A program made the translations under genes and the position numbers. A DNA stretch of 64,000 nucleotides from positions 12,596-76,595 of the forward strand of contig CAZMHM010000004.1 of the NCBI GenBank assembly GCA_964566135.1, in the 5' to 3' direction. The notes beneath the pieces are model-generated. The model did not search any database. It saw nothing but the letters and a program-made list of their open reading frames with translations, and had not been told where the DNA came from. This DNA comes from an uncultured Candidatus Saccharibacteria bacterium. Lineage in GTDB: Bacteria > Patescibacteriota > Saccharimonadia > Saccharimonadales > CAIOMD01. Numbering within the stretch: position 1 is the first letter of the stretch; every line of letters starts with the position of its first letter. Below, piece after piece: positions 1 through 64,000 of the stretch.

Positions 1-394
1 CCACTGGTACGCTGACTAAAAATGCCGAAGCTATGACGACACCGTCTAGGGCATTATGTAGTGTATCGCCAAGAATAATCAGGCTTTTTGATGATTCGTT
101 TGCAGCATCCACACCCTCATGTTCGTGATGATGATGGAACCAGCGCAAGAAACGTTCAAAATAAAAGAATACAAGAAGTCCGATTAGCGAAGCAGTAAGC
201 ACAGCTTGGCTGGTTGATTCGGCGATTCCTTCTGGCAGTAAATCTAAGAAAACGGCTGCCAACAAAGCACCAGCTGCAAATGGCGTCGCATATTTAGCAA
301 GTGCTTGCGCGGTGCGTTTTCTGCTAAGTAGCATAACGCCGCCGATAAGCGAGAATAGCCCGCCAATTAATGAAAATATAATTACCAACGCCAT
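1..394 (-). CDS. ZIP-family (ZupT-like) metal transporter, 5' part only; continues past the left window edge
   Basis: Manual reverse-strand translation from ATG 394..392: MALVIIFSLIGGLFSLIGGVMLLSRKRTAQALAKYATPFAAGALLAAVFLDLLPE...FERFLRWFHHHHEHEG...LGDTLHNALDGVVIASAF. It has TM helices, a His-rich loop and the HNxxDG motif typical of ZIP transporters. It is absent from the ORF track because the window truncates it. Confidence 0.75.
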   Translation of the reverse strand, partial: MALVIIFSLIGGLFSLIGGVMLLSRKRTAQALAKYATPFAAGALLAAVFLDLLPEGIAESTSQAVLTASLIGLLVFFYFERFLRWFHHHHEHEGVDAANESSKSLIILGDTLHNALDGVVIASAFLVSVPV

Positions 395-450
395 GATAGT
401 CTTTCTTGTTTTTACCTAATTCATACTTATTGTACTATTCACGTAATTTA

Positions 451-484
451 TTGCAATTTATTTGCATTTGCAATACTATTGCAA
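451..484. promoter_or_regulatory. Fur/Zur-type operator candidates: perfect 7-3-7 palindrome TTGCAAT-ACT-ATTGCAA (468..484) preceded by an imperfect copy TTGCAAT-TTA-TTTGCAT (451..467)
   Basis: Read directly from the sequence. The sites lie in the 91-bp divergent region between the ZIP transporter and the Fur-family gene and abut the ATG at 486. Confidence 0.45.
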
Positions 485-485
485 T

Positions 486-914
486 ATGAACGAGTTTAAA
501 TCATTGTGTGCAGCGTATGGCATCAAAGCAACCACCGTACGCAGACAATTATTCGAACTGCTAAAATTGCGCAGCCCCATCCTTGCAGCGGATTTTATTG
601 ATGTAGCAAAATCTCAAGGCTTCGATTCTGTAACTATTTACCGAACTATCAATCTCTTTTCAAGACTCGGGATAATATACGAATTTGGATCAGGCAAACA
701 ACGAACCTTGCAACTTCACGAACCAGAGCACACCGACCATCATCATTTCATAAGATGTGAATCGTGCAATAAAGTTGCCCGGTTCGAAGACGATGCAATA
801 GAAAATCAATTACTAAGCATTTCGCGGCACAAAGGCTTTGTAGAAGTAAAAACACACTATCTAGAGGTCATTGGTGTCTGTGTCAGCTGTGCTCAATTTT
901 CACGAACCGTATAA
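486..914 (+). CDS. Fur-family metalloregulator (Zur-like, given the divergent ZIP transporter)
   Basis: Winged-helix N-terminus (TTVRRQLFELLKL...TIYRTINLF), HHHF, and CESC...CVSC cysteine pairs typical of Fur/Zur. I prefer ATG 486 (MNEFKSL) over the track's TTG 462 because the extension consists of the operator palindrome. Confidence 0.85.
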   Translation: MNEFKSLCAAYGIKATTVRRQLFELLKLRSPILAADFIDVAKSQGFDSVTIYRTINLFSRLGIIYEFGSGKQRTLQLHEPEHTDHHHFIRCESCNKVARFEDDAIENQLLSISRHKGFVEVKTHYLEVIGVCVSCAQFSRTV

Positions 915-1987
915 ACAATAAAACGTTTATCAAATGATTCTTTATCGCGTAAATAGGTTCCGTTGCATGTCATCAGATTAAGACCCTGCTTTGTAGAATC
1001 GTACGAGCGTAGGGCTTTTTGCATATCAACTTTGTCGGCATCAACCTTTTCTGTCGCAGCTACACGATACGTAATAGTGCTGTTGTCGCCAAGCGTTACA
1101 ACTACCTTGGCGCCAACCTTAATATTTTTTAAGCCTGCAAATATCCCCCCGCGAGTTGGGCCAAGCACGTGCCCATCGATAAATGCAGCGCCGGGCTGGC
1201 CGGGTTTAGAACTGCCGTCATACCAAGCGGTATCAAACACATTGCGCGGAGTGCCAATTTGGCTATTCGTATCAACTCCAACCCGTACGACGCGTGCAAA
1301 AACTCCCAAGCTACTAATATTAATGTATTTCGGCATATCGGGCGCTACGGTATACTTTTTGACTGCAGTTGCATCGGGTTGCTCTTCGCTGAGTCCAGCG
1401 CTTGCACCTGGCCGTCCGTTTTCACCTGCCGTGCCATTGCCGCCAGAACTATCAATGTTAGCCGATTGGGCTTCTATCTTCTTTGTAACTAATAAACTGT
1501 TGATGTTTACGCCAACACCAATGATAAATAGCGTTGCAGCCAAGACAATTAAAGCATAGCCTCGTTTCTTGTTTGGGCTGGCCGTACGAATATGCATAAC
1601 AGTCCTATGTAAGCGTGAACGCTTTGGGGCTGGTAGGGTTGGGACGCTTGCAATGGTCCTATGGCGCCGTTTCGAAAACTCAGGCGAAACCTGCACGGTA
1701 GTTTGAGTTATCCCAAGCCGCTGTGGCATTACCTGTGGTTTCGCCCTAATGATATCTTGGTTGTACTTTTGTTTTGGCGGAATATGCTGTTGAGGCTTTT
1801 CATGCACAACAGCTGGGCGGTGTGTCGATACAACCGCATCTAATGTAGGCACTTGCAAGGGCTGAGAATTGTGATGAATATTGGCAGTGCGATAGCGAGA
1901 CTGAATATCAGCAACAGGGCGCGAGCGGTAGCTCGCTGCCCTGTCTTTGAATTCCATGTTTCGTAAGCGTTTGTCGCTTTGTCTCAT
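893..1987 (-). CDS. Sortase-family transpeptidase (class E/F-like) with a long basic N-terminal region and one TM helix
   Basis: The C-terminal domain carries FIDGHVLG (His), LNLMTCNG (TLxTC-type Cys) and RFIVYTV (Arg). The TM helix is YALIVLAATLFIIGVGV. I start at ATG 1987 (MRQSDK) to avoid overlapping the upstream gene. Confidence 0.75.
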   Translation of the reverse strand: MRQSDKRLRNMEFKDRAASYRSRPVADIQSRYRTANIHHNSQPLQVPTLDAVVSTHRPAVVHEKPQQHIPPKQKYNQDIIRAKPQVMPQRLGITQTTVQVSPEFSKRRHRTIASVPTLPAPKRSRLHRTVMHIRTASPNKKRGYALIVLAATLFIIGVGVNINSLLVTKKIEAQSANIDSSGGNGTAGENGRPGASAGLSEEQPDATAVKKYTVAPDMPKYINISSLGVFARVVRVGVDTNSQIGTPRNVFDTAWYDGSSKPGQPGAAFIDGHVLGPTRGGIFAGLKNIKVGAKVVVTLGDNSTITYRVAATEKVDADKVDMQKALRSYDSTKQGLNLMTCNGTYLRDKESFDKRFIVYTVREN

Positions 1988-2006
1988 ACTACCTTTTGTG
2001 TGTTGA

Positions 2007-3683
2007 CTATTTTTTATTCTGCAAAAGCTGTTTGCGAGCTGCGTAGCTAATACCTGCAACTGCAATCAAGGTGACGACTAATGTAAGTAATGGGTTGTTG
2101 CTGAGCATTTCAAACCCAGTGTTTGGCGCCGTAGGAGATACTGGAGATGTAGCAGCACTCACGTCCGTGGCGGTAAGAACAACATCATTACCAGTCCCGC
2201 CAGTATAACTAATTGTGTAAACGACACCATCAACTGTCACAGTTGCGCCCTGAGCAAGTCCTTGGAATGTTCCGCTAACGGCGTCGGCCCCATCATTATT
2301 AATGATTACAAAACTATCGTTTAGCGCCGGGCGATAGCCATTCCAGTGCGTTACGGTAAGGGTTGTCGTTGAGCCAAGATTGACCGTTCCGGTTACATTG
2401 AGTTGGTCATATTGCCCGGATGTTGTACCACCTATTTCTTCCTCGAATGAGCCGCCGCCAAAGGTAACATTACCTGACGCTAAAACGCCCGGACTCATAC
2501 CTGGAGCAACAGTTCCTCCAGATAGGTTAATATTGCCTACCGTTCCCGTTCCCTTAAGTTTACCGCTATACATATATATGTCGCCAGCTACCGCGCCACT
2601 ATTGACTACAACCTCTTGGTTGTAACTAATCGCAAAAGAAGTACCGGCCGTATTCGTTACGGTCGTGACCTTATGCGTTGATGCATAGGTCCCGTTCGAA
2701 GAAGTGCTTGCGTTATTTGTTGAATTGAGCACTAGAGACCCTGCTTGGCCATCTAGCATCGTTAAGGTAAATGCACCTGTTATATCTCCTGTTATAGTTA
2801 CCTTTCCTTCTCCCGCAACAACAGTGTTCTGCCCGAGGGTAATCGCACCAGCGAGAGTAATGTCGGCAGCAGCATTTGGACCAGTCGAGGTAGACCAGCT
2901 ACATACTGCCGTAGCAAGTAGCGCGCCGTATGCGTTAGCCGAATTAAAGACTATTGGATTGCTTATGGTACCGGTAGCGCATGTGTTAACTTGACCTGCA
3001 GCCCCACTAACTGTCACTACGTTAGCCACGTTACCAAAACCTTGTACATTCGAAACATATGCTGAACCCGCAACCTGGACAGTACCCGTAAAGGTATTTG
3101 CTCGAGACAGTGATGCTGAGGAAAGGCTATTGATATTGATATTTCCTGCGCCAGTTATAGTACTGTTAATACGTAAGTCGTTAGTATTATTTTGGACAGT
3201 GATATTATGCCCATTAAGATTAATTGTCTTGTCGGTAACACTTGCTTCTGAAATTTGCATTGAACCTGAAAGGGCTATATCTGCTCCAAGAACAAGATTC
3301 GTATTGATTTGGGGGAAGTAGAGCATATTATCTGATGAAATATCACCACTCACTATTATATCGTTGCCGTTAATGATTACGTTTTTCTGCGTCGTCACAG
3401 TGCCAGTGCCCGTAAAGGTAATACCAGCTACACTAAACGAAGTAATGTCATTGTTAAGAGTGACCGTCCCTGTTACATTCGCATAATCAAAATTAATAAT
3501 GTCGGACGCGCCCGGCAATACTCCACTACAACCCGACCAGTTACCTGAATCATTAAAGTTATTACTATTCGCTCCGGTCCACGAGCAAGTAGCCGCGTGA
3601 GCAACCGGGCTCACGAGTACAAACACCGACGATACACTTAATAGTATCGACGAAAAACCATACGCCAAACGACGTAATTTCAT
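2007..3683 (-). CDS. Secreted surface protein with beta-helix/autotransporter-passenger-like repeats and a C-terminal sortase sorting signal
   Basis: Signal peptide MKLRRLAYGFSSILLSVSSVFVLVSPVAHA. Gly/Thr/Asn-rich repeats (NTFTGTVQVAGS-type). The C-terminus is SPTAPNTG followed by a hydrophobic helix and RKQLLQNKK. Confidence 0.8.
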   Translation of the reverse strand: MKLRRLAYGFSSILLSVSSVFVLVSPVAHAATCSWTGANSNNFNDSGNWSGCSGVLPGASDIINFDYANVTGTVTLNNDITSFSVAGITFTGTGTVTTQKNVIINGNDIIVSGDISSDNMLYFPQINTNLVLGADIALSGSMQISEASVTDKTINLNGHNITVQNNTNDLRINSTITGAGNININSLSSASLSRANTFTGTVQVAGSAYVSNVQGFGNVANVVTVSGAAGQVNTCATGTISNPIVFNSANAYGALLATAVCSWSTSTGPNAAADITLAGAITLGQNTVVAGEGKVTITGDITGAFTLTMLDGQAGSLVLNSTNNASTSSNGTYASTHKVTTVTNTAGTSFAISYNQEVVVNSGAVAGDIYMYSGKLKGTGTVGNINLSGGTVAPGMSPGVLASGNVTFGGGSFEEEIGGTTSGQYDQLNVTGTVNLGSTTTLTVTHWNGYRPALNDSFVIINNDGADAVSGTFQGLAQGATVTVDGVVYTISYTGGTGNDVVLTATDVSAATSPVSPTAPNTGFEMLSNNPLLTLVVTLIAVAGISYAARKQLLQNKK

Positions 3684-3733
3684 AATCTCTCCTTTTATTT
3701 TGCGTTTTTGCTGTTTAAAGTACTATTACCTTA

Positions 3734-3761
3734 AGCATAAACGCCCCTGTTTTTTTGTCAA
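3734..3761 (-). promoter_or_regulatory. Candidate sigma70-type promoter of the surface-protein/sortase operon
   Basis: On the reverse strand: TTGACA (3761..3756), 16 nt, TATGCT (3739..3734). AAAAGGAGAG Shine-Dalgarno lies before ATG 3683. Confidence 0.35.
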
Positions 3762-3794
3762 GAAGTTTTTTAAAATTTGTTGACTTATTTACAA

Positions 3795-4187
3795 TTATTT
3801 CTTTGGCAAGGTGATGTTTGCATCCGCTCCGTAAAACGGCATGGCAATTTTTTCGTCTTCGTCATTAATGAGTCGTGCTATACCAGCTTGTATCCAATCA
3901 TCTTCGCCCTGCGCTACAACAGGTATGCTAAGACTTAGCGCAAGTGCATTTGCCACGCTAATGCCTATTCTTAGGCCCGTAAAGCTACCAGGGCCTTTAA
4001 ATACTACGATTCCTTTTATATCATTCCAACTTGTATGATTCGTATCGAGCAATGCTTTCATTTTTATGTGTATGGTATCTGTTAGTTGGCGGTGTGCCTC
4101 CCAGGTAACGCTATCAATACATTCGGCATAGCCATATACATGTAATTCCGCCTCGGGTTTATCGGTTCGAATCGCTAAAACTATCAT
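3795..4187 (-). CDS. tsaB: tRNA t6A biosynthesis protein TsaB, unusually short (130 aa)
   Basis: GPGSFTGLRIGISVANALA motif. ATGA overlap with the upstream tsaE stop. Confidence 0.75.
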   Translation of the reverse strand: MIVLAIRTDKPEAELHVYGYAECIDSVTWEAHRQLTDTIHIKMKALLDTNHTSWNDIKGIVVFKGPGSFTGLRIGISVANALALSLSIPVVAQGEDDWIQAGIARLINDEDEKIAMPFYGADANITLPKK

Positions 4188-4654
4188 GCTTGCAAACCTT
4201 CTGCTAGATATTGGTAGGTAGCCGGAATAGTGATGGTAATTTCGCGCTCGGATTCACCAACTTGTAAAAAGGTAATTAGTACGTGCTCTTGTGGCAAAAC
4301 ATCAGCAACAATATCGCCCCACTCCACTACTATGACGACATTTGGGTCACTAATAATTTCTTGTAGCTCATGGCTAATAATTCCTGGTTCGGGTAAACGA
4401 TAAAAGTCAAAATGATGAACAGTAAAGTTTGGTGCGTTATACACCTTAGAAATGGTAAATGTTGGGCTCGCAACATCATCACCACTGCCTGCGCCCTCGG
4501 CAAATCCACGCGTAAAGGTAGTTTTACCGCCACCAAGGTCACTCTTAAGCTCAATCAGTTCGCCACCTTTACAGTTGGCGCCGAGAATTCTGCCGAGCTG
4601 TTCGGTAATTTCTGAGCTGGTAGAGTTTATTCGCAATGTCAAACCGGTACTCAT
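4184..4654 (-). CDS. tsaE: tRNA t6A biosynthesis ATPase TsaE
   Basis: SDLGGGKTTFTRGF P-loop about 38 aa from MSTGLTL, and WGD near the C-terminus. I chose ATG 4654, which overlaps the upstream gene's 3' end by 86 nt. Confidence 0.8.
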   Translation of the reverse strand: MSTGLTLRINSTSSEITEQLGRILGANCKGGELIELKSDLGGGKTTFTRGFAEGAGSGDDVASPTFTISKVYNAPNFTVHHFDFYRLPEPGIISHELQEIISDPNVVIVVEWGDIVADVLPQEHVLITFLQVGESEREITITIPATYQYLAEGLQA

Positions 4655-6059
4655 ATCCTGAATAGAGTACCGCCAAAGTACCCAAGGTAGCAAGTAGCCA
4701 CACAGGTAATGGTGTTGGTGCCGCAACTAAAGCTGGACCATCGGCCGAGTCAGTAGCAGCTTTTACCTTCGTGACTTTTGCCGTGGTAGCCTTTGGGGCC
4801 GTGGTTGTTTTAGCTGTAGTAGTGGCAGTTTTTGCGGTCTTTTTGGCAGTAGCCGCGGCAGTAGCAACTACCGTTTCAGCAACCGTAGGGACAGTGATTA
4901 CATTTTGATTGTTTTGCGTAGGGGTTATTGTCCATTTCCACTGCTCAGCGGTATCCTTTGCCCAAGATTGATTAGTTTTTGCAGCCTCATAACGCGTGCT
5001 GTCAAATAGCTGCCCTGCCGGGCCAGTAATTTTTACTGCCCCACCGCCGTTAGCAAGCGCAATACTTGTATCTGCAGATGTAATAACAAGAAAGCTGTGT
5101 GGTTCTATTGAAGCAGTACCACTAAACGTATGATGATACGCATACGTTTCGCCTGCATACACTGTGTAACCAGCCAAATCCTGGCGCACATCATTTGGGT
5201 TATACAGCTCTATCCATTCGTCATTCGCATCCGTCAATGGCGTTGCCGGGTCAATAAATAATTCATTTATGAGTATGGGTAATTCTTGTGGGACTATTTC
5301 TGCAACCGGTGGAGTTTGTGGCGGTTCAACTGGGTTTTGTTCTGAAGGAAGCGTTGTGTCAGCTGGCGGGGTTTCGGCGGGAGGCGTATCTGGTGCTGGA
5401 TCAGGGATAGGCTCAGGATCCGGAACGATAACGGGAACCTCGGGTTCAGTATTCGTAACATCTGGGGTCGGTGTGGCGATAATCTCAAAATCCAGCTTAT
5501 TATTGTTGGTGTCAACCGTAAGACCATCCTTTACAATGCGCTGGATTGAGCTTCCGTCGGGCGGTGCTACTGCTAGCTCGGTTTCGCTGATAGTTGTTGT
5601 CTTTGTGCCCCACCCTACAATATCAACAGCCACGCCCAGGCTATCAACAAGCTCAACGGTGCCGCCGGTTGCTGCCATACCGGCAAAACTAGAAGCTATT
5701 GCATAGGTAATTTTTGGCGAGGCATCGAGCATGAATGTGTCAGGAGTGATTAACAAAAACCCGTCTGGATATATGACAGTTGGACTCGGAAATGTTACAA
5801 AATATTTTGCCGTCGCCATATTACCAGTCGAGGTAATATACTGCAGTTTCCACCCGCTAATATCAATTTGAGAATCTGAAATATTATGAAGTTCAATAAA
5901 TTCTTGATCAGTCGTCTTTGTGCCAGCACCATTGAGTTGCAACTCATTGATTACAACTGATGTAGAGGGTGGCACCGGCTCAGCTCCTACGGCAAGAGTA
6001 CATGCTGGCAAAATGCATAATTGTAGGCTTAAAAATAGCTGAATTACGCGCCGCACCAT
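4569..6059 (-). CDS. Secreted, membrane-anchored protein with two lamin-tail-like (LTD) domains, a Pro-rich linker and a Lys/Thr/Ala-rich tract
   Basis: Signal peptide. INELQLNGAG...EFIELHN and INELFIDPA...EWIELYNP (LTD signature). PEPIPDPAPDTPP linker. KKTAKTATTTAKTTTAPKATTAKVTKVKA tract. C-terminal TM helix plus a basic tail. Confidence 0.75.
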   Translation of the reverse strand: MVRRVIQLFLSLQLCILPACTLAVGAEPVPPSTSVVINELQLNGAGTKTTDQEFIELHNISDSQIDISGWKLQYITSTGNMATAKYFVTFPSPTVIYPDGFLLITPDTFMLDASPKITYAIASSFAGMAATGGTVELVDSLGVAVDIVGWGTKTTTISETELAVAPPDGSSIQRIVKDGLTVDTNNNKLDFEIIATPTPDVTNTEPEVPVIVPDPEPIPDPAPDTPPAETPPADTTLPSEQNPVEPPQTPPVAEIVPQELPILINELFIDPATPLTDANDEWIELYNPNDVRQDLAGYTVYAGETYAYHHTFSGTASIEPHSFLVITSADTSIALANGGGAVKITGPAGQLFDSTRYEAAKTNQSWAKDTAEQWKWTITPTQNNQNVITVPTVAETVVATAAATAKKTAKTATTTAKTTTAPKATTAKVTKVKAATDSADGPALVAAPTPLPVWLLATLGTLAVLYSGYEYRFDIANKLYQLRNYRTARQNSRRQL

Positions 6060-6120
6060 AATTTTATTGTAGCCAAAACATTTATAAGCTCAAGGATTTT
6101 CCGTACAATACACAGTAGCC

Positions 6121-6681
6121 ATGTTGTACTTATCCACAAAATTACATAATATCCCCCTGTTAAGCTTACGTAGCGGTGGGCGCATTGGGACGGTAATCGA
6201 ACCAATAATCAATCCACATAACCTACATATTGATGGTTTTTACTGCCAATCTGCGCATAGCGAAAATGCACTCATACTATTAGACATTGATATTCGTGAC
6301 ATAAGTGGCCGTGGCGTCATTATAGATAACCATATGGATCTTTCCGAACCAGACGAGCTGGTACGCCTTAAACCAGTGCTTGATTTAGACTTTCACCTCG
6401 AATCTAAGCAAGTCCTCGTAAACAAACGTAAAGTTGGCAAGGTTATCGAGTATGCTGTAGAAACCCAAAGTCTTTTTATACAAAAAATCTACGTACATCC
6501 TCGGCTTTTGCAAAGCCTTAACCAGAATCGCCTGACTTTTGACCGTAGTAGTGTGGTCGAGGTGACAGACAGCTACATTGCGTTTAGTGGGCCCGAAGTC
6601 AGGGTAGGCGCAACAAAAACCGCAAAAGCCGAAGGCCTGAGTCCTGATTATTCGGCCAATGCATCGACTATATCAGAATAG
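6121..6681 (+). CDS. Hypothetical protein, possibly tandem PRC-barrel-like domains
   Basis: Weak pattern similarity only (LLSLRSGGRIGTVIEPIINP...; KRKVGKVIEYAVE...). The 3' end overlaps recX by 34 nt (convergent). Confidence 0.5.
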   Translation: MLYLSTKLHNIPLLSLRSGGRIGTVIEPIINPHNLHIDGFYCQSAHSENALILLDIDIRDISGRGVIIDNHMDLSEPDELVRLKPVLDLDFHLESKQVLVNKRKVGKVIEYAVETQSLFIQKIYVHPRLLQSLNQNRLTFDRSSVVEVTDSYIAFSGPEVRVGATKTAKAEGLSPDYSANASTISE

Positions 6682-7241
6682 CGATAGCCTTGCCGTTGTA
6701 GATACTCGATAAGCTTTTTATCATCTTGGTAGCGAACATTTCGTCGCTTTTTTTCGATAAGAGCCTCAAGCGATGATGCGTCCGTCGCGTCTGCATTTGC
6801 AAGCGAAGACTGAATAACATCATCAGGCACACCTTTAGTGCGAAGTTCTTGCCGAATAAAGCCTGCACTACGTTGCTTATTGCGCCGCTGGTCAACCCAC
6901 CACCGAGCAAACTGCTCATCATTTTGGTAGCCAACTTTTTGCATCGAGAGCACCCAGTCATCTATCTGTTCTGGGTCGAGTTTTTTGCGATATAAATAAT
7001 CTTTGAGCTCTTTTGAGGAATGCGGGCGTATCATCAACCATTCAATTGTGCGCATACGTAACTTGCCATCATCGGATACTTTATGTAATCGCGTAATATC
7101 TTGTTCGGTTAGTTCTAGGCCAATTTTTAGTTTTTCGTCTAGTAATTGCGCTATCGTGAGTGAAAATTCATATTTACCATCAACATAAATACTTACGCGC
7201 TCTTTGTTTTTTACTTGCTTGGTGATGCGCGTTATCGTCAC
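6648..7241 (-). CDS. recX: RecA regulator RecX
   Basis: Helical-repeat protein (ERVSIYVDGKYEFSL..., RTKGVPDDVI..., YLQRQGYRYSDI) lying downstream of recA. Confidence 0.85.
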   Translation of the reverse strand: MTITRITKQVKNKERVSIYVDGKYEFSLTIAQLLDEKLKIGLELTEQDITRLHKVSDDGKLRMRTIEWLMIRPHSSKELKDYLYRKKLDPEQIDDWVLSMQKVGYQNDEQFARWWVDQRRNKQRSAGFIRQELRTKGVPDDVIQSSLANADATDASSLEALIEKKRRNVRYQDDKKLIEYLQRQGYRYSDIVDALAE

Positions 7242-7244
7242 AGT

Positions 7245-7703
7245 CTATCTCCAGCTTGCAACTACGAGGCCAGCGTATATGCTCAACATAGCAACAAACC
7301 AACCAATTTCGATAATCCAACCCCAGTATCGTTCGCCCCACTGAATATTGGCATGAAAGGTAGTGATGGGGTTTTTCATAGGTAACTCGCCATCTTTACG
7401 CTCACGATACATTCGGTACGCCCAAACGCTATCTGGTAGCATCGCCAAAAACATCGACGCCAGCACCAGCAACGTATACTGCCCTGCAGTCATAATCACG
7501 AGCCACGTAAACAGTAGTAGCATAATCATGTCTACGCCTAGTACTGTTTTAAAACGTGTTGCTCTTGCCTCGGGGGTTGGCTCGCCATAATGAGGCAACA
7601 TATCAAGCGCAAAGTGCGACAACAACGCCAGTGGTAAGACCCACCACTGTTTAGTTACAAGGGCCATATTTGCGGCAGTAATCGCGTGATTGGTGGCCGT
7701 CAT
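7245..7703 (-). CDS. Integral membrane protein between recA and recX; possibly YdjM/DUF457-like
   Basis: Four to five hydrophobic helices and an N-terminal H...HFALDMLPH pattern. The family assignment is tentative. Confidence 0.7.
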   Translation of the reverse strand: MTATNHAITAANMALVTKQWWVLPLALLSHFALDMLPHYGEPTPEARATRFKTVLGVDMIMLLLFTWLVIMTAGQYTLLVLASMFLAMLPDSVWAYRMYRERKDGELPMKNPITTFHANIQWGERYWGWIIEIGWFVAMLSIYAGLVVASWR

Positions 7704-7710
7704 TAGTTTA

Positions 7711-8745
7711 TTACTGTGGTAGCGCTGCTTGGCGTACGAGTTTGTCTATTTTTTTTAGATCTTCAGGATGGTCAGTCAGATATTGCTTGGCAGCTTCGCG
7801 GCCCTGGCCAATCTTAGCGCCATCGTATTCGAACCAGGCACCTGCCTTGCCTACAATGCCATGTGTTACGGCTAGGTCTAGCGTGTCACCTTCGCGGCTA
7901 ATGCCAACGTTATACATAATGTCGAATTCTGCTTCTCTAAACGGCGGGGCAATCTTATTTTTGACAACTTTTACGCGGGCACGGTTACCAATAACTTCTT
8001 CGCCACTTTTAATTTGGCTAATACGGCGAATGTCTAGACGGACCGATGCGTAAAACTTTAGTGCATTACCACCGGTAGTTGTTTCGGGATTGCCAAACAT
8101 GATGCCAATCTTCATACGTAACTGATTAATAAAGATAACTGTGGTGTGACTTTTGTTAATGACACCCGTGAGCTTGCGGAGTGCTTGGCTCATAAGTCGA
8201 GCCTGCAAACCCATGTGAGAGTCGCCCATATCGCCTTCTATTTCAGCTTGTGGTACAAGTGCGGCGACTGAGTCAACGACAATCAAATCTACTGCGTTGC
8301 TACGTACTAATGTTTCTACAATCTCGAGCGCCTGTTCGCCGTTGTCAGGTTGTGCAACCAATAAGTTAGCAATGTTTACCCCAATGCGTTCTGCGTAGGC
8401 AGGGTCAAGAGCGTGCTCGGCATCAATAAATGCAGCCGTGCCACCTTGCTTTTGAATTTCTGCAACCGCATGCAGTGTAAGTGTTGTTTTACCGCTACTT
8501 TCAGGGCCGTATACTTCGATGATGCGGCCTTTTGGAATACCACCACCAAGTGCAATATCAAGGCTAAGGCTACCGGTCGAAAACGTTTCAACATCAATTT
8601 TGTGATCGGCGCCAAGTTGCATAATCGCACCTGCACCAAATTGCTTTTTAATTTGATCGACAGCTAAGTTCAACGCTTGATCTTTGCCGCTCTGATCGGT
8701 CACCTCTGTAAGTGTGGTATCTTTTTTTGCAGATTTTGCAGCCAT
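7711..8745 (-). CDS. recA: Recombinase RecA
   Basis: [13 protein letters not shown] Walker A, the FIDAEHALD and IVVDSVAAL motifs, and full-length similarity. I chose start MAAKSAKK (8745), which has AGGGGAG upstream. Confidence 0.97.
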
Positions 8746-8876
8746 AATCGTTATACTCCCCTGTTTTACCCTATTAAATCTTGGTTGCATTATAGCAAAA
8801 CAAAATGGGCTCGTCAGAATAGTTTTTACATCATTCCATATAAATATACTTAAAACGCTTAACCTTATCGTCTATA

Positions 8877-10709
8877 ATGAGTCCAAAGCATATGCGTATA
8901 TCAGACAAACTAGTCGAAGAACTGCTTACCAAAACCAAGAAAGTTACTCCCGAACAGCTAACCGCCCTTAAGGAGCAAGAGCAGAACGAGAAGAAGCCAC
9001 TACAGGACGTAGTGATTGCTGCTAATGTCGTAAGCGAGAAAGACTTGACGCAAGCATTTGCCGAAGCAATCGATATTCCGTTTGTCGAAATAAATGTTAA
9101 AGAAATTCCTCGTGAAATTTTGCACCTTATCCCCGAACGCATCGCTCGTCAGTACGATGTTGTTGCCTACGGCGCCGAGGAAGACGGTACCAAGTTACTT
9201 GCCATGGAAGATCCTGACGATATTCAGGCAATTAGCTTTTTGCAAAAACAACTTGGTAACGAGCTAAAGATTTTTATCGCAACCCGTACTAATATCTTGC
9301 AAGCTATCGACCAATACCGCGAAAACATTAGTAGTGAAATTACACAGGTTATATCAGCCGAAGAAGAGGCCCAGGGCCAAGAAGGCGACGAATTTAATGA
9401 AGAGGATTTAGCAGAGGACTCACCAATTGCACAAACCGTAAACCTCATTATCGAGGGTGGTATTAAATCTGGTGCGTCAGATATCCATATAGAACCCCGC
9501 GAGAATTACGTATCAATTCGGTATCGCATCGACGGTATTCTGCGCGAAGTAAACAAACTGCCTAAAAAAGTTCATGGGGCGCTTGTATCACGTATCAAGA
9601 TTCTATCGAATCTCAAGATAGACGAACGCCGTGCGCCACAAGATGGGCGCTTTAAGATTGGTATTAACAGCCTTGTCTATGCGCTGCGTGTGTCAACGCT
9701 ACCTATCACAGAGGGCGAAAAAGTGGTTATGCGTATCCTAAATGAATCATCAAAAGCCCTTACGCTCGAAGAACTTGGCTACTGGGGCCACTCGCTTCAG
9801 ACAATTAACCACGCAATCGCACAACCACACGGCATGACACTAGTTACCGGGCCAACGGGTTCTGGTAAGTCTACAAGCTTGTTTAGCGTTTTGAGTCTGC
9901 TTAATAACCCAAGTGTTAATATCTCCACAGTTGAAGATCCAGTTGAGTATAAGATTCCTGGTGCGAATCAAACGCAGGTAAACCCACAAGCGGGTATGAC
10001 ATTTGCTGCTGGTTTGCGTGCCCTTTTGCGCCAAGATCCAAACATTATTATGGTTGGTGAGATTCGCGATGGAGAAACCGCTGGGCTTGGTGTACAGGCG
10101 GCCCTAACAGGTCACCTTGTGTTCGCAACCCTTCACACAAACAACGCTGCAACATGTTTACCCCGTTTACTCGATATGGGCATTGAACCATTCCTTATTG
10201 CCAGTACCGTGCGAGCGGTCGTTGGCCAACGCCTTGTGCGACGATTGTGTCCGAATTGCCGCGAACCATATACACCTGACGCAACTATTGTTAAGAAAAT
10301 TGCGGATGCTTTTGGGATTAAAGATGGTTCGTTTATGAAATATGTCCATGATTTAGAGGCGCAAGCACTCGAGGGTGGTATCGGAGCCTCAACCTTACCA
10401 GATAAAGATCCGAAATCAACAGGTGTTTTATCCACTACCGACGCAAAGATTCAAAAACTTTGGAAAGCAAAAGAAGGCGGCTGTGACGAATGTAACCATA
10501 TTGGCTATCGTGGTCGCATGGGTATTTACGAAGTACTCGGTAACTCAACAGAAGTACAGAAACTTATTGTCAGTAACGCGACGAGTGACGTTATTCAGGC
10601 TCAGGCAGTGAAAGAAGGCATGGTTATCATGCAAATGGATGGGTTCATTAAGGCACTTCGTGGCCAAACAACAATCGAGGAAATTTTGCGCGTAACCGCA
10701 GAAGAATAA
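8877..10709 (+). CDS. pilB: Type IV pilus assembly ATPase PilB (GspE family)
   Basis: GspE N-terminal domain, GPTGSGKST Walker A, the Asp/His boxes and a CxxC...CxxC tetracysteine (CPNC...CDEC). Confidence 0.93.
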   Translation: MSPKHMRISDKLVEELLTKTKKVTPEQLTALKEQEQNEKKPLQDVVIAANVVSEKDLTQAFAEAIDIPFVEINVKEIPREILHLIPERIARQYDVVAYGAEEDGTKLLAMEDPDDIQAISFLQKQLGNELKIFIATRTNILQAIDQYRENISSEITQVISAEEEAQGQEGDEFNEEDLAEDSPIAQTVNLIIEGGIKSGASDIHIEPRENYVSIRYRIDGILREVNKLPKKVHGALVSRIKILSNLKIDERRAPQDGRFKIGINSLVYALRVSTLPITEGEKVVMRILNESSKALTLEELGYWGHSLQTINHAIAQPHGMTLVTGPTGSGKSTSLFSVLSLLNNPSVNISTVEDPVEYKIPGANQTQVNPQAGMTFAAGLRALLRQDPNIIMVGEIRDGETAGLGVQAALTGHLVFATLHTNNAATCLPRLLDMGIEPFLIASTVRAVVGQRLVRRLCPNCREPYTPDATIVKKIADAFGIKDGSFMKYVHDLEAQALEGGIGASTLPDKDPKSTGVLSTTDAKIQKLWKAKEGGCDECNHIGYRGRMGIYEVLGNSTEVQKLIVSNATSDVIQAQAVKEGMVIMQMDGFIKALRGQTTIEEILRVTAEE

Positions 10710-10711
10710 AT

Positions 10712-11923
10712 ATGTTATTTACGTATACAGCCGTCACGAAAGAAGGGAAATCCGTATCGGGTAGTGTTGAAGCCAGCTCGAAAGAAGCGCTCATTGAAAC
10801 ATTACACAAACAAGGCTTACGCCCATTAGTTGTTAAGCAAGGTTCTACAAAAAAAGGCTTTAGTATTGGTAAGCCTAAGGTAAAACTTAAAGACCTCGTT
10901 ATGTTTACGCGCCAGTTATCAACTATGATTTCAGCAGGCGTTCCTCTTACCCGTTCACTGTCTACCCTCGAGCAGCAGACGGATAACAAGTATTTCAAAA
11001 CAGTTATTGGCGGTATTACAAAAGATGTTGAAGGCGGTATGACAATTGGCGATTCGCTTGCAAAATATCCGAATGTTTTTTCTGAAGTTTACGTCAACAT
11101 GGTAAAGGCCGGAGAAGCTGGCGGTATCTTGGATGAAATCCTAAAACGACTTGCTTCGCAGGTCGAGCAAGAATCAAGCATGCGCAAAAAGATTAAGAGC
11201 GCCATGACCTATCCCGTCGTTATTGGCACAATCGCAGTTATCGCATTCTTTGGCTTGATGATTTTTGTGATGCCAAAAATGGGCAAAATTATCAAAGACC
11301 TCGGTGGCCCTAATGCTAAATTGCCAATCTATTCTCAATTCTTATTAGATTTGAGCGGGTATATGCAAAAATATGCTGTCTTTATTATTATCGGCATGGC
11401 AGTAGCGATATTCTTTACAAGACGCTATATCAAAACACCTAAGGGAAAATATAAGTTCCATGCCTTGATGCTACGTACGCCTATTATTAAAGATATTCTT
11501 ATTAAGATTGCTGTTGCACGCTTTGCTCGTACTTTTGCATCACTTATGTCAGCAGGTGTAAGCGTGCTTGATGCGTTACAGGTTACCGGTGGCGCGATTG
11601 GTAATAAAGTACTCGAAAAAGAACTACAAGAAGCATCAAAAGAGGTTAAGAACGGTAAGCCTCTATCCGAGCCTATGGCAGCAAGTAAATATTTCCCTCC
11701 GATTGTTGGCCAAATGCTTGCCGTTGGTGAAGAAACCGGACAAGTTGATACTATCCTTATTAAGATTGCAGACTTTTACGAAGAAGAAGTAACAACGGTT
11801 ATTGATGGCCTTAGCTCTATTATTGAGCCGGTAATGATTATTGTTATTGGCGCAATGGTTGGTGTTATCGCCGCTAGTGTTATGGGACCAATCTCATCAC
11901 TCAGTAAAAATATCGGTGGATAA
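10712..11923 (+). CDS. pilC: Type IV pilus platform protein PilC (GspF family)
   Basis: Two GspF repeats with 3 TM segments. It starts 3 nt after pilB. Confidence 0.92.
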   Translation: MLFTYTAVTKEGKSVSGSVEASSKEALIETLHKQGLRPLVVKQGSTKKGFSIGKPKVKLKDLVMFTRQLSTMISAGVPLTRSLSTLEQQTDNKYFKTVIGGITKDVEGGMTIGDSLAKYPNVFSEVYVNMVKAGEAGGILDEILKRLASQVEQESSMRKKIKSAMTYPVVIGTIAVIAFFGLMIFVMPKMGKIIKDLGGPNAKLPIYSQFLLDLSGYMQKYAVFIIIGMAVAIFFTRRYIKTPKGKYKFHALMLRTPIIKDILIKIAVARFARTFASLMSAGVSVLDALQVTGGAIGNKVLEKELQEASKEVKNGKPLSEPMAASKYFPPIVGQMLAVGEETGQVDTILIKIADFYEEEVTTVIDGLSSIIEPVMIIVIGAMVGVIAASVMGPISSLSKNIGG

Positions 11924-11935
11924 GCAAAAAAACCT

Positions 11936-11963
11936 TTGACACTGCGTCGCTTATGCTTATAAT
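11936..11963 (+). promoter_or_regulatory. Near-consensus sigma70 promoter for the major pilin gene
   Basis: TTGACA (11936..11941), 16 nt, TATAAT (11958..11963). It is followed by a roughly 75-nt leader and AAGGAGG before ATG 12047. Confidence 0.55.
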
Positions 11964-12046
11964 CTAGTACTAGATACTTGTGTACCAGTTCATAGCTAGT
12001 ATGCATATCAAAGTAATAAATAAAACTTTAAGGAGGGTGGGTTTAA

Positions 12047-12517
12047 ATGATCTCACTAAAGTCAAAGCAATCAGGTTTTACAATCGTTGAATTGCTTATC
12101 GTAATTGTCGTTATCGGTATCCTAGCAACACTAGTTATCGTTACCTTCAGTGGCGTACAACAAAAAGCACGTGATACAAAGCGTGAAACAGACGTAAAAG
12201 CTCTAGCTAGCCAGCTTGAAGTTTACTACGCTAACAATGGTTCATACCCAGCACTCGGTGCTGCAGGTAGCAACAACGGCCTTGCAGACAATGCATGGGT
12301 TAGTGCTAACCTAAAGGGTCTTGATCTTGCTGGTCTTACTGCACCTAACGGTACAGGTAATACTATGAGCACAACCAAGAGCACAACAACATATCAATAC
12401 ATCGCTACACCTTCTGGCTGTACAACAGCAGCTAAAGACTGTACTGGTTTCACCATTACAGCACAACGTGAAGCAAGTGGTGCATCTGACATCGTTAAGT
12501 CAAACCTAAGCAACTAA
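12047..12517 (+). CDS. pilA: Type IV major pilin (PilA-like)
   Basis: Prepilin leader MISLKSKQSG|FTIVELLIVIVVIGILA. The gene has its own promoter and terminator. Confidence 0.9.
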   Translation: MISLKSKQSGFTIVELLIVIVVIGILATLVIVTFSGVQQKARDTKRETDVKALASQLEVYYANNGSYPALGAAGSNNGLADNAWVSANLKGLDLAGLTAPNGTGNTMSTTKSTTTYQYIATPSGCTTAAKDCTGFTITAQREASGASDIVKSNLSN

Positions 12518-12531
12518 TAACGCTTACGTTC

Positions 12532-12562
12532 AAAAAACACCCCCTAACGGGGGTGTTTTTTA
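12532..12562 (+). terminator. Rho-independent terminator after pilA
   Basis: ACACCCCC-TAAC-GGGGGTGT followed by TTTTTTAT. Confidence 0.8.
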
Positions 12563-12593
12563 TTTGATTAATAGTAATTTTCCATAAGCACTT

Positions 12594-12602
12594 TGCTATA
12601 AT
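12594..12602 (+). promoter_or_regulatory. Candidate extended -10 promoter (TGcTATAAT) for the minor-pilin operon
   Basis: TG at 12594..12595 and TATAAT at 12597..12602, 15 nt upstream of ATG 12617. No clear -35 element. Confidence 0.35.
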
Positions 12603-12616
12603 ATGGGTAGTTCATA

Positions 12617-14185
12617 ATGAAAAAACACAAGGCTTTGGGCGGGCAGGGATTTACGCTTACTGAGGTACTAATTGCCAACATTGTTTTTGCAATCGTTGCG
12701 CTTAGTTTTTTGGCGCTCTTTACTGCCCTTGTCACGAGCGCATCTATAGCAAAACGCAAAGCAGTCGCTCTTACTCTTGCAACAAATCAGATGGAGTATT
12801 TAAAGTCACTGCCTTACGATAACCTTGCCGTTAGCGGGGGTAGTATTTATAGTGCAAACCCCTTGCCCGCAAGCGTCACGAAAACGGTTAACAACTTTCC
12901 CTATACAATCAAAACTAGTATTTCATATGCCGATGATGCCTATGATGGCTGTGCATCTTATCCAAGCCAGACACTAAAGCAAAAATATTGTCGCAATTAC
13001 CCACCTCCTACGGGTGCACCAACTACCGACACTAACCCTCAAGATTATAAAGCGATAAACATACAGGTTGTTGGTTCGGGTAACTTAAAGCTTGCTGAAG
13101 TAGACACACAGGTTGGTGCGAGAGTTGCCGAAACTAATAGCACCACCGGTGCGATGTTTATTAGCGTTATCGACGATGCTGGCAATCCAGTATCAGGAGC
13201 AAGCGTGACACTTGTTAACGGGACAGTATCTCCAGCTGTAAATCTTGGTGACCAAACTGACAATAACGGCATTGCTATCTTCTACGGTCTACCCCCTGAT
13301 ACTACCAATTATGATTACGTAGCATCTGCAACCAAAACTGGCTACAGTAGCCTGTCAACAATCGCACCATCCGGTACATTGCAGCCTAATTATCCAAATC
13401 AGCAAATAATTACGCAGCAATCGTCGTTTGTGACACTTACTATCAAACCGATGGGGGCAAATAGCCTTGTCATCGAAACTACTGACACGTCGGGTAACCC
13501 ACTCGCCAATGTTAAAACGTACGTAAAGGGTGGTTATAAAAAATATAACGCAACAAGCGATGTCGCCTATTACTATGATAATTTTACCCCAGATACAAGA
13601 CCTACCACCGACGGTAGTGGTTTTACTGCAATCAACAATTTGGTACCGGGGCCATATATTTTCTGTGGCGAAACCGGTGCTTTAAACTGCAAAATCGGCA
13701 ACACGACATATTACCTCATTGCTGCCGTTCCGTATGGTGGCACAAATTCATTCAATCCAATCACCGTGCCGACTTATCTTGCAAGTGCGCCCCCGGCTGT
13801 GACATTTGCCTACAACAGCCTTAACTATTTGCAAAAGGTTCGCCTTATGCTCACTACCGATAGTTCATATCCAAGAATAAGTACACTATCACCAGACGAC
13901 GCAACAGCTAGTTCCGGAACGCTAAGCTCTTTTAGCTTCACGGTTACGGGGACTAATTTACCCTGTACTGCAAGTGGTTCCGGTTGCGGAACATCAATTC
14001 GCTTCATTCAGGGTTCAAATAATTACACCGCATCTTGCAAAGGCACAACTGGAACTCAAGTTAACTGCACGGTCGACTTAAGCGGCGCAAGCAATGGTAT
14101 GGCACAAATAAGTTTGAGCGTTAGCGGTAAAACTATTACCATCCCAGCCGGACAGCTTATTGGAGGCATAAATGTCGGACCTTAG
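12617..14185 (+). CDS. Large pilin-like protein (522 aa) with prepilin N-terminus and adhesin-type beta-sandwich domains
   Basis: GGQG|FTLTEVLIANIVFAIVAL prepilin motif. Two CarboxypepD_reg-like segments (ISVIDDAGNPVSGASVTLVNGT...TDNNGIAIF; IETTDTSGNPLANVKTYV...TDGSGFTAI). Possible IPT/Ig-like C-terminus. Confidence 0.8.
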   Translation: MKKHKALGGQGFTLTEVLIANIVFAIVALSFLALFTALVTSASIAKRKAVALTLATNQMEYLKSLPYDNLAVSGGSIYSANPLPASVTKTVNNFPYTIKTSISYADDAYDGCASYPSQTLKQKYCRNYPPPTGAPTTDTNPQDYKAINIQVVGSGNLKLAEVDTQVGARVAETNSTTGAMFISVIDDAGNPVSGASVTLVNGTVSPAVNLGDQTDNNGIAIFYGLPPDTTNYDYVASATKTGYSSLSTIAPSGTLQPNYPNQQIITQQSSFVTLTIKPMGANSLVIETTDTSGNPLANVKTYVKGGYKKYNATSDVAYYYDNFTPDTRPTTDGSGFTAINNLVPGPYIFCGETGALNCKIGNTTYYLIAAVPYGGTNSFNPITVPTYLASAPPAVTFAYNSLNYLQKVRLMLTTDSSYPRISTLSPDDATASSGTLSSFSFTVTGTNLPCTASGSGCGTSIRFIQGSNNYTASCKGTTGTQVNCTVDLSGASNGMAQISLSVSGKTITIPAGQLIGGINVGP

Positions 14186-14771
14186 TAAACGCCAGTCTGG
14201 GTTTACAATCGTTGAATTACTGATTGCGATGGCTGTTGCAGCTATCGTTGCAGTTGGTGTTTACTCATTTTTTGGGAGCTCTCTAAAAGAATATTTTAGG
14301 CTGCAGGAAGAAAGTCTAGCATTTGCGGATGTTGCAGCAAACTCACAAAGAATCGCGAGCGTACTCCGTGGTACAACTGACGTAACTGTTGCATCAAATA
14401 CAAGCATGACGATGTATTCGTATTTTTCACCTTATGATCAATATGTTTCGTTAATTAAATACTATCCCGACAATACGGGCACAAAATTATTAGCAGATGT
14501 AACCAGGATGACAGCCAATCCTCCGATTGGCACGCAAATATCAGGCAGCTTAAAAACCTTTACTATTATCGAGAATTTTTACGTACCGTCTGGCACCAAT
14601 ACCTTCGAGTACCTCGATTCTTCTGGCGGAACTCTTACGATGCCCATATCAGATTTAAAAACAATTAAAGGTGTTCGCATTAATTTGGCAGATAAGCCCG
14701 TCACGCCAAGCAGTCAAGTAACTAAAATGTCAGTCGAAGTTGGCCTACGTAACAGAAAGACAAACCTATGA
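14172..14771 (+). CDS. Minor pilin-like protein (PilW/PilV-like)
   Basis: RQSG|FTIVELLIAMAVAAIVAV prepilin motif. It overlaps the upstream gene by 14 nt. Confidence 0.8.
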   Translation: MSDLSKRQSGFTIVELLIAMAVAAIVAVGVYSFFGSSLKEYFRLQEESLAFADVAANSQRIASVLRGTTDVTVASNTSMTMYSYFSPYDQYVSLIKYYPDNTGTKLLADVTRMTANPPIGTQISGSLKTFTIIENFYVPSGTNTFEYLDSSGGTLTMPISDLKTIKGVRINLADKPVTPSSQVTKMSVEVGLRNRKTNL

Positions 14772-16345
14772 GAAAACTAAATAGCAAAGCTTTTATATTG
14801 CCAACACTACTTAGTATTATCATCGCGCTCAGTATCATTGTGGTGGCGGTCGCAGGAATCATTCAAGTTAATTTCAACAGCGTTAATAACAATAATCAAA
14901 GCCAGAAAGCATTCAATATCGCCGAGGCTGGGATTAATTATTATCTGTGGCACCTGAGCCATAATTCAACCGACTTCAAGGACGGTAAAACAACACCTGC
15001 TACGCCAGACGCTAATCTTGGGTACGGGCCTTACGTTCACTCATATACTGATGCAAACGCGGATACTACAGGGTCGTACACACTATGGATAAAGCCGCAG
15101 GGTAACGGCTCGACAATCGCCACCGTGCGTTCAATTGGCAAAGTTACTGGCAGTGATGTCACACGAACTGTCGAAGCAAAAGTTGGTGCTCCGTCGTTTG
15201 CAAGCTATGCCCTATTGTCTGATTCTCAATTTTGGTTCGGCAATACCGAAAGCGCCGACGGCCCTGTACATTCAAACCAAGGCATACGCATGGATGGTGC
15301 AAGCAACTCAGATATTACGAGTGCTAAAGCAACGTATGTACCTACATCACAGCTTGGCGGCAACGGTACAACATCTCAGCCCGGAGTATGGTGCAGCACG
15401 AGCGTGACAAGCCCGGTTAACTGTAATACACGTTCTAAAGTTGACTGGCGATATCCCGTTACTGCGATTGACTTTAATCAGATAAATACGAGTCTTTGTA
15501 CAATTAAAAAAGTTGCCTTTTCTTCTGACGCCTCAACATCTGCCCTAGCATCGAACGCAAACGCTTGCACCCAAGTACCGACTACTCGGACGGCAGCATA
15601 TTTGCCCCAAACAGCAACCAATGGAAGTTTTAGTGTCAGCAAGGGATATCTTATTCAACTTAATGCCAATGGTACCTACGATTTATCAAGAGTGACTGCC
15701 GAAAATGACACTCAAACAACCTACAGCTCCGCACTCACAACCCAAGCAGTTGCATCTGGCATTGCAATCCCAAGTTCTGGAGTCATCTTTGCTGAAGATA
15801 ACGTTTGGGTTCGTACCAACCCAACATTTTCTGGGCGCGTTACTATCGCAGCTGGTCGCCTTGCTACTACAAACAGTACCGACATTGTTATTGCTGACGA
15901 CGTCTTATACGGCTCAAAAACTGGTAGTGACTCAATTGGGCTTATCACAGAGGATTCCGTGATTGTTGCACCATATGCGATTCCACAAACCGGTAACTTT
16001 ACGTTTGAAATCGATGCAGCAGCACTCGCCCAAAGCGGCTCAGTAACCTATCCAGACAATTACAGAAGCAACGGCAACCCAACAAAAGGTTGGGTAAACA
16101 GTGGCCAGCAATTTGTATTTTATGGTTCAGTATCAACACGACAAACTTGGACCTGGAACTATCAATACTCCGGTAACCCCGGCGCAAATGCTACATATGA
16201 TTCAAGCACCGGAAAATATGTTTCGGGCGTGAAAAATACTTCAACGCAATACGATTACAATCTGCTTTACGCTCCACCTCCAAACTTTCCTATTACCAGT
16301 ACCTACAATATCCTTTCCTGGAGAGAGGTTTTAGTTAAGCCGTAA
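14768..16345 (+). CDS. Pilus-associated protein, PilX-like N-terminus (525 aa)
   Basis: An N-terminal hydrophobic helix followed by QKAFNIAEAGINYYLWHL (PilX_N-like), with no G-F-T-x-E cleavage motif. ATGA overlap with the upstream gene. Confidence 0.6.
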   Translation: MRKLNSKAFILPTLLSIIIALSIIVVAVAGIIQVNFNSVNNNNQSQKAFNIAEAGINYYLWHLSHNSTDFKDGKTTPATPDANLGYGPYVHSYTDANADTTGSYTLWIKPQGNGSTIATVRSIGKVTGSDVTRTVEAKVGAPSFASYALLSDSQFWFGNTESADGPVHSNQGIRMDGASNSDITSAKATYVPTSQLGGNGTTSQPGVWCSTSVTSPVNCNTRSKVDWRYPVTAIDFNQINTSLCTIKKVAFSSDASTSALASNANACTQVPTTRTAAYLPQTATNGSFSVSKGYLIQLNANGTYDLSRVTAENDTQTTYSSALTTQAVASGIAIPSSGVIFAEDNVWVRTNPTFSGRVTIAAGRLATTNSTDIVIADDVLYGSKTGSDSIGLITEDSVIVAPYAIPQTGNFTFEIDAAALAQSGSVTYPDNYRSNGNPTKGWVNSGQQFVFYGSVSTRQTWTWNYQYSGNPGANATYDSSTGKYVSGVKNTSTQYDYNLLYAPPPNFPITSTYNILSWREVLVKP

Positions 16346-16415
16346 TGAGTACCCTCAAGCGTAAATATGATATAGTAACAGGTAAGCATAAGCATAAAAA
16401 GCAGACGAAACATAC

Positions 16416-17480
16416 ATGAATACTGGCCTATTTTACAAAGATAAACCGTTGTTCGGCCTTGATATTGGCACGAGTAGTATTAAGGTTATGCAGATTGAAG
16501 GCCAGGGAAAAACAAAGTCTATCGTTGGCTACGGGGTAACAAACTATGATCAGGTTGCAATTAAGGACGGCGTAATCGAGAATGCAGAAATCCTTGCGAA
16601 GGCAACAAAAGAGCTATTTGAAAAGAGCTTGGTTGGCGAAATAACTACTCGTCGTGCCGCGCTCAGTATCCCCGTTGCCCGAACATACAACCGCGTTATG
16701 AATCTCCCCCCGATGAATCGTCGTGACCTTGACGAGGCTGTTAGGCTAGAAGCAGAACAGTACATCCCTGTACCTATCGATGATTTGTATATTGATTTTA
16801 GTATTACCGCCCAAACTAAAGAAGGTTTTGAGCTTTTAGCCGTAGCCGCACCCCGACGCATTGTCGACTCTTACCTTGCCTTTACCGAGCTACTTGGATT
16901 TGAGGTGTGCGTACTAGAAACAACTATTAGCGCATCCAGCCGACTTGTAGCACATTCTGAAAGTGACGACGTGCCGACCATTCTTATTGACTTTGGCTCG
17001 GTGTCTGTAGATATAACAATTTTTGATAAACAACTTATTGTTACTGGTACGGTGGCTGGTGGTGGCGACACATTCACCGAGCTAATCGCAAAAAAGTTAG
17101 ATGTTAGCTCGCAAGTAGCGCACACAATTAAGACTAAATATGGCTTGAGCGTCAGTAAAAAGCAAAAAGACATTCAAGACGCCCTACACCCTATCCTTGC
17201 ATCACTCACAAAAGAAATACGGAAAATGGTTCGCTACTATGACGAACGCACTGGCAGCGAGGGAAAGATTGGCCAAATTATTACTATGGGTGGCGGTGCA
17301 AATATGCCAGGATTATCTGAACACATTACGAGCGAGCTCCGCTTACCAACACGTATGTGTAACCCTTGGGCTAACTTAGATTTTGGCAAGTTACAGCCAC
17401 CAAGCTCAATTGAAAAATCAATGTACGTCACGGCTGCTGGACTTTCACTCGTAAATCCAAAGGGGATTTGGCATGATTAA
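16416..17480 (+). CDS. pilM: Type IV pilus assembly protein PilM (actin-like ATPase fold)
   Basis: FGLDIGTSSIKVMQ phosphate-1 motif, DFGSVSVDITIF, and the expected length and position. Confidence 0.9.
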   Translation: MNTGLFYKDKPLFGLDIGTSSIKVMQIEGQGKTKSIVGYGVTNYDQVAIKDGVIENAEILAKATKELFEKSLVGEITTRRAALSIPVARTYNRVMNLPPMNRRDLDEAVRLEAEQYIPVPIDDLYIDFSITAQTKEGFELLAVAAPRRIVDSYLAFTELLGFEVCVLETTISASSRLVAHSESDDVPTILIDFGSVSVDITIFDKQLIVTGTVAGGGDTFTELIAKKLDVSSQVAHTIKTKYGLSVSKKQKDIQDALHPILASLTKEIRKMVRYYDERTGSEGKIGQIITMGGGANMPGLSEHITSELRLPTRMCNPWANLDFGKLQPPSSIEKSMYVTAAGLSLVNPKGIWHD

Positions 17481-18072
17481 TTTACTCCCCCCTCAGGTAA
17501 AGCAAGAAATTACATATGGCCGCAGAAACTCAATTTTGCTCAGGTGGGTTATTGCAGTAACTCTTGTAATCGCAGGCATTGGCGTTATGACAGTCTTTGG
17601 TCTTTTCTATATCAATCAGAATGTCAGGGCACAACAGAAAGTTGCTAAAATTGCCCAACAACGTATTGACGGACAAAACCTGGAATCATCAAAAAACCAA
17701 TTAATTGATTTATCCGACAAAGTTAAAACAATTGTTAGCATCTTAAACAAGCAGCTATTATTTTCAAAAATGCTAACTACCGTCGGTGGCATCCTGCCAA
17801 ATGGTGCCGTACTGAGCGATATTAACCTCAGCACATCAGATTCTGGCATCGACTTAAGTATATCTGCACTCGACCGAGCGGCAGCAACACAAGCATTTGT
17901 GAATATTAATGACCCAAAAAATAATTTCTTCGATAAAGCCGATCTTGTATCAATCGTCTGCGAGAGCTCATCTGCCAAAAAGTATCCATGTACTGCGCAA
18001 GTACGTGGAACTTTAAAAAATAACTCGTCATTTTACTTCTTGAACTCCGTGACAACAGGGAGTACAAAATAA
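17473..18072 (+). CDS. pilN: PilN-like pilus assembly protein
   Basis: MINLLPPQVKQE, then a TM helix and a coiled coil. It overlaps pilM by 8 nt. Confidence 0.75.
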   Translation: MINLLPPQVKQEITYGRRNSILLRWVIAVTLVIAGIGVMTVFGLFYINQNVRAQQKVAKIAQQRIDGQNLESSKNQLIDLSDKVKTIVSILNKQLLFSKMLTTVGGILPNGAVLSDINLSTSDSGIDLSISALDRAAATQAFVNINDPKNNFFDKADLVSIVCESSSAKKYPCTAQVRGTLKNNSSFYFLNSVTTGSTK

Positions 18073-18701
18073 TGAACGCTAAAAAACTATATTTCACTAT
18101 GATAGCCCTACTCTGCGTGCTCATAGTTGGTGCCGGTGCAATGATTTACTTTGGCAATAGCTTCATGAAAAAGAAATCCAACTCACTCGTTGAAGCAAAA
18201 CTAGACAGCTATACTACTGAGCAAAAAGAAAAAACATACCTGCAAGCCCGTAAGGACTTAGAAAAGAATAAAGATTTAAACGATTTGGTTGCTAAAATTT
18301 TACCCAAAGAAAAAGATCAAGCAAAAGCTGTCAGCGAACTGTACAAGATTGCATCCGAATCTGGCATTACTATTGATAAGATCCAATTTCCAAGCTCGAC
18401 ACTTGGCCAGAAGGCCGTAGTTGCAACTGGTACATCAGCAACGCAGTCCTCTTCAACCCCAGCGGCAGCTGCGGCAGTTGTTACACAAGCAAAAGCAGTA
18501 GAGGGCTTAAAGAGCGTCATGGGTATAGATATTGATATTTATTCGGGTAAATCAATGAAATATGACAATATGATAACCTTTTTGCAAAAAATTGAACTTA
18601 ATCGTCGCAGCATGCAAGTAAAGAAAATTACCGTCACCCCTGACCTTGAGAAGAATGTATTATCATTTAATGTAACAGTAACTACGTTTGTAAAACCATG
18701 A
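18072..18701 (+). CDS. PilO-like pilus assembly protein
   Basis: N-terminal TM helix plus coiled coil. The call rests on its position after pilN and ATGA-type coupling on both sides. Confidence 0.55.
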   Translation: MNAKKLYFTMIALLCVLIVGAGAMIYFGNSFMKKKSNSLVEAKLDSYTTEQKEKTYLQARKDLEKNKDLNDLVAKILPKEKDQAKAVSELYKIASESGITIDKIQFPSSTLGQKAVVATGTSATQSSSTPAAAAAVVTQAKAVEGLKSVMGIDIDIYSGKSMKYDNMITFLQKIELNRRSMQVKKITVTPDLEKNVLSFNVTVTTFVKP

Positions 18702-18988
18702 AATTAGACGCCATAATAACCAAATTAACCCCAGCCAAAGATTTTATTGTTCGTTATGCGGTAATAATATTCGTCTTAAGTGTTGTTGCAATCTTTGCAT
18801 ATATGACACTTAACATCGCACACTTTGCCAACCTTGACCCAACCTCAAACCAGCTAGACGAAAAAACGAATAGCCTGACTGCGGTGAAGCTAGACGAAAA
18901 GTCGATTACTAAAATTAAGCAACTTCAAGATCAAAACATCAATATCGAATCGCTATTCGACAACGGTCGCGCTAATCCATTCCAGTAA
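18698..18988 (+). CDS. Small single-TM protein, last gene of the pilus operon
   Basis: TM helix YAVIIFVLSVVAIFAYM, translationally coupled. No recognisable family. Confidence 0.5.
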   Translation: MKLDAIITKLTPAKDFIVRYAVIIFVLSVVAIFAYMTLNIAHFANLDPTSNQLDEKTNSLTAVKLDEKSITKIKQLQDQNINIESLFDNGRANPFQ

Positions 18989-18990
18989 AC

Positions 18991-19605
18991 CTACTGTTTA
19001 TCGTTTTGATTGTTCGTACTAACGTATGGTCTGTTGCGATACGAACCTGCTTGCCCAGTGTTTGCCAAAAAGTCGTCTTTAGCATCAAGAATAATCTTGG
19101 CAATGCGATGCGGATTTGGACAATAGCTAAAATTAAAGTTGGCTTGTTCGCCTGCTGTTTCGATATTTAAGACCCCATAGTTGAACATATTTGAAAATAT
19201 ACCCCGTTGTTCGCTGGTTACATCTTCGACATTTGCAAGCGAAAGTTGTGATACTTTACGGATTAGCATGCCCTTTTGCATAACCTGCACAATGTTTCTA
19301 TCAGTAACGGTAAGCTTACTTTGGCGATACACGATTGTAGCCATCACGAGCATAATGCCAACAACGATTGAGGCAATAATTGCGACAAGCGCAACAACGC
19401 TATACCCAAAACCACTATCGCCAGTAATGCCCGGAAGCAAGATACTGACGCTGAGCAGTCCTACCGTAAGACAGATGAGCGTAGCTGCATAAATAAAGAT
19501 AATGCCAAAAGGATGTTGATAAACCACGCACATGACGTGTTCATCTGGGCCAACAGTTTCGATGGTCTTATAATAGTTAGAAACCTGGAAACTCTTCCTC
19601 GCCAT
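18991..19605 (-). CDS. Membrane protein with bacterial PH (bPH_2/YdbT-like) domain
   Basis: Two TM helices followed by RQSKLTVTDRNIVQV...GVLNIETAG, the pattern typical of bPH_2. Confidence 0.65.
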   Translation of the reverse strand: MARKSFQVSNYYKTIETVGPDEHVMCVVYQHPFGIIFIYAATLICLTVGLLSVSILLPGITGDSGFGYSVVALVAIIASIVVGIMLVMATIVYRQSKLTVTDRNIVQVMQKGMLIRKVSQLSLANVEDVTSEQRGIFSNMFNYGVLNIETAGEQANFNFSYCPNPHRIAKIILDAKDDFLANTGQAGSYRNRPYVSTNNQNDKQ

Positions 19606-19614
19606 ATACCCGTA

Positions 19615-20655
19615 TTATAGCAGGCTTGGTTGGTCGGTGCTCGAAGCTATTTTTTTACCTAGATGCGCGTGGGCTTTAGGGGTGGCTTTACGACCCCGTG
19701 GAGTCCGCTCAAGCATACCAATTTGCAGCAAATAAGGTTCGTAAAAATCCTCTATGGTTGTAGTTTCATCACCCGTTAGCGCGGCAAGCGTATTTAATCC
19801 TACGGGATTGTTGCCGTACCGTTCGATCATTTTTTCAAGCAAGAATCTATCGGCAGGATCAAGACCCGCATCATCAATCTCTAATAATTCAAGTGCACTG
19901 TGCGTTATTTTTGTATCAATAATACCGTCGCCATTAACGTCTGCGTAGTCACGGACTCGTTTTAGTAGGCGATTGGCAATACGTGGCGTTAAGCGTGCGC
20001 GGGTTGATAGTATCGTGGCTGAATCAGTATCAATGCTGGTTTCTAGAATATTTGCCGCACGTAAGATAATTTGGGCGATTTCATCTGGAGTGTAAAATTC
20101 AAGTCGATGCACCATGCCAAATCTATCGCGAAGTGGTGCCGCTAATGCACCTGTGCGAGTAGTGGCACCGATGAGCGTAAATTTAGGAATATCAAGACGA
20201 AGGCTGCGGGCACTCGGGCCTTTGCCAAGCATAATATCAATCTTATAATCTTCCATTGCGCTGTATAAAACTTCTTCTACGCTGCGATGCAAACGGTGAA
20301 TCTCGTCAATAAACAGGATGTCGCCGTCTTGTAGGTTCGTGAGCAAACTAGCAAGGTCGCCTGCGCGTTCGATTGCTGGCCCACTCGTAACGCGTATTTG
20401 CGCTCCCATTTCGTTAGCGATGACACTAGCCATGGTCGTTTTACCGAGCCCCGGAGGACCATATAGCAAAATATGGTCGAGTGGCTCTGAGCGTTTTTTA
20501 GCGGCAGCAATAGAGAGCTGTAGGTTCTTTTTTAGGCGCTCTTGGCCAATGTAATTATCAAAATCTTTTGGCCGTAGTGTAATTTCGAGTTCTTGCTCTT
20601 GTGCGTCCTCTGGTTCGACAGCGGTATGTACGATGCGATCAATCATATTACGCAC
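19615..20655 (-). CDS. ruvB: Holliday junction helicase RuvB
   Basis: GPPGLGKTT Walker A, FIDEIHRL and TTRTGAL motifs, full-length similarity. Confidence 0.97.
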
Positions 20656-21226
20656 CTCTCAATGCTAGTTTTATGCGCTCTTCTGTTGAAAGCGAGCTAT
20701 CGACTCTTTTGAGCGCCAAGGTCGCATCGAGTTCTGAATAGCCGAGCGCAATAAGCGCCTGCACCGCGTCATCTGATGCATCAACGCCACTCCGATTTAC
20801 AATGTCTTCTGCTGATTCCGTAACAAGCAAGCCGACTTTATCACGAAGCTCAACAACAATTTGCTCTGCAGCACGCTTACCGACACCTTTGGCAGATTGT
20901 AGGCGTTTAACGTCTCCGCCGGCTATAGCCATGCGTACGTCGTTCACAGAACCAATTTCGAGCAAACTCATAGCTACCTTAGGCCCCACATTTTTAACGC
21001 TTAGCAACTGTTCAAACAATTGTTTGTTATCAATAGAAGTAAAGCCAAATAATGCATGAGTATCTTCTTTGATATTCTCATAAATATAGACTTTTAGTGG
21101 CTGCCCAACAGTAAGCCTATCTTGTTCACTAGTGGTCATTATCACACCATAGCCAACGCCAGCAACATCCAGAACGACTACGTCTGATAATTTTTCTCCG
21201 ACAATTCCTGTAAGTGTTGCAATCAT
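20648..21226 (-). CDS. ruvA: Holliday junction DNA-binding protein RuvA
   Basis: MIATLTGIV..., the HhH motifs ([21 protein letters not shown]), and an 8-nt overlap with ruvB. Confidence 0.93.
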
Positions 21227-21248
21227 ATATGGTTATTATACTTTACCA

Positions 21249-21719
21249 TTACCGCATGGTTTGTGAATGAGTTAGTGCAGCCGCAAGTGCATCAGCACAG
21301 TCGTCTGGCTTGGGGACTTCTTTTAGGCCTAAAAGTACCCTGACCATTTCTTGAATTTGCTTTTTTTCTGCCCTGCCATACCCCGTTAACGCCTGCTTAA
21401 TCTGCAGTGGAGTGTATTCCGCAATGACAAGCCCAGCTTGTTTACCGGCGAGCAAAACAACACCACGTGCTTGCGCCACCGTCATGGCCGTTGTGACGTT
21501 TTGGGCAAAAAAGAGTTTTTCAACCGCCATTTCATCTGGTTTGGTATCTTTTATGATGGTTGTGAGTTCTTCGAATATTGTGACCAAGCGCACTGCATCA
21601 TCTTCTTTTACTGGCGTCCGTATAACGCCCGCATCGACAATAGAAACCTTACCGCGCGTAACTTCAATAACACCAAAGCCCAGGATACCCGTACCTGGAT
21701 CAATGCCCAGGATTCTCAC
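21249..21719 (-). CDS. ruvC: Holliday junction resolvase RuvC
   Basis: MRILGIDPGT..GFGVI, with DAADALA-type motif DCADALAAAL. Confidence 0.93.
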   Translation of the reverse strand: MRILGIDPGTGILGFGVIEVTRGKVSIVDAGVIRTPVKEDDAVRLVTIFEELTTIIKDTKPDEMAVEKLFFAQNVTTAMTVAQARGVVLLAGKQAGLVIAEYTPLQIKQALTGYGRAEKKQIQEMVRVLLGLKEVPKPDDCADALAAALTHSQTMR

Positions 21720-21722
21720 AAA

Positions 21723-22448
21723 CTAAACCTCTACGCCTTCGGCAATATCAAAATTAGTATGGGTTGCGACAACGTCATCAAGCTCATCAAGCGCGTCCAT
21801 TAAGTTCATAACTTTTTGCGCGACTATTGCATCGGTAATTTCCAACGTATTGTTCGCGACATAGGTAAGTTCTGCTTCGGTTACTTCTAGCCCAGCAGCC
21901 TTAATTGCATCACGTACTTTTGTGAGCTCTTTAGGGTCGGTGTATACCTGCAATTCTCCGTCTGATTCTATCGCATCTTCGGCGCCCGCATCTAAGATAG
22001 TTAAGATTGCATCGTCACCACTTGCCTTAACACGGATAGACCCTTTGCGGCTAAACTGAAATGCAACTGCGCCGGGTTCAGCAATGTTACCGCCTTTTTT
22101 ACTAAAAGCATGTCGTACTTCTGGATAGGTTCGGTTTAGATTGTCAGTTGCGCATTCTACCAAAATACCAACGCCACCGGGGCCATAGCCTTCGTACATT
22201 ACCTCGGTAAGTTGGGCGGCAGATTTATCTGCAACGCGCGCGATTGCGCGTTCGATATTGCTCATTGGCATATTTGCTGCTTTTGCTTTTTCTATAGCAA
22301 GTGCAAGGCTTGAGTTAATTGACGGGTCAGTACCACCACGGGCTGCGATTGCAATTTGATTACCAATACGGGTAAATAAGGCGCCACGCTTTGCGTCGGC
22401 AACGCCTTTTTGCCGCTTGATAGTTGACCATTTGGAATGTCCAGACAT
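21723..22448 (-). CDS. yebC: YebC/PmpR-family transcriptional regulator
   Basis: MSGHSKWSTIKRQKGVADAKRG signature. Confidence 0.95.
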   Translation of the reverse strand: MSGHSKWSTIKRQKGVADAKRGALFTRIGNQIAIAARGGTDPSINSSLALAIEKAKAANMPMSNIERAIARVADKSAAQLTEVMYEGYGPGGVGILVECATDNLNRTYPEVRHAFSKKGGNIAEPGAVAFQFSRKGSIRVKASGDDAILTILDAGAEDAIESDGELQVYTDPKELTKVRDAIKAAGLEVTEAELTYVANNTLEITDAIVAQKVMNLMDALDELDDVVATHTNFDIAEGVEV

Positions 22449-22449
22449 A

Positions 22450-23883
22450 CTATACCTCGTTCAATTTAGCTCTACTTTGTTCTATTGTAACAGATACGGA
22501 ACGTTTTTTGAGCCCCAAAAGTACAATTGCAATAATCGCGTATAAAACCAATAAGCCAGCAATACTCACACTCGTGCGTGTTTGCGCGTTTGGCCACTTA
22601 GAAAACCATGTTGCTACGAGTATCATCACATCAAGTATGATGCGGGCTGGTAATGCAAACCAACCTGAGATCGCGGGCGCAATCATACCCGCTAGCCCGG
22701 CAAATAATGAAAATAACATAGCAAACGGAACCATAGGTACAACAATAATATTTGCCAAAAAACCTACCAGCGAAATACGGCCAAATATCAGCATAATAAA
22801 TGGCAGTGTCATAATTTGAGCAGCAAAGCTTTCTATTGCAATTGACCCAACCAATGGAACTTTTCTGATACCAAACAATCTCAGTGTTACGAGTGGTGCT
22901 ACAATCAAGACTCCAAAGAAGGCTAAGAACGATAAGTACCAGCCGATATCGCCCCAAATATAATATGGATTTGCAAATCCGGTTATTGCGGCTGCTAACA
23001 ATAGTAATACTAATGGCCGAAACCTTCTGCCAAAGTACCAGGCTACTAACCCAAGTCCTGCTACAATTGCCGCACGCACAATCGAAGGCGAAAACCCGGT
23101 GATAAGTAAAAAGAAATAGATTAGCGTTAGTGATAGTGCTAGCGTCTGAAACCGAGACAGGCGCTTAAGGCCTCTCTGTGTTGCGTTGGTAATTATAGTT
23201 AGGTTATAGCCCGAGACCGCAACGATATGAGTGAGGCCGACAGCCACGAGTATTGCCGTTAAGTCGGGTGGCAGTAGGCTTCGTTGTCCAACAAGTAATC
23301 CAATGCCAAAGCTAGCAGCAGGTTCGGGCAGTGCGGTTTCCATCCCAGCAATAAAGTTGCGCCTAAAATCCTCAAGCGGACTTTGCGCGCGTGCTATTAC
23401 ATTGATATCCGCATATGAGATACTCGCCTGTTTACTACCACGAGCCGGGTACAATTTTCCGTGCACAGTCACAATGTCGTGACGGTATACCATAGACTCG
23501 CCGTAACCGCGAATTCGCACCTTCCCGGGTAAACGATTACCATCAATAGTGGCAGCTTCGGCAGTAAATTCTAACTGAGATTTATCGGCATAAAAGCTGT
23601 CCTCGGTCGAGCGAGCTGTAAGAGTGACTGTCTTGTAAAAGTAGTCCTGATATTGTAGGTTTTGAACCTGCAGTACCCCACCCCTCCACCAGCCCAATAA
23701 CACGCCAGCTAGCAGCAGATAGAAGAGCAAAACGGCTCCGCGCTTAAACGCTAGCGGTGCGAGCGCAAGCACGAGCAACAACCACGCAATACTTAGCGGC
23801 TGGGTAAATTTTGCAATAAAAATACCGCCTAAAATGGCGGTTAAAAACACAATTATGTACGTTGTTCGGCGGAAGGGTTTCAT
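22450..23883 (-). CDS. comEC: ComEC/Rec2-family competence channel (competence domain only)
   Basis: Polytopic membrane protein with an N-terminal OB-like segment and the LTHIVAVSGYNL motif. No metallo-beta-lactamase domain. Confidence 0.85.
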   Translation of the reverse strand: MKPFRRTTYIIVFLTAILGGIFIAKFTQPLSIAWLLLVLALAPLAFKRGAVLLFYLLLAGVLLGWWRGGVLQVQNLQYQDYFYKTVTLTARSTEDSFYADKSQLEFTAEAATIDGNRLPGKVRIRGYGESMVYRHDIVTVHGKLYPARGSKQASISYADINVIARAQSPLEDFRRNFIAGMETALPEPAASFGIGLLVGQRSLLPPDLTAILVAVGLTHIVAVSGYNLTIITNATQRGLKRLSRFQTLALSLTLIYFFLLITGFSPSIVRAAIVAGLGLVAWYFGRRFRPLVLLLLAAAITGFANPYYIWGDIGWYLSFLAFFGVLIVAPLVTLRLFGIRKVPLVGSIAIESFAAQIMTLPFIMLIFGRISLVGFLANIIVVPMVPFAMLFSLFAGLAGMIAPAISGWFALPARIILDVMILVATWFSKWPNAQTRTSVSIAGLLVLYAIIAIVLLGLKKRSVSVTIEQSRAKLNEV

Positions 23884-24176
23884 TGTAGCCTTATTTCAAG
23901 CTGCATAGTATCACCAGTCTGTAATTCATCTGCTTGTCTTACCGCTTTTTTGATTGGTAGCAGATACGAACCCGACTCTTTATCCGGGAAAACAGACGTA
24001 TTCCAAGTCGACGTTTTAGTTTTGGCATTAATTTTCACCGATCCAAAGCCCCTACGAATACCCCCATCAGTTATTGCATTTATTTCTTTTGCAATGTCTT
24101 TTGGTAGGGTCACAAAATACCAAGCCGCATAACCTGGGTACTGCCATAATTCGGCCGAAAATGTGTATGTGGGCAT
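23880..24176 (-). CDS. DUF1905-like small protein
   Basis: YTFSAELWQYPGYAAWYFVTLPKD pattern. ATGA overlap with comEC. Confidence 0.65.
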   Translation of the reverse strand: MPTYTFSAELWQYPGYAAWYFVTLPKDIAKEINAITDGGIRRGFGSVKINAKTKTSTWNTSVFPDKESGSYLLPIKKAVRQADELQTGDTMQLEIRLQ

Positions 24177-24240
24177 TTGTTTTTACAATAGCGCATACGT
24201 TGTTGCTTGCATAGTGTGAGCAAACGTCCTCTAGAGGCAC

Positions 24241-24696
24241 TTAGTTTTGGGATGAGATTATCTTCTGTTGGATTTCTTTCATTCTTGATTCTTCCATAAG
24301 AGGTCCTTCCGCTGTAGTGAGATAGCCTTTATACAGCTCGGTAAATTCAGTATGGTCGGACCACACGTCTGTTTTTGCGGCGAGCTCACCATGCAATGGG
24401 ATTAATTTTGCGTGAACATACGCAACTCCCGTACCTTCAAATATTAGTGCAACCCTTGGAACGCCAAGTGCCTTTTCTAAAATACGTGCTACTTTTCTTG
24501 TTGCTTCTAACAATCCTTGGTAATCTTCATCGTTTAATGAAAAAACATAATCACCAATGTTCGCCTTAGGAATAACAACGGTAAAACCTGGCGTATTTGG
24601 AAATGGAGTTAAAAAGGCAATATGGGCGTTGTCTTCCCATATGATATAAGCTTGTATTTCGCCGCGAACAATTTTATCGAATATTGTGTCACTCAT
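24241..24696 (-). CDS. HIT-superfamily protein with degenerate histidine triad
   Basis: N-terminal DTIFDKIVRGEI is typical of HIT proteins. The triad position reads YVHAKLIP, so only the central His is kept. I prefer start MSDTIF. Confidence 0.7.
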   Translation of the reverse strand: MSDTIFDKIVRGEIQAYIIWEDNAHIAFLTPFPNTPGFTVVIPKANIGDYVFSLNDEDYQGLLEATRKVARILEKALGVPRVALIFEGTGVAYVHAKLIPLHGELAAKTDVWSDHTEFTELYKGYLTTAEGPLMEESRMKEIQQKIISSQN

Positions 24697-24770
24697 AGAA
24701 TAAGTATAGTACATACCTTACGGTAATTTTCATCTGATTATTGATTACCAAAATGTACAGCAATGACAGT

Positions 24771-24949
24771 GGGGCTTGCCTGCTCGCAAATGAAACTTAC
24801 ATTGATATGGGACTTGGCTACCTTCGGCAGCCCCGTCGCAACTTCTTTGCAAACCAGTTTGCAAGAGTTGACTCCCTTGCGAATTGCCACAGGCAATTCT
24901 CACCCACTCCACCAACGGGTGTCGTGGAATCTAGCTCGCTAGATTCTCC
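24771..24949 (-). ncRNA. Candidate structured RNA or leader: five adjacent stable hairpins; family unknown, strand tentative
   Basis: Hairpins at 24816..24832, 24839..24870, 24881..24899 (8-bp perfect stem), 24901..24921 and 24926..24948. A G.U pair replaces an A/C mismatch when the region is read on the minus strand. The track ORFs here are compositionally implausible. Confidence 0.3.
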
Positions 24950-24982
24950 AAATTCAAAACCCCTCTTACGAGGGGACTTGAA
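24950..24982 (-). terminator. Rho-independent terminator after tRNA-Lys
   Basis: Reverse strand: CCCCTC-GTAA-GAGGGG followed by TTTTGAATTT. Confidence 0.6.
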
Positions 24983-24984
24983 TT

Positions 24985-25061
24985 TGGAGGGCCCAGTGGG
25001 ACTTGAACCCACGACACCCTGCTTAAAAGGCAGGTGCTCTAACCGGCTGAGCTATGGGCCC
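24985..25061 (-). tRNA. tRNA-Lys (anticodon UUU), CCA encoded
   Basis: Reverse complement GGGCCCATAGCTCAGCCGGTTAGAGCACCTGCCTTTTAAGCAGGGTGTCGTGGGTTCAAGTCCCACTGGGCCCTCCA folds as a cloverleaf. The anticodon loop is CTTTTAA. Confidence 0.93.
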
Positions 25062-25157
25062 GGATAGATTATTACAGTAAGCTTATCAATTATTTACTGT
25101 CATCTGCACTCTATGGTTAGAGCACAGGTGCCGATTAATAATTTTGCAGTTCCTGCG

Positions 25158-25177
25158 CCGGCTGAGCTATGGGCCCG
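25158..25177 (-). repeat. 20-nt direct copy of the 5' end of tRNA-Lys (identical to 25043..25062)
   Basis: CCGGCTGAGCTATGGGCCCG occurs twice. An inverted copy of the adjacent D-arm segment (GGTTAGAGCAC) lies at 25115..25125. Confidence 0.85.
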
Positions 25178-25241
25178 TGTTAGAGACTTTTCGTAAAAAA
25201 GCTGCTTTATTTTCTCTTATTTTATCTGTTTTGTCAATCTG

Positions 25242-25745
25242 TTAATGGTTGTGTTTATTTTTGTGATGCTTGTCGTGCTTGGGTTTTTTGAGCCAAAACC
25301 ATATGATACTGGCTATCATTCCAGCCGCAATAGCTAGCCCAAAATATGGCTTCACTAGTGTATATAGGTCAGATGCCTGTAGAGAATTCTGGGCATCATA
25401 CGGCAATTTAGCGATAACAAACATAAAACATAACAACGTGGCGGCAGCTGCCGGAATAATCTGTAAAATCATATCTGCTTTCACCGTTTTGCGATACAAA
25501 AACAACAGAATGATTGGCGCAGCCACGAGCAGCACTATTTGCACAACGCTGTACATTGGAAAATCTACGGTAATAAGCGAATTAATAATCTGGGTGAGTT
25601 CTTGAGCTGCAAGCCGAGCTAGTACTTCGCCACCACATAACGCCAGCAACATGTACACGGCATTACTGCGAAACAATATTGGAGCAACTCCAAATACGAC
25701 GCCGAGAATACCGAGTAATATAGGTGCACTCATAAGCTTAAGCAT
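25242..25745 (-). CDS. Integral membrane protein (5 predicted TM helices), unknown family
   Basis: Hydrophobic throughout, with a His/Lys-rich tail KKPKHDKHHKNKHNH. Last gene of the rimK-containing operon. Confidence 0.65.
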   Translation of the reverse strand: MLKLMSAPILLGILGVVFGVAPILFRSNAVYMLLALCGGEVLARLAAQELTQIINSLITVDFPMYSVVQIVLLVAAPIILLFLYRKTVKADMILQIIPAAAATLLCFMFVIAKLPYDAQNSLQASDLYTLVKPYFGLAIAAGMIASIIWFWLKKPKHDKHHKNKHNH

Positions 25746-25750
25746 AGCAC

Positions 25751-26263
25751 TTAGTCTATGCGAATCGTATCCCCTTCTTTGACGCCCTGGGAGTCAAATG
25801 TGCCCTCTGGCACCTCTATAACATACCAACTCGGTTGGTTTGCATGATAGATTTCTGGATATTCGCCCGGTTTGGCGTTGTGCTTAATATAGACAACCTT
25901 GCCATCTTTAGTTAGCCAAGCAATATCTATAGGGAATCGCATTTGCACCATCCACATGCGCCAGTCACCGTTTTCCTCAAAGTCAAACAGCATACCCTTA
26001 TCGGCTCCGAGCGCGTCGCGTTGCGACAGACCTTTTTCACGTTTTGCGGGCGTATCGGCAATTTCGAGTGTAAACGCTTTTTTGCCGATTGTTACGTCTG
26101 TGAACCCAACGTTGTTAACATGCTGTCTAAACACAAAAAAACCAGCAACAAGTGCTATAACAATCGCAATCGATGCAACTATTAGTGCTAATGGGCCGCG
26201 CTGTTTACGCGCCGACTCGGTCTTTTTTGTTTCTTTGTTTGGCATTTCGCTCAATATATTCAA
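25751..26263 (-). CDS. DUF192-family protein with N-terminal membrane anchor
   Basis: GLSQRDALGADKGMLFDF...MWMVQMRFPIDIAW...YVIEVPEG pattern. The start is 26263 or 26245, and either overlaps the rimK 3' end out of frame by 41-59 nt. Confidence 0.7.
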   Translation of the reverse strand: MNILSEMPNKETKKTESARKQRGPLALIVASIAIVIALVAGFFVFRQHVNNVGFTDVTIGKKAFTLEIADTPAKREKGLSQRDALGADKGMLFDFEENGDWRMWMVQMRFPIDIAWLTKDGKVVYIKHNAKPGEYPEIYHANQPSWYVIEVPEGTFDSQGVKEGDTIRID

Positions 26264-27107
26264 TTATTTTTGTCGCAACATCCCGCTTGGTAATTTTTTC
26301 GATACCAAAACCTGGGCTCGAATTAACTTCTAGCACCAATGGTCCTCTGTCGCTACGCATCATATCGACGCCACAAATATGCAAGCCCATTGCACGGGCT
26401 GCTTTTAGTGCTGTCTTTTCTTCTTCGTCGGTTAATTTAACCGTCTTACCTTCACCACCTTGGTGTAAGTTTGACCTAAAGTCGTCATCGAGACTTTGGC
26501 GCTTGTAGCTCGCAACAACGCGTGAACCAACTACAAACGCCCTAATATCGGTACCGGCGGATTCTTTAACAAACTCTTGCACTAAAAAGTTTACACCTTC
26601 TACATAGAATGCTTGCATTACAGCTTGTGCAGCCTTGCGGGTTTCGGCTAGTACAACACCATTTCCATGCGTGCCACGTGCCACTTTAACAATAAGTGGC
26701 GCCCCACCGGCTTTTTCAACAACGTCGTCAAGATCAGCTGTTTCACGAGCGAACACTGTTTTTGGAATACCAACACCAGCTTTGGCTAATAATTGATAAC
26801 TGCGCAGTTTATCGCGAGAACGCACAATAGCCATTGAGCTAGCAGTTGTATAGACGCCTTGCATTTCAAACTGACGTACAACAGCAGTACCATACTTGGT
26901 ATAGCTCTGGGCAATACGTGGAATAATAGCGTCAAAGCCTACTAGCGGTTCACCCTTATAGTGCACAACCGGGGAATTCTTTTCGACTGTAATATAGCAC
27001 TTAGCGTAATTGATAATGCGTACTTCATGGCCACGCTCTTTAGCTACTTGCTTGAGCCGTTGCGTCGAGTAGTTTGCTCCACCCTTAGATAAGATAGCAA
27101 TTTTCAT
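26205..27107 (-). CDS. rimK: RimK-type alpha-L-glutamate ligase (ATP-grasp)
   Basis: Full-length pattern MKIAILS...PRI...SRDKLRSYQLLAKAGVGIP...PLIVKVARGTHGNGVVL...DIRAFVVG...GVDMMRS..GPLVLEVNSSPG. Confidence 0.9.
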   Translation of the reverse strand: MKIAILSKGGANYSTQRLKQVAKERGHEVRIINYAKCYITVEKNSPVVHYKGEPLVGFDAIIPRIAQSYTKYGTAVVRQFEMQGVYTTASSMAIVRSRDKLRSYQLLAKAGVGIPKTVFARETADLDDVVEKAGGAPLIVKVARGTHGNGVVLAETRKAAQAVMQAFYVEGVNFLVQEFVKESAGTDIRAFVVGSRVVASYKRQSLDDDFRSNLHQGGEGKTVKLTDEEEKTALKAARAMGLHICGVDMMRSDRGPLVLEVNSSPGFGIEKITKRDVATKIIEYIERNAKQRNKKDRVGA

Positions 27108-27598
27108 TATCTCCCATCCTCTTCATCGTTAGGGAAATCAATGCCATACTGCTTTTTTAAATCAATTCGATTGATGCTTGTTTCCGCAGTATCAACCAAG
27201 AAACGATTGTTAAGCATTTTACGGCCAAGTAAAATTGGATAAATTTTCTTTGACCTATCGGCAAGCGAAAACGTTGCAGAGAAGATTTTTGGGCCTAGTT
27301 TTACCCTAAGTTTGACTTCATATCTCTCTTCTCTGTGACCAAAAGAATTTGCTATCCAGACAGATTTAAAATCCTTAGTTTTAACCTCAGTAGCTAAGCT
27401 ACCACAGACAGGATGCCCACCAAGAAGTACAAACGATAGTTCTGAACCATCATCTGAAAGCACGATATTCGAAGCATGAACAGCCGACCGGTAGGCACCA
27501 GTGTCTACCTTGGCAGGGATGTCAGCAATTTGCTGCTCCATAAAATGTAGCAACTCTGCTCGGCCTACGATTACCTTGTGAAAATCTGTTCTTGCCAT
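27107..27598 (-). CDS. Retropepsin-like protease of the RimK-associated (DUF785, 'putative ATP-dependent zinc protease', RimB-type) family
   Basis: AKVDTGAYRSAVHA (D-T-G) and ILLGRKML motifs. TAATG overlap with rimK. Confidence 0.75.
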   Translation of the reverse strand: MARTDFHKVIVGRAELLHFMEQQIADIPAKVDTGAYRSAVHASNIVLSDDGSELSFVLLGGHPVCGSLATEVKTKDFKSVWIANSFGHREERYEVKLRVKLGPKIFSATFSLADRSKKIYPILLGRKMLNNRFLVDTAETSINRIDLKKQYGIDFPNDEEDGR

Positions 27599-27691
27599 TT
27601 CAAACCAATACTATCAAACTAATTATGGTTATTGTATTTGTTTTTTCTATTTAACTAGTATATTATATTACTAATTCGATTATTTGTCAAT

Positions 27692-28933
27692 ATGAAAACA
27701 GTCCTCATCGTCGGTGATAGCATGAAGCAGCTTAGGGATAAAATCCTCGAGTTAGGCTATGATTACGTACAATTGCGCGACATCAGAAAATGTAAAAATC
27801 CCGAAAAAGTACTAAAACGACGAGTAGTCTGCGATTTCTCCTCGAACGATACTATTGATGTTGCACTTAAGGAGCTAAAAAAACGTTATGTCGTTGATGG
27901 CATTATTAGCACCTACGAGAATTATATTTTGCAAGCCGCATATGTTGCCGAAATACTTGGGCTCCGTGGGATGCCAATTAGTGCTGCAGAGGCGTGCACC
28001 GATAAATACATTATGCGCGAGCTGTTTTCTAGTGCCCCTCGAAAGATTAGCCCTTCTTTTCAAGAGGTGCATTCTTTTGATGATATACAGGTTTTTATGC
28101 AAAACGCTAGCTACCCCGTCATACTTAAACCCGCAAACCTAGCAAAAAGCTTATTGGTCACCAAAAGCAGTACCGCAGAAGAGCTAAAAGCAAACTACGA
28201 AAAAACTGTATCTACAATAGATGGTATCTATAGAAAATATGCTCCTAACCGTACACCAAAAATTATAATTGAAGAATTCATGGAAGGACCTGTGCATTCG
28301 GTAGACGCATTTGTTGATGAGAATGGGACACCTCATGTACTAGAGAATGTTGTAGACTATCAAACTGGCTATGACATTGGCTATGATGATAATTTTCACT
28401 ATAGCCGCCTTTTACCAAGTAAGCTTTCTGCAGAAGAAATCGCCGAAATCAGAGAAGTTGCCGCACTAGGCTGCCGGGCACTTGGCATGCAAAGTTCACC
28501 AGCACATGTAGAAATAATACGGACAGTTAATGGACCAATGATTGTTGAAATCGGTGCTCGCAATGGCGGTTATCGCGAACGAATGCATAGCATTGCGAAC
28601 GGCATTGATATTATCAAGAATGCGCTAGCTCTTAGTTTTGGCGAACCACTTGATTTAACACCAACTTGCAATGATTCTTGCGCAGTTCTAGAACTCTTTC
28701 CAAAGAACCCAGGAACATTTACTGGCGTATCGGGAGAGGCACAATTAAAAAATCTTTCGTCGCTTGTATACTTTGCCATCAAACAGCCTGTCGGGTCTTA
28801 TGTGGGTAAGTCTTCGGAAGGCTACAAGATGTGTGCAATTATCATCTTGCATAACGCTGATACGGCAGCGTTTGATCGTGACTTAGCGTTTGTTAACGAC
28901 AATGTTTTTATAGAGACATCAGATAATCAATAA
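27692..28933 (+). CDS. ATP-grasp enzyme of the L-amino-acid-ligase type (413 aa)
   Basis: A pre-ATP-grasp N-domain, then TDKYIMRELF...YPVILKPANLAKS...IIEEFMEGPVHSVDAF...AHVEIIRTVNGPMIVEIGARNGG. Confidence 0.75.
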   Translation: MKTVLIVGDSMKQLRDKILELGYDYVQLRDIRKCKNPEKVLKRRVVCDFSSNDTIDVALKELKKRYVVDGIISTYENYILQAAYVAEILGLRGMPISAAEACTDKYIMRELFSSAPRKISPSFQEVHSFDDIQVFMQNASYPVILKPANLAKSLLVTKSSTAEELKANYEKTVSTIDGIYRKYAPNRTPKIIIEEFMEGPVHSVDAFVDENGTPHVLENVVDYQTGYDIGYDDNFHYSRLLPSKLSAEEIAEIREVAALGCRALGMQSSPAHVEIIRTVNGPMIVEIGARNGGYRERMHSIANGIDIIKNALALSFGEPLDLTPTCNDSCAVLELFPKNPGTFTGVSGEAQLKNLSSLVYFAIKQPVGSYVGKSSEGYKMCAIIILHNADTAAFDRDLAFVNDNVFIETSDNQ

Positions 28934-29918
28934 AGACTTTTGTCACTCGAGACCCTTGATTGTTTGTTGGGTGCTCGTGGATATACAATGATGGACACTT
29001 GTTCACCTCATTGATCATGGGGGCCAATGACTCAATCGTACTATCTCGCTGAGGAATGTCAGATACAAGAATATCTACTCCACAAAGTGGCAGACGGCTT
29101 GTTCTGGCAACTTTTTCTGCCAATGTAATGAGCCAATCAGGGGTTTGATCAGTGATATTATCTGTCTCGCCGCCAGAGCCATAATTTGCCTTTCCAAGCA
29201 CCAATATTTCTTCGCCATCATGCGGGATTCTATCTGGATTATCGGTTATTGCAACGTATTCTAGTGCCTCGATAACATCAATAGTCGCTAGCCGGGCTAC
29301 ATATCTTTCGCCACGATCCGGTTTATCATTGGATTGCTCGATAAGCGCTTTAATTGTATCTTTGCCATTGCCAAATACTCGTGCAGGAATCCTTAATACT
29401 GTAGCGACAAACTTATAATTGATGCATAAAATTCTTAGGTCGACAGCGCCACTATACATCTGTTGCAGTAGGGCTACTCTGCCGGAAATGCTTGCAGCAT
29501 ATGCTCTTTCAAGCGCAGCAGTTAGCGTAGTTTTATCAGTAATGCCTACAGTTATGCCATCGCCATGCGCACCATCGAGAGGTTTAGTAACGATTTCAGT
29601 TGACCACGCTAGTGCCTCGTCTAGTAAATCGTTTTCTATATCTTTACGAACAAGGAGTGTCGCCAGCACTGGTAGCCCCGCATCACGCATAACTTTATAC
29701 GTTGCATACTTATTGTCTGCTTGCATTGCCGCAGCAAACGTTGTGCCAGGAGGAGTCGAGCTGTAGATATCAACAGGGCCGTTATCTCTATGAATAGTAA
29801 TAAGTGCACTACCGGTTACTGGCACCGTAACCTTTAGGTTACGGCTTAAGGCTTCGGTACATATCAAGCGATTTGTCTGCCGAAAGCTATCAAGATTATC
29901 TTTTGTAACTTCGACCAT
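28908..29918 (-). CDS. Stand-alone ATP-grasp protein resembling the G domain of cyanophycin synthetase CphA
   Basis: KPLDGAHGDGIT, DLRILCINYKFVATVLRIPARVFGNGKDTIKALIEQSN, ANYGSGGETDNITD, GVDILVSDI and INEVNKCPSL match remembered CphA G-domain blocks (KPLDGNHGRGIT, RVPAHVIGDGK.TI..LIE, ANLSTGG, GIDVV..DI, EVNAAPG). Confidence 0.75.
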   Translation of the reverse strand: MVEVTKDNLDSFRQTNRLICTEALSRNLKVTVPVTGSALITIHRDNGPVDIYSSTPPGTTFAAAMQADNKYATYKVMRDAGLPVLATLLVRKDIENDLLDEALAWSTEIVTKPLDGAHGDGITVGITDKTTLTAALERAYAASISGRVALLQQMYSGAVDLRILCINYKFVATVLRIPARVFGNGKDTIKALIEQSNDKPDRGERYVARLATIDVIEALEYVAITDNPDRIPHDGEEILVLGKANYGSGGETDNITDQTPDWLITLAEKVARTSRLPLCGVDILVSDIPQRDSTIESLAPMINEVNKCPSLYIHEHPTNNQGSRVTKVFIDYLMSL

Positions 29919-30817
29919 TATTTCGTCTTTGAGACTAAATAGTCGTTTAGAACCGAAAGTTTTGCGGGCACATTGCTACCCGTACTAAGCTGAGGCATGT
30001 TGTTTGCTTCTAAGAAGTAGTGTTTTCCATCTCTTTTATCAACAACCATATCAACACCACCAACTTCTCTGCGTAACTCACGACTAATCGTTACTGCTTC
30101 GTCTACCATAACCTTGGATAAATCTTCGACGGGCACAACAACACCCGACCCGCCCTTAGAAGTGTTATTTAGGTGACTGCCTTCTTCGCCCTTGCGATGT
30201 ATTGCAAGCTTAACCGTACCGTCTAAAATAATTAACCTGTAATCGCCGTCATTTTCGATAAACGTTTGCACCACAAATTGCTGATCGGTGTTATCTGCGA
30301 TAATCTGTTTGATTTCTTCGGGACTTTTGGCAAGATAATTGTGATTACCCCGAGAAGCAGCTACGGCTTTTACAATTAATGGAAATGTATGGTTTGATGC
30401 CCAATTTGCAACTGCATCACTATTGTTTGTGACGATAAATGGAATAGTCTGAATACCCGCAAGACCAGCTATAACATACTGGCTGATTTTAGTGCGAGAA
30501 CGCGTGTACAAGGCTTCTTGATTTGCGTGAGGTATCCCGTAATATTCAGCATAACGCGCTACAGATAAAGCAGTATCCTCGAGTAGCTTTGTTTTAAACC
30601 AACCAAATTGAAATATCGCATCAAAATTGCTTAAATCAACATTATCACCAGTAGTAATACTAAGTTTTGTATCATAGCTAATAATTAAATCTTCATAGTC
30701 ACAGGCAACGTATGTTACGTCTGCAGACTCAAAATCCTTCATGCCGGCTTTCATTGTTTGTGATGTATCGTAGTCGATTCGATCATCGCGACGACATAGT
30801 AATAGTATTTGCTTCAT
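29918..30817 (-). CDS. Second RimK/GshB-like ATP-grasp ligase
   Basis: PLIVKAVAASRGNHNYL, FVVQTFIENDGDYRLIIL, GGVDMVVDKRDGKHYFLEANNMPQ. I start at MKQILLL (30817). TAATG overlap with the CphA-like gene. Confidence 0.7.
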   Translation of the reverse strand: MKQILLLCRRDDRIDYDTSQTMKAGMKDFESADVTYVACDYEDLIISYDTKLSITTGDNVDLSNFDAIFQFGWFKTKLLEDTALSVARYAEYYGIPHANQEALYTRSRTKISQYVIAGLAGIQTIPFIVTNNSDAVANWASNHTFPLIVKAVAASRGNHNYLAKSPEEIKQIIADNTDQQFVVQTFIENDGDYRLIILDGTVKLAIHRKGEEGSHLNNTSKGGSGVVVPVEDLSKVMVDEAVTISRELRREVGGVDMVVDKRDGKHYFLEANNMPQLSTGSNVPAKLSVLNDYLVSKTK

Positions 30818-30882
30818 GGAAATTAGCTTATCATAATCTGTTAGTGCTTGCAATATTTATCTTTTTATGTTATTATGCTGTT

Positions 30883-31617
30883 ATGAATATCATCGCAATT
30901 GGCGGTGGCGAAAAAGAAAAAGCCATTAGTCAGGCATTAGCAGCGGCAGATAACCAGAATGTTTTATTAATTCCCTCCGCATGCTCGACGGAAACATCTT
31001 ATAGCAAAAAAGTTGGTTTGCTGGTTGAATATTTCCATAAATTTGGCATCCCTGGTGTACAAGTGTTGCATGGCTATGACGAAACGCCTTCTCGGGCACA
31101 AATAGAAGATATGTTTGGCGAAAGTGGCATGGCGTATGTTATTGGTGGTAACACACCTTATATGTTGGATACTATCAAAAACCACGGTACGGATGTCGAA
31201 ATAGCAAACGCCACTCGGAACGGCATGGTACTCGCAGGTACAAGCGCCGGCGCAATTCTCCCGTTTAGGCACGGCCAAGTAAACCCAGCCACTAAACCAG
31301 CTTTGCAAGAATGGGAATTTGAATATCGTGAGGGGCTTGGCATTGTCGATGCCACTGTTGGCGTTCATGCCGGTAAAAAAGATGCTGTTATTGGCGGTTT
31401 TCGCGAAAAAACAAGAGGTGAGTACCTAGAGGAAACGGTTGGTTCGATCTCTGATACGGCACTCGCGATAGATGAAGGGGCTGCGGTTTCAGTGACCGAA
31501 AGTGGACTTAGCGTTATCACATCTAGTCCCGATGCTCGTGTTCGAATACTACAAAAAGGCAAAAAAAATACCACCCTTGGTGATGGTGATACTTTTAGCG
31601 ATATTAAAGCCCTTTAG
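30883..31617 (+). CDS. Peptidase S51 family (cyanophycinase / dipeptidase E type)
   Basis: MNIIAIGGGEK, VIGGNTPYML and LAGTSAGAI (Ser nucleophile motif). I chose ATG 30883 rather than the track's 30712 extension, which overlaps the divergent gene. Confidence 0.8.
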   Translation: MNIIAIGGGEKEKAISQALAAADNQNVLLIPSACSTETSYSKKVGLLVEYFHKFGIPGVQVLHGYDETPSRAQIEDMFGESGMAYVIGGNTPYMLDTIKNHGTDVEIANATRNGMVLAGTSAGAILPFRHGQVNPATKPALQEWEFEYREGLGIVDATVGVHAGKKDAVIGGFREKTRGEYLEETVGSISDTALAIDEGAAVSVTESGLSVITSSPDARVRILQKGKKNTTLGDGDTFSDIKAL

Positions 31618-31724
31618 CGGTTGGCTTTTAGCACACGCAAAAAGACAAAACCAATCATAAACAAAAGGACCGCTAAAATTAGGACAATCATAGTAATAAA
31701 GCCGTTTTGATTTTGCCGGTTCAT
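31614..31724 (-). CDS. Candidate 36-aa single-TM small protein
   Basis: Manual translation gives MNRQNQNGFITMIVLILAVLLFMIGFVFLRVLKANR. AAGGA lies 6 nt upstream. Too short for the ORF track. Confidence 0.3.
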   Translation of the reverse strand: MNRQNQNGFITMIVLILAVLLFMIGFVFLRVLKANR

Positions 31725-31765
31725 GCTTATCCTTATTTTGCAGACAAAAGGCTGTTTTGTCTAGC

Positions 31766-32878
31766 CTAGCTAAACAAGCCGTGCTTGCCAGGCTCTTTTT
31801 GGAACTCTTGCAGTAGTTCTTTTTGGCGCTTGCTCAGTTTAGTTGGCGTTGCGACATCGAGCGTCACAATGTGTGCACCACGGCTTTCGCTTTTAAGATG
31901 TGGCACGCCATGACCAGATAGCTTAAAGTCACTGCCGCTTTGCGTACCGGCGGGTACTTTAATGGTTATTACGCCATCAACGGTATCTACTTTTAGCTCG
32001 CCACCAAGGGCAGCAGTTACCATATCAACCGATTCGTGGCTGAGTATTAGATCGCCTTCTCGGGTGAATTTTTTGTGCGATTTCACGCGTACATGTACAT
32101 ATAAATCACCTTTGGGGCCATTTAGTATGGCTTCGCCGTATTCGCGCAGGCGTATAGTTGCGCCATCATCAATACCGGCAGGTATTTTTAGGTCTACCTT
32201 TTGTTCTTTGCGCTTTACACCCTTACCGCCACAGACACTACAAGCCTTTTCGGGCTTTTTACCACTGCCGTGGCAGTCTGGGCAACGTTGCGCTTGCTGG
32301 ATGTTGCCTAAAATGGTGCGAGTTACGGTAACAACTTGACCGCTCCCCTTACAGGTCGGGCAGGTTACGAGCTCATGCCCAGGTTCGGCGCCATTACCTT
32401 TACAGTGTTCACATTCGGCTTCTACATTGAGTTTTAAGGTCTTTTCAACCCCGAATACAGCTTCTTCGAACGTTAAATCAATAACCGTTTCGATATCACG
32501 CCCACGACGGGCTTGTTGGCGTTGTTGACCACCACCAAAGAAGCTACCAAACATGTCGCCTAAATCACCAAAATCAAAATTAATGTTTTGGCCGTTAAAG
32601 TTAAAGCCCTGACCGGTAAAGTCGTAGGCTCCACCGCCGTAACCAGGGCCACCACCATTACCACCAACGCCAGCATGACCAAACTGATCGTAGCGCTTGC
32701 GCTTTTCGGTGTCTTTTAGTACCTCGTAGGCTTCGTTGATTTCTTTGAACTTAGATTCGTCACCACCTTCTTTATCTGGGTGATGGAGCACGGCTAATCG
32801 GCGGAACGCTTTTTTAATTTCGTCCGCCGATGCGTCTTTGGAGACGCCTAATACTTCGTAATAATCACGCTTTGCCAT
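31766..32878 (-). CDS. dnaJ: Chaperone DnaJ (Hsp40)
   Basis: J domain with HPD, a G/F region and four CxxCxGxG zinc-finger repeats. Confidence 0.97.
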   Translation of the reverse strand: MAKRDYYEVLGVSKDASADEIKKAFRRLAVLHHPDKEGGDESKFKEINEAYEVLKDTEKRKRYDQFGHAGVGGNGGGPGYGGGAYDFTGQGFNFNGQNINFDFGDLGDMFGSFFGGGQQRQQARRGRDIETVIDLTFEEAVFGVEKTLKLNVEAECEHCKGNGAEPGHELVTCPTCKGSGQVVTVTRTILGNIQQAQRCPDCHGSGKKPEKACSVCGGKGVKRKEQKVDLKIPAGIDDGATIRLREYGEAILNGPKGDLYVHVRVKSHKKFTREGDLILSHESVDMVTAALGGELKVDTVDGVITIKVPAGTQSGSDFKLSGHGVPHLKSESRGAHIVTLDVATPTKLSKRQKELLQEFQKEPGKHGLFS

Positions 32879-32880
32879 AA

Positions 32881-33414
32881 TTACTTATTTGGGCCTTGTT
32901 TGCTTAAGGTATCATACAAATTTTTTGGGGGCATACCTAATTGAATTTGGTCTACAATTAAAATTAACTCTTCGGTTTTGTCCTTAAGTGTCCGCACTGC
33001 TTCATCAATTTCATTTAATTGAGCTGCTTTGACCTTAAGGATTTTGTGCGCCACTTTATTTCTAGATTCGTTGATTGAATTTAAGAGAGCCAGGATATCT
33101 TCTCGCCTTGGAAACTCAAACTTCTTAAGTCCTTTTATACAGTTCCCAATATTCATATCTTTAATCGTCGTTTTTCTGATAGTAATTACACCATGATAAT
33201 ATTCACCGACCGCGGTTTCGGCATAATCTGTAATGTTCGCCAATAGATACTCAGCAAGATAATCCGCAACATTCATGTACAGTAATGCAGCAGATAGCTC
33301 ATAGGCCAGAGATTCATCTTCATCCTTCGCTACATTACTCTTCGATAAATGTTCTCTAGCAATAGCAAGGAAATGTCTTTTTACCTCTAACTCTTCATGA
33401 GAGAAAGCTGGCAT
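32881..33414 (-). CDS. Hypothetical helical protein with a HEPN-type R-N-x-x-A-H motif, inserted between dnaK and dnaJ
   Basis: SINESRNKVAHKIL fits Rx4-6H. There are 2-nt gaps to both the dnaK stop and the dnaJ start. Confidence 0.5.
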   Translation of the reverse strand: MPAFSHEELEVKRHFLAIAREHLSKSNVAKDEDESLAYELSAALLYMNVADYLAEYLLANITDYAETAVGEYYHGVITIRKTTIKDMNIGNCIKGLKKFEFPRREDILALLNSINESRNKVAHKILKVKAAQLNEIDEAVRTLKDKTEELILIVDQIQLGMPPKNLYDTLSKQGPNK

Positions 33415-33416
33415 TT

Positions 33417-35318
33417 CTATTTTTCTTTCTTGTCTTCTTCTTTTTCGTCGACGACTTCGCCTTCTACGGGACCGTCTTCTTTTTTGGTGTCGTCGGCTTT
33501 TGCTTCGCCTGCGTCAGCTGATTCGTACAGCTTGGCACCAATAGGCATAATCTTATCCGTTAAGTCTTTGGCGGCCTTTTCTAACTCTTCTTTATCAGTG
33601 CTTTCGGCTTTGCCTTGAGCTTCTTTAATAGCTTCGTCGAGCGTTTTCTTATCTTCTTCGCTGACCTTATCGCCATTATCATCCTTAAGCTTTTGAGCTT
33701 GGTAAATAGCGTTTTCTAAACCATTACGGGCATCAACTGCTTCGCGCTTCTTCTTGTCATCTTCGGCATGTGCTTCGGCTTCTTTTCGGGCTTTCTCTAC
33801 TTCGGCCTTATCAAGGTTACCACTGTTCTGGATCGTAATACTCTGCTCTTTGCCAGTGCCCTTATCTTTAGCAGTAACATTTAAGATACCGTTTGCATCG
33901 AGGTTAAAGGTAACTTCGATTTGTGGGATACCGCGTGGTGCTGGTGCGATACCATCGAGTAAGAATCGGCCCAAGCTCTTGTTGTCGCTAGCCATTTCGC
34001 GCTCGCCTTGCAATACATGGATTTCAACTTGTGGTTGATTATCGGCTGCTGTACTAAAGGTTTCGCTCTTGCTGGTAGGGATAGTTGTATTGCGCTCAAT
34101 AAGTTTGGTGCTAACACCGCCCATAGTCTCGATACCGAGGCTTAGTGGGGTTACATCAAGTAGTAACACGTCTTTCACGTCACCGGCTAGTACGCCGCCC
34201 TGTATGGCAGCACCAACAGCTACAACCTCGTCTGGGTTTACACCCTTCATAGGCTCTTTACCAAAGATCTTTTGGACCTTTTCTTGCACGCTTGGCATAC
34301 GAGTCATACCACCAACCAAAATGACTGCATCAATGTCACTAGCCTTTAGGCCAGCATCCTTTAATGCTTTTTCACATGGGATAGCAGTACGGTCGATTAA
34401 ATCGCCGACGAGGCTTTCTAGTTTAGCGCGGGTAAGCTTGGTTTCAAAGTGCACAGGACCATCGGCAGTCGCGGTTAAGAATGGCAAGTTAATAGTAACT
34501 TCGTTAGTAGTACTGAGCTCAATCTTAGCCTTTTCGCCTTCGTCACGTAAGCGCTGCATAGCAGCTTTATCGTCAGTTAGGTCTTGGCCGTTTTCTTTCT
34601 TAAATTCATCAATAAGGTAATTAACAATCACGCGGTCAAAGTCAGCACCACCTAAGTGTGTGTCACCATTGGTACTCTTTACTTCAAAGACACCATCGCC
34701 GAGTTCTAGGATTGATACGTCAAAGGTACCACCACCAAGGTCGTATACGGCAATCTTTTCGTCTTTGCCACCTTTATCAAGACCATACGCTAATGCAGCT
34801 GCGGTCGGTTCGTTGATAATACGCTTAACCTCTAGGCCAGCGATTTTACCAGCGTCTTTTGTGGCTTGCCGCTGTGCATCGTCAAAATATGCAGGTACGG
34901 TAATAACGGCCTCTGTTACGGGCTGACCCAAGAAAGCTACGGCGTCTGCCTTGAGCTTGCTAAGCACCATTGCGCTGAGTTCTTCTGGGCTGTATTCTTT
35001 GTCGCCCATCTTTACCTTTACGCCATCTTTGCTTTTGACCATTTCGTAGCCCATAAGCTTGATATCGCGCTGTACTTCTTTGTCTTCCCAGCGACGACCA
35101 ATAAGGCGCTTCATCTCATAAATAGTGTTTTTAGGGTTCGTCACACTTTGGCGACGAGCCAATTGGCCAACTAAACGTTCGCCACCTTTATTAAGCGCAA
35201 TCACACTTGGAGTGGTACGGTTACCCTCTGTATTAGCAATAATTTCTGGCTTGCCGCCTTCCATTACTGCCATTGCGCTGTTGGTTGTTCCTAAGTCGAT
35301 TCCTAAAATTTTACCCAT
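33417..35318 (-). CDS. dnaK: Chaperone DnaK (Hsp70)
   Basis: GIDLGTTNS and DLGGGTFD motifs, full-length similarity, acidic C-terminal tail. Confidence 0.98.
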
Positions 35319-35336
35319 AATTATTACTCCTCTAAT

Positions 35337-35801
35337 CTATTGCTTTGTTACTTGCACCATTGCTGGGCGGATTATTGTGTCACCAAACTTATAGCCAGTT
35401 TGATGCACGGCTGCTATTACTTCTGTCTCGCCTTCGGCATCATCCATGCCAACCGCATCATGCAGATTTGGGTTAAAAGCTTCGCCTATAACGCCAATCT
35501 TCTGCAGACCAATTGACTCAAGTTGGGCTTCGAGCTGATCTGCGATTGCAGAAACACCCTTAACCCATGCGTGGTCTTTGATATCCTCTGGCTCGTGCGC
35601 AATTGCGCGTTCGATATTGTCCAGAACTGGCAAGAGCGCCAAAACGGCTTGCTCGCGGCCAGACTGGGCAGCTTTAACACGGTCTTCATCGGCACGACGA
35701 CGATAATTTATAAAGTCAGCTTGAACCCGCTGCAAATCAGCAGTGAGCTCGAGCACTCTTTCGTCTTGTTTCGTCGTTTTTTTACCCGGTTGTTTTGTCA
35801 T
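35337..35801 (-). CDS. grpE: Nucleotide exchange factor GrpE
   Basis: ADFINYRRR motif, and its position between hrcA and dnaK. Confidence 0.93.
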   Translation of the reverse strand: MTKQPGKKTTKQDERVLELTADLQRVQADFINYRRRADEDRVKAAQSGREQAVLALLPVLDNIERAIAHEPEDIKDHAWVKGVSAIADQLEAQLESIGLQKIGVIGEAFNPNLHDAVGMDDAEGETEVIAAVHQTGYKFGDTIIRPAMVQVTKQ

Positions 35802-35804
35802 AAT

Positions 35805-36539
35805 TTACCCCTGTTGAAACATTGATGATTCTAGCGTTTTGCCAGTATGGCGAACTAAGTTCATAACCGTACGATAACTTTGTCGTGTTGGGCCAACAAT
35901 TCCGATGTAGCTGCGGTCGCTGTATGGGCTACGGAAACGACTGACTATTAACGTACAACCGCTGGCTTTACCAATTGGGTTTTCTTGCCCAATGTATACA
36001 CTGAGCGGTTCGTTTGGCTGTGCTTCGCGCAACCAAGGTTCTAAGTTATCAAGTAGCTGAGCAACTTCGTGAACGGCTGTGCCATTAGCAAATTCTGGTT
36101 GGCTAAATAGGTTAGAAATGCCACTCATGTACAATTGGTCGCCAATAGTAGCGATTGCAAGGTTTTGCGTAATCTCTACTAAGCTATCCACGGCAGATTT
36201 AATCGCCTGGGCAGCTTCGCCGGCACCCTTTATGCGAACGTCAATCGCTCTCGCACTGCGATTGACCACTGGCACAAGACCAGTTTCGGTAACTTCTGTT
36301 ACCTGGTTTACATAAAAACGGTAGCCCTTGTCGGTTGGAATACGGCCTGCGGATGTATGTGGCTGTTCTATATAACCGGTTTCTTCAAGCCGTGCCATTT
36401 CGGCACGTATCGTTGCGGACGACACGCCAAATAAGTTAGCCAGAAGCACAGAGCCAACTGGGGCTGCGACTTCTGCGTATTGTTCAACAATGGCGCATAA
36501 AATTTTTGCTTGTCGTTCGGTCATAATTCTGTCACTCAC
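35805..36539 (-). CDS. hrcA: Heat-inducible repressor HrcA (short form, 244 aa)
   Basis: LTERQAKILCAIVEQY...PVGS...SSATIRAEMARLEETGYIEQPHTSAGRIPT, with a CIRCE element upstream. Confidence 0.9.
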   Translation of the reverse strand: MSDRIMTERQAKILCAIVEQYAEVAAPVGSVLLANLFGVSSATIRAEMARLEETGYIEQPHTSAGRIPTDKGYRFYVNQVTEVTETGLVPVVNRSARAIDVRIKGAGEAAQAIKSAVDSLVEITQNLAIATIGDQLYMSGISNLFSQPEFANGTAVHEVAQLLDNLEPWLREAQPNEPLSVYIGQENPIGKASGCTLIVSRFRSPYSDRSYIGIVGPTRQSYRTVMNLVRHTGKTLESSMFQQG

Positions 36540-36575
36540 GCTAGCGTATTGCTAACCTATATCTAGTGTAAAAAA

Positions 36576-36602
36576 TTAGCACTCATGTGTCAAGAGTGCT
36601 AA
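36576..36602. promoter_or_regulatory. CIRCE operator (HrcA binding site)
   Basis: Perfect TTAGCACTC-N9-GAGTGCTAA, 37 nt upstream of the hrcA start. Confidence 0.9.
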
Positions 36603-36622
36603 TTACATTATTTTCTCGTATC

Positions 36623-37363
36623 TTATCGTAAGAAGTTATCAATATCTGCCAAAAGCTGCTGCGCATGTGAATGAGCAGCAGTCTGCTCTGCTTCGCCAAA
36701 GCTACTACTAATAATGTGCTCGTGAAGTTCTTCTACGGTAACTTTAATTTCCCAGTTAATGATGAACCTGAAGTATGAGCGTTGTAGTGCAAGTTGAATT
36801 TCTTCCATGGCACTCATAAGGCGACGTCGTTTTTCAGCCGGATCCATGACACCACGCCCATCCATCCGCTTCATCCATTCTTCGAATGTAGGCGGCAAAA
36901 TAAATACCGCCAGCGTTGTATCACTGAAACTCTTTATGTTGTCACACCCGTGAATCTCTACATCTGTAATCGCAATCTTGCCGGTTTGTGCTGCCGAGCG
37001 AATTTCGTTAAGACTAATACCTGAAACTTGCTGGTTGTGGATAATCGCTGCCTCTATATATGCGCCATTTTTAAGACCTTGTAAAAACTCATCTTCGGTC
37101 TTAAACCAATACTCTTCACCGCTTCTTTCGGGGACACCGTTATTAATTCGTGGCCTACGTGTGGTATCTGAAACCAAAAAATGATAACGCCCCGTCATGA
37201 TAAGAGTATTGATAATAGTGTTGCGGCCAGACGCAGACGGACCTGAAACAATTACTAGTTGTGTCGTTTGCAATATATCGAGAATTTCGAGACTCGGTTT
37301 GTAATCACGCAAAATTCGTTGAAAATCGTGTAAATGTCGTAGTGGCGATGCATCGTTAGACAT
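36623..37363 (-). CDS. Guanylate-kinase-like protein with degenerate P-loop and N/C-terminal extensions
   Basis: GK-fold blocks (SDTTRRPR, EEYWF, GAYIEAA) are present, but the P-loop reads GPSASGRNT instead of GPSGxGKS/T. Confidence 0.65.
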   Translation of the reverse strand: MSNDASPLRHLHDFQRILRDYKPSLEILDILQTTQLVIVSGPSASGRNTIINTLIMTGRYHFLVSDTTRRPRINNGVPERSGEEYWFKTEDEFLQGLKNGAYIEAAIIHNQQVSGISLNEIRSAAQTGKIAITDVEIHGCDNIKSFSDTTLAVFILPPTFEEWMKRMDGRGVMDPAEKRRRLMSAMEEIQLALQRSYFRFIINWEIKVTVEELHEHIISSSFGEAEQTAAHSHAQQLLADIDNFLR

Positions 37364-37408
37364 AGGTATACTATACGTGAACCTATACGTTCACTAAAGG
37401 AGTTTTTT

Positions 37409-37864
37409 ATGGCGCAAGCACCAGATTTTTCGTTACCAGACCAAAACGGAGTAACTCACACACTATCACAGTACAAAGGTAAGTGGGTTGTTGTGTACTT
37501 TTATCCCAAAGACGCCACTCCCGGCTGCACAAAAGAAGCATGTAATTTTAGAGATGGCCGTGAGTTTTTAGAGGGAGCAGGAGCTGTTGTGCTTGGAATC
37601 AGTAAAGATAGCGTAGCAAGCCACAAAAAATTCGCAGACGCGCACAAGCTTAACTTTACCCTGCTAAGTGATACTTCGACAGAGACGATTCAAGCATATG
37701 GTGCGTGGGGTAAAAAGAAATTTATGGGCCGCGAATACTTTGGTATTAATCGTAATACGTATCTAGTTAACCCTAAGGGCGAGCTCGTAAAAACATACGA
37801 GGGCGTGAATCCGTTAACCCATGTTGGCGAGTTGCTAAAAGACTTACAAGAGCTTTCAAACTAA
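37409..37864 (+). CDS. bcp: Thiol peroxidase Bcp (peroxiredoxin)
   Basis: FYPKDATPGCTKEAC motif. Confidence 0.9.
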   Translation: MAQAPDFSLPDQNGVTHTLSQYKGKWVVVYFYPKDATPGCTKEACNFRDGREFLEGAGAVVLGISKDSVASHKKFADAHKLNFTLLSDTSTETIQAYGAWGKKKFMGREYFGINRNTYLVNPKGELVKTYEGVNPLTHVGELLKDLQELSN

Positions 37865-39642
37865 TCTCGTTTGAGCATGACTGTAAAGGCTTCGGCCGGA
37901 ATATCGACTTTACCAAAGCGCTTCATGCGCTTTTTACCTTTAGCCTGCTTGGCAAGTACTTTCTTTTTGCGAGTTACGTCACCACCGTATAAACCAGTGG
38001 TGACGTCTTTTCGGTATGCACTTAAATCTTCGCGCGCAATAAAACGAGCACCAACCGCAGCCTGTAGTGCAACTTGAAAATTTTGCCGTGGAATGACTTC
38101 TTTGAGTTTTTTAACTGTTACACGCCCTAGGCTATCTGCTTCGGTTTTATGCACCATTACGCTTAGTGCATCAACGCGTTCGCCAGCTACGTAAAAGTCT
38201 AGGCGTACTAAATCTTCTGCCTTGTATTCGTGAAGCTCATAATTAAATGAGCCATAGCCACTGGTAATACTTTTAAGTTGGTCGTAAAAATCGGTAAGCA
38301 AGTTGGCGAGTGGTGCGTCAAAGCTCACAAGCGCAAGTTGCGCATCAACGTAACTCAGATTTTTATGAAGCCCTCGTTTTTGGACAATCAATTGGATGAC
38401 CGCACCGACATATTCTTTAGGGCAAACAACTTCACCTTTAATCCACGGCTCTTTAATTTCAAGTATTTGGGCTGGATCTGGTAGGTCGCTAGCACTTTTG
38501 ATATCGAGTTCATCGCCATTATTAAGCGTAATGTGATAGTCGGTACTTGGATTTGTAATAACAAGCTCAAGCCCATACTCACGTTCGAGACGTTCTTTAA
38601 CGATGTCCATATGCAGCAAGCCCAAAAACCCTATACGCACGCCAAAACCTAGCACAGGGGAATTTTCTGGTGCGAACTGTAAGGCAGAATCGCTAAGGCT
38701 TAGCTTTTCGATAGCATCTTTTAGCAACTGATAGTTTTCGTTACTATCCGGAAAGAATCCAGCATACACAAACGGCTTAACTTCTTTATAGCCTGGCAAC
38801 GCTTGCTCGGCTGGGTTATTAGCAAGCGTAACAGTATCACCTACCCGCGCTTCGCGAGTACTCTTAAGGTTTGTGACTACGTAGCCAATTTCACCTGATT
38901 CTAGTTTATTCGTGGAGAACATATCGGGCTTTAAGCACCCAACCTCAAGTGCAATACCACTACTGCCGGTTCCCATCATTTGCATGACATCAGACTTATT
39001 AAGCGAACCGTCGAACACGCGCAAATATAAAATAACACCGCGATAATCATCGTAATAACTATCAAAAATTAGGGCACGTGTCGGTGCGGTTTGATTACCT
39101 TTTGGTGGTGGTACCTGCTCTACAATCGCATCAAGCACTTCTGGAACGCCCGCGCCAGTCTTAGCAGAAATATGCAAAATATCTTCTTTAGCGCAACCAA
39201 GTAGCGATATAACTTCCGCGCTTACCCGCTCGACATCGGCGGCCGGTAAGTCAATTTTATTTAGCACGGGGATAATCGTTAAGTCTGCAGCGAGTGCCAA
39301 ATAAACATTGGCGAGTGTTTGAGCTTGAATACCTTGGCTGGCATCAACAACTAAAATTGCACCTTCGCATGCTTCAAGACTACGCGAAACTTCGTAGCTA
39401 AAATCAACATGGCCAGGGGTATCAATCAGGTTCAGTTCGTAATCTTTGTAGCCCATACGCACAGGAGCCAATTTAATGGTAATGCCCTTTTCGCGCTCAA
39501 GATCCATCTTATCGAGTAATTGCGACTTCATGTTCCGCTTATCGACTGTCTCGGTAATTTCCATTAGCCTATCTGCCAAGGTACTTTTACCGTGGTCAAT
39601 ATGAGCAATAATGCAGAAGTTTCTAATGTGGTCGTATTTCAT
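37861..39642 (-). CDS. lepA: Translation factor LepA (EF4)
   Basis: IRNFCIIAHIDHGKSTLADR and DTPGHVDF motifs, plus the LepA C-terminal domain. Confidence 0.97.
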   Translation of the reverse strand: MKYDHIRNFCIIAHIDHGKSTLADRLMEITETVDKRNMKSQLLDKMDLEREKGITIKLAPVRMGYKDYELNLIDTPGHVDFSYEVSRSLEACEGAILVVDASQGIQAQTLANVYLALAADLTIIPVLNKIDLPAADVERVSAEVISLLGCAKEDILHISAKTGAGVPEVLDAIVEQVPPPKGNQTAPTRALIFDSYYDDYRGVILYLRVFDGSLNKSDVMQMMGTGSSGIALEVGCLKPDMFSTNKLESGEIGYVVTNLKSTREARVGDTVTLANNPAEQALPGYKEVKPFVYAGFFPDSNENYQLLKDAIEKLSLSDSALQFAPENSPVLGFGVRIGFLGLLHMDIVKERLEREYGLELVITNPSTDYHITLNNGDELDIKSASDLPDPAQILEIKEPWIKGEVVCPKEYVGAVIQLIVQKRGLHKNLSYVDAQLALVSFDAPLANLLTDFYDQLKSITSGYGSFNYELHEYKAEDLVRLDFYVAGERVDALSVMVHKTEADSLGRVTVKKLKEVIPRQNFQVALQAAVGARFIAREDLSAYRKDVTTGLYGGDVTRKKKVLAKQAKGKKRMKRFGKVDIPAEAFTVMLKRD

Positions 39643-39670
39643 CGTATCGGGGTTATTATACCTGATATAT

Positions 39671-41242
39671 CTAAATCTTTATCTGTCTAAGTACAATTCG
39701 TCTGATTCTATCTACCACCAACTTTGCCTCTTCGAGCCCAAATATATACGAAACCACCGTATGGACAAAGAATGTAACACCGGCAATAAGACATAAGTTA
39801 AAGAGCAAGATGAAGCCTTGATCGAAATACCCAAGTGGGAATAGTTTTACAGTAATATAGGCGGCAATCGCACTAAAACCAGTGACGGATAGTATTTTTA
39901 CAAGCTGCCGCCGAAAATCTTTATCAAACAAAGTTCTATCACGTTTTATCATTATGAAAACTAAAATTCCAACTTCAGTTGCGGCTACGATGCTCTGCGC
40001 CATTGCGAGACCCGCTATTCCGTATGCCGATGGTTTTGATAGATTATAGGCAAGTACGATATTAAAGAAGATGACAAAAATAGAGACATATAGCGGGGTT
40101 TTTGTATCTTTATGTGCATAAAAGTAGCGCGAAATCATCGTGTAAATAATCCTGAAAAAGATAGCGATACACAAAAAGCCAAAAATCATGGCAATCTGGC
40201 TATTCCCCCTAGCGAAGATAATTCGGGATAAGTAGCCGCGCGCGAAGAAGCTTACAACAACTACGGGGAGTGCAATCCAAATCATAGTGCGCAAAACCCG
40301 TAGGAATTCTTTGCGGAATAAATCAGCTCGCCCCTGCGCAAGTCGCATTGTCAGGCGCGGGAAAGCAGCAGTAGAAATTGCGTTACCGATAAGCATGACT
40401 GGTGCGTTATATAGCACGAGGGCGTTTTCGTAGTTAGTAACCGAGCCAATGCTTAGATGTGAAGCAAACCGTGTTTCGACAATACTATTAATGTTATCGA
40501 TACCCTGGTCGACCGAACGGGCTGGTAAGATGCGCAGCACTTCTCGGAAACTCTTGTTTTTGAAATCAATCTTGGGACGATACTTAAAGTTAAGCCCAAC
40601 CATGCCCAGCGCCACAACGAGTAGTTGCAAAACCGCGCCAAGCGCCACGCCGAGGCTTAAGCCAACAATGCCATATTTATCCCCAAAAATGTAAATGCTG
40701 GCAATGATGGCTGAGTTATAAAATAGCGGCGCAACTGCAAAGAAGAAGAACCTGCCGACTGACTGCTGTACTGTTGTTAAGACGGTAGAGATAGAAAACA
40801 AGAATATATTAACAGAGATAATCCGCATAATTGCCACTGATAGATTGAGTTGCTCTGGAGTAAAACCTGGCGCAACAATATATCGTAGTAACGGTTCGGC
40901 AAAAATAATAATAAGTACCGCGGCAAAAAAGCCAACGATAGCCAGTGCATTTAATATGTAGCTCGCGACCTCCCAGGCAGACTGACGGTTTTTCGCTAGT
41001 CGTTCACTAAGAATAGGCAGGAACGCAACCCCAAGCGCACCAGACGCTAACGTAAAGAATACAAAGTCTGGAATCTTAAAGGCAGCAAAGTAGGCATCAG
41101 ATTCGAAGTTAATAAAGTTTGCATTAATAAGCTTGGTGCGCAAAATACCTAACACAATACCCAGTAAAGAGGCCGCGGCTAGTAATGTAGCGGCAGATCC
41201 AAGTGAGAGTTTTTTGTTGGCACGACTTAATATGCGGTTCAT
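39671..41242 (-). CDS. murJ: Lipid II flippase MurJ (MviN family)
   Basis: 523-aa polytopic MOP-family protein with a typical N-terminus. Confidence 0.88.
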   Translation of the reverse strand: MNRILSRANKKLSLGSAATLLAAASLLGIVLGILRTKLINANFINFESDAYFAAFKIPDFVFFTLASGALGVAFLPILSERLAKNRQSAWEVASYILNALAIVGFFAAVLIIIFAEPLLRYIVAPGFTPEQLNLSVAIMRIISVNIFLFSISTVLTTVQQSVGRFFFFAVAPLFYNSAIIASIYIFGDKYGIVGLSLGVALGAVLQLLVVALGMVGLNFKYRPKIDFKNKSFREVLRILPARSVDQGIDNINSIVETRFASHLSIGSVTNYENALVLYNAPVMLIGNAISTAAFPRLTMRLAQGRADLFRKEFLRVLRTMIWIALPVVVVSFFARGYLSRIIFARGNSQIAMIFGFLCIAIFFRIIYTMISRYFYAHKDTKTPLYVSIFVIFFNIVLAYNLSKPSAYGIAGLAMAQSIVAATEVGILVFIMIKRDRTLFDKDFRRQLVKILSVTGFSAIAAYITVKLFPLGYFDQGFILLFNLCLIAGVTFFVHTVVSYIFGLEEAKLVVDRIRRIVLRQIKI

Positions 41243-41296
41243 GAATAACCTTGGTTATGATTATAGGTTTTTATGGCAATTAATTCGAGCTAAAAA

Positions 41297-43162
41297 CTAA
41301 TAAAGTGCTGCGTCTTTAGGTAGCTTAGTGCCAGTAAGTAGCTTATCTACTTCTTCGGCCTCAACAGTTTCCTTATCAAGCAATGCGTCTTTTAGTGCTT
41401 CTAGGTGCTTAAGATTTGCTCGAATAACAACACGAGCACGCTTGGCTGCCTCGGTAATAAGGTTTTCTACCTCTTCATCGATAACCTTAGCTGTTTCGTC
41501 TGAATACTGACGCTCGTGGACAATTCTATCCATCATCATGCCGTCTTCTGTGTGGAAAACTTGATTTCGAAGCTTTGTACCCATTCCCTGATTTACAACC
41601 ATTTCACGGGCAAGTTCTGCGGCTTTTTGTAAGTCGCTACCCGCACCAGTCGTAACGCGATCTGGCCCAAGGATTACTTCTTCTGCGATGCGGCCACCGA
41701 GTGCGCGTGCAAGGATATCTTTATATTCGATTATCGATGTATAAACTCTGTCTTCTGGTGGCAAGAACCACGTTACACCGCCCGTACCACCTCGTGGAAT
41801 GATTGTTACCTTGTGTACAGGGTCACTGTCTGGTAATACATGGCCAACGATTGCATGACCTGCTTCGTGATAAGCTGTTGTCGCTTTGTCAGCTTCGGAC
41901 ATAATCTTATTTTTGCGTTCTGGGCCGATTGCTACCTTTTCGAATGCAGAAGTGATATCGTCGTTCGTAATTTGCGTTCTGTCAGCGCGGGCAGCAATAA
42001 TTGCTGCTTCGTTGGCGATGTTTGCAAGATCAGCACCGCTCGAACCGGCAGTCTTTGCAGCAAGTGCATCAAGATCAACATCTTTAGAAACAGGTTTTTT
42101 AGCAAAGTGAACTTTAAGAATCTCAAACCTGTCTTTTCGATCTGGCAAACCAATACCTACTCGACGGTCAAAACGACCAGGGCGCAATAATGCCGGGTCA
42201 AGCACGTCCATTCGGTTTGTAGCCGCAAGTACAATAACATTCTGACCTTGCTCAAAACCGTCCATCTCAACCAAAATTTGATTAAGGGTTTGCTCGCGTT
42301 CATCATGGCCACCACCCATACCGCTACCACGGCGACGGCCGACTGCGTCAATTTCGTCAATAAAGATAATACACGGTGCGTTCTTTTTAGCCTTTGTAAA
42401 TAAATCACGTACACGGCTAGCGCCAACACCAACAAACATCTCGACAAATTCTGAACCACTAATGCTAAAGAATGGTACATTTGCCTCGCCAGCAACAGCT
42501 CTCGCCAACATTGTTTTACCGGTTCCCGGAGGGCCGACAAGAAGTACGCCCTTAGGAATCTTGGCGCCAACACCTAAGAACTTTTTAGGAAACTTTAAGA
42601 ACTCTACTACTTCTTCTAAATCTTGCTTGGCTTCTTGATTACCAGCAATATCAGCAAACTTAACTGCTTCTTTTTCGGTGCCATACAGGCGCGCACTACT
42701 CTTGCCAAAGCCCATAGCCTGGTTACCTTGACCTTGCGCAGAGCGAAGCATAAATACCAGTACAAGTGTAATGATAATTACAGGCAATAAGTTAATCGCG
42801 ATTGCCGTCCAGGTAGAACCGGCATTCGATGATGCTTTGAAATCAACCGTTACATCTCGGTTCGTAAGACCACCAGGACCATACAGACTTGTCCCTGCTT
42901 CTTTACGAGTAACTTCGGTAGCTTTATCGCCACCCTTTACGGTAACTTCTACTTTTTCGCCATCAACAACAAGTCGACTTATTTCGCCTTTGTTAGCACG
43001 ATTCATTACATCGTTATACGACTTATTAGCGAGCTTGGCTGGCTGGTTGTAACTTAAAAAGAATATTGCGGCAAATGCGGCAATAATAAGGATAAATCCG
43101 ATGTTCTTGAACCATTTACGCTGGCTCGTCTGTTTCTTCCCACGTGGTAATTTTTTCTCCAT
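41297..43162 (-). CDS. ftsH: ATP-dependent zinc metalloprotease FtsH
   Basis: GPPGTGKT Walker A, the SRH region and the HEAGHA zinc site. Confidence 0.98.
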
Positions 43163-43171
43163 AAGTTGTAA

Positions 43172-44095
43172 TTATACGTGCTTTACGGCCTCTTGCCTAC
43201 CTCGAGATTGCTGAAATCTCGCAGAACGCTTGGTGAGCAATATTGTGACGCCACTTGCCTGTAGTGTTTTACCATGCGCCAAGGTCTTAATTTGTACCAC
43301 TAGGCGCTCGATTGTTTTTCTATCGATATCTTTTGCGCCAGCCCTACGAAGCAAGTTGTGTATAACCTCTTTAGCAATATCGTGTGGCAATGAAATAAAC
43401 CAAGCTCTATTTAAAATAAGTTGGTCTTTATGCAATCCACGACGCAAAAGATGTTGAATCTCTGCATCGAGCTTTTCGTTATTATTATGCGTTCTTTCAA
43501 GTGTTGTTAGCCACTGTCTTTTTTGCTCGACAGTCATTGCAGGCACGACCTCGTGGCGAATTTTATTACGCAAATATTTCGTGTCTGTGTTCGTGCTATC
43601 CTCGCGCCATTCCAGACCATGCGAGTGTGCATATTCGATTATCTCTACTTTTGGTATCCCCAAAAGAGGACGCATAAGTTCGGAAGTACTTTTGAGGGAG
43701 CTAAGGCCGTGGCGACCCGTACCGCGCAAAATATTAATCATGCTTGTTTCGATAACATCGTCTTGGTGGTGCGCAGTAATAATTGCGGCGGCGTTATATT
43801 TTTTGAACATCATGCGCAAAAATGCATATCGCTTTTCACGGGCTAATGCCTCACTTGCACCGTGCCCCAGTTCGGCTCGTTCAGATTCAAACGGTACGTG
43901 GTACTTTGTAGCGAGGTGTGCAACAAATATTGCATCCTGCGCGGAGTCTTCCCGAATACCATGGTCAAAGTGTGCAATTACCAGCTGTAGGTCTGCCTGC
44001 TTGGCGAGCATATCAAGTAAGACGACAGAATCGACACCACCAGAAACCGCAACAATATACGTACCCGGCGGAACTAATACATGCTCACTACTCAT
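43172..44095 (-). CDS. tilS: tRNA(Ile)-lysidine synthase TilS
   Basis: VAVSGGVDS PP-loop. It sits directly upstream of ftsH, a common arrangement. Confidence 0.9.
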   Translation of the reverse strand: MSSEHVLVPPGTYIVAVSGGVDSVVLLDMLAKQADLQLVIAHFDHGIREDSAQDAIFVAHLATKYHVPFESERAELGHGASEALAREKRYAFLRMMFKKYNAAAIITAHHQDDVIETSMINILRGTGRHGLSSLKSTSELMRPLLGIPKVEIIEYAHSHGLEWREDSTNTDTKYLRNKIRHEVVPAMTVEQKRQWLTTLERTHNNNEKLDAEIQHLLRRGLHKDQLILNRAWFISLPHDIAKEVIHNLLRRAGAKDIDRKTIERLVVQIKTLAHGKTLQASGVTILLTKRSARFQQSRGRQEAVKHV

Positions 44096-44118
44096 AGCCG
44101 TCTTATGATATCAGCATT

Positions 44119-44868
44119 TTACAATTGCCTAGCAAGGTAGCTACGACCACCGGACAGCCACGCGTCGCTTACCAGTAATGATGCATATAAATCTTTATCA
44201 ACTTCATACGTTAGTTCATCACTAGCGATTAATGAGTCTGAGAAAGTAACCATGGTTGCATCTTCGGCAATTACAATTGGAGTCTGCTCTTGACCCTCGC
44301 CCATTGCTAATGTTGCTAAAGATGCGAGGTTCTGCGCGATGTTTGAGCGACTAATACGCATGGTTCTTCCATATAGGTCTTTTGTTCCGCGATAATCTTT
44401 TAGCGGCTCAAAGCCTGCATAAGCAATTGCTTGACCCACAGTGCCGAGATTGAGTGGAATAGATCGGCTGTCTACAGCTAGCACTCCGCATGTTCTTAGA
44501 TTGAATTTACTCATTAGACAGCCGCGAATTTCTTGTACTGTTTGCTGAATGTGGCTTGGTAATAGTACTAAACAATTATCGACATTTGACTCATCTATTC
44601 CTGCTGCTGCGGCAAGCTTGCCGCCAGTGATGGTGATTGTTGAGCCAAATGGATTCAGAGTTGAGGGAATATACCATTCGCATTCCGCGGCAATAAGGTC
44701 AACCTTATTGGTGTCTAGTGAGCATATATCGCTTTGGCAAAGCGCAATAATCTTACTACTTATGCAGACAACGGAGCCCTCGGCAATATTTGGAATACTT
44801 TTCTGTAACAACTCAAATAGATCATCGCCTGGGCTGACGAGTGGAGTTTTGTAAGCTGTTACTATCAT
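44119..44868 (-). CDS. CofE-like (F420-0:gamma-glutamyl ligase family) protein
   Basis: SSKIIALCQ and AAGIDESN resemble CofE-family blocks. About 250 aa, the family's usual length. Confidence 0.6.
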   Translation of the reverse strand: MIVTAYKTPLVSPGDDLFELLQKSIPNIAEGSVVCISSKIIALCQSDICSLDTNKVDLIAAECEWYIPSTLNPFGSTITITGGKLAAAAGIDESNVDNCLVLLPSHIQQTVQEIRGCLMSKFNLRTCGVLAVDSRSIPLNLGTVGQAIAYAGFEPLKDYRGTKDLYGRTMRISRSNIAQNLASLATLAMGEGQEQTPIVIAEDATMVTFSDSLIASDELTYEVDKDLYASLLVSDAWLSGGRSYLARQL

Positions 44869-44885
44869 GTTTAAACATCAAACTA

Positions 44886-45377
44886 TTATTGTAAAAAATG
44901 AGCCCAAGCTACGGCTGAAGAATCGGCAAACATATCTGGCATTTCTTTTAGTAATTGCACAAGGTCTTGCTTGGTAAACCAGCCAAGTTCCTCCACTTCG
45001 GACTCTTGGCGTTTTAGGCTCACATTGTTATCGACAATTAAACCGAACCACTGCACAAAATATGGACCTGTATTTGCCCTGACAAGCATTTTTTTAAGTT
45101 TGATTGGTTTTTTAAGTTTAAGGCCGAGCTCTTCTTGAGCTTCTCGAATGATATTTTCGTCATAGGATTCACCCTCCGTAACGGTGCCGCCAACCGCGGC
45201 GGCCCATTTACCTGGATCATGCTTTTTATCAAACGAACGCTGGGCAAGCAAAATATCGCCTGCCTTATTCGTGACCCATAGCGCGGATATGCGATATATA
45301 TCATCTTTCGTGATTTCGGAGCGTTTTTTAACACCAATTACTTCATCGTTTTCATTAACAATCTCAAGTCTTTCCAT
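44886..45377 (-). CDS. NUDIX hydrolase
   Basis: Nudix box GGTVTEGESYDENIIREAQEELGL. I chose start MERLEIV. Confidence 0.85.
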   Translation of the reverse strand: MERLEIVNENDEVIGVKKRSEITKDDIYRISALWVTNKAGDILLAQRSFDKKHDPGKWAAAVGGTVTEGESYDENIIREAQEELGLKLKKPIKLKKMLVRANTGPYFVQWFGLIVDNNVSLKRQESEVEELGWFTKQDLVQLLKEMPDMFADSSAVAWAHFLQ

Positions 45378-45398
45378 AACTACCAGTATACATACCAT

Positions 45399-45431
45399 AA
45401 AAAAATGACCACACGGGTGATCATTTTTTTA
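45399..45431. terminator. Hairpin flanked by A- and T-runs between tRNA-Met and the NUDIX gene
   Basis: AAAAAATGACCAC-ACGG-GTGATCATTTTTTT with one mismatch in the stem. Confidence 0.5.
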
Positions 45432-45508
45432 TGGTAGCGGCGCCGGGGATCGAACCTGGGACCTTAGGCTTATGAGTCCTACGCTCTAACCAACTGAGCT
45501 ACGCCGCC
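45432..45508 (-). tRNA. tRNA with CAU anticodon, elongator tRNA-Met type, CCA encoded
   Basis: GGCGGCGTAGCTCAGTTGGTTAGAGCGTAGGACTCATAAGCCTAAGGTCCCAGGTTCGATCCCCGGCGCCGCTACCA. It folds as a cloverleaf but with a G1.U72 pair and mismatches at 31:39 and 51:63. Confidence 0.8.
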
Positions 45509-45561
45509 ATATTTAAGCCAGCTTAGTTTAGCATATCTGTATCTGTTAGGCTAGTTTTATT

Positions 45562-45598
45562 TAGACAATAAAACACCCATCGTGATGATGGGTGTTTT
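45562..45598 (-). terminator. Rho-independent terminator (10-bp stem) after the 26-aa mini-gene
   Basis: AACACCCATC-GTGAT-GATGGGTGTT, followed on the reverse strand by TTTATTGTC. Confidence 0.6.
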
Positions 45599-45621
45599 GC
45601 GGGAGATTACCCTACGCCCGT

Positions 45622-45702
45622 TTACACCAATAGTGAGTCAATACTCAAAATGGCTTGGTCGCTTGTAGGAGTAAGCTCATAGCTAATACCAATATCGCTC
45701 AT
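45622..45702 (-). CDS. Candidate 26-aa peptide gene with its own promoter, SD and terminator
   Basis: Manual translation gives MSDIGISYELTPTSDQAILSIDSLLV. AGGAG lies 7 nt upstream of the ATG. Confidence 0.35.
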   Translation of the reverse strand: MSDIGISYELTPTSDQAILSIDSLLV

Positions 45703-45757
45703 TGGTTTACTCCTGTTGTTTTGTTTTTGGTTTTTGCTTTTTTATGGCAATGATGTC

Positions 45758-45786
45758 ATTGTATACATATTTTGCGCATTTGTCAA
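45758..45786 (-). promoter_or_regulatory. Near-consensus sigma70 promoter for the mini-gene
   Basis: Reverse strand: TTGACA (45786..45781), 17 nt, TACAAT (45763..45758). Confidence 0.5.
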
Positions 45787-45797
45787 GAGCCTTATGC

Positions 45798-46811
45798 TTA
45801 TTTTTTGTTGTATAAAATGCGTGTCAAAATTGCCGGTTTTGCGGCTGGCGCAAAGATATCTGCAGCCAATATAACATCGTCCCTGCCAGATGTTCCACAA
45901 ACCAAAGAAATAGTTGCCCCATTTAAGGCAAGAAGCGAACGTTCACCATCGCTAACCCATAACACCTGACGCTCGGATCGCTTAAGGCTTGTCAGCACAC
46001 TGACTGAGTTTGGTTTATCGACATGTATTAAGATTTGGCTGGTTAGCAAATCGCCTTGCTTTGTTTCGGCGTCATACACGAGCGCACCCAGTTCACGAGA
46101 TAATCTAGCAGCACTCGCAGCCTTAACAATAAATTTGCAATCAATATGTCGCGTTAGCTGCACTTTACGGATAATCTCAATCATTTCGTCATCAGAAACT
46201 CGTGCATCAACGACAACAGTATCGATTTTGCGATATTTAGAAAGAACGCGTTTTTCCTGCACGATTACACCAAATCGACGTAGCCGACGCGCAATCACCG
46301 CCCCCTTTATACCTAGCGTGACAGTTCTGGGCTTAGGGCTACTGTATAGTAGGGTTTTATTACCCCTCGCAACAACAATGCCGACTCCACTTCCGCCAGT
46401 GACAAAGCTGCCAGCAAAAGCCATATTCTTTTGCAGTTTCGGTATAGCCTGTTGCTTGATAGTAAATGTATTTTTCTGTGCCGGCAGTGGCTCGCCGGTA
46501 AGTCCATTTTGATTAATAGATAACAAATCTACGCTGATAAGTCTTATGTCAGTAGGCACTCGATTACCCGGTTCTAGCAAAACGATATCCCCCGGTACAA
46601 GCTGACGAAAGTTAATTACTTCTCGTTTGCCTTGGCGCAAAACTCGTACACTGAGAGCTCGTTGCTGTGAGTCTGATAATCGTGGATCAATGTTTGGTCC
46701 AAACTTTGCAAGACGCTTGAGAGCTTCTTGCTGCGACAGGCCCGCCATAGGGTCAACGTCAAAAAAGGCTCGAACTTCGCCTTCGGTTTGCATATACCAT
46801 TTTCTTTCCAC
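45798..46811 (-). CDS. Soluble P-type-ATPase-like protein (N-terminal, actuator and degenerate P-domain segments only)
   Basis: GLSQQEALKRLAKFGPN (Cation_ATPase_N), VPGDIVLLEPGNRVPTDIRLI...LTGEPLP...NMAFAGSFVTGGSGVGIVVARG (A domain with TGE), and VLWVSDGERSLLALNGATISL in place of GDGxNDxPAL. No TM helices and no DKTGT. Confidence 0.7.
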   Translation of the reverse strand: MERKWYMQTEGEVRAFFDVDPMAGLSQQEALKRLAKFGPNIDPRLSDSQQRALSVRVLRQGKREVINFRQLVPGDIVLLEPGNRVPTDIRLISVDLLSINQNGLTGEPLPAQKNTFTIKQQAIPKLQKNMAFAGSFVTGGSGVGIVVARGNKTLLYSSPKPRTVTLGIKGAVIARRLRRFGVIVQEKRVLSKYRKIDTVVVDARVSDDEMIEIIRKVQLTRHIDCKFIVKAASAARLSRELGALVYDAETKQGDLLTSQILIHVDKPNSVSVLTSLKRSERQVLWVSDGERSLLALNGATISLVCGTSGRDDVILAADIFAPAAKPAILTRILYNKK

Positions 46812-46899
46812 TAATGACCCCTTGCTTGCCTCTTGTTTATTGCGGTAGTGCTTATACCAATGATATAGTTTTTAGTAAAAGAGGGCAAAACGAAAAGTC

Positions 46900-47154
46900 A
46901 TGGGCACCGCAAACTTCGCAATCGCGAACAGTATTATTACAGACTTAAGCTATCGTGCCGTTGTTGGTGCGACAGTTGTATTATTCTTTTTGTTTTTACT
47001 TACTGTTCTGCTTCGACATAACGCGTATGTTAAGCAAATAGTTTTTTTACTCGTAGTAGCTACGGTGTTATTCGCAAGTACAATTTTGTTTACTACCGCT
47101 GTTGTCCACATGCAAGATACTGCGTTTCTACTAATTAGGACCATTGCGGCATGA
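46900..47154 (+). CDS. Small two-TM membrane protein
   Basis: Hydrophobic 84-aa ORF. ATGA coupling to the next gene. Confidence 0.5.
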   Translation: MGTANFAIANSIITDLSYRAVVGATVVLFFLFLLTVLLRHNAYVKQIVFLLVVATVLFASTILFTTAVVHMQDTAFLLIRTIAA

Positions 47155-47849
47155 CAAATACAAACCTTGTGGTTCTCACGCTTGTAGCAGGGTTATTGCT
47201 ATCCCTCAACCCGGTAAGCATGTCTATCTTCGTAGCACTGCTGGCAGGTTCTATCGGTAAAGGACATGACAAGCTGCGAACAAGCAGTACAGCGGTAATA
47301 TACCTTCTAAGTTTGTTCGCATTATATGCATTATCAGGCACCCTGCTCGTCATCGGATTTAACCTTGTCGAGCTACATTCTATTCAAAGCCTAAGTATTG
47401 CGATTGCAATTACTAGTATCATTTGGGGTCTTATGAATATCAAAGACTTCTATTGGTACGGGCCCAGAGACGATGCTCCAAAAGCAGTTATCCGCACCTT
47501 GCATTCGCGAACAGTAAAAAAGAATAGCCCTGCAAGCGCTATACTATTAGCCCTTACAGCCGCATATGCAACCTTGCCGAGCGTTGGCGTTCCTCTGCTA
47601 GCATATTCTGCAATTATTGCGCTGGTTCGTCCTGGCCTACTTAATTGGCCCGTACTTTTTGCACTTATGCTTATGGTTCCGCTTGTTGTTATTGGAGCAC
47701 TCGCGAGTACGGGCCTTAAATTAAGCGCCGTCATCAAATGGAAAGAAGATAGTAAGGCAATTTTTCGGCTATGCATGGGTCTAACCATGATTGTGCTAGG
47801 GTGGTTGCTGTTTTTACTTGTTAACGGGACACTGGAAGTAACACTATGA
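47151..47849 (+). CDS. Polytopic membrane protein, distantly CcdA/DsbD-like but without the conserved cysteines
   Basis: GLLLSLNPVSMSIFVALL resembles the CcdA N-terminal GLLSFLSPC block with Cys replaced. Six predicted TM helices. The family call is weak. Confidence 0.6.
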   Translation: MTNTNLVVLTLVAGLLLSLNPVSMSIFVALLAGSIGKGHDKLRTSSTAVIYLLSLFALYALSGTLLVIGFNLVELHSIQSLSIAIAITSIIWGLMNIKDFYWYGPRDDAPKAVIRTLHSRTVKKNSPASAILLALTAAYATLPSVGVPLLAYSAIIALVRPGLLNWPVLFALMLMVPLVVIGALASTGLKLSAVIKWKEDSKAIFRLCMGLTMIVLGWLLFLLVNGTLEVTL

Positions 47850-48115
47850 AACACATAGTTAAACGCAGAGGTGTTATAGAGACCTTTGATAACCGTAAAG
47901 TATATGCAAGTGTCTATGCATCATGCCTGAGCGTGCATGAGCCAAATGAAGCCGCCGAGCTGATTGCCGAAAAAGTCACGAAAGATGTCGAGGCATGGCT
48001 CAAGCCCAAAAGTGAAGTTACCTCGCACGATATCAGAACAGTTACCGGTAAATATCTGCAAGAAATTAATCCACATGCTGGCTACTTGTACCTGCATCAT
48101 CGTATAATGTGGTAG
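47846..48115 (+). CDS. Stand-alone ATP-cone domain protein (89 aa)
   Basis: IVKRRGVIETFDNRKVYASVYASCL...TSHDIRTVTGKYL matches the ATP-cone pattern. ATGA overlap with the upstream gene. Confidence 0.75.
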   Translation: MKHIVKRRGVIETFDNRKVYASVYASCLSVHEPNEAAELIAEKVTKDVEAWLKPKSEVTSHDIRTVTGKYLQEINPHAGYLYLHHRIMW

Positions 48116-48125
48116 GAAAACGTTT

Positions 48126-49517
48126 ATGTTTAAAACAAAATACCGCAAACCAATCTCATACGATTTTGACCTCATAGTTATCGGCAGTGGCGCCGGCGGT
48201 GGCATTGCCGCACATTTAGCAGCAGCCGAGGGCAAAAAAGTTGGCATTATTGAAGCGAGCGCCATTGGTGGTAGTTGCCCTAATTTCAACTGCATACCCA
48301 CAAAAGCGCTACTGAAAGCTGCTGAAACATTAGAAACAGTGCAAAGTGCCAACCAATTTGGCATTCGCGCTAATGCTGTTAGTTATAATTTTCGCTCAAT
48401 CCAGGCATGGCGTGAAAAAGCAGTTACGGCGACTGGCGTGCATAGCGAGTTAACGGCGTTTAAGTCGGAAAATATTACCCTTATTAAAGGACATGCCCAT
48501 TTTGTTAACCCGTGGACGGTGAGCGTTGGCTTACGCCGATATACTGCGCATCAATTTCTCGTTGCAACTGGTAGCTCAGCCTTTATCCCAGACATTACGG
48601 GCCTCAAGGAAGCAGGATATATTACGTCCAAAGAAGCGGGCCAGCTCGTTAAATTGCCCAAGAGCATCTTTATCATTGGTGGTGGCGCAACCGCATACGA
48701 ATACGCTCAGATTTTCAGCGCTTTTGGCACCAGGGTTCACGTTGCAGAAAGTGGTTTACATCTACTGCCTAAAGAAGATCCTGAGGTAGGCGACGCTGCA
48801 GCGGCAGCGCTTGAAGCGCGAGGCGTACGTGTGCACAGTGCGACCCGAGTTGTACATATAGGTGGCGGCAAGGGGCGCAAAGTTATTACCTTTGAGCAAC
48901 ATGGCCAGGAACATAAAATAGCAGTTGAAGAAATCATGGTTGCATCTGGCAAAACTCCCAATGTGGACATCGGCCTCGAAAACGCCGGCGTACACGCGAG
49001 TGAAGATGGAGTACGAGTAAATAAGCGGATGCGCACCAATAAAAAACATATTTTTGCAGCCGGTGACGTTGTTGGTAAATACTTAACAACACACGCGGGT
49101 ATGCAAGAAGGTCGCATAGCCGTGCATAACATGTACCACCGCAAACAGGTAGATATGGATTACGCTGCTATCCCTCGAGTATTTTACGGAAAGCCAGAAG
49201 TCGCCGTCGTTGGCAAAACCGAACACGAACTTAAGCTAACTGGTGAACTGTACCAAACCTCTATCGCGCCAATTGGCATATTGGGTCGCGCTATAACAAG
49301 TAATTACACTGCGGGCTTTGTCAAAATAACGGCAACTGCCAGCGGTATCGTAGTGGGCGCAAGCATCGTTGCACCCCATGCAAGCGAGATGATTAGCGAG
49401 CTTTCTTTAGCCGTAAACAATCATTTGCACGCTTGTGATATTGCCAATACAATCCATCCTTTTCCAACCTGGGGCGAGGCAATCCGCGTCGCCGCCGGCA
49501 ACATTAAGTGTATCTAA
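48126..49517 (+). CDS. Class I pyridine-nucleotide disulfide oxidoreductase (dihydrolipoamide dehydrogenase/glutathione/mercuric reductase family)
   Basis: GSGAGG FAD site, redox-active CPNFNCIPTK, GGGATAYE NAD(P) site and the C-terminal dimerisation motif HPFPTWGE. Confidence 0.9.
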   Translation: MFKTKYRKPISYDFDLIVIGSGAGGGIAAHLAAAEGKKVGIIEASAIGGSCPNFNCIPTKALLKAAETLETVQSANQFGIRANAVSYNFRSIQAWREKAVTATGVHSELTAFKSENITLIKGHAHFVNPWTVSVGLRRYTAHQFLVATGSSAFIPDITGLKEAGYITSKEAGQLVKLPKSIFIIGGGATAYEYAQIFSAFGTRVHVAESGLHLLPKEDPEVGDAAAAALEARGVRVHSATRVVHIGGGKGRKVITFEQHGQEHKIAVEEIMVASGKTPNVDIGLENAGVHASEDGVRVNKRMRTNKKHIFAAGDVVGKYLTTHAGMQEGRIAVHNMYHRKQVDMDYAAIPRVFYGKPEVAVVGKTEHELKLTGELYQTSIAPIGILGRAITSNYTAGFVKITATASGIVVGASIVAPHASEMISELSLAVNNHLHACDIANTIHPFPTWGEAIRVAAGNIKCI

Positions 49518-49678
49518 GCCTCTACCTCTGATAATTACCCCTGTACAGTTTGCGGTTTCTATGGTTAACTGTGCATAGCAAGGTTTTGTCTCCTCTTATG
49601 ACCTATCAGATCTTAAGGCGCAAGGACAGACAGGGTCGTACTTGCGGTTAGTTAAGAAGATAAGGTAATTACAGTACA

Positions 49679-50026
49679 ATGGCATATAAGTTATTTGTTG
49701 GTAGCCTAGCATGGGCAACCGACGACGATAGCCTACAAGCAGCATTTGCACCATTTGGCACCGTTGTGAGCGCAACTGTCGTGAAAGATCGCGATAGTGG
49801 CCGTAGCAAGGGATTTGGCTTTGTGGAATTTGCAGATGACGCTGAAGGCAAAGCTGCTGAAGCTGCTATGAATGGCAAGGACCTCGATGGTCGTGAAATC
49901 GTTGTAAACGAAGCACGTCCACGCGAAGAACGTCCACGTCGTGATTTTGGCGGCAACGGCGGTGGTGGCGGTGGTGGATACCGCGGCGGCGACGACCGTG
50001 GTTCATTCCGCAAAAAGAGCTGGTAA
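49679..50026 (+). CDS. RRM-type RNA-binding protein with Gly/Arg-rich tail
   Basis: RNP2 KLFVGSL, RNP1 KGFGFVEF and a GGNGGGGGGGYRGG tail. Confidence 0.92.
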   Translation: MAYKLFVGSLAWATDDDSLQAAFAPFGTVVSATVVKDRDSGRSKGFGFVEFADDAEGKAAEAAMNGKDLDGREIVVNEARPREERPRRDFGGNGGGGGGGYRGGDDRGSFRKKSW

Positions 50027-50046
50027 TTTTTTACTAGTTCTCACAT

Positions 50047-50076
50047 TAAAAAAGACTCCTCAGGGAGTCTTTTTTA
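50047..50076. terminator. Bidirectional rho-independent terminator
   Basis: AAAAAA-GACTCC-TCAG-GGAGTC-TTTTTT. Confidence 0.8.
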
Positions 50077-50077
50077 A

Positions 50078-50120
50078 TTGGTGGGGGTGCCTGGACTTGA
50101 ACCAGGGACCAATCGGTTAT
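50078..50120 (-). repeat. 43-nt exact copy of the 3' part of tRNA-Ile2 (identical to 50293..50335)
   Basis: TTGGTGGGGGTGCCTGGACTTGAACCAGGGACCAATCGGTTAT occurs twice. It covers tRNA position 35 through CCA plus one flanking nt. Confidence 0.9.
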
Positions 50121-50260
50121 ATAGCTTCGCGCAGCGAAAACAAGATACTTTTGGAGGTATGTTTTCTCTGGCTTGGCATATATTTGGCATCAGCCAAATA
50201 GGTAGCCTCCTGCAGTCGGCTCAAACCCATCGTCCCTACTCATCCAAGAACTCTAACAAC

Positions 50261-50286
50261 CAAAAAACCCTACGCAAGGTAGGGCT
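50261..50286 (-). terminator. Rho-independent terminator after tRNA-Ile2
   Basis: Reverse strand: CCCTAC-CTTGC-GTAGGG followed by TTTTTTG. Confidence 0.7.
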
Positions 50287-50293
50287 TGTTGGT

Positions 50294-50369
50294 TGGTGGG
50301 GGTGCCTGGACTTGAACCAGGGACCAATCGGTTATGAGCCGACTGCTCTAACCACTGAGCTACACCCCC
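50294..50369 (-). tRNA. tRNA with CAU anticodon, tRNA-Ile2 (lysidine) type, CCA encoded
   Basis: GGGGGTGTAGCTCAGTGGTTAGAGCAGTCGGCTCATAACCGATTGGTCCCTGGTTCAAGTCCAGGCACCCCCACCA is a perfect cloverleaf. The D arm, variable loop TGGTC and T loop TTCAAGT resemble my memory of E. coli ileX. Met versus Ile2 cannot be settled by eye. Confidence 0.8.
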
Positions 50370-50438
50370 GTGATTACCAAACAGATTATACCGTAAAACT
50401 AACTACTTTTTACAGATGTTATATAATAAACGTAGCGT

Positions 50439-50888
50439 ATGTTCCAAAAAATAAAAAACAATACCTACATTAAAACTGCTTTTGACACCAAAAATCTGGG
50501 GTTATATGCGGTTTTTATCATTGCCCTATCCGTTACCTGGAGCAGTATTAAGATTATCCAAAAAAATTACGAGCTAGAAAAACAAATTGGACAGCTTCAG
50601 CAAGAAGTTACTATCCAAGATCAAACTAATAAAAATCAGAAGCTTAAAAACGAATATTATAAAACTGACGCATATTTAGATTTGGCAGCCCGTAAGTATT
50701 TTGGCAAAGCGTTACCAGGCGAAAAACTTATATTAGTCCCTGCTGATACATCACAGAAATACATTCATCAAGAAGCCGAGCCAGTAGCAGTTGTAAAGCC
50801 GCCGCGCACCGCACCAAAATTTGTGCAAAATTGGCAAGACTGGATAAACTTCTTTTTACACCGCGAATCCGACACTACTAATTCTTGA
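50439..50888 (+). CDS. Septum formation initiator (FtsB/DivIC-like)
   Basis: N-terminal TM helix, a coiled coil (YELEKQIGQLQQEV) and the conserved AARKYFGKALPGEKLILVP block. Confidence 0.75.
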   Translation: MFQKIKNNTYIKTAFDTKNLGLYAVFIIALSVTWSSIKIIQKNYELEKQIGQLQQEVTIQDQTNKNQKLKNEYYKTDAYLDLAARKYFGKALPGEKLILVPADTSQKYIHQEAEPVAVVKPPRTAPKFVQNWQDWINFFLHRESDTTNS

Positions 50889-50927
50889 CTAACAGATGAA
50901 AAAAGCGTATGATAACGGCTGGTTTAT

Positions 50928-51002
50928 TGCGGGGTAGAGCAGTGGCAGCTCGTGTGGCTCATAACCACAAGGTCGCAGGTTCGAGTCCTGCCCCCGCGAC
51001 CA
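50928..51002 (+). tRNA. tRNA with CAU anticodon, initiator tRNA-fMet type, CCA encoded
   Basis: TGCGGGGTAGAGCAGTGGCAGCTCGTGTGGCTCATAACCACAAGGTCGCAGGTTCGAGTCCTGCCCCCGCGACCA aligns block by block with my memory of E. coli initiator tRNA. The 1:72 pair is weak (U.G). The anticodon stem has only 2 of the 3 hallmark G:C pairs. Confidence 0.8.
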
Positions 51003-51009
51003 AGCTAAA

Positions 51010-51035
51010 TACCCCACTTTTTGTGGGGTTTTTTG
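51010..51035 (+). terminator. Rho-independent terminator after tRNA-fMet
   Basis: CCCCAC-TTTTT-GTGGGG followed by TTTTTT. Confidence 0.8.
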
Positions 51036-51090
51036 CTTGTTTGACAACCGTATATATACGCTTATGCTTTATAATTACTGGTGAAGAATT

Positions 51091-51390
51091 ATGAATACCA
51101 ATACAGCAAAACAAAAAGGTTACATCACATTACTTGCAGGAGTGATTATTTTTTTGGTGTTGCTGGGGCTCATTACGTTTCGCGTTTTCGTAGGAAATAA
51201 TCGCGTAAACAAGCCCGTACCAACAACCCAGAAGCCAGCGCCTGCAAGTCAGAATCAGCAATCGACAAATGAAAATCAGTCAACAACGGCACCGTCACCG
51301 TCAGTTGCATCTCCACCCCAAACGCAAGGAGCTGGCCAGCGGACGACTGTTACGCAACCTCGTAATGCACAACCAGAGGACGACGATTAA
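51091..51390 (+). CDS. Small membrane-anchored protein with disordered Gln/Pro/Ser/Thr-rich tail
   Basis: TM helix ITLLAGVIIFLVLLGLITF followed by a low-complexity region. Confidence 0.55.
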   Translation: MNTNTAKQKGYITLLAGVIIFLVLLGLITFRVFVGNNRVNKPVPTTQKPAPASQNQQSTNENQSTTAPSPSVASPPQTQGAGQRTTVTQPRNAQPEDDD

Positions 51391-51417
51391 AAACCGCCTT
51401 ACAAAAGGCGGTTTTTA
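51389..51417. terminator. Bidirectional rho-independent terminator
   Basis: AAAA-ACCGCCTT-ACAA-AAGGCGGT-TTTT, lying between convergent genes. Confidence 0.8.
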
Positions 51418-51436
51418 TAATACAGCGTACGCTAGA

Positions 51437-51997
51437 TTAGCCGCGTAAAACTTTAGTAGCGTCTGCCCACTTAACAAGTTCTGCAATCTGGCCGGTTGGA
51501 TCTCCACCTTTAACCGCATCAGTATCGACATCACCTGCTTCGCTAACAGTTGCCCATGGCTCGTTAACCCATACGCGTTCGCGCAAAGGTACCATGCTTA
51601 GCTCGGATGCGACAGAAACAAGATGCTCAATAGCACGTGCCGCGCCTACAGTACCGTAGCCTACAAATGCGACCGGCTTGTACGCCCACTCTGCCTTTAA
51701 GTAGCTAATTGCATTTAATAGCGCTGGGCTTGGTGCGTGATTATATTCTGGCGTAACAAATACGTAGCCATCAGCTTTACCAATAATTTCTGCCCACTTT
51801 TTGGTGTGGTCATTAGCATACTGACCGTACATAGCTGGCATAGCTTCATCCAAAAGTGGAAGATTAACATCTGCTAGATCAACGACTTCAATAGTGGTGC
51901 CAGCTGGAAGCTCTAAGCCGCCAACATACCAATCCGCAATCTTTCGGCCAACGCGACCTGGGCGAGTGCTACCAACAATAACTTGAATATGTGCCAT
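51437..51997 (-). CDS. NAD(P)H-dependent FMN reductase family (flavodoxin-like fold)
   Basis: VIVGSTRPGRVGRKIADW and FVTPEYNHAPSPALLNAI motifs. Confidence 0.85.
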   Translation of the reverse strand: MAHIQVIVGSTRPGRVGRKIADWYVGGLELPAGTTIEVVDLADVNLPLLDEAMPAMYGQYANDHTKKWAEIIGKADGYVFVTPEYNHAPSPALLNAISYLKAEWAYKPVAFVGYGTVGAARAIEHLVSVASELSMVPLRERVWVNEPWATVSEAGDVDTDAVKGGDPTGQIAELVKWADATKVLRG

Positions 51998-52025
51998 TTG
52001 TGTAACTCCTAATTATGTTATTTAA

Positions 52026-52077
52026 TAACTATACTTTATATAGTTACTTACTACACTTAGTATAGTCACTAACTATA
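52026..52077. promoter_or_regulatory. Two related palindromes in the divergent promoter region (candidate HxlR-family operators)
   Basis: TAACTATA-CTTTA-TATAGTTA (52026..52046) and TATAGT-CACTA-ACTATA (52061..52077). Confidence 0.4.
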
Positions 52078-52117
52078 TTTTGTAAAGTCATTATTTTGTT
52101 GTAAAATAGTAGCAATT

Positions 52118-52444
52118 ATGGCAACCGTAGCTTCAACCAGCGTAAAAACCGAATGCATCACCCATGCACTTTCTATTTTGGGAGATAAATGGACCCCTCT
52201 TTTGGTACGCGAAATGACTCGTTGCCCGCAAACTTTTAGCGATTTAGAAACCGCCGTACAAGGCATTAGCCCGCGTACGCTTAGCCAACGCCTTAGTAAA
52301 CTTGTTGATGACGGAATTGTAGTTAAGAATATCTATTGCCAACATCCACCCCGCTATAACTACTCGCTCACAGCTAAAGGCGCCGATTTACAGCAAATCT
52401 TAAATGATATGGCTGCCTGGGGTAGCAAGTACGCTACAAACTAG
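52118..52444 (+). CDS. HxlR-family (MarR-like wHTH) transcriptional regulator
   Basis: CITHALSILGDKWTPLLVREM...FSDLETAVQGISPRTLSQRLSKLVDDGIV is the classic HxlR pattern. Confidence 0.9.
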   Translation: MATVASTSVKTECITHALSILGDKWTPLLVREMTRCPQTFSDLETAVQGISPRTLSQRLSKLVDDGIVVKNIYCQHPPRYNYSLTAKGADLQQILNDMAAWGSKYATN

Positions 52445-53402
52445 CAATTTTTTCGTCGAGAACTGCAAGCATCTGCACCACTGTTTCGCTTCGCATTAAC
52501 GTATCGCGAAATATGCTGGCGTTTTCTATGCCATGTACGTAAATTTTTGCCATACGCTTAAGGCTTTGCCAGTTGCGGCTACGTTCTTCGGGAGGATAGG
52601 TCGAAATAAACAACTCTATGTGTTTTTTATACATCTGAAGTTTTTCTTTTTGAGATGTCGTTGCCCATACTGAATTCGGGCTAAAGATATATGGGTCAGT
52701 AAAGATTCCGCGCCCAATCATAATTCCGTCGAGTTTGTGCTCTTCAGCAAGCTGTATGCCGTGCTCGTAGCTCATTACATCGCCGTTACCAACGATAAGG
52801 GTGTTTGGGGCGATCGTATCACGTAATGCGCGTATATGGCCTATGTCTTCCCAACGCGCTGGAACTTTACTCATTTCTTTTGTGGTGCGGCCATGAACGG
52901 TCAGCATATCGATACCTTGCTGTAATATCAGTTCGTGCCACGTAAAGTCTACTTCATTAAAGCCGGTGCGCAGTTTAACACTAACTGGCACAAGACCATT
53001 CACCCCGCGCTTAACTGCGGCAATAATTTCCACTGCCAGGTCGCGATTGTTGATAAGCGCCGAGCAACAGCCGCTGCGAACTACCGATTTATCAGGACAC
53101 CCCATATTAATATCGACACCAGCAAAGCCCATATCAACTAGTTCTGCTGCGACAGATTCGTAATGAGCGGGTGTTTTACCCCAGATTTGAGCAATTAAGG
53201 GTTGTTCTTTTGGCGTGAAATCAAATTTACGTATTAGGCGTTTGCGGCCACGACTCTGCAAACCATCAACATTTACAAATTCCGTAAAGAATATGTCGGG
53301 TGGAGCGCAATCGGCAACAACCTGGCGTAACACCGTGTCGGTGACATCATCCATGGGTGCAAGCACAAAAAAAGGCCTTGGTAGGCGCTTAAATAACTCC
53401 AT
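52434..53402 (-). CDS. tRNA-dihydrouridine synthase (Dus family)
   Basis: LAPMDDVTD, DINMGCP and VSVKLR motifs. Confidence 0.9.
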   Translation of the reverse strand: MELFKRLPRPFFVLAPMDDVTDTVLRQVVADCAPPDIFFTEFVNVDGLQSRGRKRLIRKFDFTPKEQPLIAQIWGKTPAHYESVAAELVDMGFAGVDINMGCPDKSVVRSGCCSALINNRDLAVEIIAAVKRGVNGLVPVSVKLRTGFNEVDFTWHELILQQGIDMLTVHGRTTKEMSKVPARWEDIGHIRALRDTIAPNTLIVGNGDVMSYEHGIQLAEEHKLDGIMIGRGIFTDPYIFSPNSVWATTSQKEKLQMYKKHIELFISTYPPEERSRNWQSLKRMAKIYVHGIENASIFRDTLMRSETVVQMLAVLDEKIASL

Positions 53403-53417
53403 TTGAAAAATTATACC

Positions 53418-53918
53418 TTATATTTGCTTACCATACCGGCCATCATCTTCAGGAACAGTAGCATTTAAATACTGAATCATTTGAATACGTGCTTCTGCTC
53501 GCGACTGCAACAATGCAATCTGGTTATCGGTTAATAAGCCTGATTTATGCGATTGCACGGCAGAATTGAGGATAATACGCACTTCCACCTTACTATCTTT
53601 TTCGCCAATTAACTTTTCAAAGTTCTCGTACGCTTCTTGGGCTTCATAGGCTTTTTCGAATCTTTCATAGTCCTCTAACGTTATCGTTCCATCAGCAACA
53701 TCAAGCTCGGCAATTTTGAGTACAAAAGCCATGTCTTCTGCGCTACTTAAGCCAGAAGTAAAGATATCTGCATAATCTCCGTGAAGTTCCGCGATTTCTT
53801 GTAAGCGTCTTTCTTGATCATCAGCATAGAACCCATTAGCGCCACGGGTTACAACATCGTCAGGAATTTTGGCATCGCCGTGAGATTCTATAAAAGATTT
53901 TTCTGTTTCAGCGTTCAT
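53418..53918 (-). CDS. Acidic hypothetical protein
   Basis: ORF with good coding appearance. No recognisable family. Confidence 0.55.
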   Translation of the reverse strand: MNAETEKSFIESHGDAKIPDDVVTRGANGFYADDQERRLQEIAELHGDYADIFTSGLSSAEDMAFVLKIAELDVADGTITLEDYERFEKAYEAQEAYENFEKLIGEKDSKVEVRIILNSAVQSHKSGLLTDNQIALLQSRAEARIQMIQYLNATVPEDDGRYGKQI

Positions 53919-53960
53919 ATGATTATTATATCATACTTATGTTTAATTGTCTATAAAATG

Positions 53961-55076
53961 TTATTCCCATCGAAAAACACGGAAAGCTATAAAGTAAATA
54001 ACTACTGACCAGATTACCAGCAGGCCAACTTGTGGCATGATATCAATGAGTCCCTTGCCCTCTGTGACGATAAGTCGGATGCCATCAATAACTGGAGTTA
54101 GTGGCAGATACGTTGAAACATTTTGTAGCCATTCTGGCATCAAGAAACGAGGGAAAAACGTACCAGATAAGAATATCATCGGGAACGTAATAAGATTGCT
54201 GAGCGGCGCTGCTTGCCGTTCGTTCTTTGCCCAGCCACCAAGCGCCAAGCCAATACCGTAAATACAAAAGATACTAAGGAGTGTAAACAAGATAAACGTG
54301 ATATAACTACCCTTCATATGAAGGTCAAATACCACAACTGAAGTAACAAACATGATTGCAATTGCGAGTACGCCAATTAAACCCTGCGACATCACATTTG
54401 CTACAAAATACTGCCATACCTTAAGAGGCGTTGTGTGTAATCGACGAAGAATCCCCTGCTTTTTTAGCTCCGGAAACACATTCACCGGCCCAAAAATTCC
54501 AAGACCAATAATTGAAAATCCGATAAGGCCCGCAAATACGTAATCAAACCGTGATAAACTCGCCTCTTGCGTCGACTGCGCCTTAACAGTAAAAGGGGTC
54601 TCGATTGTTACATATTTAGCATTTACTTGATTGAATTGTTCTTGAAGAATTGAGGCAAGCGCTTGCCCGCTTTGCTCGCTATTTGGGCTGTAATACACTT
54701 GTGCTTCCCCCGTCGGAAAGCTGGCGCCATTTGCAGTTTGGCCAAAGTCTTGTGGTAATACAATAGTGGCATCAAGTTCGCTACGCTTCATCTTTTCTTT
54801 GGCCTCAGCAAGGCTCGTAACCTTTTGGTTAACCTTTAGCACCTTGGACTCAACAGCAGATTTTACAAATTGTTGCGAAATGACGCTATTCGACTGATTA
54901 ATAACCGCCACATTAAACGAGACGCTGCCACTTCCTTTATTAATTGTGCCGAAAATAAACAAGAAAATAAGCGGAAAAATCACTGTAAAGAATATCGCTA
55001 GGCGATCACGGAAGAATCTCTTGGCATTTAGCCGAGCAAATGTCCAAACGGTGTAGGTTGATTTATTAAGCTTCAT
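53961..55076 (-). CDS. ABC-2-type transporter permease
   Basis: An N-terminal TM helix, a large extracytoplasmic loop and 5 C-terminal TM helices. It follows the ATPase gene. Confidence 0.85.
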   Translation of the reverse strand: MKLNKSTYTVWTFARLNAKRFFRDRLAIFFTVIFPLIFLFIFGTINKGSGSVSFNVAVINQSNSVISQQFVKSAVESKVLKVNQKVTSLAEAKEKMKRSELDATIVLPQDFGQTANGASFPTGEAQVYYSPNSEQSGQALASILQEQFNQVNAKYVTIETPFTVKAQSTQEASLSRFDYVFAGLIGFSIIGLGIFGPVNVFPELKKQGILRRLHTTPLKVWQYFVANVMSQGLIGVLAIAIMFVTSVVVFDLHMKGSYITFILFTLLSIFCIYGIGLALGGWAKNERQAAPLSNLITFPMIFLSGTFFPRFLMPEWLQNVSTYLPLTPVIDGIRLIVTEGKGLIDIMPQVGLLVIWSVVIYFIAFRVFRWE

Positions 55077-55078
55077 AC

Positions 55079-55834
55079 CTAGTCCCTCAGGTGCTTTCCG
55101 GTTAAATCAATAAAAACGTCCTCGAGATTAGCTTGCTCGACATGATGCTTCTTTTTGAAACCACGGCTGAGTAGCTGTTTTACGAGGTTTTTAGGTGTAT
55201 CGAGCGCAATAATTTTACCCTCGTCCATAATTGCGACACGGTCACAAAGCATTTCTGCTTCTTCAAGATAATGAGTAGTTAAAATGACAGTGATGCCCTT
55301 TTTCTGAATCGAACTGACCAAATCCCATAAATTACGCCGTGCCTGAGGGTCGAGGCCGGTGGTTGGTTCGTCCATAAAAAAGACTTTTGGATTATGCACC
55401 AGTGACGCAGCAATACTTAACCTCTGGCGCTGGCCACCAGATAAGTCTTCTACATATGCATCGGCTTTCTCGAGCAAATCAACACTTTCAAGCAAATCTT
55501 TCGGCTCAATGCGTTCACCGTATGCTGCTGCAAATAGCTCGAGAATCTCTTTTAGCTTGGTCTTGTCTTGAAAGGCCGGGGATTGTGGCTGAACACCAAT
55601 AATATATCGTACCTTTTGAGGTTCTTTTGCTACATCAATGCCATTTATATGTGCAGTACCGCCATCAATCGGGCGAATTGCTTCTATCATCTCTAGTGTG
55701 GTTGTTTTGCCAGCACCGTTTGGGCCTAATATGCCAAATACTTCGCCTTTTTCTACGTCAAACGAAATACCATCGACAACCGTTTTGTCGTCATATACTT
55801 TGCGTAAATCTTTTACCCGTACAATAGCGCTCAT
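55079..55834 (-). CDS. ABC transporter ATP-binding protein (DrrA/CcmA-like)
   Basis: GPNGAGKTT Walker A, LSGGQRQRL signature and FMDEPTTGLD Walker B. Confidence 0.95.
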   Translation of the reverse strand: MSAIVRVKDLRKVYDDKTVVDGISFDVEKGEVFGILGPNGAGKTTTLEMIEAIRPIDGGTAHINGIDVAKEPQKVRYIIGVQPQSPAFQDKTKLKEILELFAAAYGERIEPKDLLESVDLLEKADAYVEDLSGGQRQRLSIAASLVHNPKVFFMDEPTTGLDPQARRNLWDLVSSIQKKGITVILTTHYLEEAEMLCDRVAIMDEGKIIALDTPKNLVKQLLSRGFKKKHHVEQANLEDVFIDLTGKHLRD

Positions 55835-55860
55835 TGTTACCTATAGTATCACGGAATATA

Positions 55861-55892
55861 AAAAGAACCACCCCTGGTGGGATGGCTCTTTT
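55861..55892 (-). terminator. Hairpin flanked by A/T runs after the 66-aa gene
   Basis: AAAA-GAACCACCC-CTGGT-GGGATGGCTC-TTTT, with an imperfect stem. Confidence 0.45.
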
Positions 55893-55907
55893 ATAGTAAT
55901 GTACAAC

Positions 55908-56108
55908 TTATTTGTTGCGCTTTACAGTAAGAAAACCGTTACGAGGGTTTTCGTTTACTGAAAAACCTGCAGGCAAAGCGTCGATTGTTTCTGCGCGCTT
56001 GTCTTTGCTGAAGTAATAGATGGTTTGTAATTTACCACCGCGGAGAGTAACTTCTTTTGAGTTCAAGAAATATGTTACCCCTTTTGAATTCGTGTGTTGA
56101 TAAGCCAC
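55908..56108 (-). CDS. Small basic hypothetical protein (66 aa), GTG start
   Basis: GGAGGAG Shine-Dalgarno upstream of GTG. The sequence is MAYQHTNSKGVTYFLNSKEVTLRGGKLQTIYYF. Confidence 0.55.
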   Translation of the reverse strand: MAYQHTNSKGVTYFLNSKEVTLRGGKLQTIYYFSKDKRAETIDALPAGFSVNENPRNGFLTVKRNK

Positions 56109-56276
56109 TGCTTCTCCTCCTTACACTGTTAGTAGTAACCTTACCATACGCTGGCTCTTTTACTCTTGTCAATCATTTTTTTAAGAGATTGTTCATAAAC
56201 ACTTGCGTTGGAGGCGATAGATACGATACACTTTGGTCACAAGCATTAGCAACATAAAAGAGGTGTAAAGAGGTAT

Positions 56277-56852
56277 ATGAACGAATATCTGAACCGGGTG
56301 GGACGCCCAGCACAAACTGTTAACCGTGGTCCAGCTGATGGTCCTGTTCAGCAACCAGTGGCAGCAGGTGGAAAAAAGCCAAAAGGCAAATTTAACCTAT
56401 CAAGAGTACTATTTGTAGTATTTTCTGTTTTAATCGCAGTCGTATTAATCGGCTCGATTGTACTGCTAGTACTAGGTCAGGGTGGCTCTATTGCCTCTCA
56501 GATTAAGACTAACCAGTACCAAGCTGTTTTCCTAAACAGTAGCGATGGCCAAGTGTACTTTGGTAAGTTAAGTGTTCTTAACAAGGATTACTACAAGCTT
56601 ACTGACATCTACTATGTACGTGTTCAGCAAGTACAGCCTGACAAGAACAATTCTGCTACCCAGCAAAATATTTCTCTTGCCAAACTTGGTAGCGAAATTC
56701 ATGGCCCTGAAGATGTCATGTTCATCAACCGCAATTCTGTTATGTTCTGGGAGAACCTAAAAGAAGACGGCCAAGTTGTTAAAGCGATTCGTGAATATCA
56801 AAAGAATCCTACACCAGCTACAAACAACAACAGTACAACTACAACTAAGTAG
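56277..56852 (+). CDS. Membrane-anchored hypothetical protein
   Basis: A single TM helix after a basic N-terminus. Terminator downstream. Confidence 0.6.
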   Translation: MNEYLNRVGRPAQTVNRGPADGPVQQPVAAGGKKPKGKFNLSRVLFVVFSVLIAVVLIGSIVLLVLGQGGSIASQIKTNQYQAVFLNSSDGQVYFGKLSVLNKDYYKLTDIYYVRVQQVQPDKNNSATQQNISLAKLGSEIHGPEDVMFINRNSVMFWENLKEDGQVVKAIREYQKNPTPATNNNSTTTTK

Positions 56853-56873
56853 TCATACTGTACACGTTGTAAC

Positions 56874-56903
56874 GAGCCCCCGGTTTATCCGGGGGTTTTG
56901 TTT
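56874..56903 (+). terminator. Rho-independent terminator
   Basis: CCCCCGG-TTTAT-CCGGGGG followed by TTTTGTTTT. Confidence 0.8.
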
Positions 56904-57514
56904 TAGCGAAGATACAGCCTGACAATAACACCAGCAACCAAACGAACGAGTAATAAAATACCCACGAAAAGAGTTGCTATAAGGGCAAAGCCAGCCAAAT
57001 CTGGCGACCATAGTGGGCTTGCGAAATCAAACGTATAGAACTCTTTCGGGGGCAAATTAAGCTGTGGGATACCGCTGCCATACTTAGTAACATAATCTTG
57101 AATACACTGAGCCCTTTGGGTGAGCGGCAGGCTCGCGCGTTCGCATTGAGCCTGGGCGTCACTATAGACTCGGCTTGCATTGCTTAATTTAGCTACCCGT
57201 GCCTGTTCGGCGGTCACGGCGCTATTAAAACGGTTTACAAGCTGTATGGGCGGTTCGCTGCTCGTGCTACCGGCGCGTAGATCAGTGTTCATATGGCCAT
57301 ACACAAATGACCTCAGGTTGCGCAAAGCTGCTTCGACATCGCCGCCGTTCTCATCGGCAGTGTAAACGGCTTGCCTAAGCTCTGCCATCTTAAGATTATT
57401 AGCTCTCAGTGCAAAAATACTGATAGCCGCGCAAATCATAAACGTGATAATGATGGCAACAAGCGAAAAGTCGCTGATTTTGTGCCACATTCGCGCAAGT
57501 TGATGTTTGCCCAT
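56903..57514 (-). CDS. Hypothetical protein with N- and C-terminal TM helices
   Basis: ORF with TM helices at both ends. No recognisable family. Confidence 0.6.
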   Translation of the reverse strand: MGKHQLARMWHKISDFSLVAIIITFMICAAISIFALRANNLKMAELRQAVYTADENGGDVEAALRNLRSFVYGHMNTDLRAGSTSSEPPIQLVNRFNSAVTAEQARVAKLSNASRVYSDAQAQCERASLPLTQRAQCIQDYVTKYGSGIPQLNLPPKEFYTFDFASPLWSPDLAGFALIATLFVGILLLVRLVAGVIVRLYLR

Positions 57515-57532
57515 ATTTGTATAATCTACCTT

Positions 57533-58732
57533 TTACCGCAAGGCGGCAAACTTTTGCTTAGTAATTAATAGACTTGCTACAAACCCAACGATAAACGCTG
57601 ATTGCAGTGCCAGCTTGTCATGACCATTAAGCGCAATCAGGGTGAGCATTGTCCAGAAGATGATGTTCACAAATGTCGCTGTCAAATCAATCAAATAAAA
57701 ATAAGTGATTCGATATCCGGGCACACTATCCGCGGCATCGTATCTACCCTTTAAAAACGGCATGCGATACATCGCTGTTACAGGCTCATTTACTACATTA
57801 ACCGCTAGGGCTTGGGACGGGATACTGACAAAGGGCCTAACCAAGTGCAAGAATGCATTAGCAACAGCACCAAAATTTAGTAATCGCCTGCCATATTGCT
57901 TATCGATAAGCTTGCCGATGCTAAATATAGCAAGAAACGCCACAGCAGTGCTTATGGCGGCGATAAAGCCAAGAGATGCATACGTGTTCGAGGTTAGTAC
58001 AAATACGCCAAGGAAGAGCGGCCACACGGTTATGGAAACGATGTTTTCGATATTAAAGGCTGAGCTTACGTACATGTCCCTGCGATGGCGGCGCCATGGG
58101 AATCCTTTGACGGTCACAATCTGATGTTGTCGTACCGGCTCTGCGCTCAAAAAGATAGGAACTAACGATGCGCAAAGAATAAAGATAGCAATCGCAATTG
58201 TATAGCGCGGATCAATAAAGGTAGCGATGAGGCCACCAATAATTGGGCCTAAAATTGCGCCTAACCGCTCGAACATTTGCATATAGCTTAGCTCTTTACC
58301 ACCGTGTTCTGTGTGCTTTATCTTTGAAAAGTCGATTTCAAACGCCAAAAGATACAACCCATAACAAAATGAACCCACAATACCCACAAACCAAAGTGGC
58401 CAATGCAAGTCATTGACGGTAAGTATTAACGCGAGGTATCCAATTTGCGCAATCACGGAAATTGCCATTACGTGCTTTGGTCCATAGCGCCCAATAAGTT
58501 TTGAGCCAAGATAAAGCCAGAGTGGGCGAACAAGCGTCCAAACTAAAAACATGCCGCAGATTGCAGCAATCGAAAATCCCGATTTATAGAGGTAGATTGG
58601 TACAAACAAGCCCACTAAACTGACCGACAGGGAGCGTAGCATTTGCGTAGCATATAACTCGCTGAGCTCATCAAACCCAACAGTGCGCCAAAAGTGACGC
58701 TTCTTAATAATTTGTTTTACTTTTTCTACCAT
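57533..58732 (-). CDS. MFS transporter
   Basis: About 12 TM helices in a 399-aa protein. Confidence 0.8.
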   Translation of the reverse strand: MVEKVKQIIKKRHFWRTVGFDELSELYATQMLRSLSVSLVGLFVPIYLYKSGFSIAAICGMFLVWTLVRPLWLYLGSKLIGRYGPKHVMAISVIAQIGYLALILTVNDLHWPLWFVGIVGSFCYGLYLLAFEIDFSKIKHTEHGGKELSYMQMFERLGAILGPIIGGLIATFIDPRYTIAIAIFILCASLVPIFLSAEPVRQHQIVTVKGFPWRRHRRDMYVSSAFNIENIVSITVWPLFLGVFVLTSNTYASLGFIAAISTAVAFLAIFSIGKLIDKQYGRRLLNFGAVANAFLHLVRPFVSIPSQALAVNVVNEPVTAMYRMPFLKGRYDAADSVPGYRITYFYLIDLTATFVNIIFWTMLTLIALNGHDKLALQSAFIVGFVASLLITKQKFAALR

Positions 58733-58791
58733 TTTGCTTTTTTGTAATTACCCTTTTATAGTAACAGATTTATGCGGTACGATTAAAGCGT

Positions 58792-60075
58792 ATGCATATT
58801 TACTTTTCAGGAATCGGCGGCACAGGCATCGGCCCACTAGCCCTTATTGCTCATCAAGCTGGGTTCGAGGTCTCTGGTTCGGATAAACAACAGAGTCAGT
58901 ACACGGACTATCTTCAGAAACAAGGCATTCGTTTGCATATTGGCCAGTCAAAAGAAGAGATTGCGAGCGAACACCGTAAAAACCCTATCGATTGGCTGGT
59001 ATTTAGCTCTGCCCTACCATTAGAGCAACCGGAACACCCAGAGCTTGTTTTTGCACAAGAAAATAACATTAAAACATCGAAGCGAGATGAGTGTCTTAAC
59101 GCAATTTTAGAGGAAAAATCCCTTTCTATGCTCGCAATAGCCGGCACTCACGGGAAAACAACCACAACTGCTATGGTTGTCTGGTTATTTAAGGAGCTCG
59201 GGATACGCTTAAGCTATTCTGTAGGTGCGAAAATTGGCTTCGGAGACATGGGGGCATATGTGGAAGGTAGTAAATTTTTTGCATATGAATGTGATGAATT
59301 TGATAGAAATTTCTTGAGTTTTCACCCAGCAATATCAGCTATAACCTCAGTTGACTGGGATCACCATGAGATATACCCAACCCGCGACGAATATAAAGCA
59401 GCGTTTCGCGAATTTATTGGCCAGTCAGAGCAGCCTATTGTATTTTTACGAGACACCGAATATTTAGGAATAAATACATCCGGCATTACCGTCGTTGGCG
59501 AAGACGATTCACTAATCGATACTATCAAGCTACCCGGTGAGCATAACCGGCGCAATGCCCGTATCGCACTTGAAGCAGTCCAAAAAGCCACCGCCAAGCC
59601 ATATGATGAACTTGTAGCAATCATTAATCGATTTCCTGGTTCTTCACGCAGATTTGAACTAATCACCCCTGGGCTCTATTCTGATTATGCTCACACGCCC
59701 GAAGAAGTTGCGGCAACAATACAGCTCGCCCACGAGCTATCAGATAAGGTTATCGTTATATACGAGCCGCTCACTGATAGACGGCAACATTTCATGAAAG
59801 AGCAATATGGGAATATCTTTGAACCCGCCACGGCCGTATATTGGCTACCTAGCTATTTGGCACGCGAAGACAAAACACAAGATGTACTCTCACCCGAAAA
59901 TCTTATTTCGTACCTAAGCCCAAAGACAAATGCCATGCCCGCAGAAAAGAACAAGGCATTAAAACGGCTTATTGATTCATACCTATCCGAGGGCTCGCTA
60001 GTACTTTGCCTAGCCGGCGGTGGGGGCGGAAGCCTGGATGAATGGATTCGACAAGCATATAGCAAAAATGCATAA
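58792..60075 (+). CDS. murC: Mur ligase family, UDP-N-acetylmuramate--L-alanine ligase (MurC)-like
   Basis: IYFSGIGGTGIGPLA...SGSD N-terminus and AIAGTHGKTTTTAM P-loop. MurC versus Mpl is not resolved. Confidence 0.75.
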   Translation: MHIYFSGIGGTGIGPLALIAHQAGFEVSGSDKQQSQYTDYLQKQGIRLHIGQSKEEIASEHRKNPIDWLVFSSALPLEQPEHPELVFAQENNIKTSKRDECLNAILEEKSLSMLAIAGTHGKTTTTAMVVWLFKELGIRLSYSVGAKIGFGDMGAYVEGSKFFAYECDEFDRNFLSFHPAISAITSVDWDHHEIYPTRDEYKAAFREFIGQSEQPIVFLRDTEYLGINTSGITVVGEDDSLIDTIKLPGEHNRRNARIALEAVQKATAKPYDELVAIINRFPGSSRRFELITPGLYSDYAHTPEEVAATIQLAHELSDKVIVIYEPLTDRRQHFMKEQYGNIFEPATAVYWLPSYLAREDKTQDVLSPENLISYLSPKTNAMPAEKNKALKRLIDSYLSEGSLVLCLAGGGGGSLDEWIRQAYSKNA

Positions 60076-60086
60076 TTTAATAACAG

Positions 60087-60890
60087 ATGCAGCAAACAAT
60101 CGATAATATTCTAGCCATTAGCGACAATCGACTCATTAAGATATTGCTTGTTGTTCTAATGGCTCTTCTTACACAAATAATCTTAAAAGCGATTTTGAAA
60201 AGCGTTATGCGCTTTCCGTTAAACGAAGATATATTTCCCAAGCAGAAACGTGATAGAGAAAAAAGAATCAAAACACTAAACAGTATAGTTGGTGCTATTG
60301 TCTCGTTAAGCGTATGGTTTGTGGCAATTGTAATGATTCTAGGCATCCTTAATGTACCGATTGCCCCGCTACTGACAAGTGCTGGTCTTATTGGCGCTGC
60401 GCTCGCGTTCGGCATGCAGAGCCTTATTAGAGATTTTATTAGCGGTATATTCATTATTTCTGAAAATCAGTACCGAGTAGACGACTACATTCAGCTCGAC
60501 AAGGTTTCGGGTAAGGTTATTGCAATTACTGTTCGTACAACCGTACTGCAAGACGACAACGGTAGTATTCACCACATTCCCAACGGCAGTATTGTTATTT
60601 CGACGAATCAAAGCATGGCGTCTTTAAAGTTGCAGGAGCAGCTCGAAATTGATGCAAGTGAATCAATCTCAAGCCTTAATAGCAAGCTTGAAAAAATTGC
60701 CACAAAGATCGCTAAAGATCCCGAGCTAGCAAGCATTATTAAAAATGGTCCCTCGCTTGCAACAGTCAATAAAATTACTGCTAAGTCGACAACAATTACT
60801 ATTACATTTACTACGAGTGCACCCAAGCGCCAGATTGCGACTGGTGCCGTTTTGCAGGCAATCAAACAGAGTACTATTAAACTAGCTTAG
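60087..60890 (+). CDS. Small-conductance mechanosensitive channel (MscS family)
   Basis: Three TM helices, then LIRDFISGIFIISENQYRVDDYI...GKVIAITVRTTVLQDDNGSIHHIPNG. Confidence 0.85.
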   Translation: MQQTIDNILAISDNRLIKILLVVLMALLTQIILKAILKSVMRFPLNEDIFPKQKRDREKRIKTLNSIVGAIVSLSVWFVAIVMILGILNVPIAPLLTSAGLIGAALAFGMQSLIRDFISGIFIISENQYRVDDYIQLDKVSGKVIAITVRTTVLQDDNGSIHHIPNGSIVISTNQSMASLKLQEQLEIDASESISSLNSKLEKIATKIAKDPELASIIKNGPSLATVNKITAKSTTITITFTTSAPKRQIATGAVLQAIKQSTIKLA

Positions 60891-61213
60891 CGCTGAGCAA
60901 GCCCCAGACTTACATCCGAAACATCGGCAGGACCAAAGTCTGAAATATCATCAAGAACTTTTAATCTTTGCGTTACGGATGTCTCATACGTAGAAATATC
61001 ATCAGATTTAATTGGGCTTTTTGTATCGATGTCAGAGCTCTGAAGTGCATGAGCAATTTTTGTGCCGGCTTGAATTTGCTTAACAGTTTTATAGGCACCT
61101 GAGTTCAAGAAAATTGTAAACGTAACAAGTACTAGACCAAGTGCCACAGTCACTGCAACAGCAATAGCTGCTAGTGGGTTCGCTCCCTCTGGTTTTTCTA
61201 ATTCAGTATCCAT
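60887..61213 (-). CDS. Membrane-anchored hypothetical protein
   Basis: A single TM helix. Coupled to the upstream gene by a 1-nt overlap. Confidence 0.5.
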   Translation of the reverse strand: MDTELEKPEGANPLAAIAVAVTVALGLVLVTFTIFLNSGAYKTVKQIQAGTKIAHALQSSDIDTKSPIKSDDISTYETSVTQRLKVLDDISDFGPADVSDVSLGLAQR

Positions 61214-61797
61214 TATTCAACCGTTAGCCGTTTCTTAAGTTGATTAAAGGTCGTTACAGTTGCATCATTCATAGTAATCTTTAGGGTTTCAGCGGCGTCT
61301 AGCAACTTGGCACGCTTAGCTCTCATCAGCACTAACGCAGCCTTAAATTGCTCGGGTTTTTGCTTGCAATTTACGCTTTCTGCATCATCAAGGGTTGCGC
61401 CATATGAGTTCGAAGCAAGCGTAAATGAATCTAGGTTTTGTTGTAGCTTACCAATCAGTAAATCTATTTCTGAAGCGTCTACGCCTTGCCGAGCCATGCG
61501 AAGTTTGATAGCTTGCAGTTCTTTCTGGAAATCAGTAAACGTCGCCAGGCGGAGTTGAATGAGTCTGTCAGACTTATCTTGCAAGCCAATGAGAATATTC
61601 TGTGCGGGTTCGCACTTTTCGGTTATTAATGCTTTTGCACCATCATCTAGTGTTATCTGCTGATCTTGTACCGCTCTCGATAAACGCTCCTCGCGCGAGG
61701 GCTGCGAATCCGCAGCTGGCACTATTTGGGCGATTGCCGTTAAGGGCATAAAAAAGGCCACAGCAAGCAATAAAATAATCGGCAATCGAAAACGCAT
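61213..61797 (-). CDS. Secreted helical hypothetical protein
   Basis: Signal peptide MRFRLPIILLLAVAFFMPLTAIA. Predicted coiled-coil content. Confidence 0.55.
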   Translation of the reverse strand: MRFRLPIILLLAVAFFMPLTAIAQIVPAADSQPSREERLSRAVQDQQITLDDGAKALITEKCEPAQNILIGLQDKSDRLIQLRLATFTDFQKELQAIKLRMARQGVDASEIDLLIGKLQQNLDSFTLASNSYGATLDDAESVNCKQKPEQFKAALVLMRAKRAKLLDAAETLKITMNDATVTTFNQLKKRLTVE

Positions 61798-61819
61798 ATA
61801 TCAGACTATTATACCATTT

Positions 61820-62644
61820 CTAGGACGGTAATCTGTAGCTCGTACCCTCATGCACGACGAGGCCTTCGGCAACCAGCGCTACTAGGACATCAGCGAGTTC
61901 CGAATTATTTTGGGTAGCGGTTTGAAGGTTCGAAGCAGATTTTTCACCCGCAATAAGTTGGCGTAGTACCTCACCTCTGAGTTGCCTGCGAGAGCCTTCA
62001 AATTTTGACTGTACAGTATGATGTTTGCTTAGACGTGCAATATTACCAACTTCTTTTTTTAAGAACGTGCCGTAGTCCATCAAGGCCCAATACCATTCCC
62101 GTGGATTTTCAAGGTCAACGGTATCATGAAGCAGTGGCAATAAGTCGGCGTCGGCAACAGTATCAGCGTGATGAAAAAAATGATAGATATATACAGTACG
62201 GATATTTGTTTCAATAAATATCACTGGAGTATTAAAGGTATACGCCATAATAGCACCAGCGGTATTGGTTCCAATGCCGGCAAGTCCCGTTAGTTCTTTG
62301 GCGGTAGTAGGCACAGAGCCATCATAGTCGGCAACTATTTGCTTGCAAGCTTCGTGTAGAAAGCGCGCTCTTCGGTTGTATCCAAGTCCACTCCAAAGTG
62401 TAAGTATCTCTGATAAGTTAGCGTTCGCAACGTCACTAATAGTCGGAAAGTTCACCATCCATTCGTTATACTTTTCGACTACTCTACGTACCTGTGTTTG
62501 CTGCAGCATTATCTCCGACACAAGGATACGGTAGCCAAGCTGCTTGGTCGAAAACTGGATATCTCTCCACGGCAGATTACGCTGGTGCGCGAAGTAATAC
62601 TCCCAAACTGTTTGTTTGAATGTTTCGAGATTTTTCTGCGTCAT
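61820..62644 (-). CDS. HhH-GPD superfamily DNA glycosylase (MutY/EndoIII-like) without Fe-S cysteines
   Basis: SEIMLQQTQV, WSGLGYNRRA and LAGIGTNTAGAIMAY (HhH) motifs. Only one Cys in the whole protein. Confidence 0.75.
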   Translation of the reverse strand: MTQKNLETFKQTVWEYYFAHQRNLPWRDIQFSTKQLGYRILVSEIMLQQTQVRRVVEKYNEWMVNFPTISDVANANLSEILTLWSGLGYNRRARFLHEACKQIVADYDGSVPTTAKELTGLAGIGTNTAGAIMAYTFNTPVIFIETNIRTVYIYHFFHHADTVADADLLPLLHDTVDLENPREWYWALMDYGTFLKKEVGNIARLSKHHTVQSKFEGSRRQLRGEVLRQLIAGEKSASNLQTATQNNSELADVLVALVAEGLVVHEGTSYRLPS

Positions 62645-62880
62645 GATTTATTCGAAGCAATCCAGTGCATCACAACACCGGCGCATACAAAATAGACAAA
62701 TAGCTGATACAGTGCGTCACTTACAGAGTGAGAATCTCGAAACGCCGCTTGCAGAACTGTTACAAGAAAAATAACAAATGGGATATATAGCAGCCACCCT
62801 TGCCAGCTACAGGGCAAGTAACTGCCGCGCACTTTTACAAACCATGCACCTTTTTTGTGCTTAGGATATTTTTTAGCCAT
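62641..62880 (-). CDS. Small two-TM membrane protein
   Basis: Hydrophobic 79-aa ORF with an ATGA-type overlap to the downstream gene. Confidence 0.5.
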   Translation of the reverse strand: MAKKYPKHKKGAWFVKVRGSYLPCSWQGWLLYIPFVIFLVTVLQAAFRDSHSVSDALYQLFVYFVCAGVVMHWIASNKS

Positions 62881-64000
62881 CTATTTATAATAATACCAGC
62901 GATTTGTCGTTGCCGTATTCGTAACATCGCCCACTTTCTGAGCCTCGCCACCATCAATGTTCAAAACATAATCTGCTGTTTCTTGTGAATTTGAGACACG
63001 AATGAGCAAATGTTTATCGGTTAGCCAACGAATTGGATAGCCGAGACCTCCTTTAGAAAATATGACTTTATCCGTATTGCTTGGCGTTTTGATATCTTGC
63101 AAAATTAGCACTCCCTTGCCGTCGCGGTTATCAACCCAGACGGTTTTTTCACCATTGGGGCTATCGATATAAATACGGTGAGTGGGTGACGCTGGTGCAC
63201 CGCTTAATGCGGTAAATTTATTCTCGCCGAGCGTTTGCTCGTACCATTTACTATCTGATGCGTTGACCTGCATCTTATCGTATGATGTGCGATACGTTAC
63301 CCAAGTTTCTTTATTCAAGAGTGACGTCTTTGAGCTATTATCAGCATTGATTCGATATAGCTGCGCTGCTTCGCCCGCTAATGCACCCGCAGCACTTGGT
63401 GCGTAATAAACCTGTCCCTTGTATACTTCGACGTCATTAAAGTAATTCGCGTTGGCGAGTTCGATTTGCTTCTCTTGCTTATAGTCATATGTCGTGACAC
63501 GCTGTCGCCCCGCTGTAGCGGCGCTTGGACCAGCAGCGACTTTTACAAACACTAACTTGTCGCCTATCCAGTCAATAAGTTGAATTTGCGCAGATTCTGT
63601 TCCTGGTACTTTTGTCACTGTTTTCGCTGTCACGTCAATCGTATATAGATTACTCAGCAAATATCCATTTTTGTCACGCTTGCCTTCACGCGTTGAAACA
63701 AGCGCGGCAACTGTACCATCTTGATTAACAAGGAGGCCTAGCGGATCTTGTTCGGTACCGGTACCAGGCAATAACACGACCTCGTTTTTACCATCGACGT
63801 CACGCTTATATACATCTAGCTTACCGGAGCGTTTCGAAACGAATACTTCTGGCTCACCGGCAACAAGTTTTATCGCCTTTGTAGTTTTATCGGTAGAAAC
63901 AATAGTGGTTTCTTCTGAACGATAACCCTTGCTTTTCACGATAAGCTTTAGGTCTTTATCGGTAGGCTGTACCGTAAGAGTCGCTTTGCCTGAATCATCG
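62881..64000 (-). CDS. Beta-propeller (TolB/PD40-like) repeat protein, 3' part; the reading frame stays open to the right window edge
   Basis: The track starts at an internal GTG (63939). My translation upstream (..DDSGKATLTVQPTDKDLKLIV) meets no stop before position 64000. The sequence has repeated strand-rich segments. Confidence 0.65.
   Translation of the reverse strand, partial: DDSGKATLTVQPTDKDLKLIVKSKGYRSEETTIVSTDKTTKAIKLVAGEPEVFVSKRSGKLDVYKRDVDGKNEVVLLPGTGTEQDPLGLLVNQDGTVAALVSTREGKRDKNGYLLSNLYTIDVTAKTVTKVPGTESAQIQLIDWIGDKLVFVKVAAGPSAATAGRQRVTTYDYKQEKQIELANANYFNDVEVYKGQVYYAPSAAGALAGEAAQLYRINADNSSKTSLLNKETWVTYRTSYDKMQVNASDSKWYEQTLGENKFTALSGAPASPTHRIYIDSPNGEKTVWVDNRDGKGVLILQDIKTPSNTDKVIFSKGGLGYPIRWLTDKHLLIRVSNSQETADYVLNIDGGEAQKVGDVTNTATTNRWYYYK

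Follow-up and report, generated by a model that had tools for sequence, protein, structure and literature searches.

A modular block of ATP-grasp ligases and peptidases in Saccharibacteria as a possible expansion of the RimK-RimB system

Polyglutamylation of ribosomal protein S6 by the RimABK and RimBK systems is known from Pseudomonas and, through RimK, from E. coli. Poly-Glu is cut by RimB, which also stimulates poly-alpha-Glu synthesis by RimK, and a RimBK hybrid is known (PMC11957791); in Pseudomonas, RimK is under c-di-GMP control (PMC7343187). In the cyanophycin system (CphA1 or CphA2 with the cyanophycinase CphB) the G domain of CphA1 extends a peptide C-terminus with Asp, and in the LysW system LysX and ArgX couple an amino acid to the carrier protein at its C-terminal Glu. 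L-amino acid ligases such as BacD/YwfE, BL00235, RizA and TabS normally couple free amino acids, the NAGGN synthetase Ngg is a GNAT-ATP-grasp fusion, and at the acidic C-terminal tail of tubulin, ATP-grasp ligases (TTL/TTLL) add residues and dedicated peptidases (MATCAP and the CCP carboxypeptidases) remove them. The searchable literature yielded no description of the system reported here.

Within the window (the whole 64,000-nucleotide stretch of DNA analysed, from an uncultured Candidatus Saccharibacteria bacterium) lies a locus that encodes four ATP-dependent peptide ligases, each different, together with two peptidases, and the genes are real. The original prediction described six tightly packed open reading frames with their coordinates, overlaps and motifs, and a check of the window DNA found all of these in the sequence. 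Both TAATG stop/start overlaps are present, one between a rimB-like gene and rimK, the other between the genes of a stand-alone cyanophycin synthetase G-domain homologue and a divergent RimK/LysX-like ATP-grasp (RK2). The 3' ends of the G-domain-like gene and of the gene for an L-amino-acid-ligase-type ATP-grasp (LAL1) overlap convergently by 26 nt. The families proposed for the six proteins were correct in each case, as supported by Pfam and NCBIfam profiles and PDB sequence searches, and two high-confidence AlphaFold models searched with Foldseek back the assignments.

The RimK protein (26205..27107, minus strand, 300 aa) is a true orthologue in the alpha-L-glutamate ligase family that makes poly-alpha-Glu or modifies the S6 C-terminus. 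It passes the NF007764 equivalog model with 349.1 bits (cutoff 331), and profile searches gave 131.7 bits for Rimk_N and 199.1 bits for the RimK domain. Immediately upstream, and TAATG-coupled to it, is the gene of a RimB-like retropepsin-type aspartic peptidase (27107..27598, minus strand, 163 aa), which matches PF05618 with 61.3 bits (cutoff 27) and whose catalytic DTG (residues 32-34) is retained as D[TS]G in 44 of 44 related ORFs. With an orthologous ligase, a DTG peptidase and translational coupling, the proposed pairing of RimK with a retropepsin-like protease holds. A putative promoter, a perfect TTGACA-17-TATAAT with 12 of 12 consensus matches (27662..27690, minus strand), lies upstream of rimB-rimK, inside the 93-bp divergent intergenic region that the pair shares with LAL1. 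Unlike in RimABK, however, the pair is accompanied by as many as three further ATP-grasp ligases, each unlike the others, and by a peptidase of S51 (or MATCAP-like) type, RimA is lacking, S6 is a putative target, and the RimB-like protein reaches just 48-55 bits against the RimB and RloA3 equivalogs (cutoffs 200-210). Neither the window nor any related locus retrieved contains rpsF, and no recurrent acidic C-terminus was seen among the proteins encoded at the loci. A GGDEF cyclase gene adjoins the block in some related loci, a feature reminiscent of Pseudomonas, in which RimK is controlled by c-di-GMP and the c-di-GMP enzyme is the EAL protein RimA.

Synteny was compared over 53 non-redundant Saccharibacteria loci, with counts anchored on one gene and not corrected for phylogeny. 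The stand-alone G-domain gene has RimK (orthologues with 62-90% identity) as a neighbour in 43 of the 53 and RimB in 41. The block usually lies directly downstream of dnaJ. At loci from gut, rumen and Nanosyncoccus MAGs (L026-L046) the G-domain-like gene, rimK and rimB usually make up the entire block; the other ligases and peptidases are modules, present or absent from locus to locus, and the exact six-gene set was seen again in one other species. The expectation that the neighbourhood recurs in relatives was confirmed, and because dozens of Saccharibacteria species-level genomes carry the same genes grouped at one and the same genomic position, the arrangement goes beyond chance. The notion of a six-gene system survives in part only: its genes do recur, but as one combination of a modular, variable block and not as a fixed operon. 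In eight related loci a MATCAP/DUF1704-like HExxxH metallopeptidase replaces S51. The likeness to the tubulin tail cycle is in logic only; the locus is bacterial with no known tubulin-like target, TTL Pfam matches are marginal and the MATCAP-like gene is absent from the window.

Fusion proteins join G-domain-like to RimB-like sequences (P0088, P0099, P0105, P0111, P0115, L047) and RimB-like to RK2-like sequences (L019, P0268, P0271, P0272, P0274, P0276, P0277, P0282), and rimK comes directly after the fusion gene, at the same dnaJ-proximal locus, in both of the fusion contexts that were examined. Such ligase-peptidase fusions, which have a counterpart in the RimBK hybrid, link the additional ligases with the system of RimB and RimK. 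Modules can also work independently, since in ten of the 53 loci the G-domain-like gene has no rimK beside it and usually has LAL2, a paralogue type of LAL1, instead, and one genome (L090) has the block with the G-domain-like gene missing. As the best explanation, though a tentative one, we propose that the RimK-RimB pair has been expanded at this locus, in a way specific to Saccharibacteria, to extend and trim acidic C-terminal peptide chains.

RK2 (29918..30817, minus strand, 299 aa, with an alternative TTG start possible at 30853) matches the Pfam RimK model with 68.7 bits and TIGR00768 with 88.5 bits, under the 143.4 cutoff. It retains the Mg/ATP motifs but has other sequence in place of the GTHGNG and FRSNLH motifs of RimK. 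Foldseek searches with its AF2 model (pLDDT 94.0) gave RimK, ArgX/LysX and graspetide macrocyclases as top matches, and these nearest structural relatives (RimK, LysX/ArgX acting on LysW, graspetide ligases) all modify peptide or protein carboxylates. The fold resembles LysX and ArgX, yet the locus is without a LysW-like carrier gene or lysine/arginine pathway genes, and RK2 reaches 48.6 bits against the LysX equivalog cutoff of 275.6. A database search returned 162 RK2 homologues, those with a named organism being from Saccharibacteria or Patescibacteria. That the three extra ATP-grasps are not housekeeping enzymes is upheld by scores far under the cutoffs for Ddl, PurK/PurT and GshB; LAL1, for one, gave at most 34 bits with Ddl models whose cutoffs exceed 240.

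LAL1 (27692..28933, plus strand, 413 aa) has an ATP-grasp_4 core (71.9 bits) and a weak match to the LAL C-terminal model (LAL_C2, 23.1 bits, under the 29.4 cutoff), and in a PDB sequence search it comes closest to BL00235, an L-amino acid ligase (3vot, 5e-18), and to BacD (7e-15). Unlike the described ligases, it matches no equivalog, has low identity to characterised members and sits in a RimK-type locus, not in an antibiotic or dipeptide cluster. The relatives have two paralogue types, with LAL1 orthologues (50-62% identity) in 17 of the 53 loci and LAL2 (about 30% identical to LAL1) in 13. As enzymes of this family usually couple free amino acids, LAL1 is a pointer to free peptides over protein tails. 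It also favours the best placed of the alternatives, namely that the locus makes a small soluble peptide, two to four residues long and built from free amino acids, perhaps a compatible solute or protective peptide like N-acetylglutaminylglutamine amide or glutathione, which the peptidases turn over. After CphA1, the G-domain-like protein comes nearest to the ATP-grasp halves of two small-peptide makers, Ngg (120 bits) and the bifunctional GshAB (116 bits), and in three related loci (L003, L038, L086) a GNAT gene at the S51 position stands beside the G-domain-like gene, recreating the Ngg domain pair. Family S51 includes dipeptidases such as PepE, and the ten loci without adjacent rimK would also suit a small peptide. 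We nevertheless consider this explanation unlikely. All Ngg and GshAB scores are far under cutoff, and the block in the window has no GNAT, AsnO-like amidotransferase or GshA domain. The fusions with a RimB-like endopeptidase and the close linkage to a genuine RimK polymerase argue for chains, not dipeptides, and a dedicated peptide solute would presumably be costly for Saccharibacteria, which are without amino acid biosynthesis.

The original prediction also allowed for a cyanophycin-like polymer. If the locus made and degraded such a polymer as a store, the G domain would build the poly-Asp backbone, another ATP-grasp would stand in for the M domain in adding side chains, and the S51 enzyme would act as cyanophycinase. 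CphA1 is indeed the family nearest to the G-domain-like protein (28908..29918, minus strand, 336 aa) in sequence and fold, and such genes are annotated as cyanophycin synthetase by automated pipelines and in a 2026 preprint. The top Foldseek match of its AF2 model (pLDDT 93.7) is TeCphA1 7wae (E 3e-29, TMq 0.84, 28% identity). K70, K112, H118, R162, R176, N245, D282, E304 and N306 correspond to the catalytic and Mg/ATP residues of TeCphA1 and, with every catalytic residue kept, the enzyme is predicted to be catalytically intact. Across 77 stand-alone homologues K220, K261, H267, R309, N394, D431 and N452 (TeCphA1 numbering) are invariant, and R323 and E450 are each kept in 76. The conserved residues belong to the ATP/Mg, acyl-phosphate-stabilising and side-chain-carboxylate-binding classes, the binders of the Asp beta-carboxylate (R323, N394) among them.

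However, the protein covers just positions 163-471 of TIGR02068, with 163.5 bits against a cutoff of 850, profile searches found neither an N domain (PF18921) nor a Mur-ligase M domain in it, and in a tree the stand-alone proteins form their own clade apart from CphA1. Relative to TeCphA1, Glu215 has become Met65, Arg458 Tyr312 and Ser396 Gly247. In CphA1, Glu215 binds the Arg side chain and Arg458 the alpha-carboxylate of the incoming Asp (PMC9427784); both are kept in 20 of 20 Acidobacteriota CphA1 sequences. Among the 77 stand-alone homologues, by comparison, Glu is never found at the first position and Arg in only four at the second. The Glu215 position is R, H or K in 39 of them (mostly L, Y or M in the rest), which fits an acidic acceptor, not beta-Asp-Arg, an argument that presumes a dimer similar to that of CphA1, where Glu215 reaches in from the neighbouring protomer. 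With Arg458 lost, the incoming substrate is uncertain.

The S51-family serine peptidase (30883..31617, plus strand, 244 aa, with GGNT and GTSAGA motifs) matches PF03575 with 90.4 bits (cutoff 23.9), and nine of nine cluster-associated S51 proteins keep the serine of GxSAGA and a His downstream of it. A putative promoter matching the consensus (TTGCAA-17-TATTAT with an upstream TG; 30848..30876, plus strand) ends 7 nt before the S51 ATG and, if real, would leave the mRNA nearly leaderless. Cyanophycinases are of family S51, and in Acidobacteriota the loci of true CphA1 frequently include a neighbouring S51 gene. The protein in the window, however, qualifies neither as cyanophycinase (TIGR02069, 28.7 bits against 126.6) nor as PepE (NF003642, 36.4 bits against 156). 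Its gene is found in eight of the 53 loci and lacking in 45, being associated with RK2 (4/8; Fisher p = 0.003, no phylogenetic correction), and the G-domain-like gene is linked to RimK/RimB, not to cyanophycinase. A cyanophycin-like polymer is thus disfavoured and, in our view, improbable; Glu/Asp protein tails or free acidic chains, as putative products, fit the data better.

Genes for a DUF192 protein with an N-terminal hydrophobic segment (25751..26263, minus strand; PF02643, 105 bits) and for a small multi-pass membrane protein (25242..25745, minus strand; no match in Pfam or NCBIfam) do follow rimK on the same strand, as had been predicted, and the DUF192 ORF and the 3' end of rimK overlap. 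It is uncertain whether either protein is part of the ligase system. The DUF192 gene occurs in 24 of the 53 loci, some of them without rimK, and so may be conserved backbone; homologues of the membrane protein occur in 25, in every case downstream of the ligase block. The shared direction of these genes with rimK could suit extra ligases that edit cell-wall peptides (peptidoglycan stem peptides or cross-bridges), with peptidases that recycle muropeptides. Cross-bridges are built by ATP-grasp ligases in some Gram-positive bacteria, sortase genes adjoin the block in four loci, and in L089 a RimB::RK2 fusion shows translational coupling with the gene of a MurL-like epimerase. Yet no ligase comes near any Ddl or Mur model score, the MurL-like gene is confined to that one locus, the anchor gene is a true RimK and, by eye on translations, the ligases and peptidases are without the obvious N-terminal hydrophobic segment of the DUF192 protein, which makes a cell-wall role more improbable still. 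Least probable of all is that functionally unrelated genes were merely grouped by a permissive insertion site beside the dnaK operon, for although content at the site is highly variable, every module can be absent, and rimK and rimB proved dispensable when Southlakia epibionticum, a cultured Saccharibacterium, was screened by Tn-seq (PMC10633639 supplement), neither the fusions and TAATG coupling nor the repeated recruitment of ATP-grasp ligases plus peptidases to one site would be expected.

In the proposed expansion of the RimK-RimB system, a variable ligase/peptidase block, usually set between dnaJ upstream and DUF192/membrane/ComEC genes downstream, would act on acidic chains. RimK would activate a C-terminal alpha-carboxylate and add L-Glu repeatedly, either on ribosomal protein S6 or to form free poly-alpha-Glu. 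The G-domain-like ligase and RK2 would use the same chemistry, an acyl-phosphate on a peptide carboxylate followed by amino-acid attack, on the same acidic chain or tail, where the residue they add is probably of Asp/Glu type, and the LAL-type enzyme may supply a dipeptide or add another residue. Internal cuts in the chain would be made by the RimB-like retropepsin, while the S51 peptidase, whose family is known to cleave with Asp specificity, would trim and recycle products. The data show which families the proteins belong to, that catalytic residues are intact and cyanophycin-specific ones lost, that synteny is conserved and modular, and that ligase-RimB fusions exist; the substrates, the reaction order, the product and the target, be it a protein tail or a free peptide, we infer. 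The product of these Saccharibacteria is most likely short acidic peptide chains or protein tails, and not the storage polymer cyanophycin.

The locus is best filed with the RimBK-type ATP-grasp ligase/peptidase systems, as a variant whose function we infer. The finding is real, and it extends past the known pairing of RimK with a retropepsin-like protease. All six open reading frames of the original prediction were found: rimK (26205..27107, minus strand), a rimB-like gene (27107..27598, minus), an L-amino acid ligase (LAL)-type ATP-grasp gene (27692..28933, plus), a gene for a stand-alone homologue of the G domain of cyanophycin synthetase CphA1 (28908..29918, minus), the gene for RK2, a divergent RimK/LysX-like ATP-grasp (29918..30817, minus), and an S51 peptidase gene (30883..31617, plus). 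The predicted TAATG overlaps are seen where the rimB-like gene adjoins rimK and at the RK2/G-domain-like junction, while the LAL-type and G-domain-like genes converge with a 26-nt overlap. The intergenic gaps of the block are 93, 65 and 148 bp. A search for a horizontal-transfer signature through GC content gave none, the block (0.42-0.43) being equal to the rest of the window.

A perfect TTGACA-17-TATAAT lies in the 93-bp divergent region, 5' of the rimB-like gene, and a second promoter-like site (30848..30876, plus) has a -10 element that ends 7 nt ahead of the S51 ATG at 30883. Each is no more than a consensus match. Given that spacing, the S51 mRNA could be nearly leaderless. Nothing convincing was found when the two divergent promoter regions were searched for a shared operator or repeat. 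The only small ORF in the gaps, of 36 hydrophobic amino acids (MNRQNQNGFITMIVLILAVLLFMIGFVFLRVLKANR; 31614-31724, minus), sits between dnaJ and the S51 gene and may encode a small membrane protein. Between dnaK and dnaJ there is a 177-aa ORF (32881-33414, minus); in related loci the position is taken by different small ORFs, making it a site of variable insertion in the dnaK operon. On the other side of the block, about 180 bp beyond the membrane-protein gene, is a tRNA-Lys(UUU) gene (24985-25061). Its 5' end recurs as an exact 20-nt copy (CCGGCTGAGCTATGGGCCCG, plus strand) 115 nt away at 25158-25177, which may be a tRNA fragment left from a duplication or integration event.

RimK (300 aa) passes the NF007764 equivalog cutoff over its full length (349.1 against 331 bits) and carries both Pfam domains, Rimk_N (131.7 bits) and RimK (199.1 bits). 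The 163-aa RimB-like protein belongs to the retropepsin-like peptidase family PF05618 (61.3 bits, cutoff 27) and is far under the equivalog cutoffs for RimB (NF052261, 48.4 against 200) and RloA3 (55.2 against 210). Its catalytic DTG is D32-T33-G34, and D[TS]G is present in 44/44 related RimB-like ORFs (DTG in 43, DSG in 1). In characterized RimB, residue D31 is essential, and the enzyme cuts poly-Glu tails and stimulates poly-alpha-Glu synthesis by RimK (PMC11957791). In a Tn-seq study of the cultured Saccharibacterium Southlakia epibionticum, the dnaJ-proximal rimK and rimB-like genes were non-essential (PMC10633639 supplement), which fits an accessory or regulatory role. When rpsF was sought by tblastn in the window and 91 fetched loci of relatives, in order to inspect the S6 C-terminus, none was found at these loci, nor did the fetched loci encode a recurrent protein with an acidic C-terminus that might serve as substrate.

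The original prediction would have been undermined had the additional ATP-grasp proteins proven to be housekeeping enzymes, yet all three ligases score at most 34 bits against the Ddl, PurK, PurT and GshB models, whose cutoffs are 243-502. The LAL-type protein (413 aa) has an ATP-grasp_4 core (71.9 bits), with LAL_C2 at 23.1 bits (cutoff 29.4) and BacD NF053745 at 55.9 (cutoff 850). Among solved structures it is closest to the L-amino acid ligases BL00235 (5e-18) and BacD (7e-15), a relatedness at the family level only. RK2 (299 aa), a remote member of the RimK/LysX family, stays under the TIGR00768 cutoff (88.5 against 143.4 bits) and has no Pfam match to Rimk_N; a search with it returned 162 homologues. 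The RimK substrate motifs GTHGNG and FRSNLH are replaced in RK2 and the Mg/ATP residues are kept. Its nearest structural relatives are RimK, LysX/ArgX (which act on LysW) and graspetide ligases, all of which act on peptide or protein carboxylates. Profile searches also gave weak matches of RK2 to graspetide maturases. A graspetide or other RiPP-type precursor was rejected because the gaps are short and the sole small ORF is the hydrophobic one beside dnaJ. The peptidase that had been described as of the cyanophycinase/PepE family (244 aa) is indeed an S51 member (PF03575, 90.4 bits, cutoff 23.9), but it falls short of both named types (cyanophycinase TIGR02069, 28.7 against 126.6; PepE NF003642, 36.4 against 156). 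The GxSAGA serine and the downstream histidine are kept in 9/9 S51 proteins of the clusters, with an acidic third residue that varies in position.

Homologues of the G-domain-like protein come almost exclusively from Saccharibacteria MAGs, which makes it very likely that the window stems from this group too. We compared 53 non-redundant Saccharibacteria loci, in which each ORF was named after the window protein that it matched best; counts refer to genes within a few kb of the G-domain-like gene, on which the set is anchored, and ignore phylogeny. RimK was found in 43/53 loci and a RimB-like protein in 41/53, followed by orthologues of the LAL-type ligase (LAL1) in 17/53, its second paralogue type LAL2 in 13/53, RK2 in 6/53, a short RimK-like ligase in 8/53 and S51 in 8/53. 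The two genes downstream of rimK, DUF192 (25751..26263, minus) and the membrane-protein gene (25242..25745, minus), recur in 24/53 and 25/53. The block is usually located directly 3' of dnaJ. Loci of gut, rumen and Nanosyncoccus MAGs (L026-L046) usually hold only the trio of RimB, RimK and G-domain-like ligase, and larger sets occur in most of the remaining Saccharibacteria MAG loci, the majority from uncultured organisms. Recurrence of the whole six-gene neighbourhood held for one other species, which has the exact set (L001/L007), and not as a fixed operon; the nearest fetched locus is L018, with 90% RimK identity. The variable gene sets indicate that the locus is modular. Its modules are also separable, since L090, a locus on a 935-kb contig of a near-complete genome (GCA_040959485.1), has S51, RK2, LAL, RimB, RimK, DUF192 and the membrane protein arranged as in the window but lacks the G-domain-like gene.

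A family of about 450 aa adjoins the ligase genes in 8/53 loci, never together with S51 (L019:9061-10425, L003:5299-6639, L009, L023, L025, L047, L070 and L072). HExxxH is invariant in the full-length members (7/7), and an EE[GSA] motif follows it in each. One member exceeds the Pfam MATCAP/DUF1704 cutoff (30.7 against 27 bits) and two others have no HMM match; the family is thus probably MATCAP-like by sequence, and appears to offer another choice of peptidase partner. In 5/53 loci (L010, L015, L020, L021 and L022), all of them containing LAL2, dnaJ and the block are separated by a gene for a GGDEF diguanylate cyclase (115 bits). This recalls the c-di-GMP control of Pseudomonas RimK (PMC7343187). 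The window block has no such gene beside it. A sortase gene (71 bits) was seen directly 5' of the G-domain-like gene in L014, L015, L020 and L021.

In three loci (L003:6625-7107, L038 and L086:5409-5882) a small GNAT acetyltransferase gene takes the divergent position of S51. Paired with the G-domain-like ligase, it gives the same domain combination as the NAGGN synthetase Ngg, and the ATP-grasp halves of Ngg and GshAB are the next-best families for the G-domain-like protein after CphA1. With the presence of a LAL-type enzyme, this relatedness and the alternating GNAT gene would suit a small soluble peptide as the product of the locus, which we regard as possible though rather unlikely.

A product resembling cyanophycin, as the original prediction had suggested, is disfavoured by the G-domain-like protein itself. 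CphA1 consists of an N domain, a G ATP-grasp domain and a Mur-ligase-like M domain, whereas the 336-aa window protein has the G part only, matching TIGR02068 solely over positions 163-471 (163.5 bits, cutoff 850). An AlphaFold model built from 20 homologues (pLDDT 93.7) gave the G domain of Trichodesmium CphA1 (TeCphA1; 7wae) as its top Foldseek match (E 3e-29, TMq 0.84, 325 aligned columns), followed by other CphA1, CphA2 and GshF structures; RimK and LysX reached only TMq ~0.5. The protein is thus an entire G domain with nothing added. Residue roles were taken from the TeCphA1 substrate complex (PMC9427784), whose numbering is used here, and 77 stand-alone homologues were compared with 20 Acidobacteriota CphA1 sequences from fetched loci. 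The window protein has all of the catalytic residues K220, K261, H267, R309, R323, N394, D431 and E450. K220, K261, H267, R309, N394, D431 and N452 are invariant in both groups (n=77 and n=20), and R323 and E450 are each kept in 76/77 stand-alone homologues, so the enzyme should be active. Glu215, which in CphA1 binds the Arg side chain at the terminal beta-Asp-Arg unit (PMC9427784), is Glu in 20/20 Acidobacteriota CphA1 but Met65 in the window and R/H/K/L/Y/M across stand-alone homologues. Arg458, which holds the alpha-carboxylate of the incoming Asp (PMC9427784), is likewise Arg in 20/20, but Tyr312 in the window and mostly Y/F/A/G in stand-alone homologues (Arg in 4/77); Ser396 is Gly in the G-domain-like proteins. 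The enzyme probably still handles a carboxylate-bearing substrate and probably is not built for cyanophycin recognition. With the N and M domains missing, these specificity residues lost, an S51 protein under the cyanophycinase cutoff and most loci lacking S51, a cyanophycin-like polymer is improbable.

In a neighbour-joining tree (no bootstrap), 160 stand-alone and 6 RimB-fused proteins form one clade, apart from CphA1-size proteins and large tandem ATP-grasp proteins. The closest relatives outside Saccharibacteria include large proteins of 799-1771 aa (P0050, P0051, P0055, P0057, P0059, P0060 and P0067), with two to four tandem ATP-grasp modules and, in most, a C-terminal acylphosphatase domain; one PGA_cap (poly-gamma-glutamate capsule) domain and one LPG_synthase_C domain were seen among them. 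Within the searchable literature we found no paper linking Saccharibacteria with RimK or ATP-grasp ligases, and no description of this locus or of the stand-alone G-domain family. ATP-grasp/peptidase systems of this general kind were reportedly predicted in the 2009 amidoligase survey of Iyer et al. The locus holds an uncharacterised ligase family that is now at risk of mis-annotation, as close homologues are labelled 'cyanophycin synthetase' by JGI. In a 2026 preprint that discusses the use of cyanophycin, a 'cyanophycin synthetase' is listed for 5/21 Ca. Lutisaccharimonas MAGs and a 'dipeptidase E' of family S51 for 13; if genes of this family are meant, that inference is doubtful. On the residue comparison, stand-alone G-domain genes should not be taken as evidence of cyanophycin storage.

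Gene fusions tie the additional ligases to the peptidase. The G-domain-like ligase carries a C-terminal RimB-like domain, with D[TS]G retained, in P0088, P0099, P0105, P0111 and P0115, and more weakly in L047. In L086, rimK comes directly after such a fusion, within the same dnaJ…ComEC-YebC-RuvC neighbourhood as in the window. A RimB-like domain is joined to an RK2-like ligase in L019, P0268, P0271, P0272, P0274, P0276, P0277 and P0282; for one of these, at locus L089, rimK again follows. Counting the published RimBK hybrid (PMC11957791), this peptidase is now known in fusion with three different ligase families. We consider these fusions the strongest evidence for a functional tie of the extra ligases to RimB and RimK. 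In L089 a MurL-like gene (L089:4682-6004) has a 4-nt overlap with the start of the RimB::RK2 fusion gene. Its product is related to UDP-MurNAc-L-Ala-L-Glu epimerase (NF041275, 148.7 bits, E 1.7e-43, cutoff 700). The residue on which MurL acts as epimerase is a C-terminal Glu, and by analogy it is conceivable that this protein helps make D-Glu-ended chains; found at a single locus, it was set aside as a part of the system. Editing of the cell wall, for which this one neighbour is the main argument, is very improbable. Chance adjacency of the genes is hardly credible, since both the fusions and the translational coupling contradict it.

RimK and the CphA1 G domain share the same chemistry, in which a peptide C-terminal carboxylate is phosphorylated and an acidic amino acid is then added. 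From this shared chemistry, the relatives of RK2 and the activity of RimB, we tentatively read the locus as an expanded RimBK system that would make and trim acidic alpha-peptide chains, with the substrates, step order and product all predicted; this reading is plausible rather than probable. The chains would be built on a protein C-terminus, for which S6 is the precedent, or as free oligomers, and S51, as an Asp-directed peptidase, would serve in trimming or recycling. A bolder and quite unlikely extension is that Saccharibacteria run a bacterial 'C-terminal tail code' on S6 or another protein. RimK, the CphA-G-like ligase, RK2 and the LAL-type enzymes would be ATP-grasp writers adding different residues to an acidic C-terminus, and the RimB-like protease, S51 or a MATCAP-like carboxypeptidase would be dedicated erasers, with c-di-GMP control in some lineages. 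Such a code would be a prokaryotic counterpart of the tubulin tyrosination/glutamylation cycle and, if true, would serve to retune translation in an organism that otherwise has very few regulators.

With genomes of about 1 Mb and hardly any biosynthesis in Saccharibacteria, every enzyme that they keep is informative, yet in some of them as many as four ATP-dependent peptide ligases and two peptidases share a single conserved site. For biochemistry, the separate clade of about 160 G-domain-like sequences and the fusions with RimB are a defined and tractable target. Should ribosomal protein tails be what the block edits, episymbionts would possess a compact means of controlling translation; should its products be free acidic peptides, it would represent a new way of making non-ribosomal amino-acid oligomers.

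Follow-up and report, generated by a model that had tools for sequence, protein, structure and literature searches.

A free-standing homologue of the cyanophycin synthetase ATP-grasp domain in a Saccharibacteria ligase and peptidase island

The window (the whole 64-kb stretch of DNA analysed here) encodes a stand-alone ATP-grasp ligase of the G type, hereafter the G-like protein, among several other peptide ligases and two peptidases (Table 1). Its ORF runs from ATG to stop with exactly the boundaries given in a preliminary description of this DNA, and the adjacent ATP-grasp genes mentioned there are real: a RimK-like ligase upstream, an L-amino-acid-ligase (LAL) type on the other strand and a true RimK, accompanied by an S51 peptidase. 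The RimK-like gene, called mechanically from a TTG at 30853, probably starts at ATG 30817 (MKQILLL...). It ends in a TAA that shares bases with the initial ATG of the G-like gene (TAATG), an arrangement that indicates translational coupling of the two genes and recurs in loci L001 and L005. At its other end, the G-like gene converges with the LAL-type gene, the 3' end of which it overlaps by 26 bp, stop codon included; the best PDB matches of the LAL-type product are the L-amino acid ligases BL00235 (5e-18) and BacD (7e-15). The S51 ORF, mechanically extended to 30712, probably begins at 30883 (MNIIAIGGG), and its product matches the cyanophycinase model weakly, at 27.8 bits with a cut-off of 126.6 bits. 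RimK is strongly basic (pI 9.7) and the RimB-like protein basic (pI 8.65); a putative promoter, identified as a consensus match only, lies in the divergent intergenic region between the LAL-type gene and rimB and is oriented to drive rimB-rimK. The gene for the RimK substrate, rpsF, is absent from the 64-kb window. Membership of the DUF192 gene in the system is uncertain. None of the six island proteins has a PADLOC match, which speaks against a defence system. A thiol peptide was likewise considered and set aside: a flavoprotein disulfide reductase lies 19 kb from the G-like gene, is unlinked to it and scores below every NCBIfam cut-off.

Table 1. Genes and signals around the G-like gene, in window coordinates.
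Feature	Position	Strand	Evidence or remark
Stand-alone G-type ATP-grasp ligase (G-like protein), 336 aa	28908..29918	-	TIGR02068, phmmer, AlphaFold2, Foldseek
Divergent RimK-family ATP-grasp ligase (RimK-like)	29918..30853	-	Profile matches
L-amino-acid-ligase (LAL)-type ATP-grasp, 413 aa, ATP-grasp_4 + LAL_C2	27692..28933	+	Pfam, PDB matches
Peptidase S51 (cyanophycinase/PepE family, divergent)	30883..31617	+	GTSAGA nucleophile motif; His aligned with cyanophycinase His
RimB-like retropepsin aspartic peptidase, 163 aa	27107..27598	-	DTGA catalytic motif
Bona fide RimK (ribosomal protein S6--L-glutamate ligase)	26205..27107	-	349 bits, cut-off 331
Sigma-70 consensus promoter, TTGACA-17-TATAAT, 12/12	27662..27690	-	Consensus match only
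DUF192 protein, N-terminal hydrophobic segment	25751..26263	-	After rimK in most related loci

The G-like protein is a complete stand-alone homologue of the G (ATP-grasp) domain of cyanophycin synthetase (CphA), as the preliminary description had proposed from five sequence blocks, all of which are present in the translation (KPLDGAHGDGIT, RIPARVFGNGKDTIKALIEQSN..PDRG, ANYGSGGETDNITD, GVDILVSDI and INEVNKCPSL; 5/5). NCBIfam model TIGR02068 aligns residues 18-334 with model positions 163-471 of 862 (E=5.9e-48), the score of 163.5 bits lying below a curated cut-off of 850 bits that applies to the whole protein, and phmmer retrieves CphA1 entries from the PDB (7wac, E=1e-30; 7lg5, E=3e-28). Identity to the CphA1 G domain (e.g., TeCphA1 7WAE and SuCphA1 7LG5) is 28%, and the similarity is far beyond chance. 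Other family models score lower against their own cut-offs as well: Ngg (TIGR03103) at 120 bits (cut-off 569) and GshAB at 116 bits (cut-off 425), with E about 1e-34, and the RimK family model TIGR00768 at 43.4 bits (cut-off 143.4). The Pfam RimK and ATP-grasp_3 models both match. The protein is acidic, with a pI of 5.1 and a net charge of -10. The N and M domains of CphA had been described as absent, correctly so: the ORF ends in a stop codon after 336 aa, and tblastn with four full-length CphA1 representatives finds no trace of either domain in the whole 64-kb window, the matches being confined to their residues ~134-474.

The AlphaFold2 model (pLDDT 96.7) covers the whole G domain, comprising G-core, G-lid and G-omega. 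The superposition on CphA that had been suggested as a check gives a TM score of 0.84 to TeCphA1 7wae over 325 aligned columns (Foldseek, E=9e-30), compared with 0.80 for GshF and ~0.5 for RimK structures, and makes CphA1 the closest characterised relative by fold as well as by sequence. The fold, the Pfam matches and conservation of the Lys, Lys, Glu and Asn residues that bind ATP and Mg place the protein in the ATP-grasp carboxylate-amine ligase superfamily. Within it, the protein falls in the clade that also holds the G domain of CphA, the glutathione-synthetase module at the C-terminus of GshF and the ATP-grasp portion of Ngg. The ATP-binding and catalytic positions of TeCphA1 (K220, K261, H267, R309, R323, N394, E450 and N452; PMC9427784) are all invariant in an alignment of the family; the predicted catalytic residues of the G-like protein are K70, K112, H118 (in the P-loop LDGAHGD), R162, R176, N245, E304 and N306, and sequence and model together predict an intact, catalytically competent enzyme.

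The residues that set substrate specificity in CphA1 tell a different story. In TeCphA1, R458 holds the alpha-carboxylate of the incoming Asp, S396 lines the Asp pocket and E215 binds the Arg side chain of the primer (PMC9427784); in the G-like protein these are Y312, G247 and M65, and G456 is S310. Across the family the R458 and E215 positions are variable, the former being Y/F/A/C/G/T and the latter, which also corresponds to the primer-binding D212, neither acidic nor conserved. A probable CphA2 representative (P0063, PAIH) lacks R458 as well. The two residues through which CphA1 touches the Asp beta-carboxylate, R323 and N394, are kept; both are invariant in the whole superfamily sample, including non-CphA members, and so give no sign of Asp specificity. 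The preliminary description had made its proposal hinge on conserved substrate-binding residues in the G domain: the part that concerns ATP binding and catalysis stands, the part that concerns R458, S396 and E215 does not.

That description also raised the possibility of a split enzyme. The analysis does not support a CphA deprived of its N and M domains, whether by loss or by separation into other genes. In a bootstrapped neighbour-joining tree, which is distance-based only, contains neither GshF nor Ngg sequences and leaves the root and the sister order of CphA, GshF, Ngg and the stand-alone proteins unplaced, CphA1, CphA2 and giant multi-domain relatives form one clade (93/100) with all stand-alone proteins outside. 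No M-like gene is linked to the G-like gene, the sole Mur ligase in the window being MurC-like and 29 kb away. With no N or M similarity in 64 kb and the stand-alone proteins separate from CphA in the tree, a truncated or split CphA is ruled out. The scores (163 against 850 bits), the 93/100 clade, the S396G, G456S, R458Y and E215M replacements and the missing N and M domains together set the protein apart from CphA: it is not a cyanophycin synthetase and its acceptor is probably not (beta-Asp-Arg)n; despite the database label, it is very unlikely to make cyanophycin (multi-L-arginyl-poly-L-aspartate). A pseudogenised or truncated synthetase devoid of function might be suspected, as only one of the three CphA domains is covered and relatives carry the name 'cyanophycin synthetase' in JGI pipelines. 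This is effectively refuted by a full-length, intact ORF with all catalytic residues, a very confident fold prediction, dozens of same-length orthologues across a phylum with reduced genomes and a position outside the CphA clade. Acidobacteria hits in a genome scan resembled stand-alone proteins paired with S51 peptidases; these are really full-length CphA1 (850-900 aa, TANLSTGG...PGFR) with its own cyanophycinase, which leaves a link between G-only proteins and S51 unsupported outside Saccharibacteria.

The G-like protein belongs to a Saccharibacteria-wide family of G-domain-only proteins of about 310-340 aa and shares its further traits: a large loop of the form [AC]N.G.GG, the motif EVN..P[SA].. 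without Arg, and a location near dnaJ and rimB-rimK. In the genome collection, the stand-alone homologues that were retrieved belong to Saccharibacteria/Patescibacteria MAGs, and the further relatives found by a profile-based protein search are all unnamed or 'hypothetical'. The strongest gene linkage of the family, which had gone unnoticed, is to rimB-rimK. RimK is encoded within 5 kb in 52 of the 69 distinct loci and RimB in 50, and the linkage persists across at least eight gene arrangements (G>RimB>RimK in 13 loci, G on the other strand, flanked by rimB and rimK, in 8, RimB>RimK>G in 5, and others). Moreover, the two domains can be joined in one gene: G-like::RimB fusions are present in five 50%-identity clusters in three subclades, all with D[TS]GA kept, and in two loci (L088 and L058) the fusion stands in for a separate rimB and is followed by rimK. 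The LAL-type ligase adjoins the family gene in 34 of the 69 loci and an S51 peptidase is near it in only 10; a GNAT neighbour is found in only two (L003 and L050), which speaks against an Ngg-like partnership with GNAT.

The association with RimK is not uniform. The family gene stands alone among housekeeping genes in 6 loci and has an LAL-type ligase but no nearby rimBK in another 11, so the enzyme can probably act without RimK or RimB encoded in cis. In same-genome comparisons, median identity is 34% for the family gene and 70% for RimK; in the closest genome, RimK and DnaK are 90% and 91% identical and the family gene only 37%. Such divergence, much faster than that of RimK, is not what close co-adaptation between partners would lead one to expect. 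The acidity of the G-like protein, set against the basic RimK and RimB, argues against a common polyanionic poly-Glu substrate, and the dnaK-dnaJ/rimBK neighbourhood is partly mere ancestral synteny conserved within one phylum.

The best reading, with a probability of about one half, is a free-standing ligase that extends a peptide C-terminus in a multi-ligase peptide pathway tied to RimK and RimB. From the relatives we infer that ATP-Mg would be clamped between the core and lid subdomains via K70, K112, E304 and N306, and that the terminal alpha-carboxylate of a peptide or an N-blocked amino acid would be phosphorylated, the acyl-phosphate being kept stable by H118 and R162. An amino acid or small peptide would then enter, its alpha-amino group positioned by the G-omega 'large loop' (N245-G250), and attack through that group so that the C-terminus gains one unit. 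The family genes sit close to dnaJ, in an island of ATP-grasp ligases with rimB-rimK at its centre. The proposed partners are RimK and RimB and, in this window, also the coupled RimK-like ligase and the L-amino-acid ligase; jointly, these ligases may assemble or reshape a short peptide or a peptide tail, RimB and the S51 peptidase presumably supplying the opposing hydrolysis.

Alternatively, the protein could be a small-metabolite peptide synthetase independent of RimK, making a soluble peptide of two to four residues (for instance an osmolyte, a thiol or a signal) whose earlier bonds are formed by the LAL-type and RimK-like ligases and which the S51 peptidase recycles. The GshF C-terminal module adds Gly to gamma-Glu-Cys, and Ngg joins N-acetyl-Gln to Gln. 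The Ngg and GshAB scores are not far under that of CphA and nearly equal it in some family members (206 for CphA and 191 for Ngg in P0076), and the structural match to GshF, the acidity of the protein, the frequent LAL-type dipeptide ligase, including the 11 loci that have it but no rimBK, and the GNAT neighbour in L003 and L050 are all consistent with such a role. It is nevertheless unlikely: it would leave unexplained both the 75% linkage to rimBK and the fusions to RimB, a retropepsin that acts as an endopeptidase on peptide or protein tails, the GNAT gene is found in those two loci only, and neither a GshA-like nor an amidotransferase partner is seen. A split storage-polymer pathway of the cyanophycin kind, in which the G-only enzyme polymerises an LAL-made dipeptide or makes a backbone that its neighbours decorate, and the S51 peptidase is the depolymerase, appears improbable. 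It draws on CphA2, whose G domain alone polymerises beta-Asp-Arg dipeptides (PMC10273328) and which renders incomplete the earlier premise that G and M activity must reside in one polypeptide; P0063 likewise dispenses with R458, an S51 peptidase and an LAL-type ligase co-occur in the window and in some relatives, and R323 and N394 are conserved. The last two residues, however, are as invariant outside CphA, the S51 peptidase is infrequent in the family and far below the cyanophycinase cut-off, the N domain for chain tethering and an acidic primer-binding position are missing, and the protein falls outside the CphA clade.

A shade less probable again is a homopolymer synthetase, a RimK analogue that would furnish the C-terminus of a protein with poly-alpha-Asp (or Glu) or make free poly-Asp, to be trimmed by RimB or S51; this corresponds to the 'poly-Asp-like backbone' of the preliminary description, and nothing specific has emerged in favour of either that idea or the split pathway. 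In its favour, members of the S51 family (PepE, cyanophycinase) act on Asp-containing peptides. The RimB-type peptidases, to which the family is linked and fused, have a specificity for polyanionic tails (PMC11957791, PMC12239564), which would also fit. Against it, the Asp alpha-carboxylate anchor R458 is a Tyr here and differs widely in the family, the protein is strongly acidic, unlike RimK, and the neighbourhood already includes a gene for a true RimK. With genomes of about 1 Mb, Saccharibacteria live as epibionts and are auxotrophic for amino acids. It is conceivable, if doubtful to much the same degree, that in these cells a ribosome-independent ATP-grasp assembly line (L-amino-acid ligase, then RimK-like, then G-like, alongside RimK) banks scavenged amino acids as a non-cyanophycin peptide or polymer mobilised by RimB and S51. 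If so, separate enzymes would provide a functional analogue of cyanophycin, and the G-like enzyme would stand for the free-standing lineage that is kin to the ancestral G domain of CphA.

Whichever product is made, automated 'cyanophycin synthetase' labels are unsafe for this family. A 2026 preprint took an annotated cyanophycin synthetase and an S51 dipeptidase as grounds for inferring that Saccharimonadia make cyanophycin; if its calls rest on the G-only family, that inference is unsafe too. In the literature searched, neither stand-alone G-like enzymes nor the RimK of Saccharibacteria are the subject of any paper. Lying outside the CphA1/CphA2 clade, the stand-alone proteins sample the free-standing lineage closest to the CphA G domain and help to reconstruct how the three-domain polymerase was assembled. 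That reduced Saccharibacteria genomes keep, in one variable island around rimB-rimK, as many as four ATP-grasp peptide ligases together with two peptidases points to an unexplored peptide-ligation system, for protein-tail remodelling or peptide synthesis, in important host-dependent bacteria; the compact gene set is suited to heterologous expression.

Among characterised systems, CphA1 offers the best sequence and structure match, over the entire G-core/G-lid/G-omega unit, with the same ATP-binding residues, P-loop His and equivalents of R309, R323 and N394, and presumably the same chemistry: an acyl-phosphate formed at the C-terminus of a peptide and then attacked by an amine. CphA1 differs in its N-G-M architecture of about 850-900 aa, with an N domain for tethering and primer binding and a Mur-ligase-like, Arg-adding M domain, in the four specificity residues and clade noted above, and in genomic context: the G-like family is linked to rimB-rimK, not to cyanophycinase, and is hosted by Saccharibacteria. 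CphA2 (7TA5, 8FXH) demonstrates that an enzyme can rely on its G domain for all catalysis, and its probable representative in our sample shares the loss of Arg at the R458 position. By contrast with the G-like protein, CphA2 (about 630 aa) retains the N domain and a truncated, inactive M domain, conserves the primer-binding Asp (StCphA2 D212) where the aligned position here is not acidic, and groups with CphA1, apart from the stand-alone proteins.

The GshF (GshAB) C-terminal module and the ATP-grasp half of Ngg belong to the same G-omega-containing ATP-grasp subclade, and the way they lengthen a very short peptide by one C-terminal amino acid offers a plausible model for the G-like protein; these modules are fused to a GshA-like or a GNAT domain, whereas the G-like protein stands alone. 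RimK and RimB, known from S6 poly-glutamylation and poly-alpha-Glu synthesis, supply the precedent for a C-terminus-extending ATP-grasp ligase paired with a retropepsin-like peptidase, and the location of the G-like family beside rimB-rimK, sometimes in fusion with RimB, parallels the known RimB-RimK hybrid. The G-like protein is not a RimK (43 vs 143 bits with TIGR00768; TM ~0.5), the RimK fold lacks G-omega, and RimK is basic where the G-like protein is acidic. The fusions differ in order as well: the protease is C-terminal to the ligase in the G-like family and N-terminal in RimBK.

The target, a 336-residue ATP-grasp ligase, is a complete CphA-type G domain (the ATP-grasp domain of cyanophycin synthetase) without other domains. 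Its residues 18-334 match positions 163-471 of the 862-position NCBIfam cyanophycin synthetase model TIGR02068 (E = 5.9e-48; 163.5 bits vs a family cut-off of 850), followed by N-acetylglutaminylglutamine synthetase (Ngg; 1e-34) and the C-terminal half of bifunctional GshAB (1.6e-33). Among PDB sequences, CphA1 ranks first (7wac, 1.3e-30; 7lg5, 2.6e-28), above CphA2 (about 5e-23) and then GshAB (3.5e-17). An AlphaFold2 model built from a 67-sequence alignment (pLDDT 96.7, pTM 0.93) has substrate-bound TeCphA1 (7wae) as its top Foldseek match (E = 9e-30, TM 0.84, 325 aligned columns, 28% identity), followed by CphA2 and GshF, with RimK, LysX and Ddl at TM ~0.45-0.55 only. In tblastn with four full-length CphA1 proteins, the 64-kb window lacks similarity to N and M, the other two CphA domains: CphA1 residues ~134-474 alone matched, on the target ORF and weakly also on rimK, and the sole Mur-type ligase, MurC-like, is encoded at a distance of 29 kb. 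Profile, PDB, fold and tblastn results thus agree on a lone G domain with core, lid and omega. The preliminary description had proposed a stand-alone G domain with N and M missing; the sequence blocks it quoted are all found in the translation. The target truly stops at 336 aa, with no room for extra domains: its ATG and the TAA that ends the RimK-family gene upstream have one base in common (TAATG), and its 3' end overlaps a convergent gene by 26 bp. This overlap also leaves no intergenic space for terminators.

The target is not a CphA stripped of N and M. In a neighbor-joining tree (81 domains, 321 columns, 100 bootstraps), CphA1, CphA2 and giant multi-domain relatives form one clade in 93/100 replicates that leaves every stand-alone protein outside, so a domain-losing CphA is rejected; how the stand-alone subclades are related to one another is poorly resolved. 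Judged by sequence, the target belongs to a separate free-standing lineage in the same ATP-grasp subclade as the CphA G domain. The giant homologs (P0050, P0051, P0055, P0057, P0069, P0104, P0142 and others; 1000-2400 aa) carry two or three G-like ATP-grasp stretches, most of which have a GSGG P-loop in place of the catalytic His; their 799-aa relative P0059 is named 'D-alanine-D-alanine ligase-like ATP-grasp enzyme/acylphosphatase'.

When 1.84 billion cluster representatives were scanned exhaustively with HMMER, 6227 matched at E ≤ 1e-3: the first ~50 are stand-alone proteins of 330-340 aa, and many more of 310-330 aa (30-37% identity) outrank genuine CphA1, which has 862-888 aa and scores at E ~1e-29 to 1e-27. 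Scanning one genome per GTDB species yielded 80 loci; the stand-alone versions, all ≤44% identical to the target, reside in Saccharibacteria, Saccharimonadales, Nanosyncoccus or unclassified Patescibacteria MAGs, in one MAG labelled Woesebacteria and in two unclassified 'uncultured bacterium' MAGs. Matches in Acidobacteria are ordinary full-length CphA1 and were rejected as stand-alone. The window itself is Saccharibacterial, since a Saccharibacteria MAG has counterparts of its DnaK and RimK at up to 91% and 90% identity; its type IV pilus/T2SS ATPase and platform genes (T2SSE, T2SSF), ComEC competence protein and lamin-tail-domain protein are ordinary and compatible with this origin.

Residue roles in the G domain were taken from TeCphA1 (PMC9427784) and followed through an alignment of 174 homologous domains. 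Invariant in the target family are the ATP ligands K220 and K261 (target K70, K112), P-loop His267 (H118), R309, which binds the acceptor carboxylate and acyl-phosphate (R162), R323 (R176), large-loop N394 (N245) and E450/N452 (E304/N306). With ATP-binding and catalytic positions kept, the enzyme should be active, and by these residues the machinery for C-terminal carboxylate-amine ligation is intact. The preliminary description would count its proposal refuted if the substrate-binding residues of the G domain were not conserved; the ATP and catalytic set is conserved, but the cyanophycin-specificity residues are not. Asp-pocket S396 is replaced by Gly (ANYGSGG vs TANLSTGG), G456 by Ser, and R458, which holds the incoming-Asp alpha-carboxylate, by Tyr (Y/F/A/C/G/T among relatives); E215, which binds the primer Arg side chain, has Met65 as its counterpart, at a position that varies. 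As essentially all sampled proteins, non-CphA members included, share R323 and N394, these two are no indicator of Asp specificity. True CphA1 proteins in this alignment all read TAN[LI]S[TA]GG...PG[FLI]R, and a stand-alone minority (P0022, P0046, P0070, P0087, P0089, P0093, P0107, P0143, P0153, P0163) has a similar pocket (..LS.GG ... PG[LI]R, with the Arg458 equivalent); they would be the leading candidates for G-only enzymes that add Asp. P0022 and P0046 group inside the target's own clade, and downstream of P0022, at locus L086, come two large genes without annotation (781 and 594 aa) and rimB-rimK.

The target sits in an island bounded by dnaJ and a DUF192 gene (see table). The same gene order recurs on other contigs, where the target homologs are only 36-43% identical. 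In the closest related genome found, compared over 26205-35318, DnaK (91%), RimK (90%), RimB (77%) and the L-amino-acid-ligase-type gene (LAL; 62%) are conserved, with the same-position G-like gene at only 37% and the S51 peptidase (cyanophycinase/PepE family) at 28%, which suggests that these two genes either were replaced by paralogs or xenologs or evolve very fast.

Features of the window and of homologous loci (L numbers)
Feature	Coordinates	Strand	Remarks
Lamin-tail, pilus/T2SS and ComEC genes	4569-6059, 8877-11923, 22450-23883		
RimK	26205-27107		exceeds equivalog cut-off
RimB-like retropepsin	27107-27598		DTGA motif
Sigma-70 consensus promoter match	27662-27690	-	TTGACA-17 nt-TATAAT, 12/12; faces rimB-rimK; in 93-bp AT-rich LAL-rimB spacer
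LAL-type ATP-grasp	27692-28933	opposite to target	best PDB matches BL00235, BacD
Overlap of target and LAL	28908-28933		
Target ORF	28908-29918	-	ATG to stop
Divergent RimK-family ligase	29918-~30817		
S51 peptidase	~30883-31617	divergently transcribed	GTSAGA nucleophile motif
Flavoprotein disulfide reductase, 463 aa	48126-49517	+	not linked to ligase island
Small GNAT acetyltransferase	L003:6625-7107; L050:1171-1659		
G-RimB fusion ORFs	L088:3260-4750; L089:3167-4657; L058:3426-4937		

The reductase scores similarly on lipoamide dehydrogenase, MerA, glutathione reductase and mycothione reductase models, below all curated cut-offs.

Of the 69 distinct stand-alone loci, 52 encode RimK and 50 RimB no more than 5 kb from the G gene, a linkage kept through many rearrangements (G>RimB>RimK in 13 loci, RimB>RimK>G in 5, others); in 8 loci the G gene separates rimB from rimK and is read from the other strand. 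Other partners vary: orthologous LAL (20/69), a RimK-like ligase (17/69), a second LAL-type ligase directly downstream (14/69, Pfam confirmed) and S51 (only 10/69). The gene is by itself among housekeeping genes in 6/69. In two loci a GNAT acetyltransferase takes the place of S51 upstream of the RimK-like/G-like pair, recalling the GNAT and ATP-grasp fusion of Ngg.

Five 50%-identity clusters in three subclades (P0088, P0099, P0105, P0111, P0115; 455-512 aa) fuse a G-like ligase to a C-terminal RimB/RloA-type retropepsin, with D[TS]GA in all. At L088 the fusion stands in place of a separate rimB directly upstream of rimK, and likewise at L058, in a GTDB Saccharibacteria genome, with rimK next. 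RimB is a retropepsin-like endopeptidase that trims RimK-made poly-Glu tails and stimulates poly-alpha-Glu synthesis (PMC11957791).

In every characterized relative of the target, phosphorylation falls on the alpha-carboxylate at the C-terminus of a peptide or of an N-blocked amino acid, and the attacking nucleophile is an alpha-amine, from either an amino acid or a dipeptide: the CphA1 G domain joins the cyanophycin chain and Asp, GshF joins gamma-Glu-Cys and Gly, and Ngg joins N-acetyl-Gln and Gln. CphA2 joins the chain and beta-Asp-Arg (PMC10273328). The reading to which we give a probability of about one half is a ligase extending a peptide C-terminus in a Saccharibacteria-specific, RimK/RimB-associated multi-ligase pathway, whose substrates and product we infer. 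The target would add to the C-terminus of a peptide alongside RimK/RimB and variable accessory ligases, with RimB and S51 as putative hydrolytic counterparts.

A tight RimK partnership is made less likely by charge (the target is acidic, pI 5.1, charge -10, vs basic RimK, pI 9.7, and RimB, 8.65), by faster divergence (median identity across the same genomes 34% vs 70% for RimK) and by loci without rimBK. A small-metabolite peptide synthetase, GshF- or Ngg-like and independent of RimK, would suit the acidic charge and the LAL-bearing loci without rimBK, leaves the rimBK linkage and the RimB fusions unexplained, and is unlikely. A split cyanophycin-like polymer pathway with CphA2-type dipeptide polymerization is improbable; about as improbable is a synthetase of poly-Asp or poly-Glu, whether as a tail or as a homopolymer. 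A dead remnant is scarcely credible given the catalytic residues. The target represents an uncharacterized family, phylum-wide and of a known enzyme class, that is set apart by its architecture, its pocket and the genes it is linked to.

A free-standing ATP-grasp ligase is in itself no surprise; worth following up are the variable four-ligase/two-peptidase island at rimB-rimK in reduced genomes, the RimB fusions and an annotation pitfall. Database names for the relatives are 'hypothetical protein', 'ATP-grasp domain-containing protein' and, at JGI, 'cyanophycin synthetase'. According to a 2026 preprint, 5 out of 21 MAGs of Ca. Lutisaccharimonas 'encode a cyanophycin synthetase' and 13 encode S51 dipeptidase E; from these annotated genes it infers that Saccharimonadia make cyanophycin and use dipeptides derived from it (bioRxiv 10.64898/2026.09.16.751625). 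Because this is the gene pair of the island, these calls may represent the G-only ligase and island S51, not true CphA and a cyanophycin-pathway enzyme. In the literature searched, neither stand-alone G-like ligases nor the RimK of Saccharibacteria is treated, and no CphA-G-like::RimB fusion is described. RimB-RimK hybrids are known: in the published RimBK hybrid the protease is N-terminal to RimK, whereas in the G-like fusions it is C-terminal to the ligase. The target falls outside CphA1, CphA2, GshF/Ngg and RimK by its architecture, its curated scores, its specificity residues and its place in the tree; in its predicted mode of working it resembles the CphA G domain or the GshF module.

Follow-up and report, generated by a model that had tools for sequence, protein, structure and literature searches.

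A soluble, strongly basic pseudo-ATPase derived from a P2A-type cation pump in Saccharibacteria

P-type ATPases are textbook membrane pumps, and to our knowledge their cytoplasmic domains do not exist or function alone in nature. The known micro-protein regulators of these enzymes, which include sarcolipin and phospholamban (acting on SERCA), MgtS and MgtR (acting on MgtA) and KdpF, are hydrophobic transmembrane (TM) peptides that bind the membrane domain of the pump. Pseudoenzymes such as the pseudokinases and pseudophosphatases retain a conserved fold under purifying selection after the loss of their catalytic residues. In the literature, we found no described natural pseudoenzyme that consists of the actuator (A) and P domains of a P-type ATPase without TM helices. 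Here we analyse a 64-kb stretch of DNA (the window) that encodes a 337-aa soluble, strongly basic pseudo-ATPase derived from a P2A (Ca-ATPase-like) pump by excision of the TM helices and the nucleotide-binding (N) domain.

Domain content, catalytic motifs and predicted fold

The gene and the segments of its product, which we refer to as the short form together with its relatives, are located as follows.

45798..46811, minus strand: gene of the 337-aa soluble A+P headpiece, with a GTG start at 46811 and a stop at 45800-45798
46677..46811, minus strand: aa 1-45, the cytosolic N-terminal segment of P2 ATPases (Cation_ATPase_N), from Pfam PF00690 and the alignment to SERCA 3-40
46347..46652, minus strand: aa 54-155, the A domain with PGD, GNRVPTDIRL and TGE (PF00122)
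46257..46346, minus strand: aa 156-185, a basic linker that is a remnant of stalk S3/S4 ('AVIARRLRRFG'), from SERCA and pump alignments
45801..46256, minus strand: aa 186-337, the Rossmann core of the P domain without the N domain, from the pump alignment and a motif audit

Two features back the GTG start: W5 is near-invariant and, in L178, the closest relative with DNA available, the upstream 'VERKWY' is conserved; the NCBI gene call begins six codons downstream of this GTG. Pfam analysis revealed matches to Cation_ATPase_N (PF00690) at aa 5-41 (E 2.9e-6) and to E1-E2_ATPase (PF00122) at aa 54-155 (E 3.1e-22), the latter covering the A-domain half of the profile only (6-94 of 181), and no match of the protein to the N-domain family PF13246. 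Every NCBIfam P-type ATPase model that matches the protein lands on the A-domain stretch. The score against TIGR01494 (42.1 bits) is below the cut-off of 62.3, and the equivalog models score far under each of their cut-offs. The family profile aligns to SERCA in three collinear pieces (4-41 with 3-40, 56-181 with 128-257 and 253-309 with 667-723), the second of which corresponds to the A domain and stalk S3. The protein contains no TM segment, with a highest 19-residue Kyte-Doolittle mean of 1.57 compared with 2-3.3 in pumps. By homology, it is a member of the P-type ATPase superfamily whose A and P domains are collinear with those of pumps.

The preliminary description of this gene, made by eye, had identified the N-terminus and the TGE-containing actuator of a P2-type ATPase, and the Pfam matches and the collinear SERCA alignment agree. 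The hydrophobicity scan, Pfam and the pump alignment likewise confirm its view that the TM helices and the nucleotide-binding domain are missing. Its proposal that the end of the P domain is kept was correct but too narrow, as both halves of the Rossmann core are present. Similarly, of the reported replacement of DKTGT by VVVDARVS, the change of KTGT to ARVS stands, but the Asp itself is retained in the window copy as D202.

Alignment of the 337-aa protein with excised pump headpieces provided a map of the deletions. A short loop stands in for the M1-M2 hairpin, and M3-M4 are deleted, with the linker connecting the A domain directly to the first strand of the P domain. In this linker, 'AVIARRLRRFG' aligns to 'TPLQQKLDEFG' of SERCA and to 'ARRMAKKNALIR' of the pumps, and its net charge is +2 to +10 across all family members. 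D202 aligns to the Asp of DKTG, and the N domain has been removed exactly between the positions equivalent to DKTG and DPPR. Further along, 'CKFIVKA' occupies the place of 'xxMITGD' in the pumps, D288-G289 align to D703-G704 of SERCA, and the chain terminates in the last P helix right before M5 ('ILTRILYNKK'), M5-M10 being deleted.

The catalytic motifs are degenerate throughout the family. The window copy carries TGE, the Glu of which is kept in 24 of 58 members. The Asp of DKTG is present in 41 of 58 short forms compared with all 60 of 60 pumps, and is replaced by N, E, A, V, T or F in the other 17. KTGT is absent from all short forms (D202-ARVS in the window), and the equivalents of TGD, K684, N706 and D707 are lost; an Asp aligned to D703 (D288) is found in 27 of 58 members. 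Of the HAD motifs, motif I survives only as an Asp that is not invariant, V229 stands at the position of motif II, the Lys of motif III is absent and motif IV retains just G289, which does not vary among the 25 sequences of alignment A1 and occurs in 56 of 58 family members. The protein therefore lacks what defines a functional P-type ATPase, namely the DKTGT Asp motif, the TM domain with its ion site, the N domain and an NCBIfam score above cut-off, as well as the catalytic motifs I-IV of HAD phosphatases. Because the catalytic residues are not conserved, the short form is a pseudoenzyme, and because it has no membrane domain, it cannot transport. Judging from its residues, it almost certainly would not form a phosphoenzyme.

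The AlphaFold2 model of the 337-aa protein has a pLDDT of 92.7 and a pTM of 0.86. The top Foldseek matches of this model are exclusively P2 ATPases (E ~1e-17), and the SERCA-sarcolipin (4h1w) and SERCA-phospholamban (4kyt) complexes are among its matches. Query-normalised TM values over the whole chain are 0.70-0.79 against E1 states but only ~0.40 against E2/E2P states, indicating that the model arranges the A and P domains in an E1-like manner. The suggested check of whether the two remnants pack together thus yielded a confident A+P fold.

Family, selection and genomic origin

A first search found ~27 full-length relatives of the short form with 326-351 aa and identities down to 37%. An exhaustive profile search extended this to ~45-50 representatives (50% identity clusters) with lengths of 317-359 aa, each matched from end to end as a single stretch, unlike real pumps, which match the family profile in 2-5 stretches. 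The family comprises at least 58 diverse short forms of 317-359 aa, with identities down to ~25-35%. The actuator is its most conserved part, with G74, D75, R90, K113 and G140 invariant in 58 sequences, and the invariant or near-invariant positions of this alignment are mostly structural residues of the A domain (PGD, GxRxPAD-R, the G of TGE, K113 and G140). A scan of genome contigs with generic A-domain motifs from the family alignment returned ordinary pumps only. The short forms were monophyletic in 40/40, 15/15 and 15/15 bootstraps. In the neighbour-joining tree their sister is the very divergent pump P0174, a placement that is probably due to long-branch attraction. Shared-derived residues that might tie the pump of L097 to the short forms were also considered, and a systematic test gave them no support.

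Comparison of the window with L178, the closest pair with DNA (83% amino acid identity), gave a pN of 0.110 and a saturated pS of 0.843, corresponding to a pN/pS of 0.13. The pN is even over the N-terminus, A domain, linker and P region (0.116 in the P region), and the adjacent membrane gene is looser, with a pN of 0.19. Distant short-form pairs exhibited dN/dS values of 0.16-0.20 with saturated dS. The gene is under strong purifying selection as a folded A+P unit. An intact form held by strong selection across a Saccharibacteria lineage indicates a repurposed protein and not a dying gene. These data, together with monophyly and the confident fold, bear out the earlier impression of a compact soluble protein and not a fragmented pseudogene. 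The two comparative checks proposed with it, a search for the same short form in relatives and an estimate of dN/dS, both came out in its favour. A full-length gene at this locus in relatives combined with relaxed selection had been named as the mark of decay; the former is found in L101, L110 and L097, but selection is not relaxed.

On the opposite strand, the short-form gene faces an operon of four genes.

46900..47154, plus strand: 84-aa two-TM protein (BLASTP E 6e-6; hhalign probability 93%, E 2.6e-7)
47151..47849, plus strand: 232-aa six-TM CcdA/DsbD-like (SfLAP) membrane protein (Pfam DsbD_TM E 3.1e-5, below threshold)
47846..48115, plus strand: 89-aa stand-alone ATP-cone protein (PF03477, E 4.2e-8)
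48126..49517, plus strand: 463-aa FAD/NAD(P)H pyridine-nucleotide disulfide oxidoreductase in which the CxxxxC (GGSCPNFNCIPTK) is intact

The 84-aa protein is the truncated N-terminal TM hairpin of a ~260-350-aa Cys/His-rich extracytoplasmic protein encoded at full-pump loci, and in hhalign its match ends just ahead of the invariant Cys/His-rich domain of that ~300-aa protein. The 232-aa protein is without both redox cysteines; its identity to Cys-containing relatives, annotated as CcdA by JGI (PF11139/PF02683), is 29-34%, and it has the motif positions NP(C) and LP(C) in common with them. A fold search with its model gave no significant PDB match. The ATP-cone is 42% identical to that of the full-pump locus L095, and the reductase is 44-51% identical to its orthologs at full-pump loci (L093: 44%, E 2e-120). 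We rejected the possibility that the TM domain of the pump was split off to form the 84-aa and 232-aa proteins, as these are homologous instead to the hairpin of the Cys/His-rich protein and to CcdA/SfLAP. The ATP-cone was likewise rejected as a substitute for the lost N domain, since it also occurs at full-pump loci and is missing in the P0135 clade of short forms. The 64-kb window contains no full-length pump, and tblastn detected no further pump fragments within it.

All short-form loci but those of one clade have this head-to-head arrangement, with an operon in which the genes of a protein of ~76-92 aa and a membrane protein of ~230 aa accompany those of an ATP-cone and a reductase. When two Cys-containing CcdA relatives were looked up, both proved to lie in this cluster, accompanied there by a pump of full length (~900 aa). 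In L101 and L110, FtsH, TilS and the pump (903 and 912 aa) run in one direction and face a 322- or 307-aa protein, a Cys-containing CcdA-like protein, an ATP-cone and a reductase. In the window, FtsH, TilS, two inserted genes with a tRNA and the 337-aa gene face the 84-aa protein, the Cys-less CcdA-like protein, the ATP-cone and the reductase in the same order. L097, L093 and L095 also place a full-length pump in this cluster. P0153, the best-scoring full-length pump in a library of 1.84 billion proteins, was predicted to lie in the cluster and was found there (L097). The canonical cluster pumps carry all motifs and Ca-ATPase-type ligands in M4, M5 and M6, and their best NCBIfam matches are of the PMR1/SERCA type. 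The named relatives belong to Candidatus Saccharibacteria, and one homolog of the membrane protein is named 'Patescibacteria group'. Gene order and orthologous neighbours thus place the window locus in a Saccharibacterial pump/CcdA-like/ATP-cone/reductase cluster, of which we found no description in the literature. These results show that the short form is orthologous by position to a Ca-ATPase-like pump of full length (~900 aa) and arose once, in one Saccharibacteria lineage. The term 'relic' used in the preliminary description is therefore historically right, as a full-length pump occupies exactly this locus in L101, L110 and L097.

A census of 80 metagenome loci, taken together with the earlier loci, revealed that the core module of the ~260-350-aa protein, a CcdA-like protein with NPC...LPC and an ATP-cone occurs widely, both with the reductase and without it, and that pumps of 800-975 aa adjoin it wherever the flanks permit. 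At least one archaeal-looking locus (L095) also carries the cluster. The CcdA-like protein is Cys-less in 11 of the 11 short-form census loci that carry such a gene, and the truncated first gene (76-92 aa) was detected in all of these except L092 (10/11). The census contained no mixed states, that is, neither a short form with a Cys-containing CcdA-like protein nor a full pump with a Cys-less one. Three membrane components have therefore shrunk jointly in the short-form lineage: the pump to its headpiece, the CcdA-like protein to a Cys-less form and the ~300-aa protein to the 84-aa stub. The P0135 clade encodes the short form and the reductase only, without the membrane genes and the ATP-cone, and its C-terminus differs, lacking 'ILYNKK'. 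L112 has the cluster without any pump, with a Cys-less CcdA-like protein yet a full-size first gene. The full-length pump P0153 of L097 is motif-dead (TSDT, PEKL, DKTGM, GDGIRD and replaced M5/M6 ligands), and P0172 is a second, separate motif-dead full-length pump of the same clade. A dead full-length pump as a conserved intermediate was considered and rejected, as P0153 is the sole fully degenerate member among its 120 closest relatives and the state is sporadic.

Surface charge, the divergent spacer and a conserved micro-ORF

All short forms are basic, with a median charge of +16 and a pI of 9.6 (range 8.7-10.3), compared with -3 and 6.0 for the headpieces of the cluster pumps. The 337-aa protein itself has a charge of +19 and a pI of 10.1, ranking third by charge density among 64 ORFs of the window, and the basic gain is distributed over the surfaces of both the A and P domains. 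Part of this shift is lineage-wide drift: per 100 aa it amounts to +5.4 for the A+P protein, the largest value among the orthologs compared, +3.7 for TilS, +3.4 for the ATP-cone, +2.2 for the CcdA-like protein, +0.65 for the reductase and ~0 for FtsH. Because the cluster proteins are themselves basic, simple charge complementarity with the short form fails.

Inspection of the sequences on either side of the gene revealed four further elements.

46812..46899, no strand assigned: divergent spacer of 88 bp that contains promoter-like elements, overlapping and back-to-back, together with the Shine-Dalgarno (SD) sequence of the 84-aa gene
45758-45786: near-consensus promoter-like site of the micro-ORF
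45622..45702, minus strand: unannotated acidic micro-ORF of 26 aa, MSDIGISYELTPTSDQAILSIDSLLV, with the SD sequence AGGAG, ~96 nt past the stop of the 337-aa gene
45565-45597: terminator-like hairpin of the micro-ORF

The spacer is nearly invariant among short-form loci (core 46858-46895) despite saturated synonymous sites, and it matched no Rfam family. A palindromic operator in it was rejected, being perfect in L005/6/7 only. Every one of the 14 short-form loci has the micro-ORF, those of the clade without membrane genes included, and its length is always 26 codons. Its pairwise differences at codon positions 1, 2 and 3 (373, 212 and 567) follow a coding pattern, and the peptide has a net charge of -3 to -5. 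It was not found at full-pump loci and has no match to any known family. At the same position, the full-pump loci L093, L097, L101, L110 and L127 carry a Lys-rich ORF of 42-54 aa with a CxxC end ('...GDCAFC').

Possible roles and comparison with known systems

That the gene is a decaying pseudogene or a neutral, functionless relic of the pump might be supposed from its degenerate catalytic motifs, from the full-length pump at this locus in relatives and from the sporadic motif-dead full-length pumps of the same clade (P0153/L097 and P0172). Such a reading is exceedingly improbable, and the selection data effectively refute it: ORFs are intact with constant architecture in at least 58 diverged representatives, the pN/pS of 0.13 is uniform across domains at saturated pS, the start, SD sequence and promoter are conserved, and the fold is confidently predicted. 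Residual activity as a HAD-type phosphatase or phosphotransferase that uses D202 in a non-canonical site would draw on the intact Rossmann core, on the Asp at the catalytic position in 41 of 58 members and on the D703-aligned D288 in 27 of 58. We consider it highly unlikely, since motifs II, III and IV, as well as motif I past its first Asp, are not conserved, the Asp is missing in 17 of 58 members and the protein has no N domain with which to bind ATP.

A third suggestion, made in part by the preliminary description, is that the protein acts in trans, as a decoy or regulator, on a full-length P-type ATPase encoded in another part of the genome, for example through A-domain contacts. The fold is that of a faithful pump headpiece and Saccharibacteria encode related full-length pumps (L059), but the reduced gene is the locus's own pump, the 64-kb window holds no full-length one, conserved linkage to another pump was seen at 0 of 14 loci, where the associations are instead with the redox/ATP-cone cluster and the micro-ORF, and trans-acting A domains have no known precedent; this role appears distinctly unlikely. 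Somewhat less improbable, though still unlikely, is a neofunctionalised binder of polyanions (nucleic acid or anionic lipid) with a role unrelated to the cluster. The family-wide charge reversal (pI 8.7-10.3, +19 in the window protein), its dispersal over the A and P surfaces and the retention of the protein in the P0135 clade without membrane genes or an ATP-cone are consistent with such a binder. Against it, the head-to-head layout and common promoter with the cluster are conserved at all loci examined, no nucleic-acid-binding motif was found in the short form and some of the basic drift is lineage-wide.

The best overall explanation, to which we give an even chance, is a pump-derived non-catalytic binding or regulatory module tied to the cluster and to the micro-protein. 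In its most likely form, the short form would persist as such a module and keep a cytoplasmic, transport-independent job that the headpiece of the ancestral pump already performed in the cluster. Its gene would be transcribed from a promoter region common, back-to-back, with the cluster operon and thus be co-regulated with it. The cationic surface and the stalk remnants may direct the protein to the membrane or to an acidic partner, for which the conserved acidic 26-aa micro-protein is the best candidate. A more specific version, which is possible but doubtful, regards the headpiece as a stand-alone switch or adaptor that works with the 26-aa micro-protein and possibly also with the ATP-cone, the reductase and the Cys-less CcdA-like protein. 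The components are separable, and both the P0135 clade (short form and reductase) and L112 (cluster without a pump) count against a cluster-linked role. Moreover, the entire locus is syntenic in the lineage, so adjacency may partly reflect inheritance and not function. If the switch or adaptor reading were true, it would describe the first natural system built on a P-type ATPase pseudoenzyme without TM helices, and a transport-independent role of the headpiece would already have existed in the ancestral redox-pump cluster.

Compared with the P2A Ca2+-ATPases (SERCA, SPCA1/PMR1 and Listeria LMCA1), the short form has a homologous and collinear N-terminal segment, A domain and P core, and it shares its genomic position and a homologous headpiece with the Saccharibacterial cluster pumps (L101, L110 and L093). 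Unlike the P2A pumps, it is without TM helices, ion site and N domain, its pI is ~10 and not ~6, and its KTGT, TGD, K684 and GDGxND are degenerate; as a result of these losses, neither transport nor a Post-Albers cycle is possible. The neighbouring 232-aa protein resembles the CcdA/DsbD thiol-disulfide transporters (PF02683/PF11139) in its six TM segments and common motif positions, and the replacement of both redox cysteines, which makes thiol-disulfide electron transfer impossible, parallels the degeneration of the pump. The locus therefore documents a rare concerted reduction in which three membrane components lost transport or thiol chemistry and two cytoplasmic partners stayed intact. It suggests the existence of a pump-redox-ATP-cone system that has not been described before and occurs widely in Saccharibacteria/CPR metagenomes.

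The 26-aa ORF resembles the micro-protein regulators of P-type ATPases in being genetically coupled to a P-type ATPase-derived gene at 14 of 14 short-form loci. In contrast to the sarcolipin-type regulators, it encodes a soluble, acidic peptide whose putative partner lacks a membrane domain. The locus thereby brings to light micro-proteins that had escaped annotation and are coupled to genes of P-type ATPases. Like pseudoenzymes in general, the short form combines a conserved fold and purifying selection with the loss of catalytic residues, and it is a P-type-ATPase-derived pseudoenzyme homologous to the P2A pumps. This selected protein without TM helices or N domain amounts to a minimal A-P construct made by nature, apparently locked in a geometry like that of E1, and shows that the headpiece of a P-type ATPase can be retained for a use other than transport.

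Start codon and divergent spacer of the A+P gene

The NCBI-derived public gene call for the short A+P gene begins at M7, six codons 3′ of a GTG (window 46794–46811). Support for the GTG at 46811 as the start comes from W5, which is near-invariant across the family, and from the upstream VERKWY, which is conserved in L178, the closest short-form relative with DNA. The gene is separated from the 84-aa gene by a short spacer.

46812–46899 (core 46858–46895), divergent intergenic spacer between the A+P gene and the 84-aa gene

The DNA of this spacer is nearly invariant among short-form loci, although synonymous sites in the coding regions are saturated. From its sequence it reads as a pair of overlapping back-to-back promoters with SD, with a promoter-like extended −10 element (TGATATAGT) on the + strand and a promoter-like TTGCCC-17-TATCAT on the − strand. 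No family in Rfam matched the spacer. Full-pump loci carry another conserved element, TATATGCTATAT...AAGCATAAGC.

Small ORFs 3′ of the A+P and pump genes

An unannotated but conserved acidic micro-ORF of 26 aa lies ~96 nt 3′ of every short A+P gene.

45622–45702, −, 26-aa micro-ORF, MSDIGISYELTPTSDQAILSIDSLLV
Relatives: L178 2385–2465; L001 5931–6011; L005 9140–9220; L007 4299–4379; L088 5320–5400; L090 8144–8224; L092 2152–2232

A promoter-like site, an SD and a terminator-like hairpin of its own accompany this ORF, and the substitution pattern across it is of the coding type; comparison with known families gave no match. A second type of small ORF, Lys-rich and 42–54 aa long, was observed 25–100 nt 3′ of the stop codon of full-length pumps (L093, L097, L101, L110 and L127). 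After several full-length cluster pumps this ORF occupies the position of the 26-aa ORF in short-form loci, and it ends in a conserved CxxC motif (‘...AKEDNGDCAFC’, ‘...SGGCEFC’).

Membrane genes and flanks of the cluster

Two membrane genes of the cluster are reduced in the window, with NPVSM and LPSVG replacing NPCAI and LPCTG in the CcdA/DsbD-like protein.

46900–47154, +, 84-aa gene, two-TM stub of a ~300-aa protein
47151–47849, +, CcdA/DsbD-like membrane protein, both redox cysteines lost
L093 5213–6001; L095 5214–5999; L097 4953–5924; L101 6027–6995; others: ~260–350-aa membrane-anchored proteins (alignment A6)

The extracytoplasmic domain of the full-size family contains invariant GPVHWH..W.C, HEH.D.R.H.EG and PPGDC.I.E motifs in alignment A6, four invariant cysteines included. 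The CcdA-like and ATP-cone genes always lie downstream of the full-size gene, and this module is widespread among metagenomes (loci L099–L177). The family is uncharacterised: Pfam holds no family for these proteins, and no literature on them or on the module was found.

The flanking genes vary. In the window, two genes and a tRNA are inserted between TilS and the A+P gene, a flank that in relatives holds HSP20, peptide deformylase, esterase or others.

44119–44868, −, F420-0:gamma-glutamyl ligase-like gene (PF01996)
44886–45398, −, NUDIX gene
45435–45508, −, tRNA
49679–50026, +, RRM-domain protein with Gly/Arg-rich tail, directly past the reductase

Several related loci (L002, L003, L005, L007 and L088) likewise have an RRM_1 gene at this post-reductase position.

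Degenerate pumps and a pump-less locus

The full-length pumps P0153 (L097 6001–8721) and P0172 retain all domains and TM helices, yet their catalytic and ion-site motifs are degenerate. P0153 has TSDT, PEKL, DKTGM and GDGIRD, with its M5/M6 ligands replaced, and is alone in full degeneracy among its 120 closest relatives; P0172 has DKSGV, TDD and GDKASD. Locus L112 (1232–6086) shows the cluster in a third state: unrelated genes (histidine phosphatase, NUDIX and a 467-aa protein) stand at the pump position and the CcdA-like gene is Cys-less (NPYSI/TPGNS), but the first gene retains its full size and the Cys/His domain.
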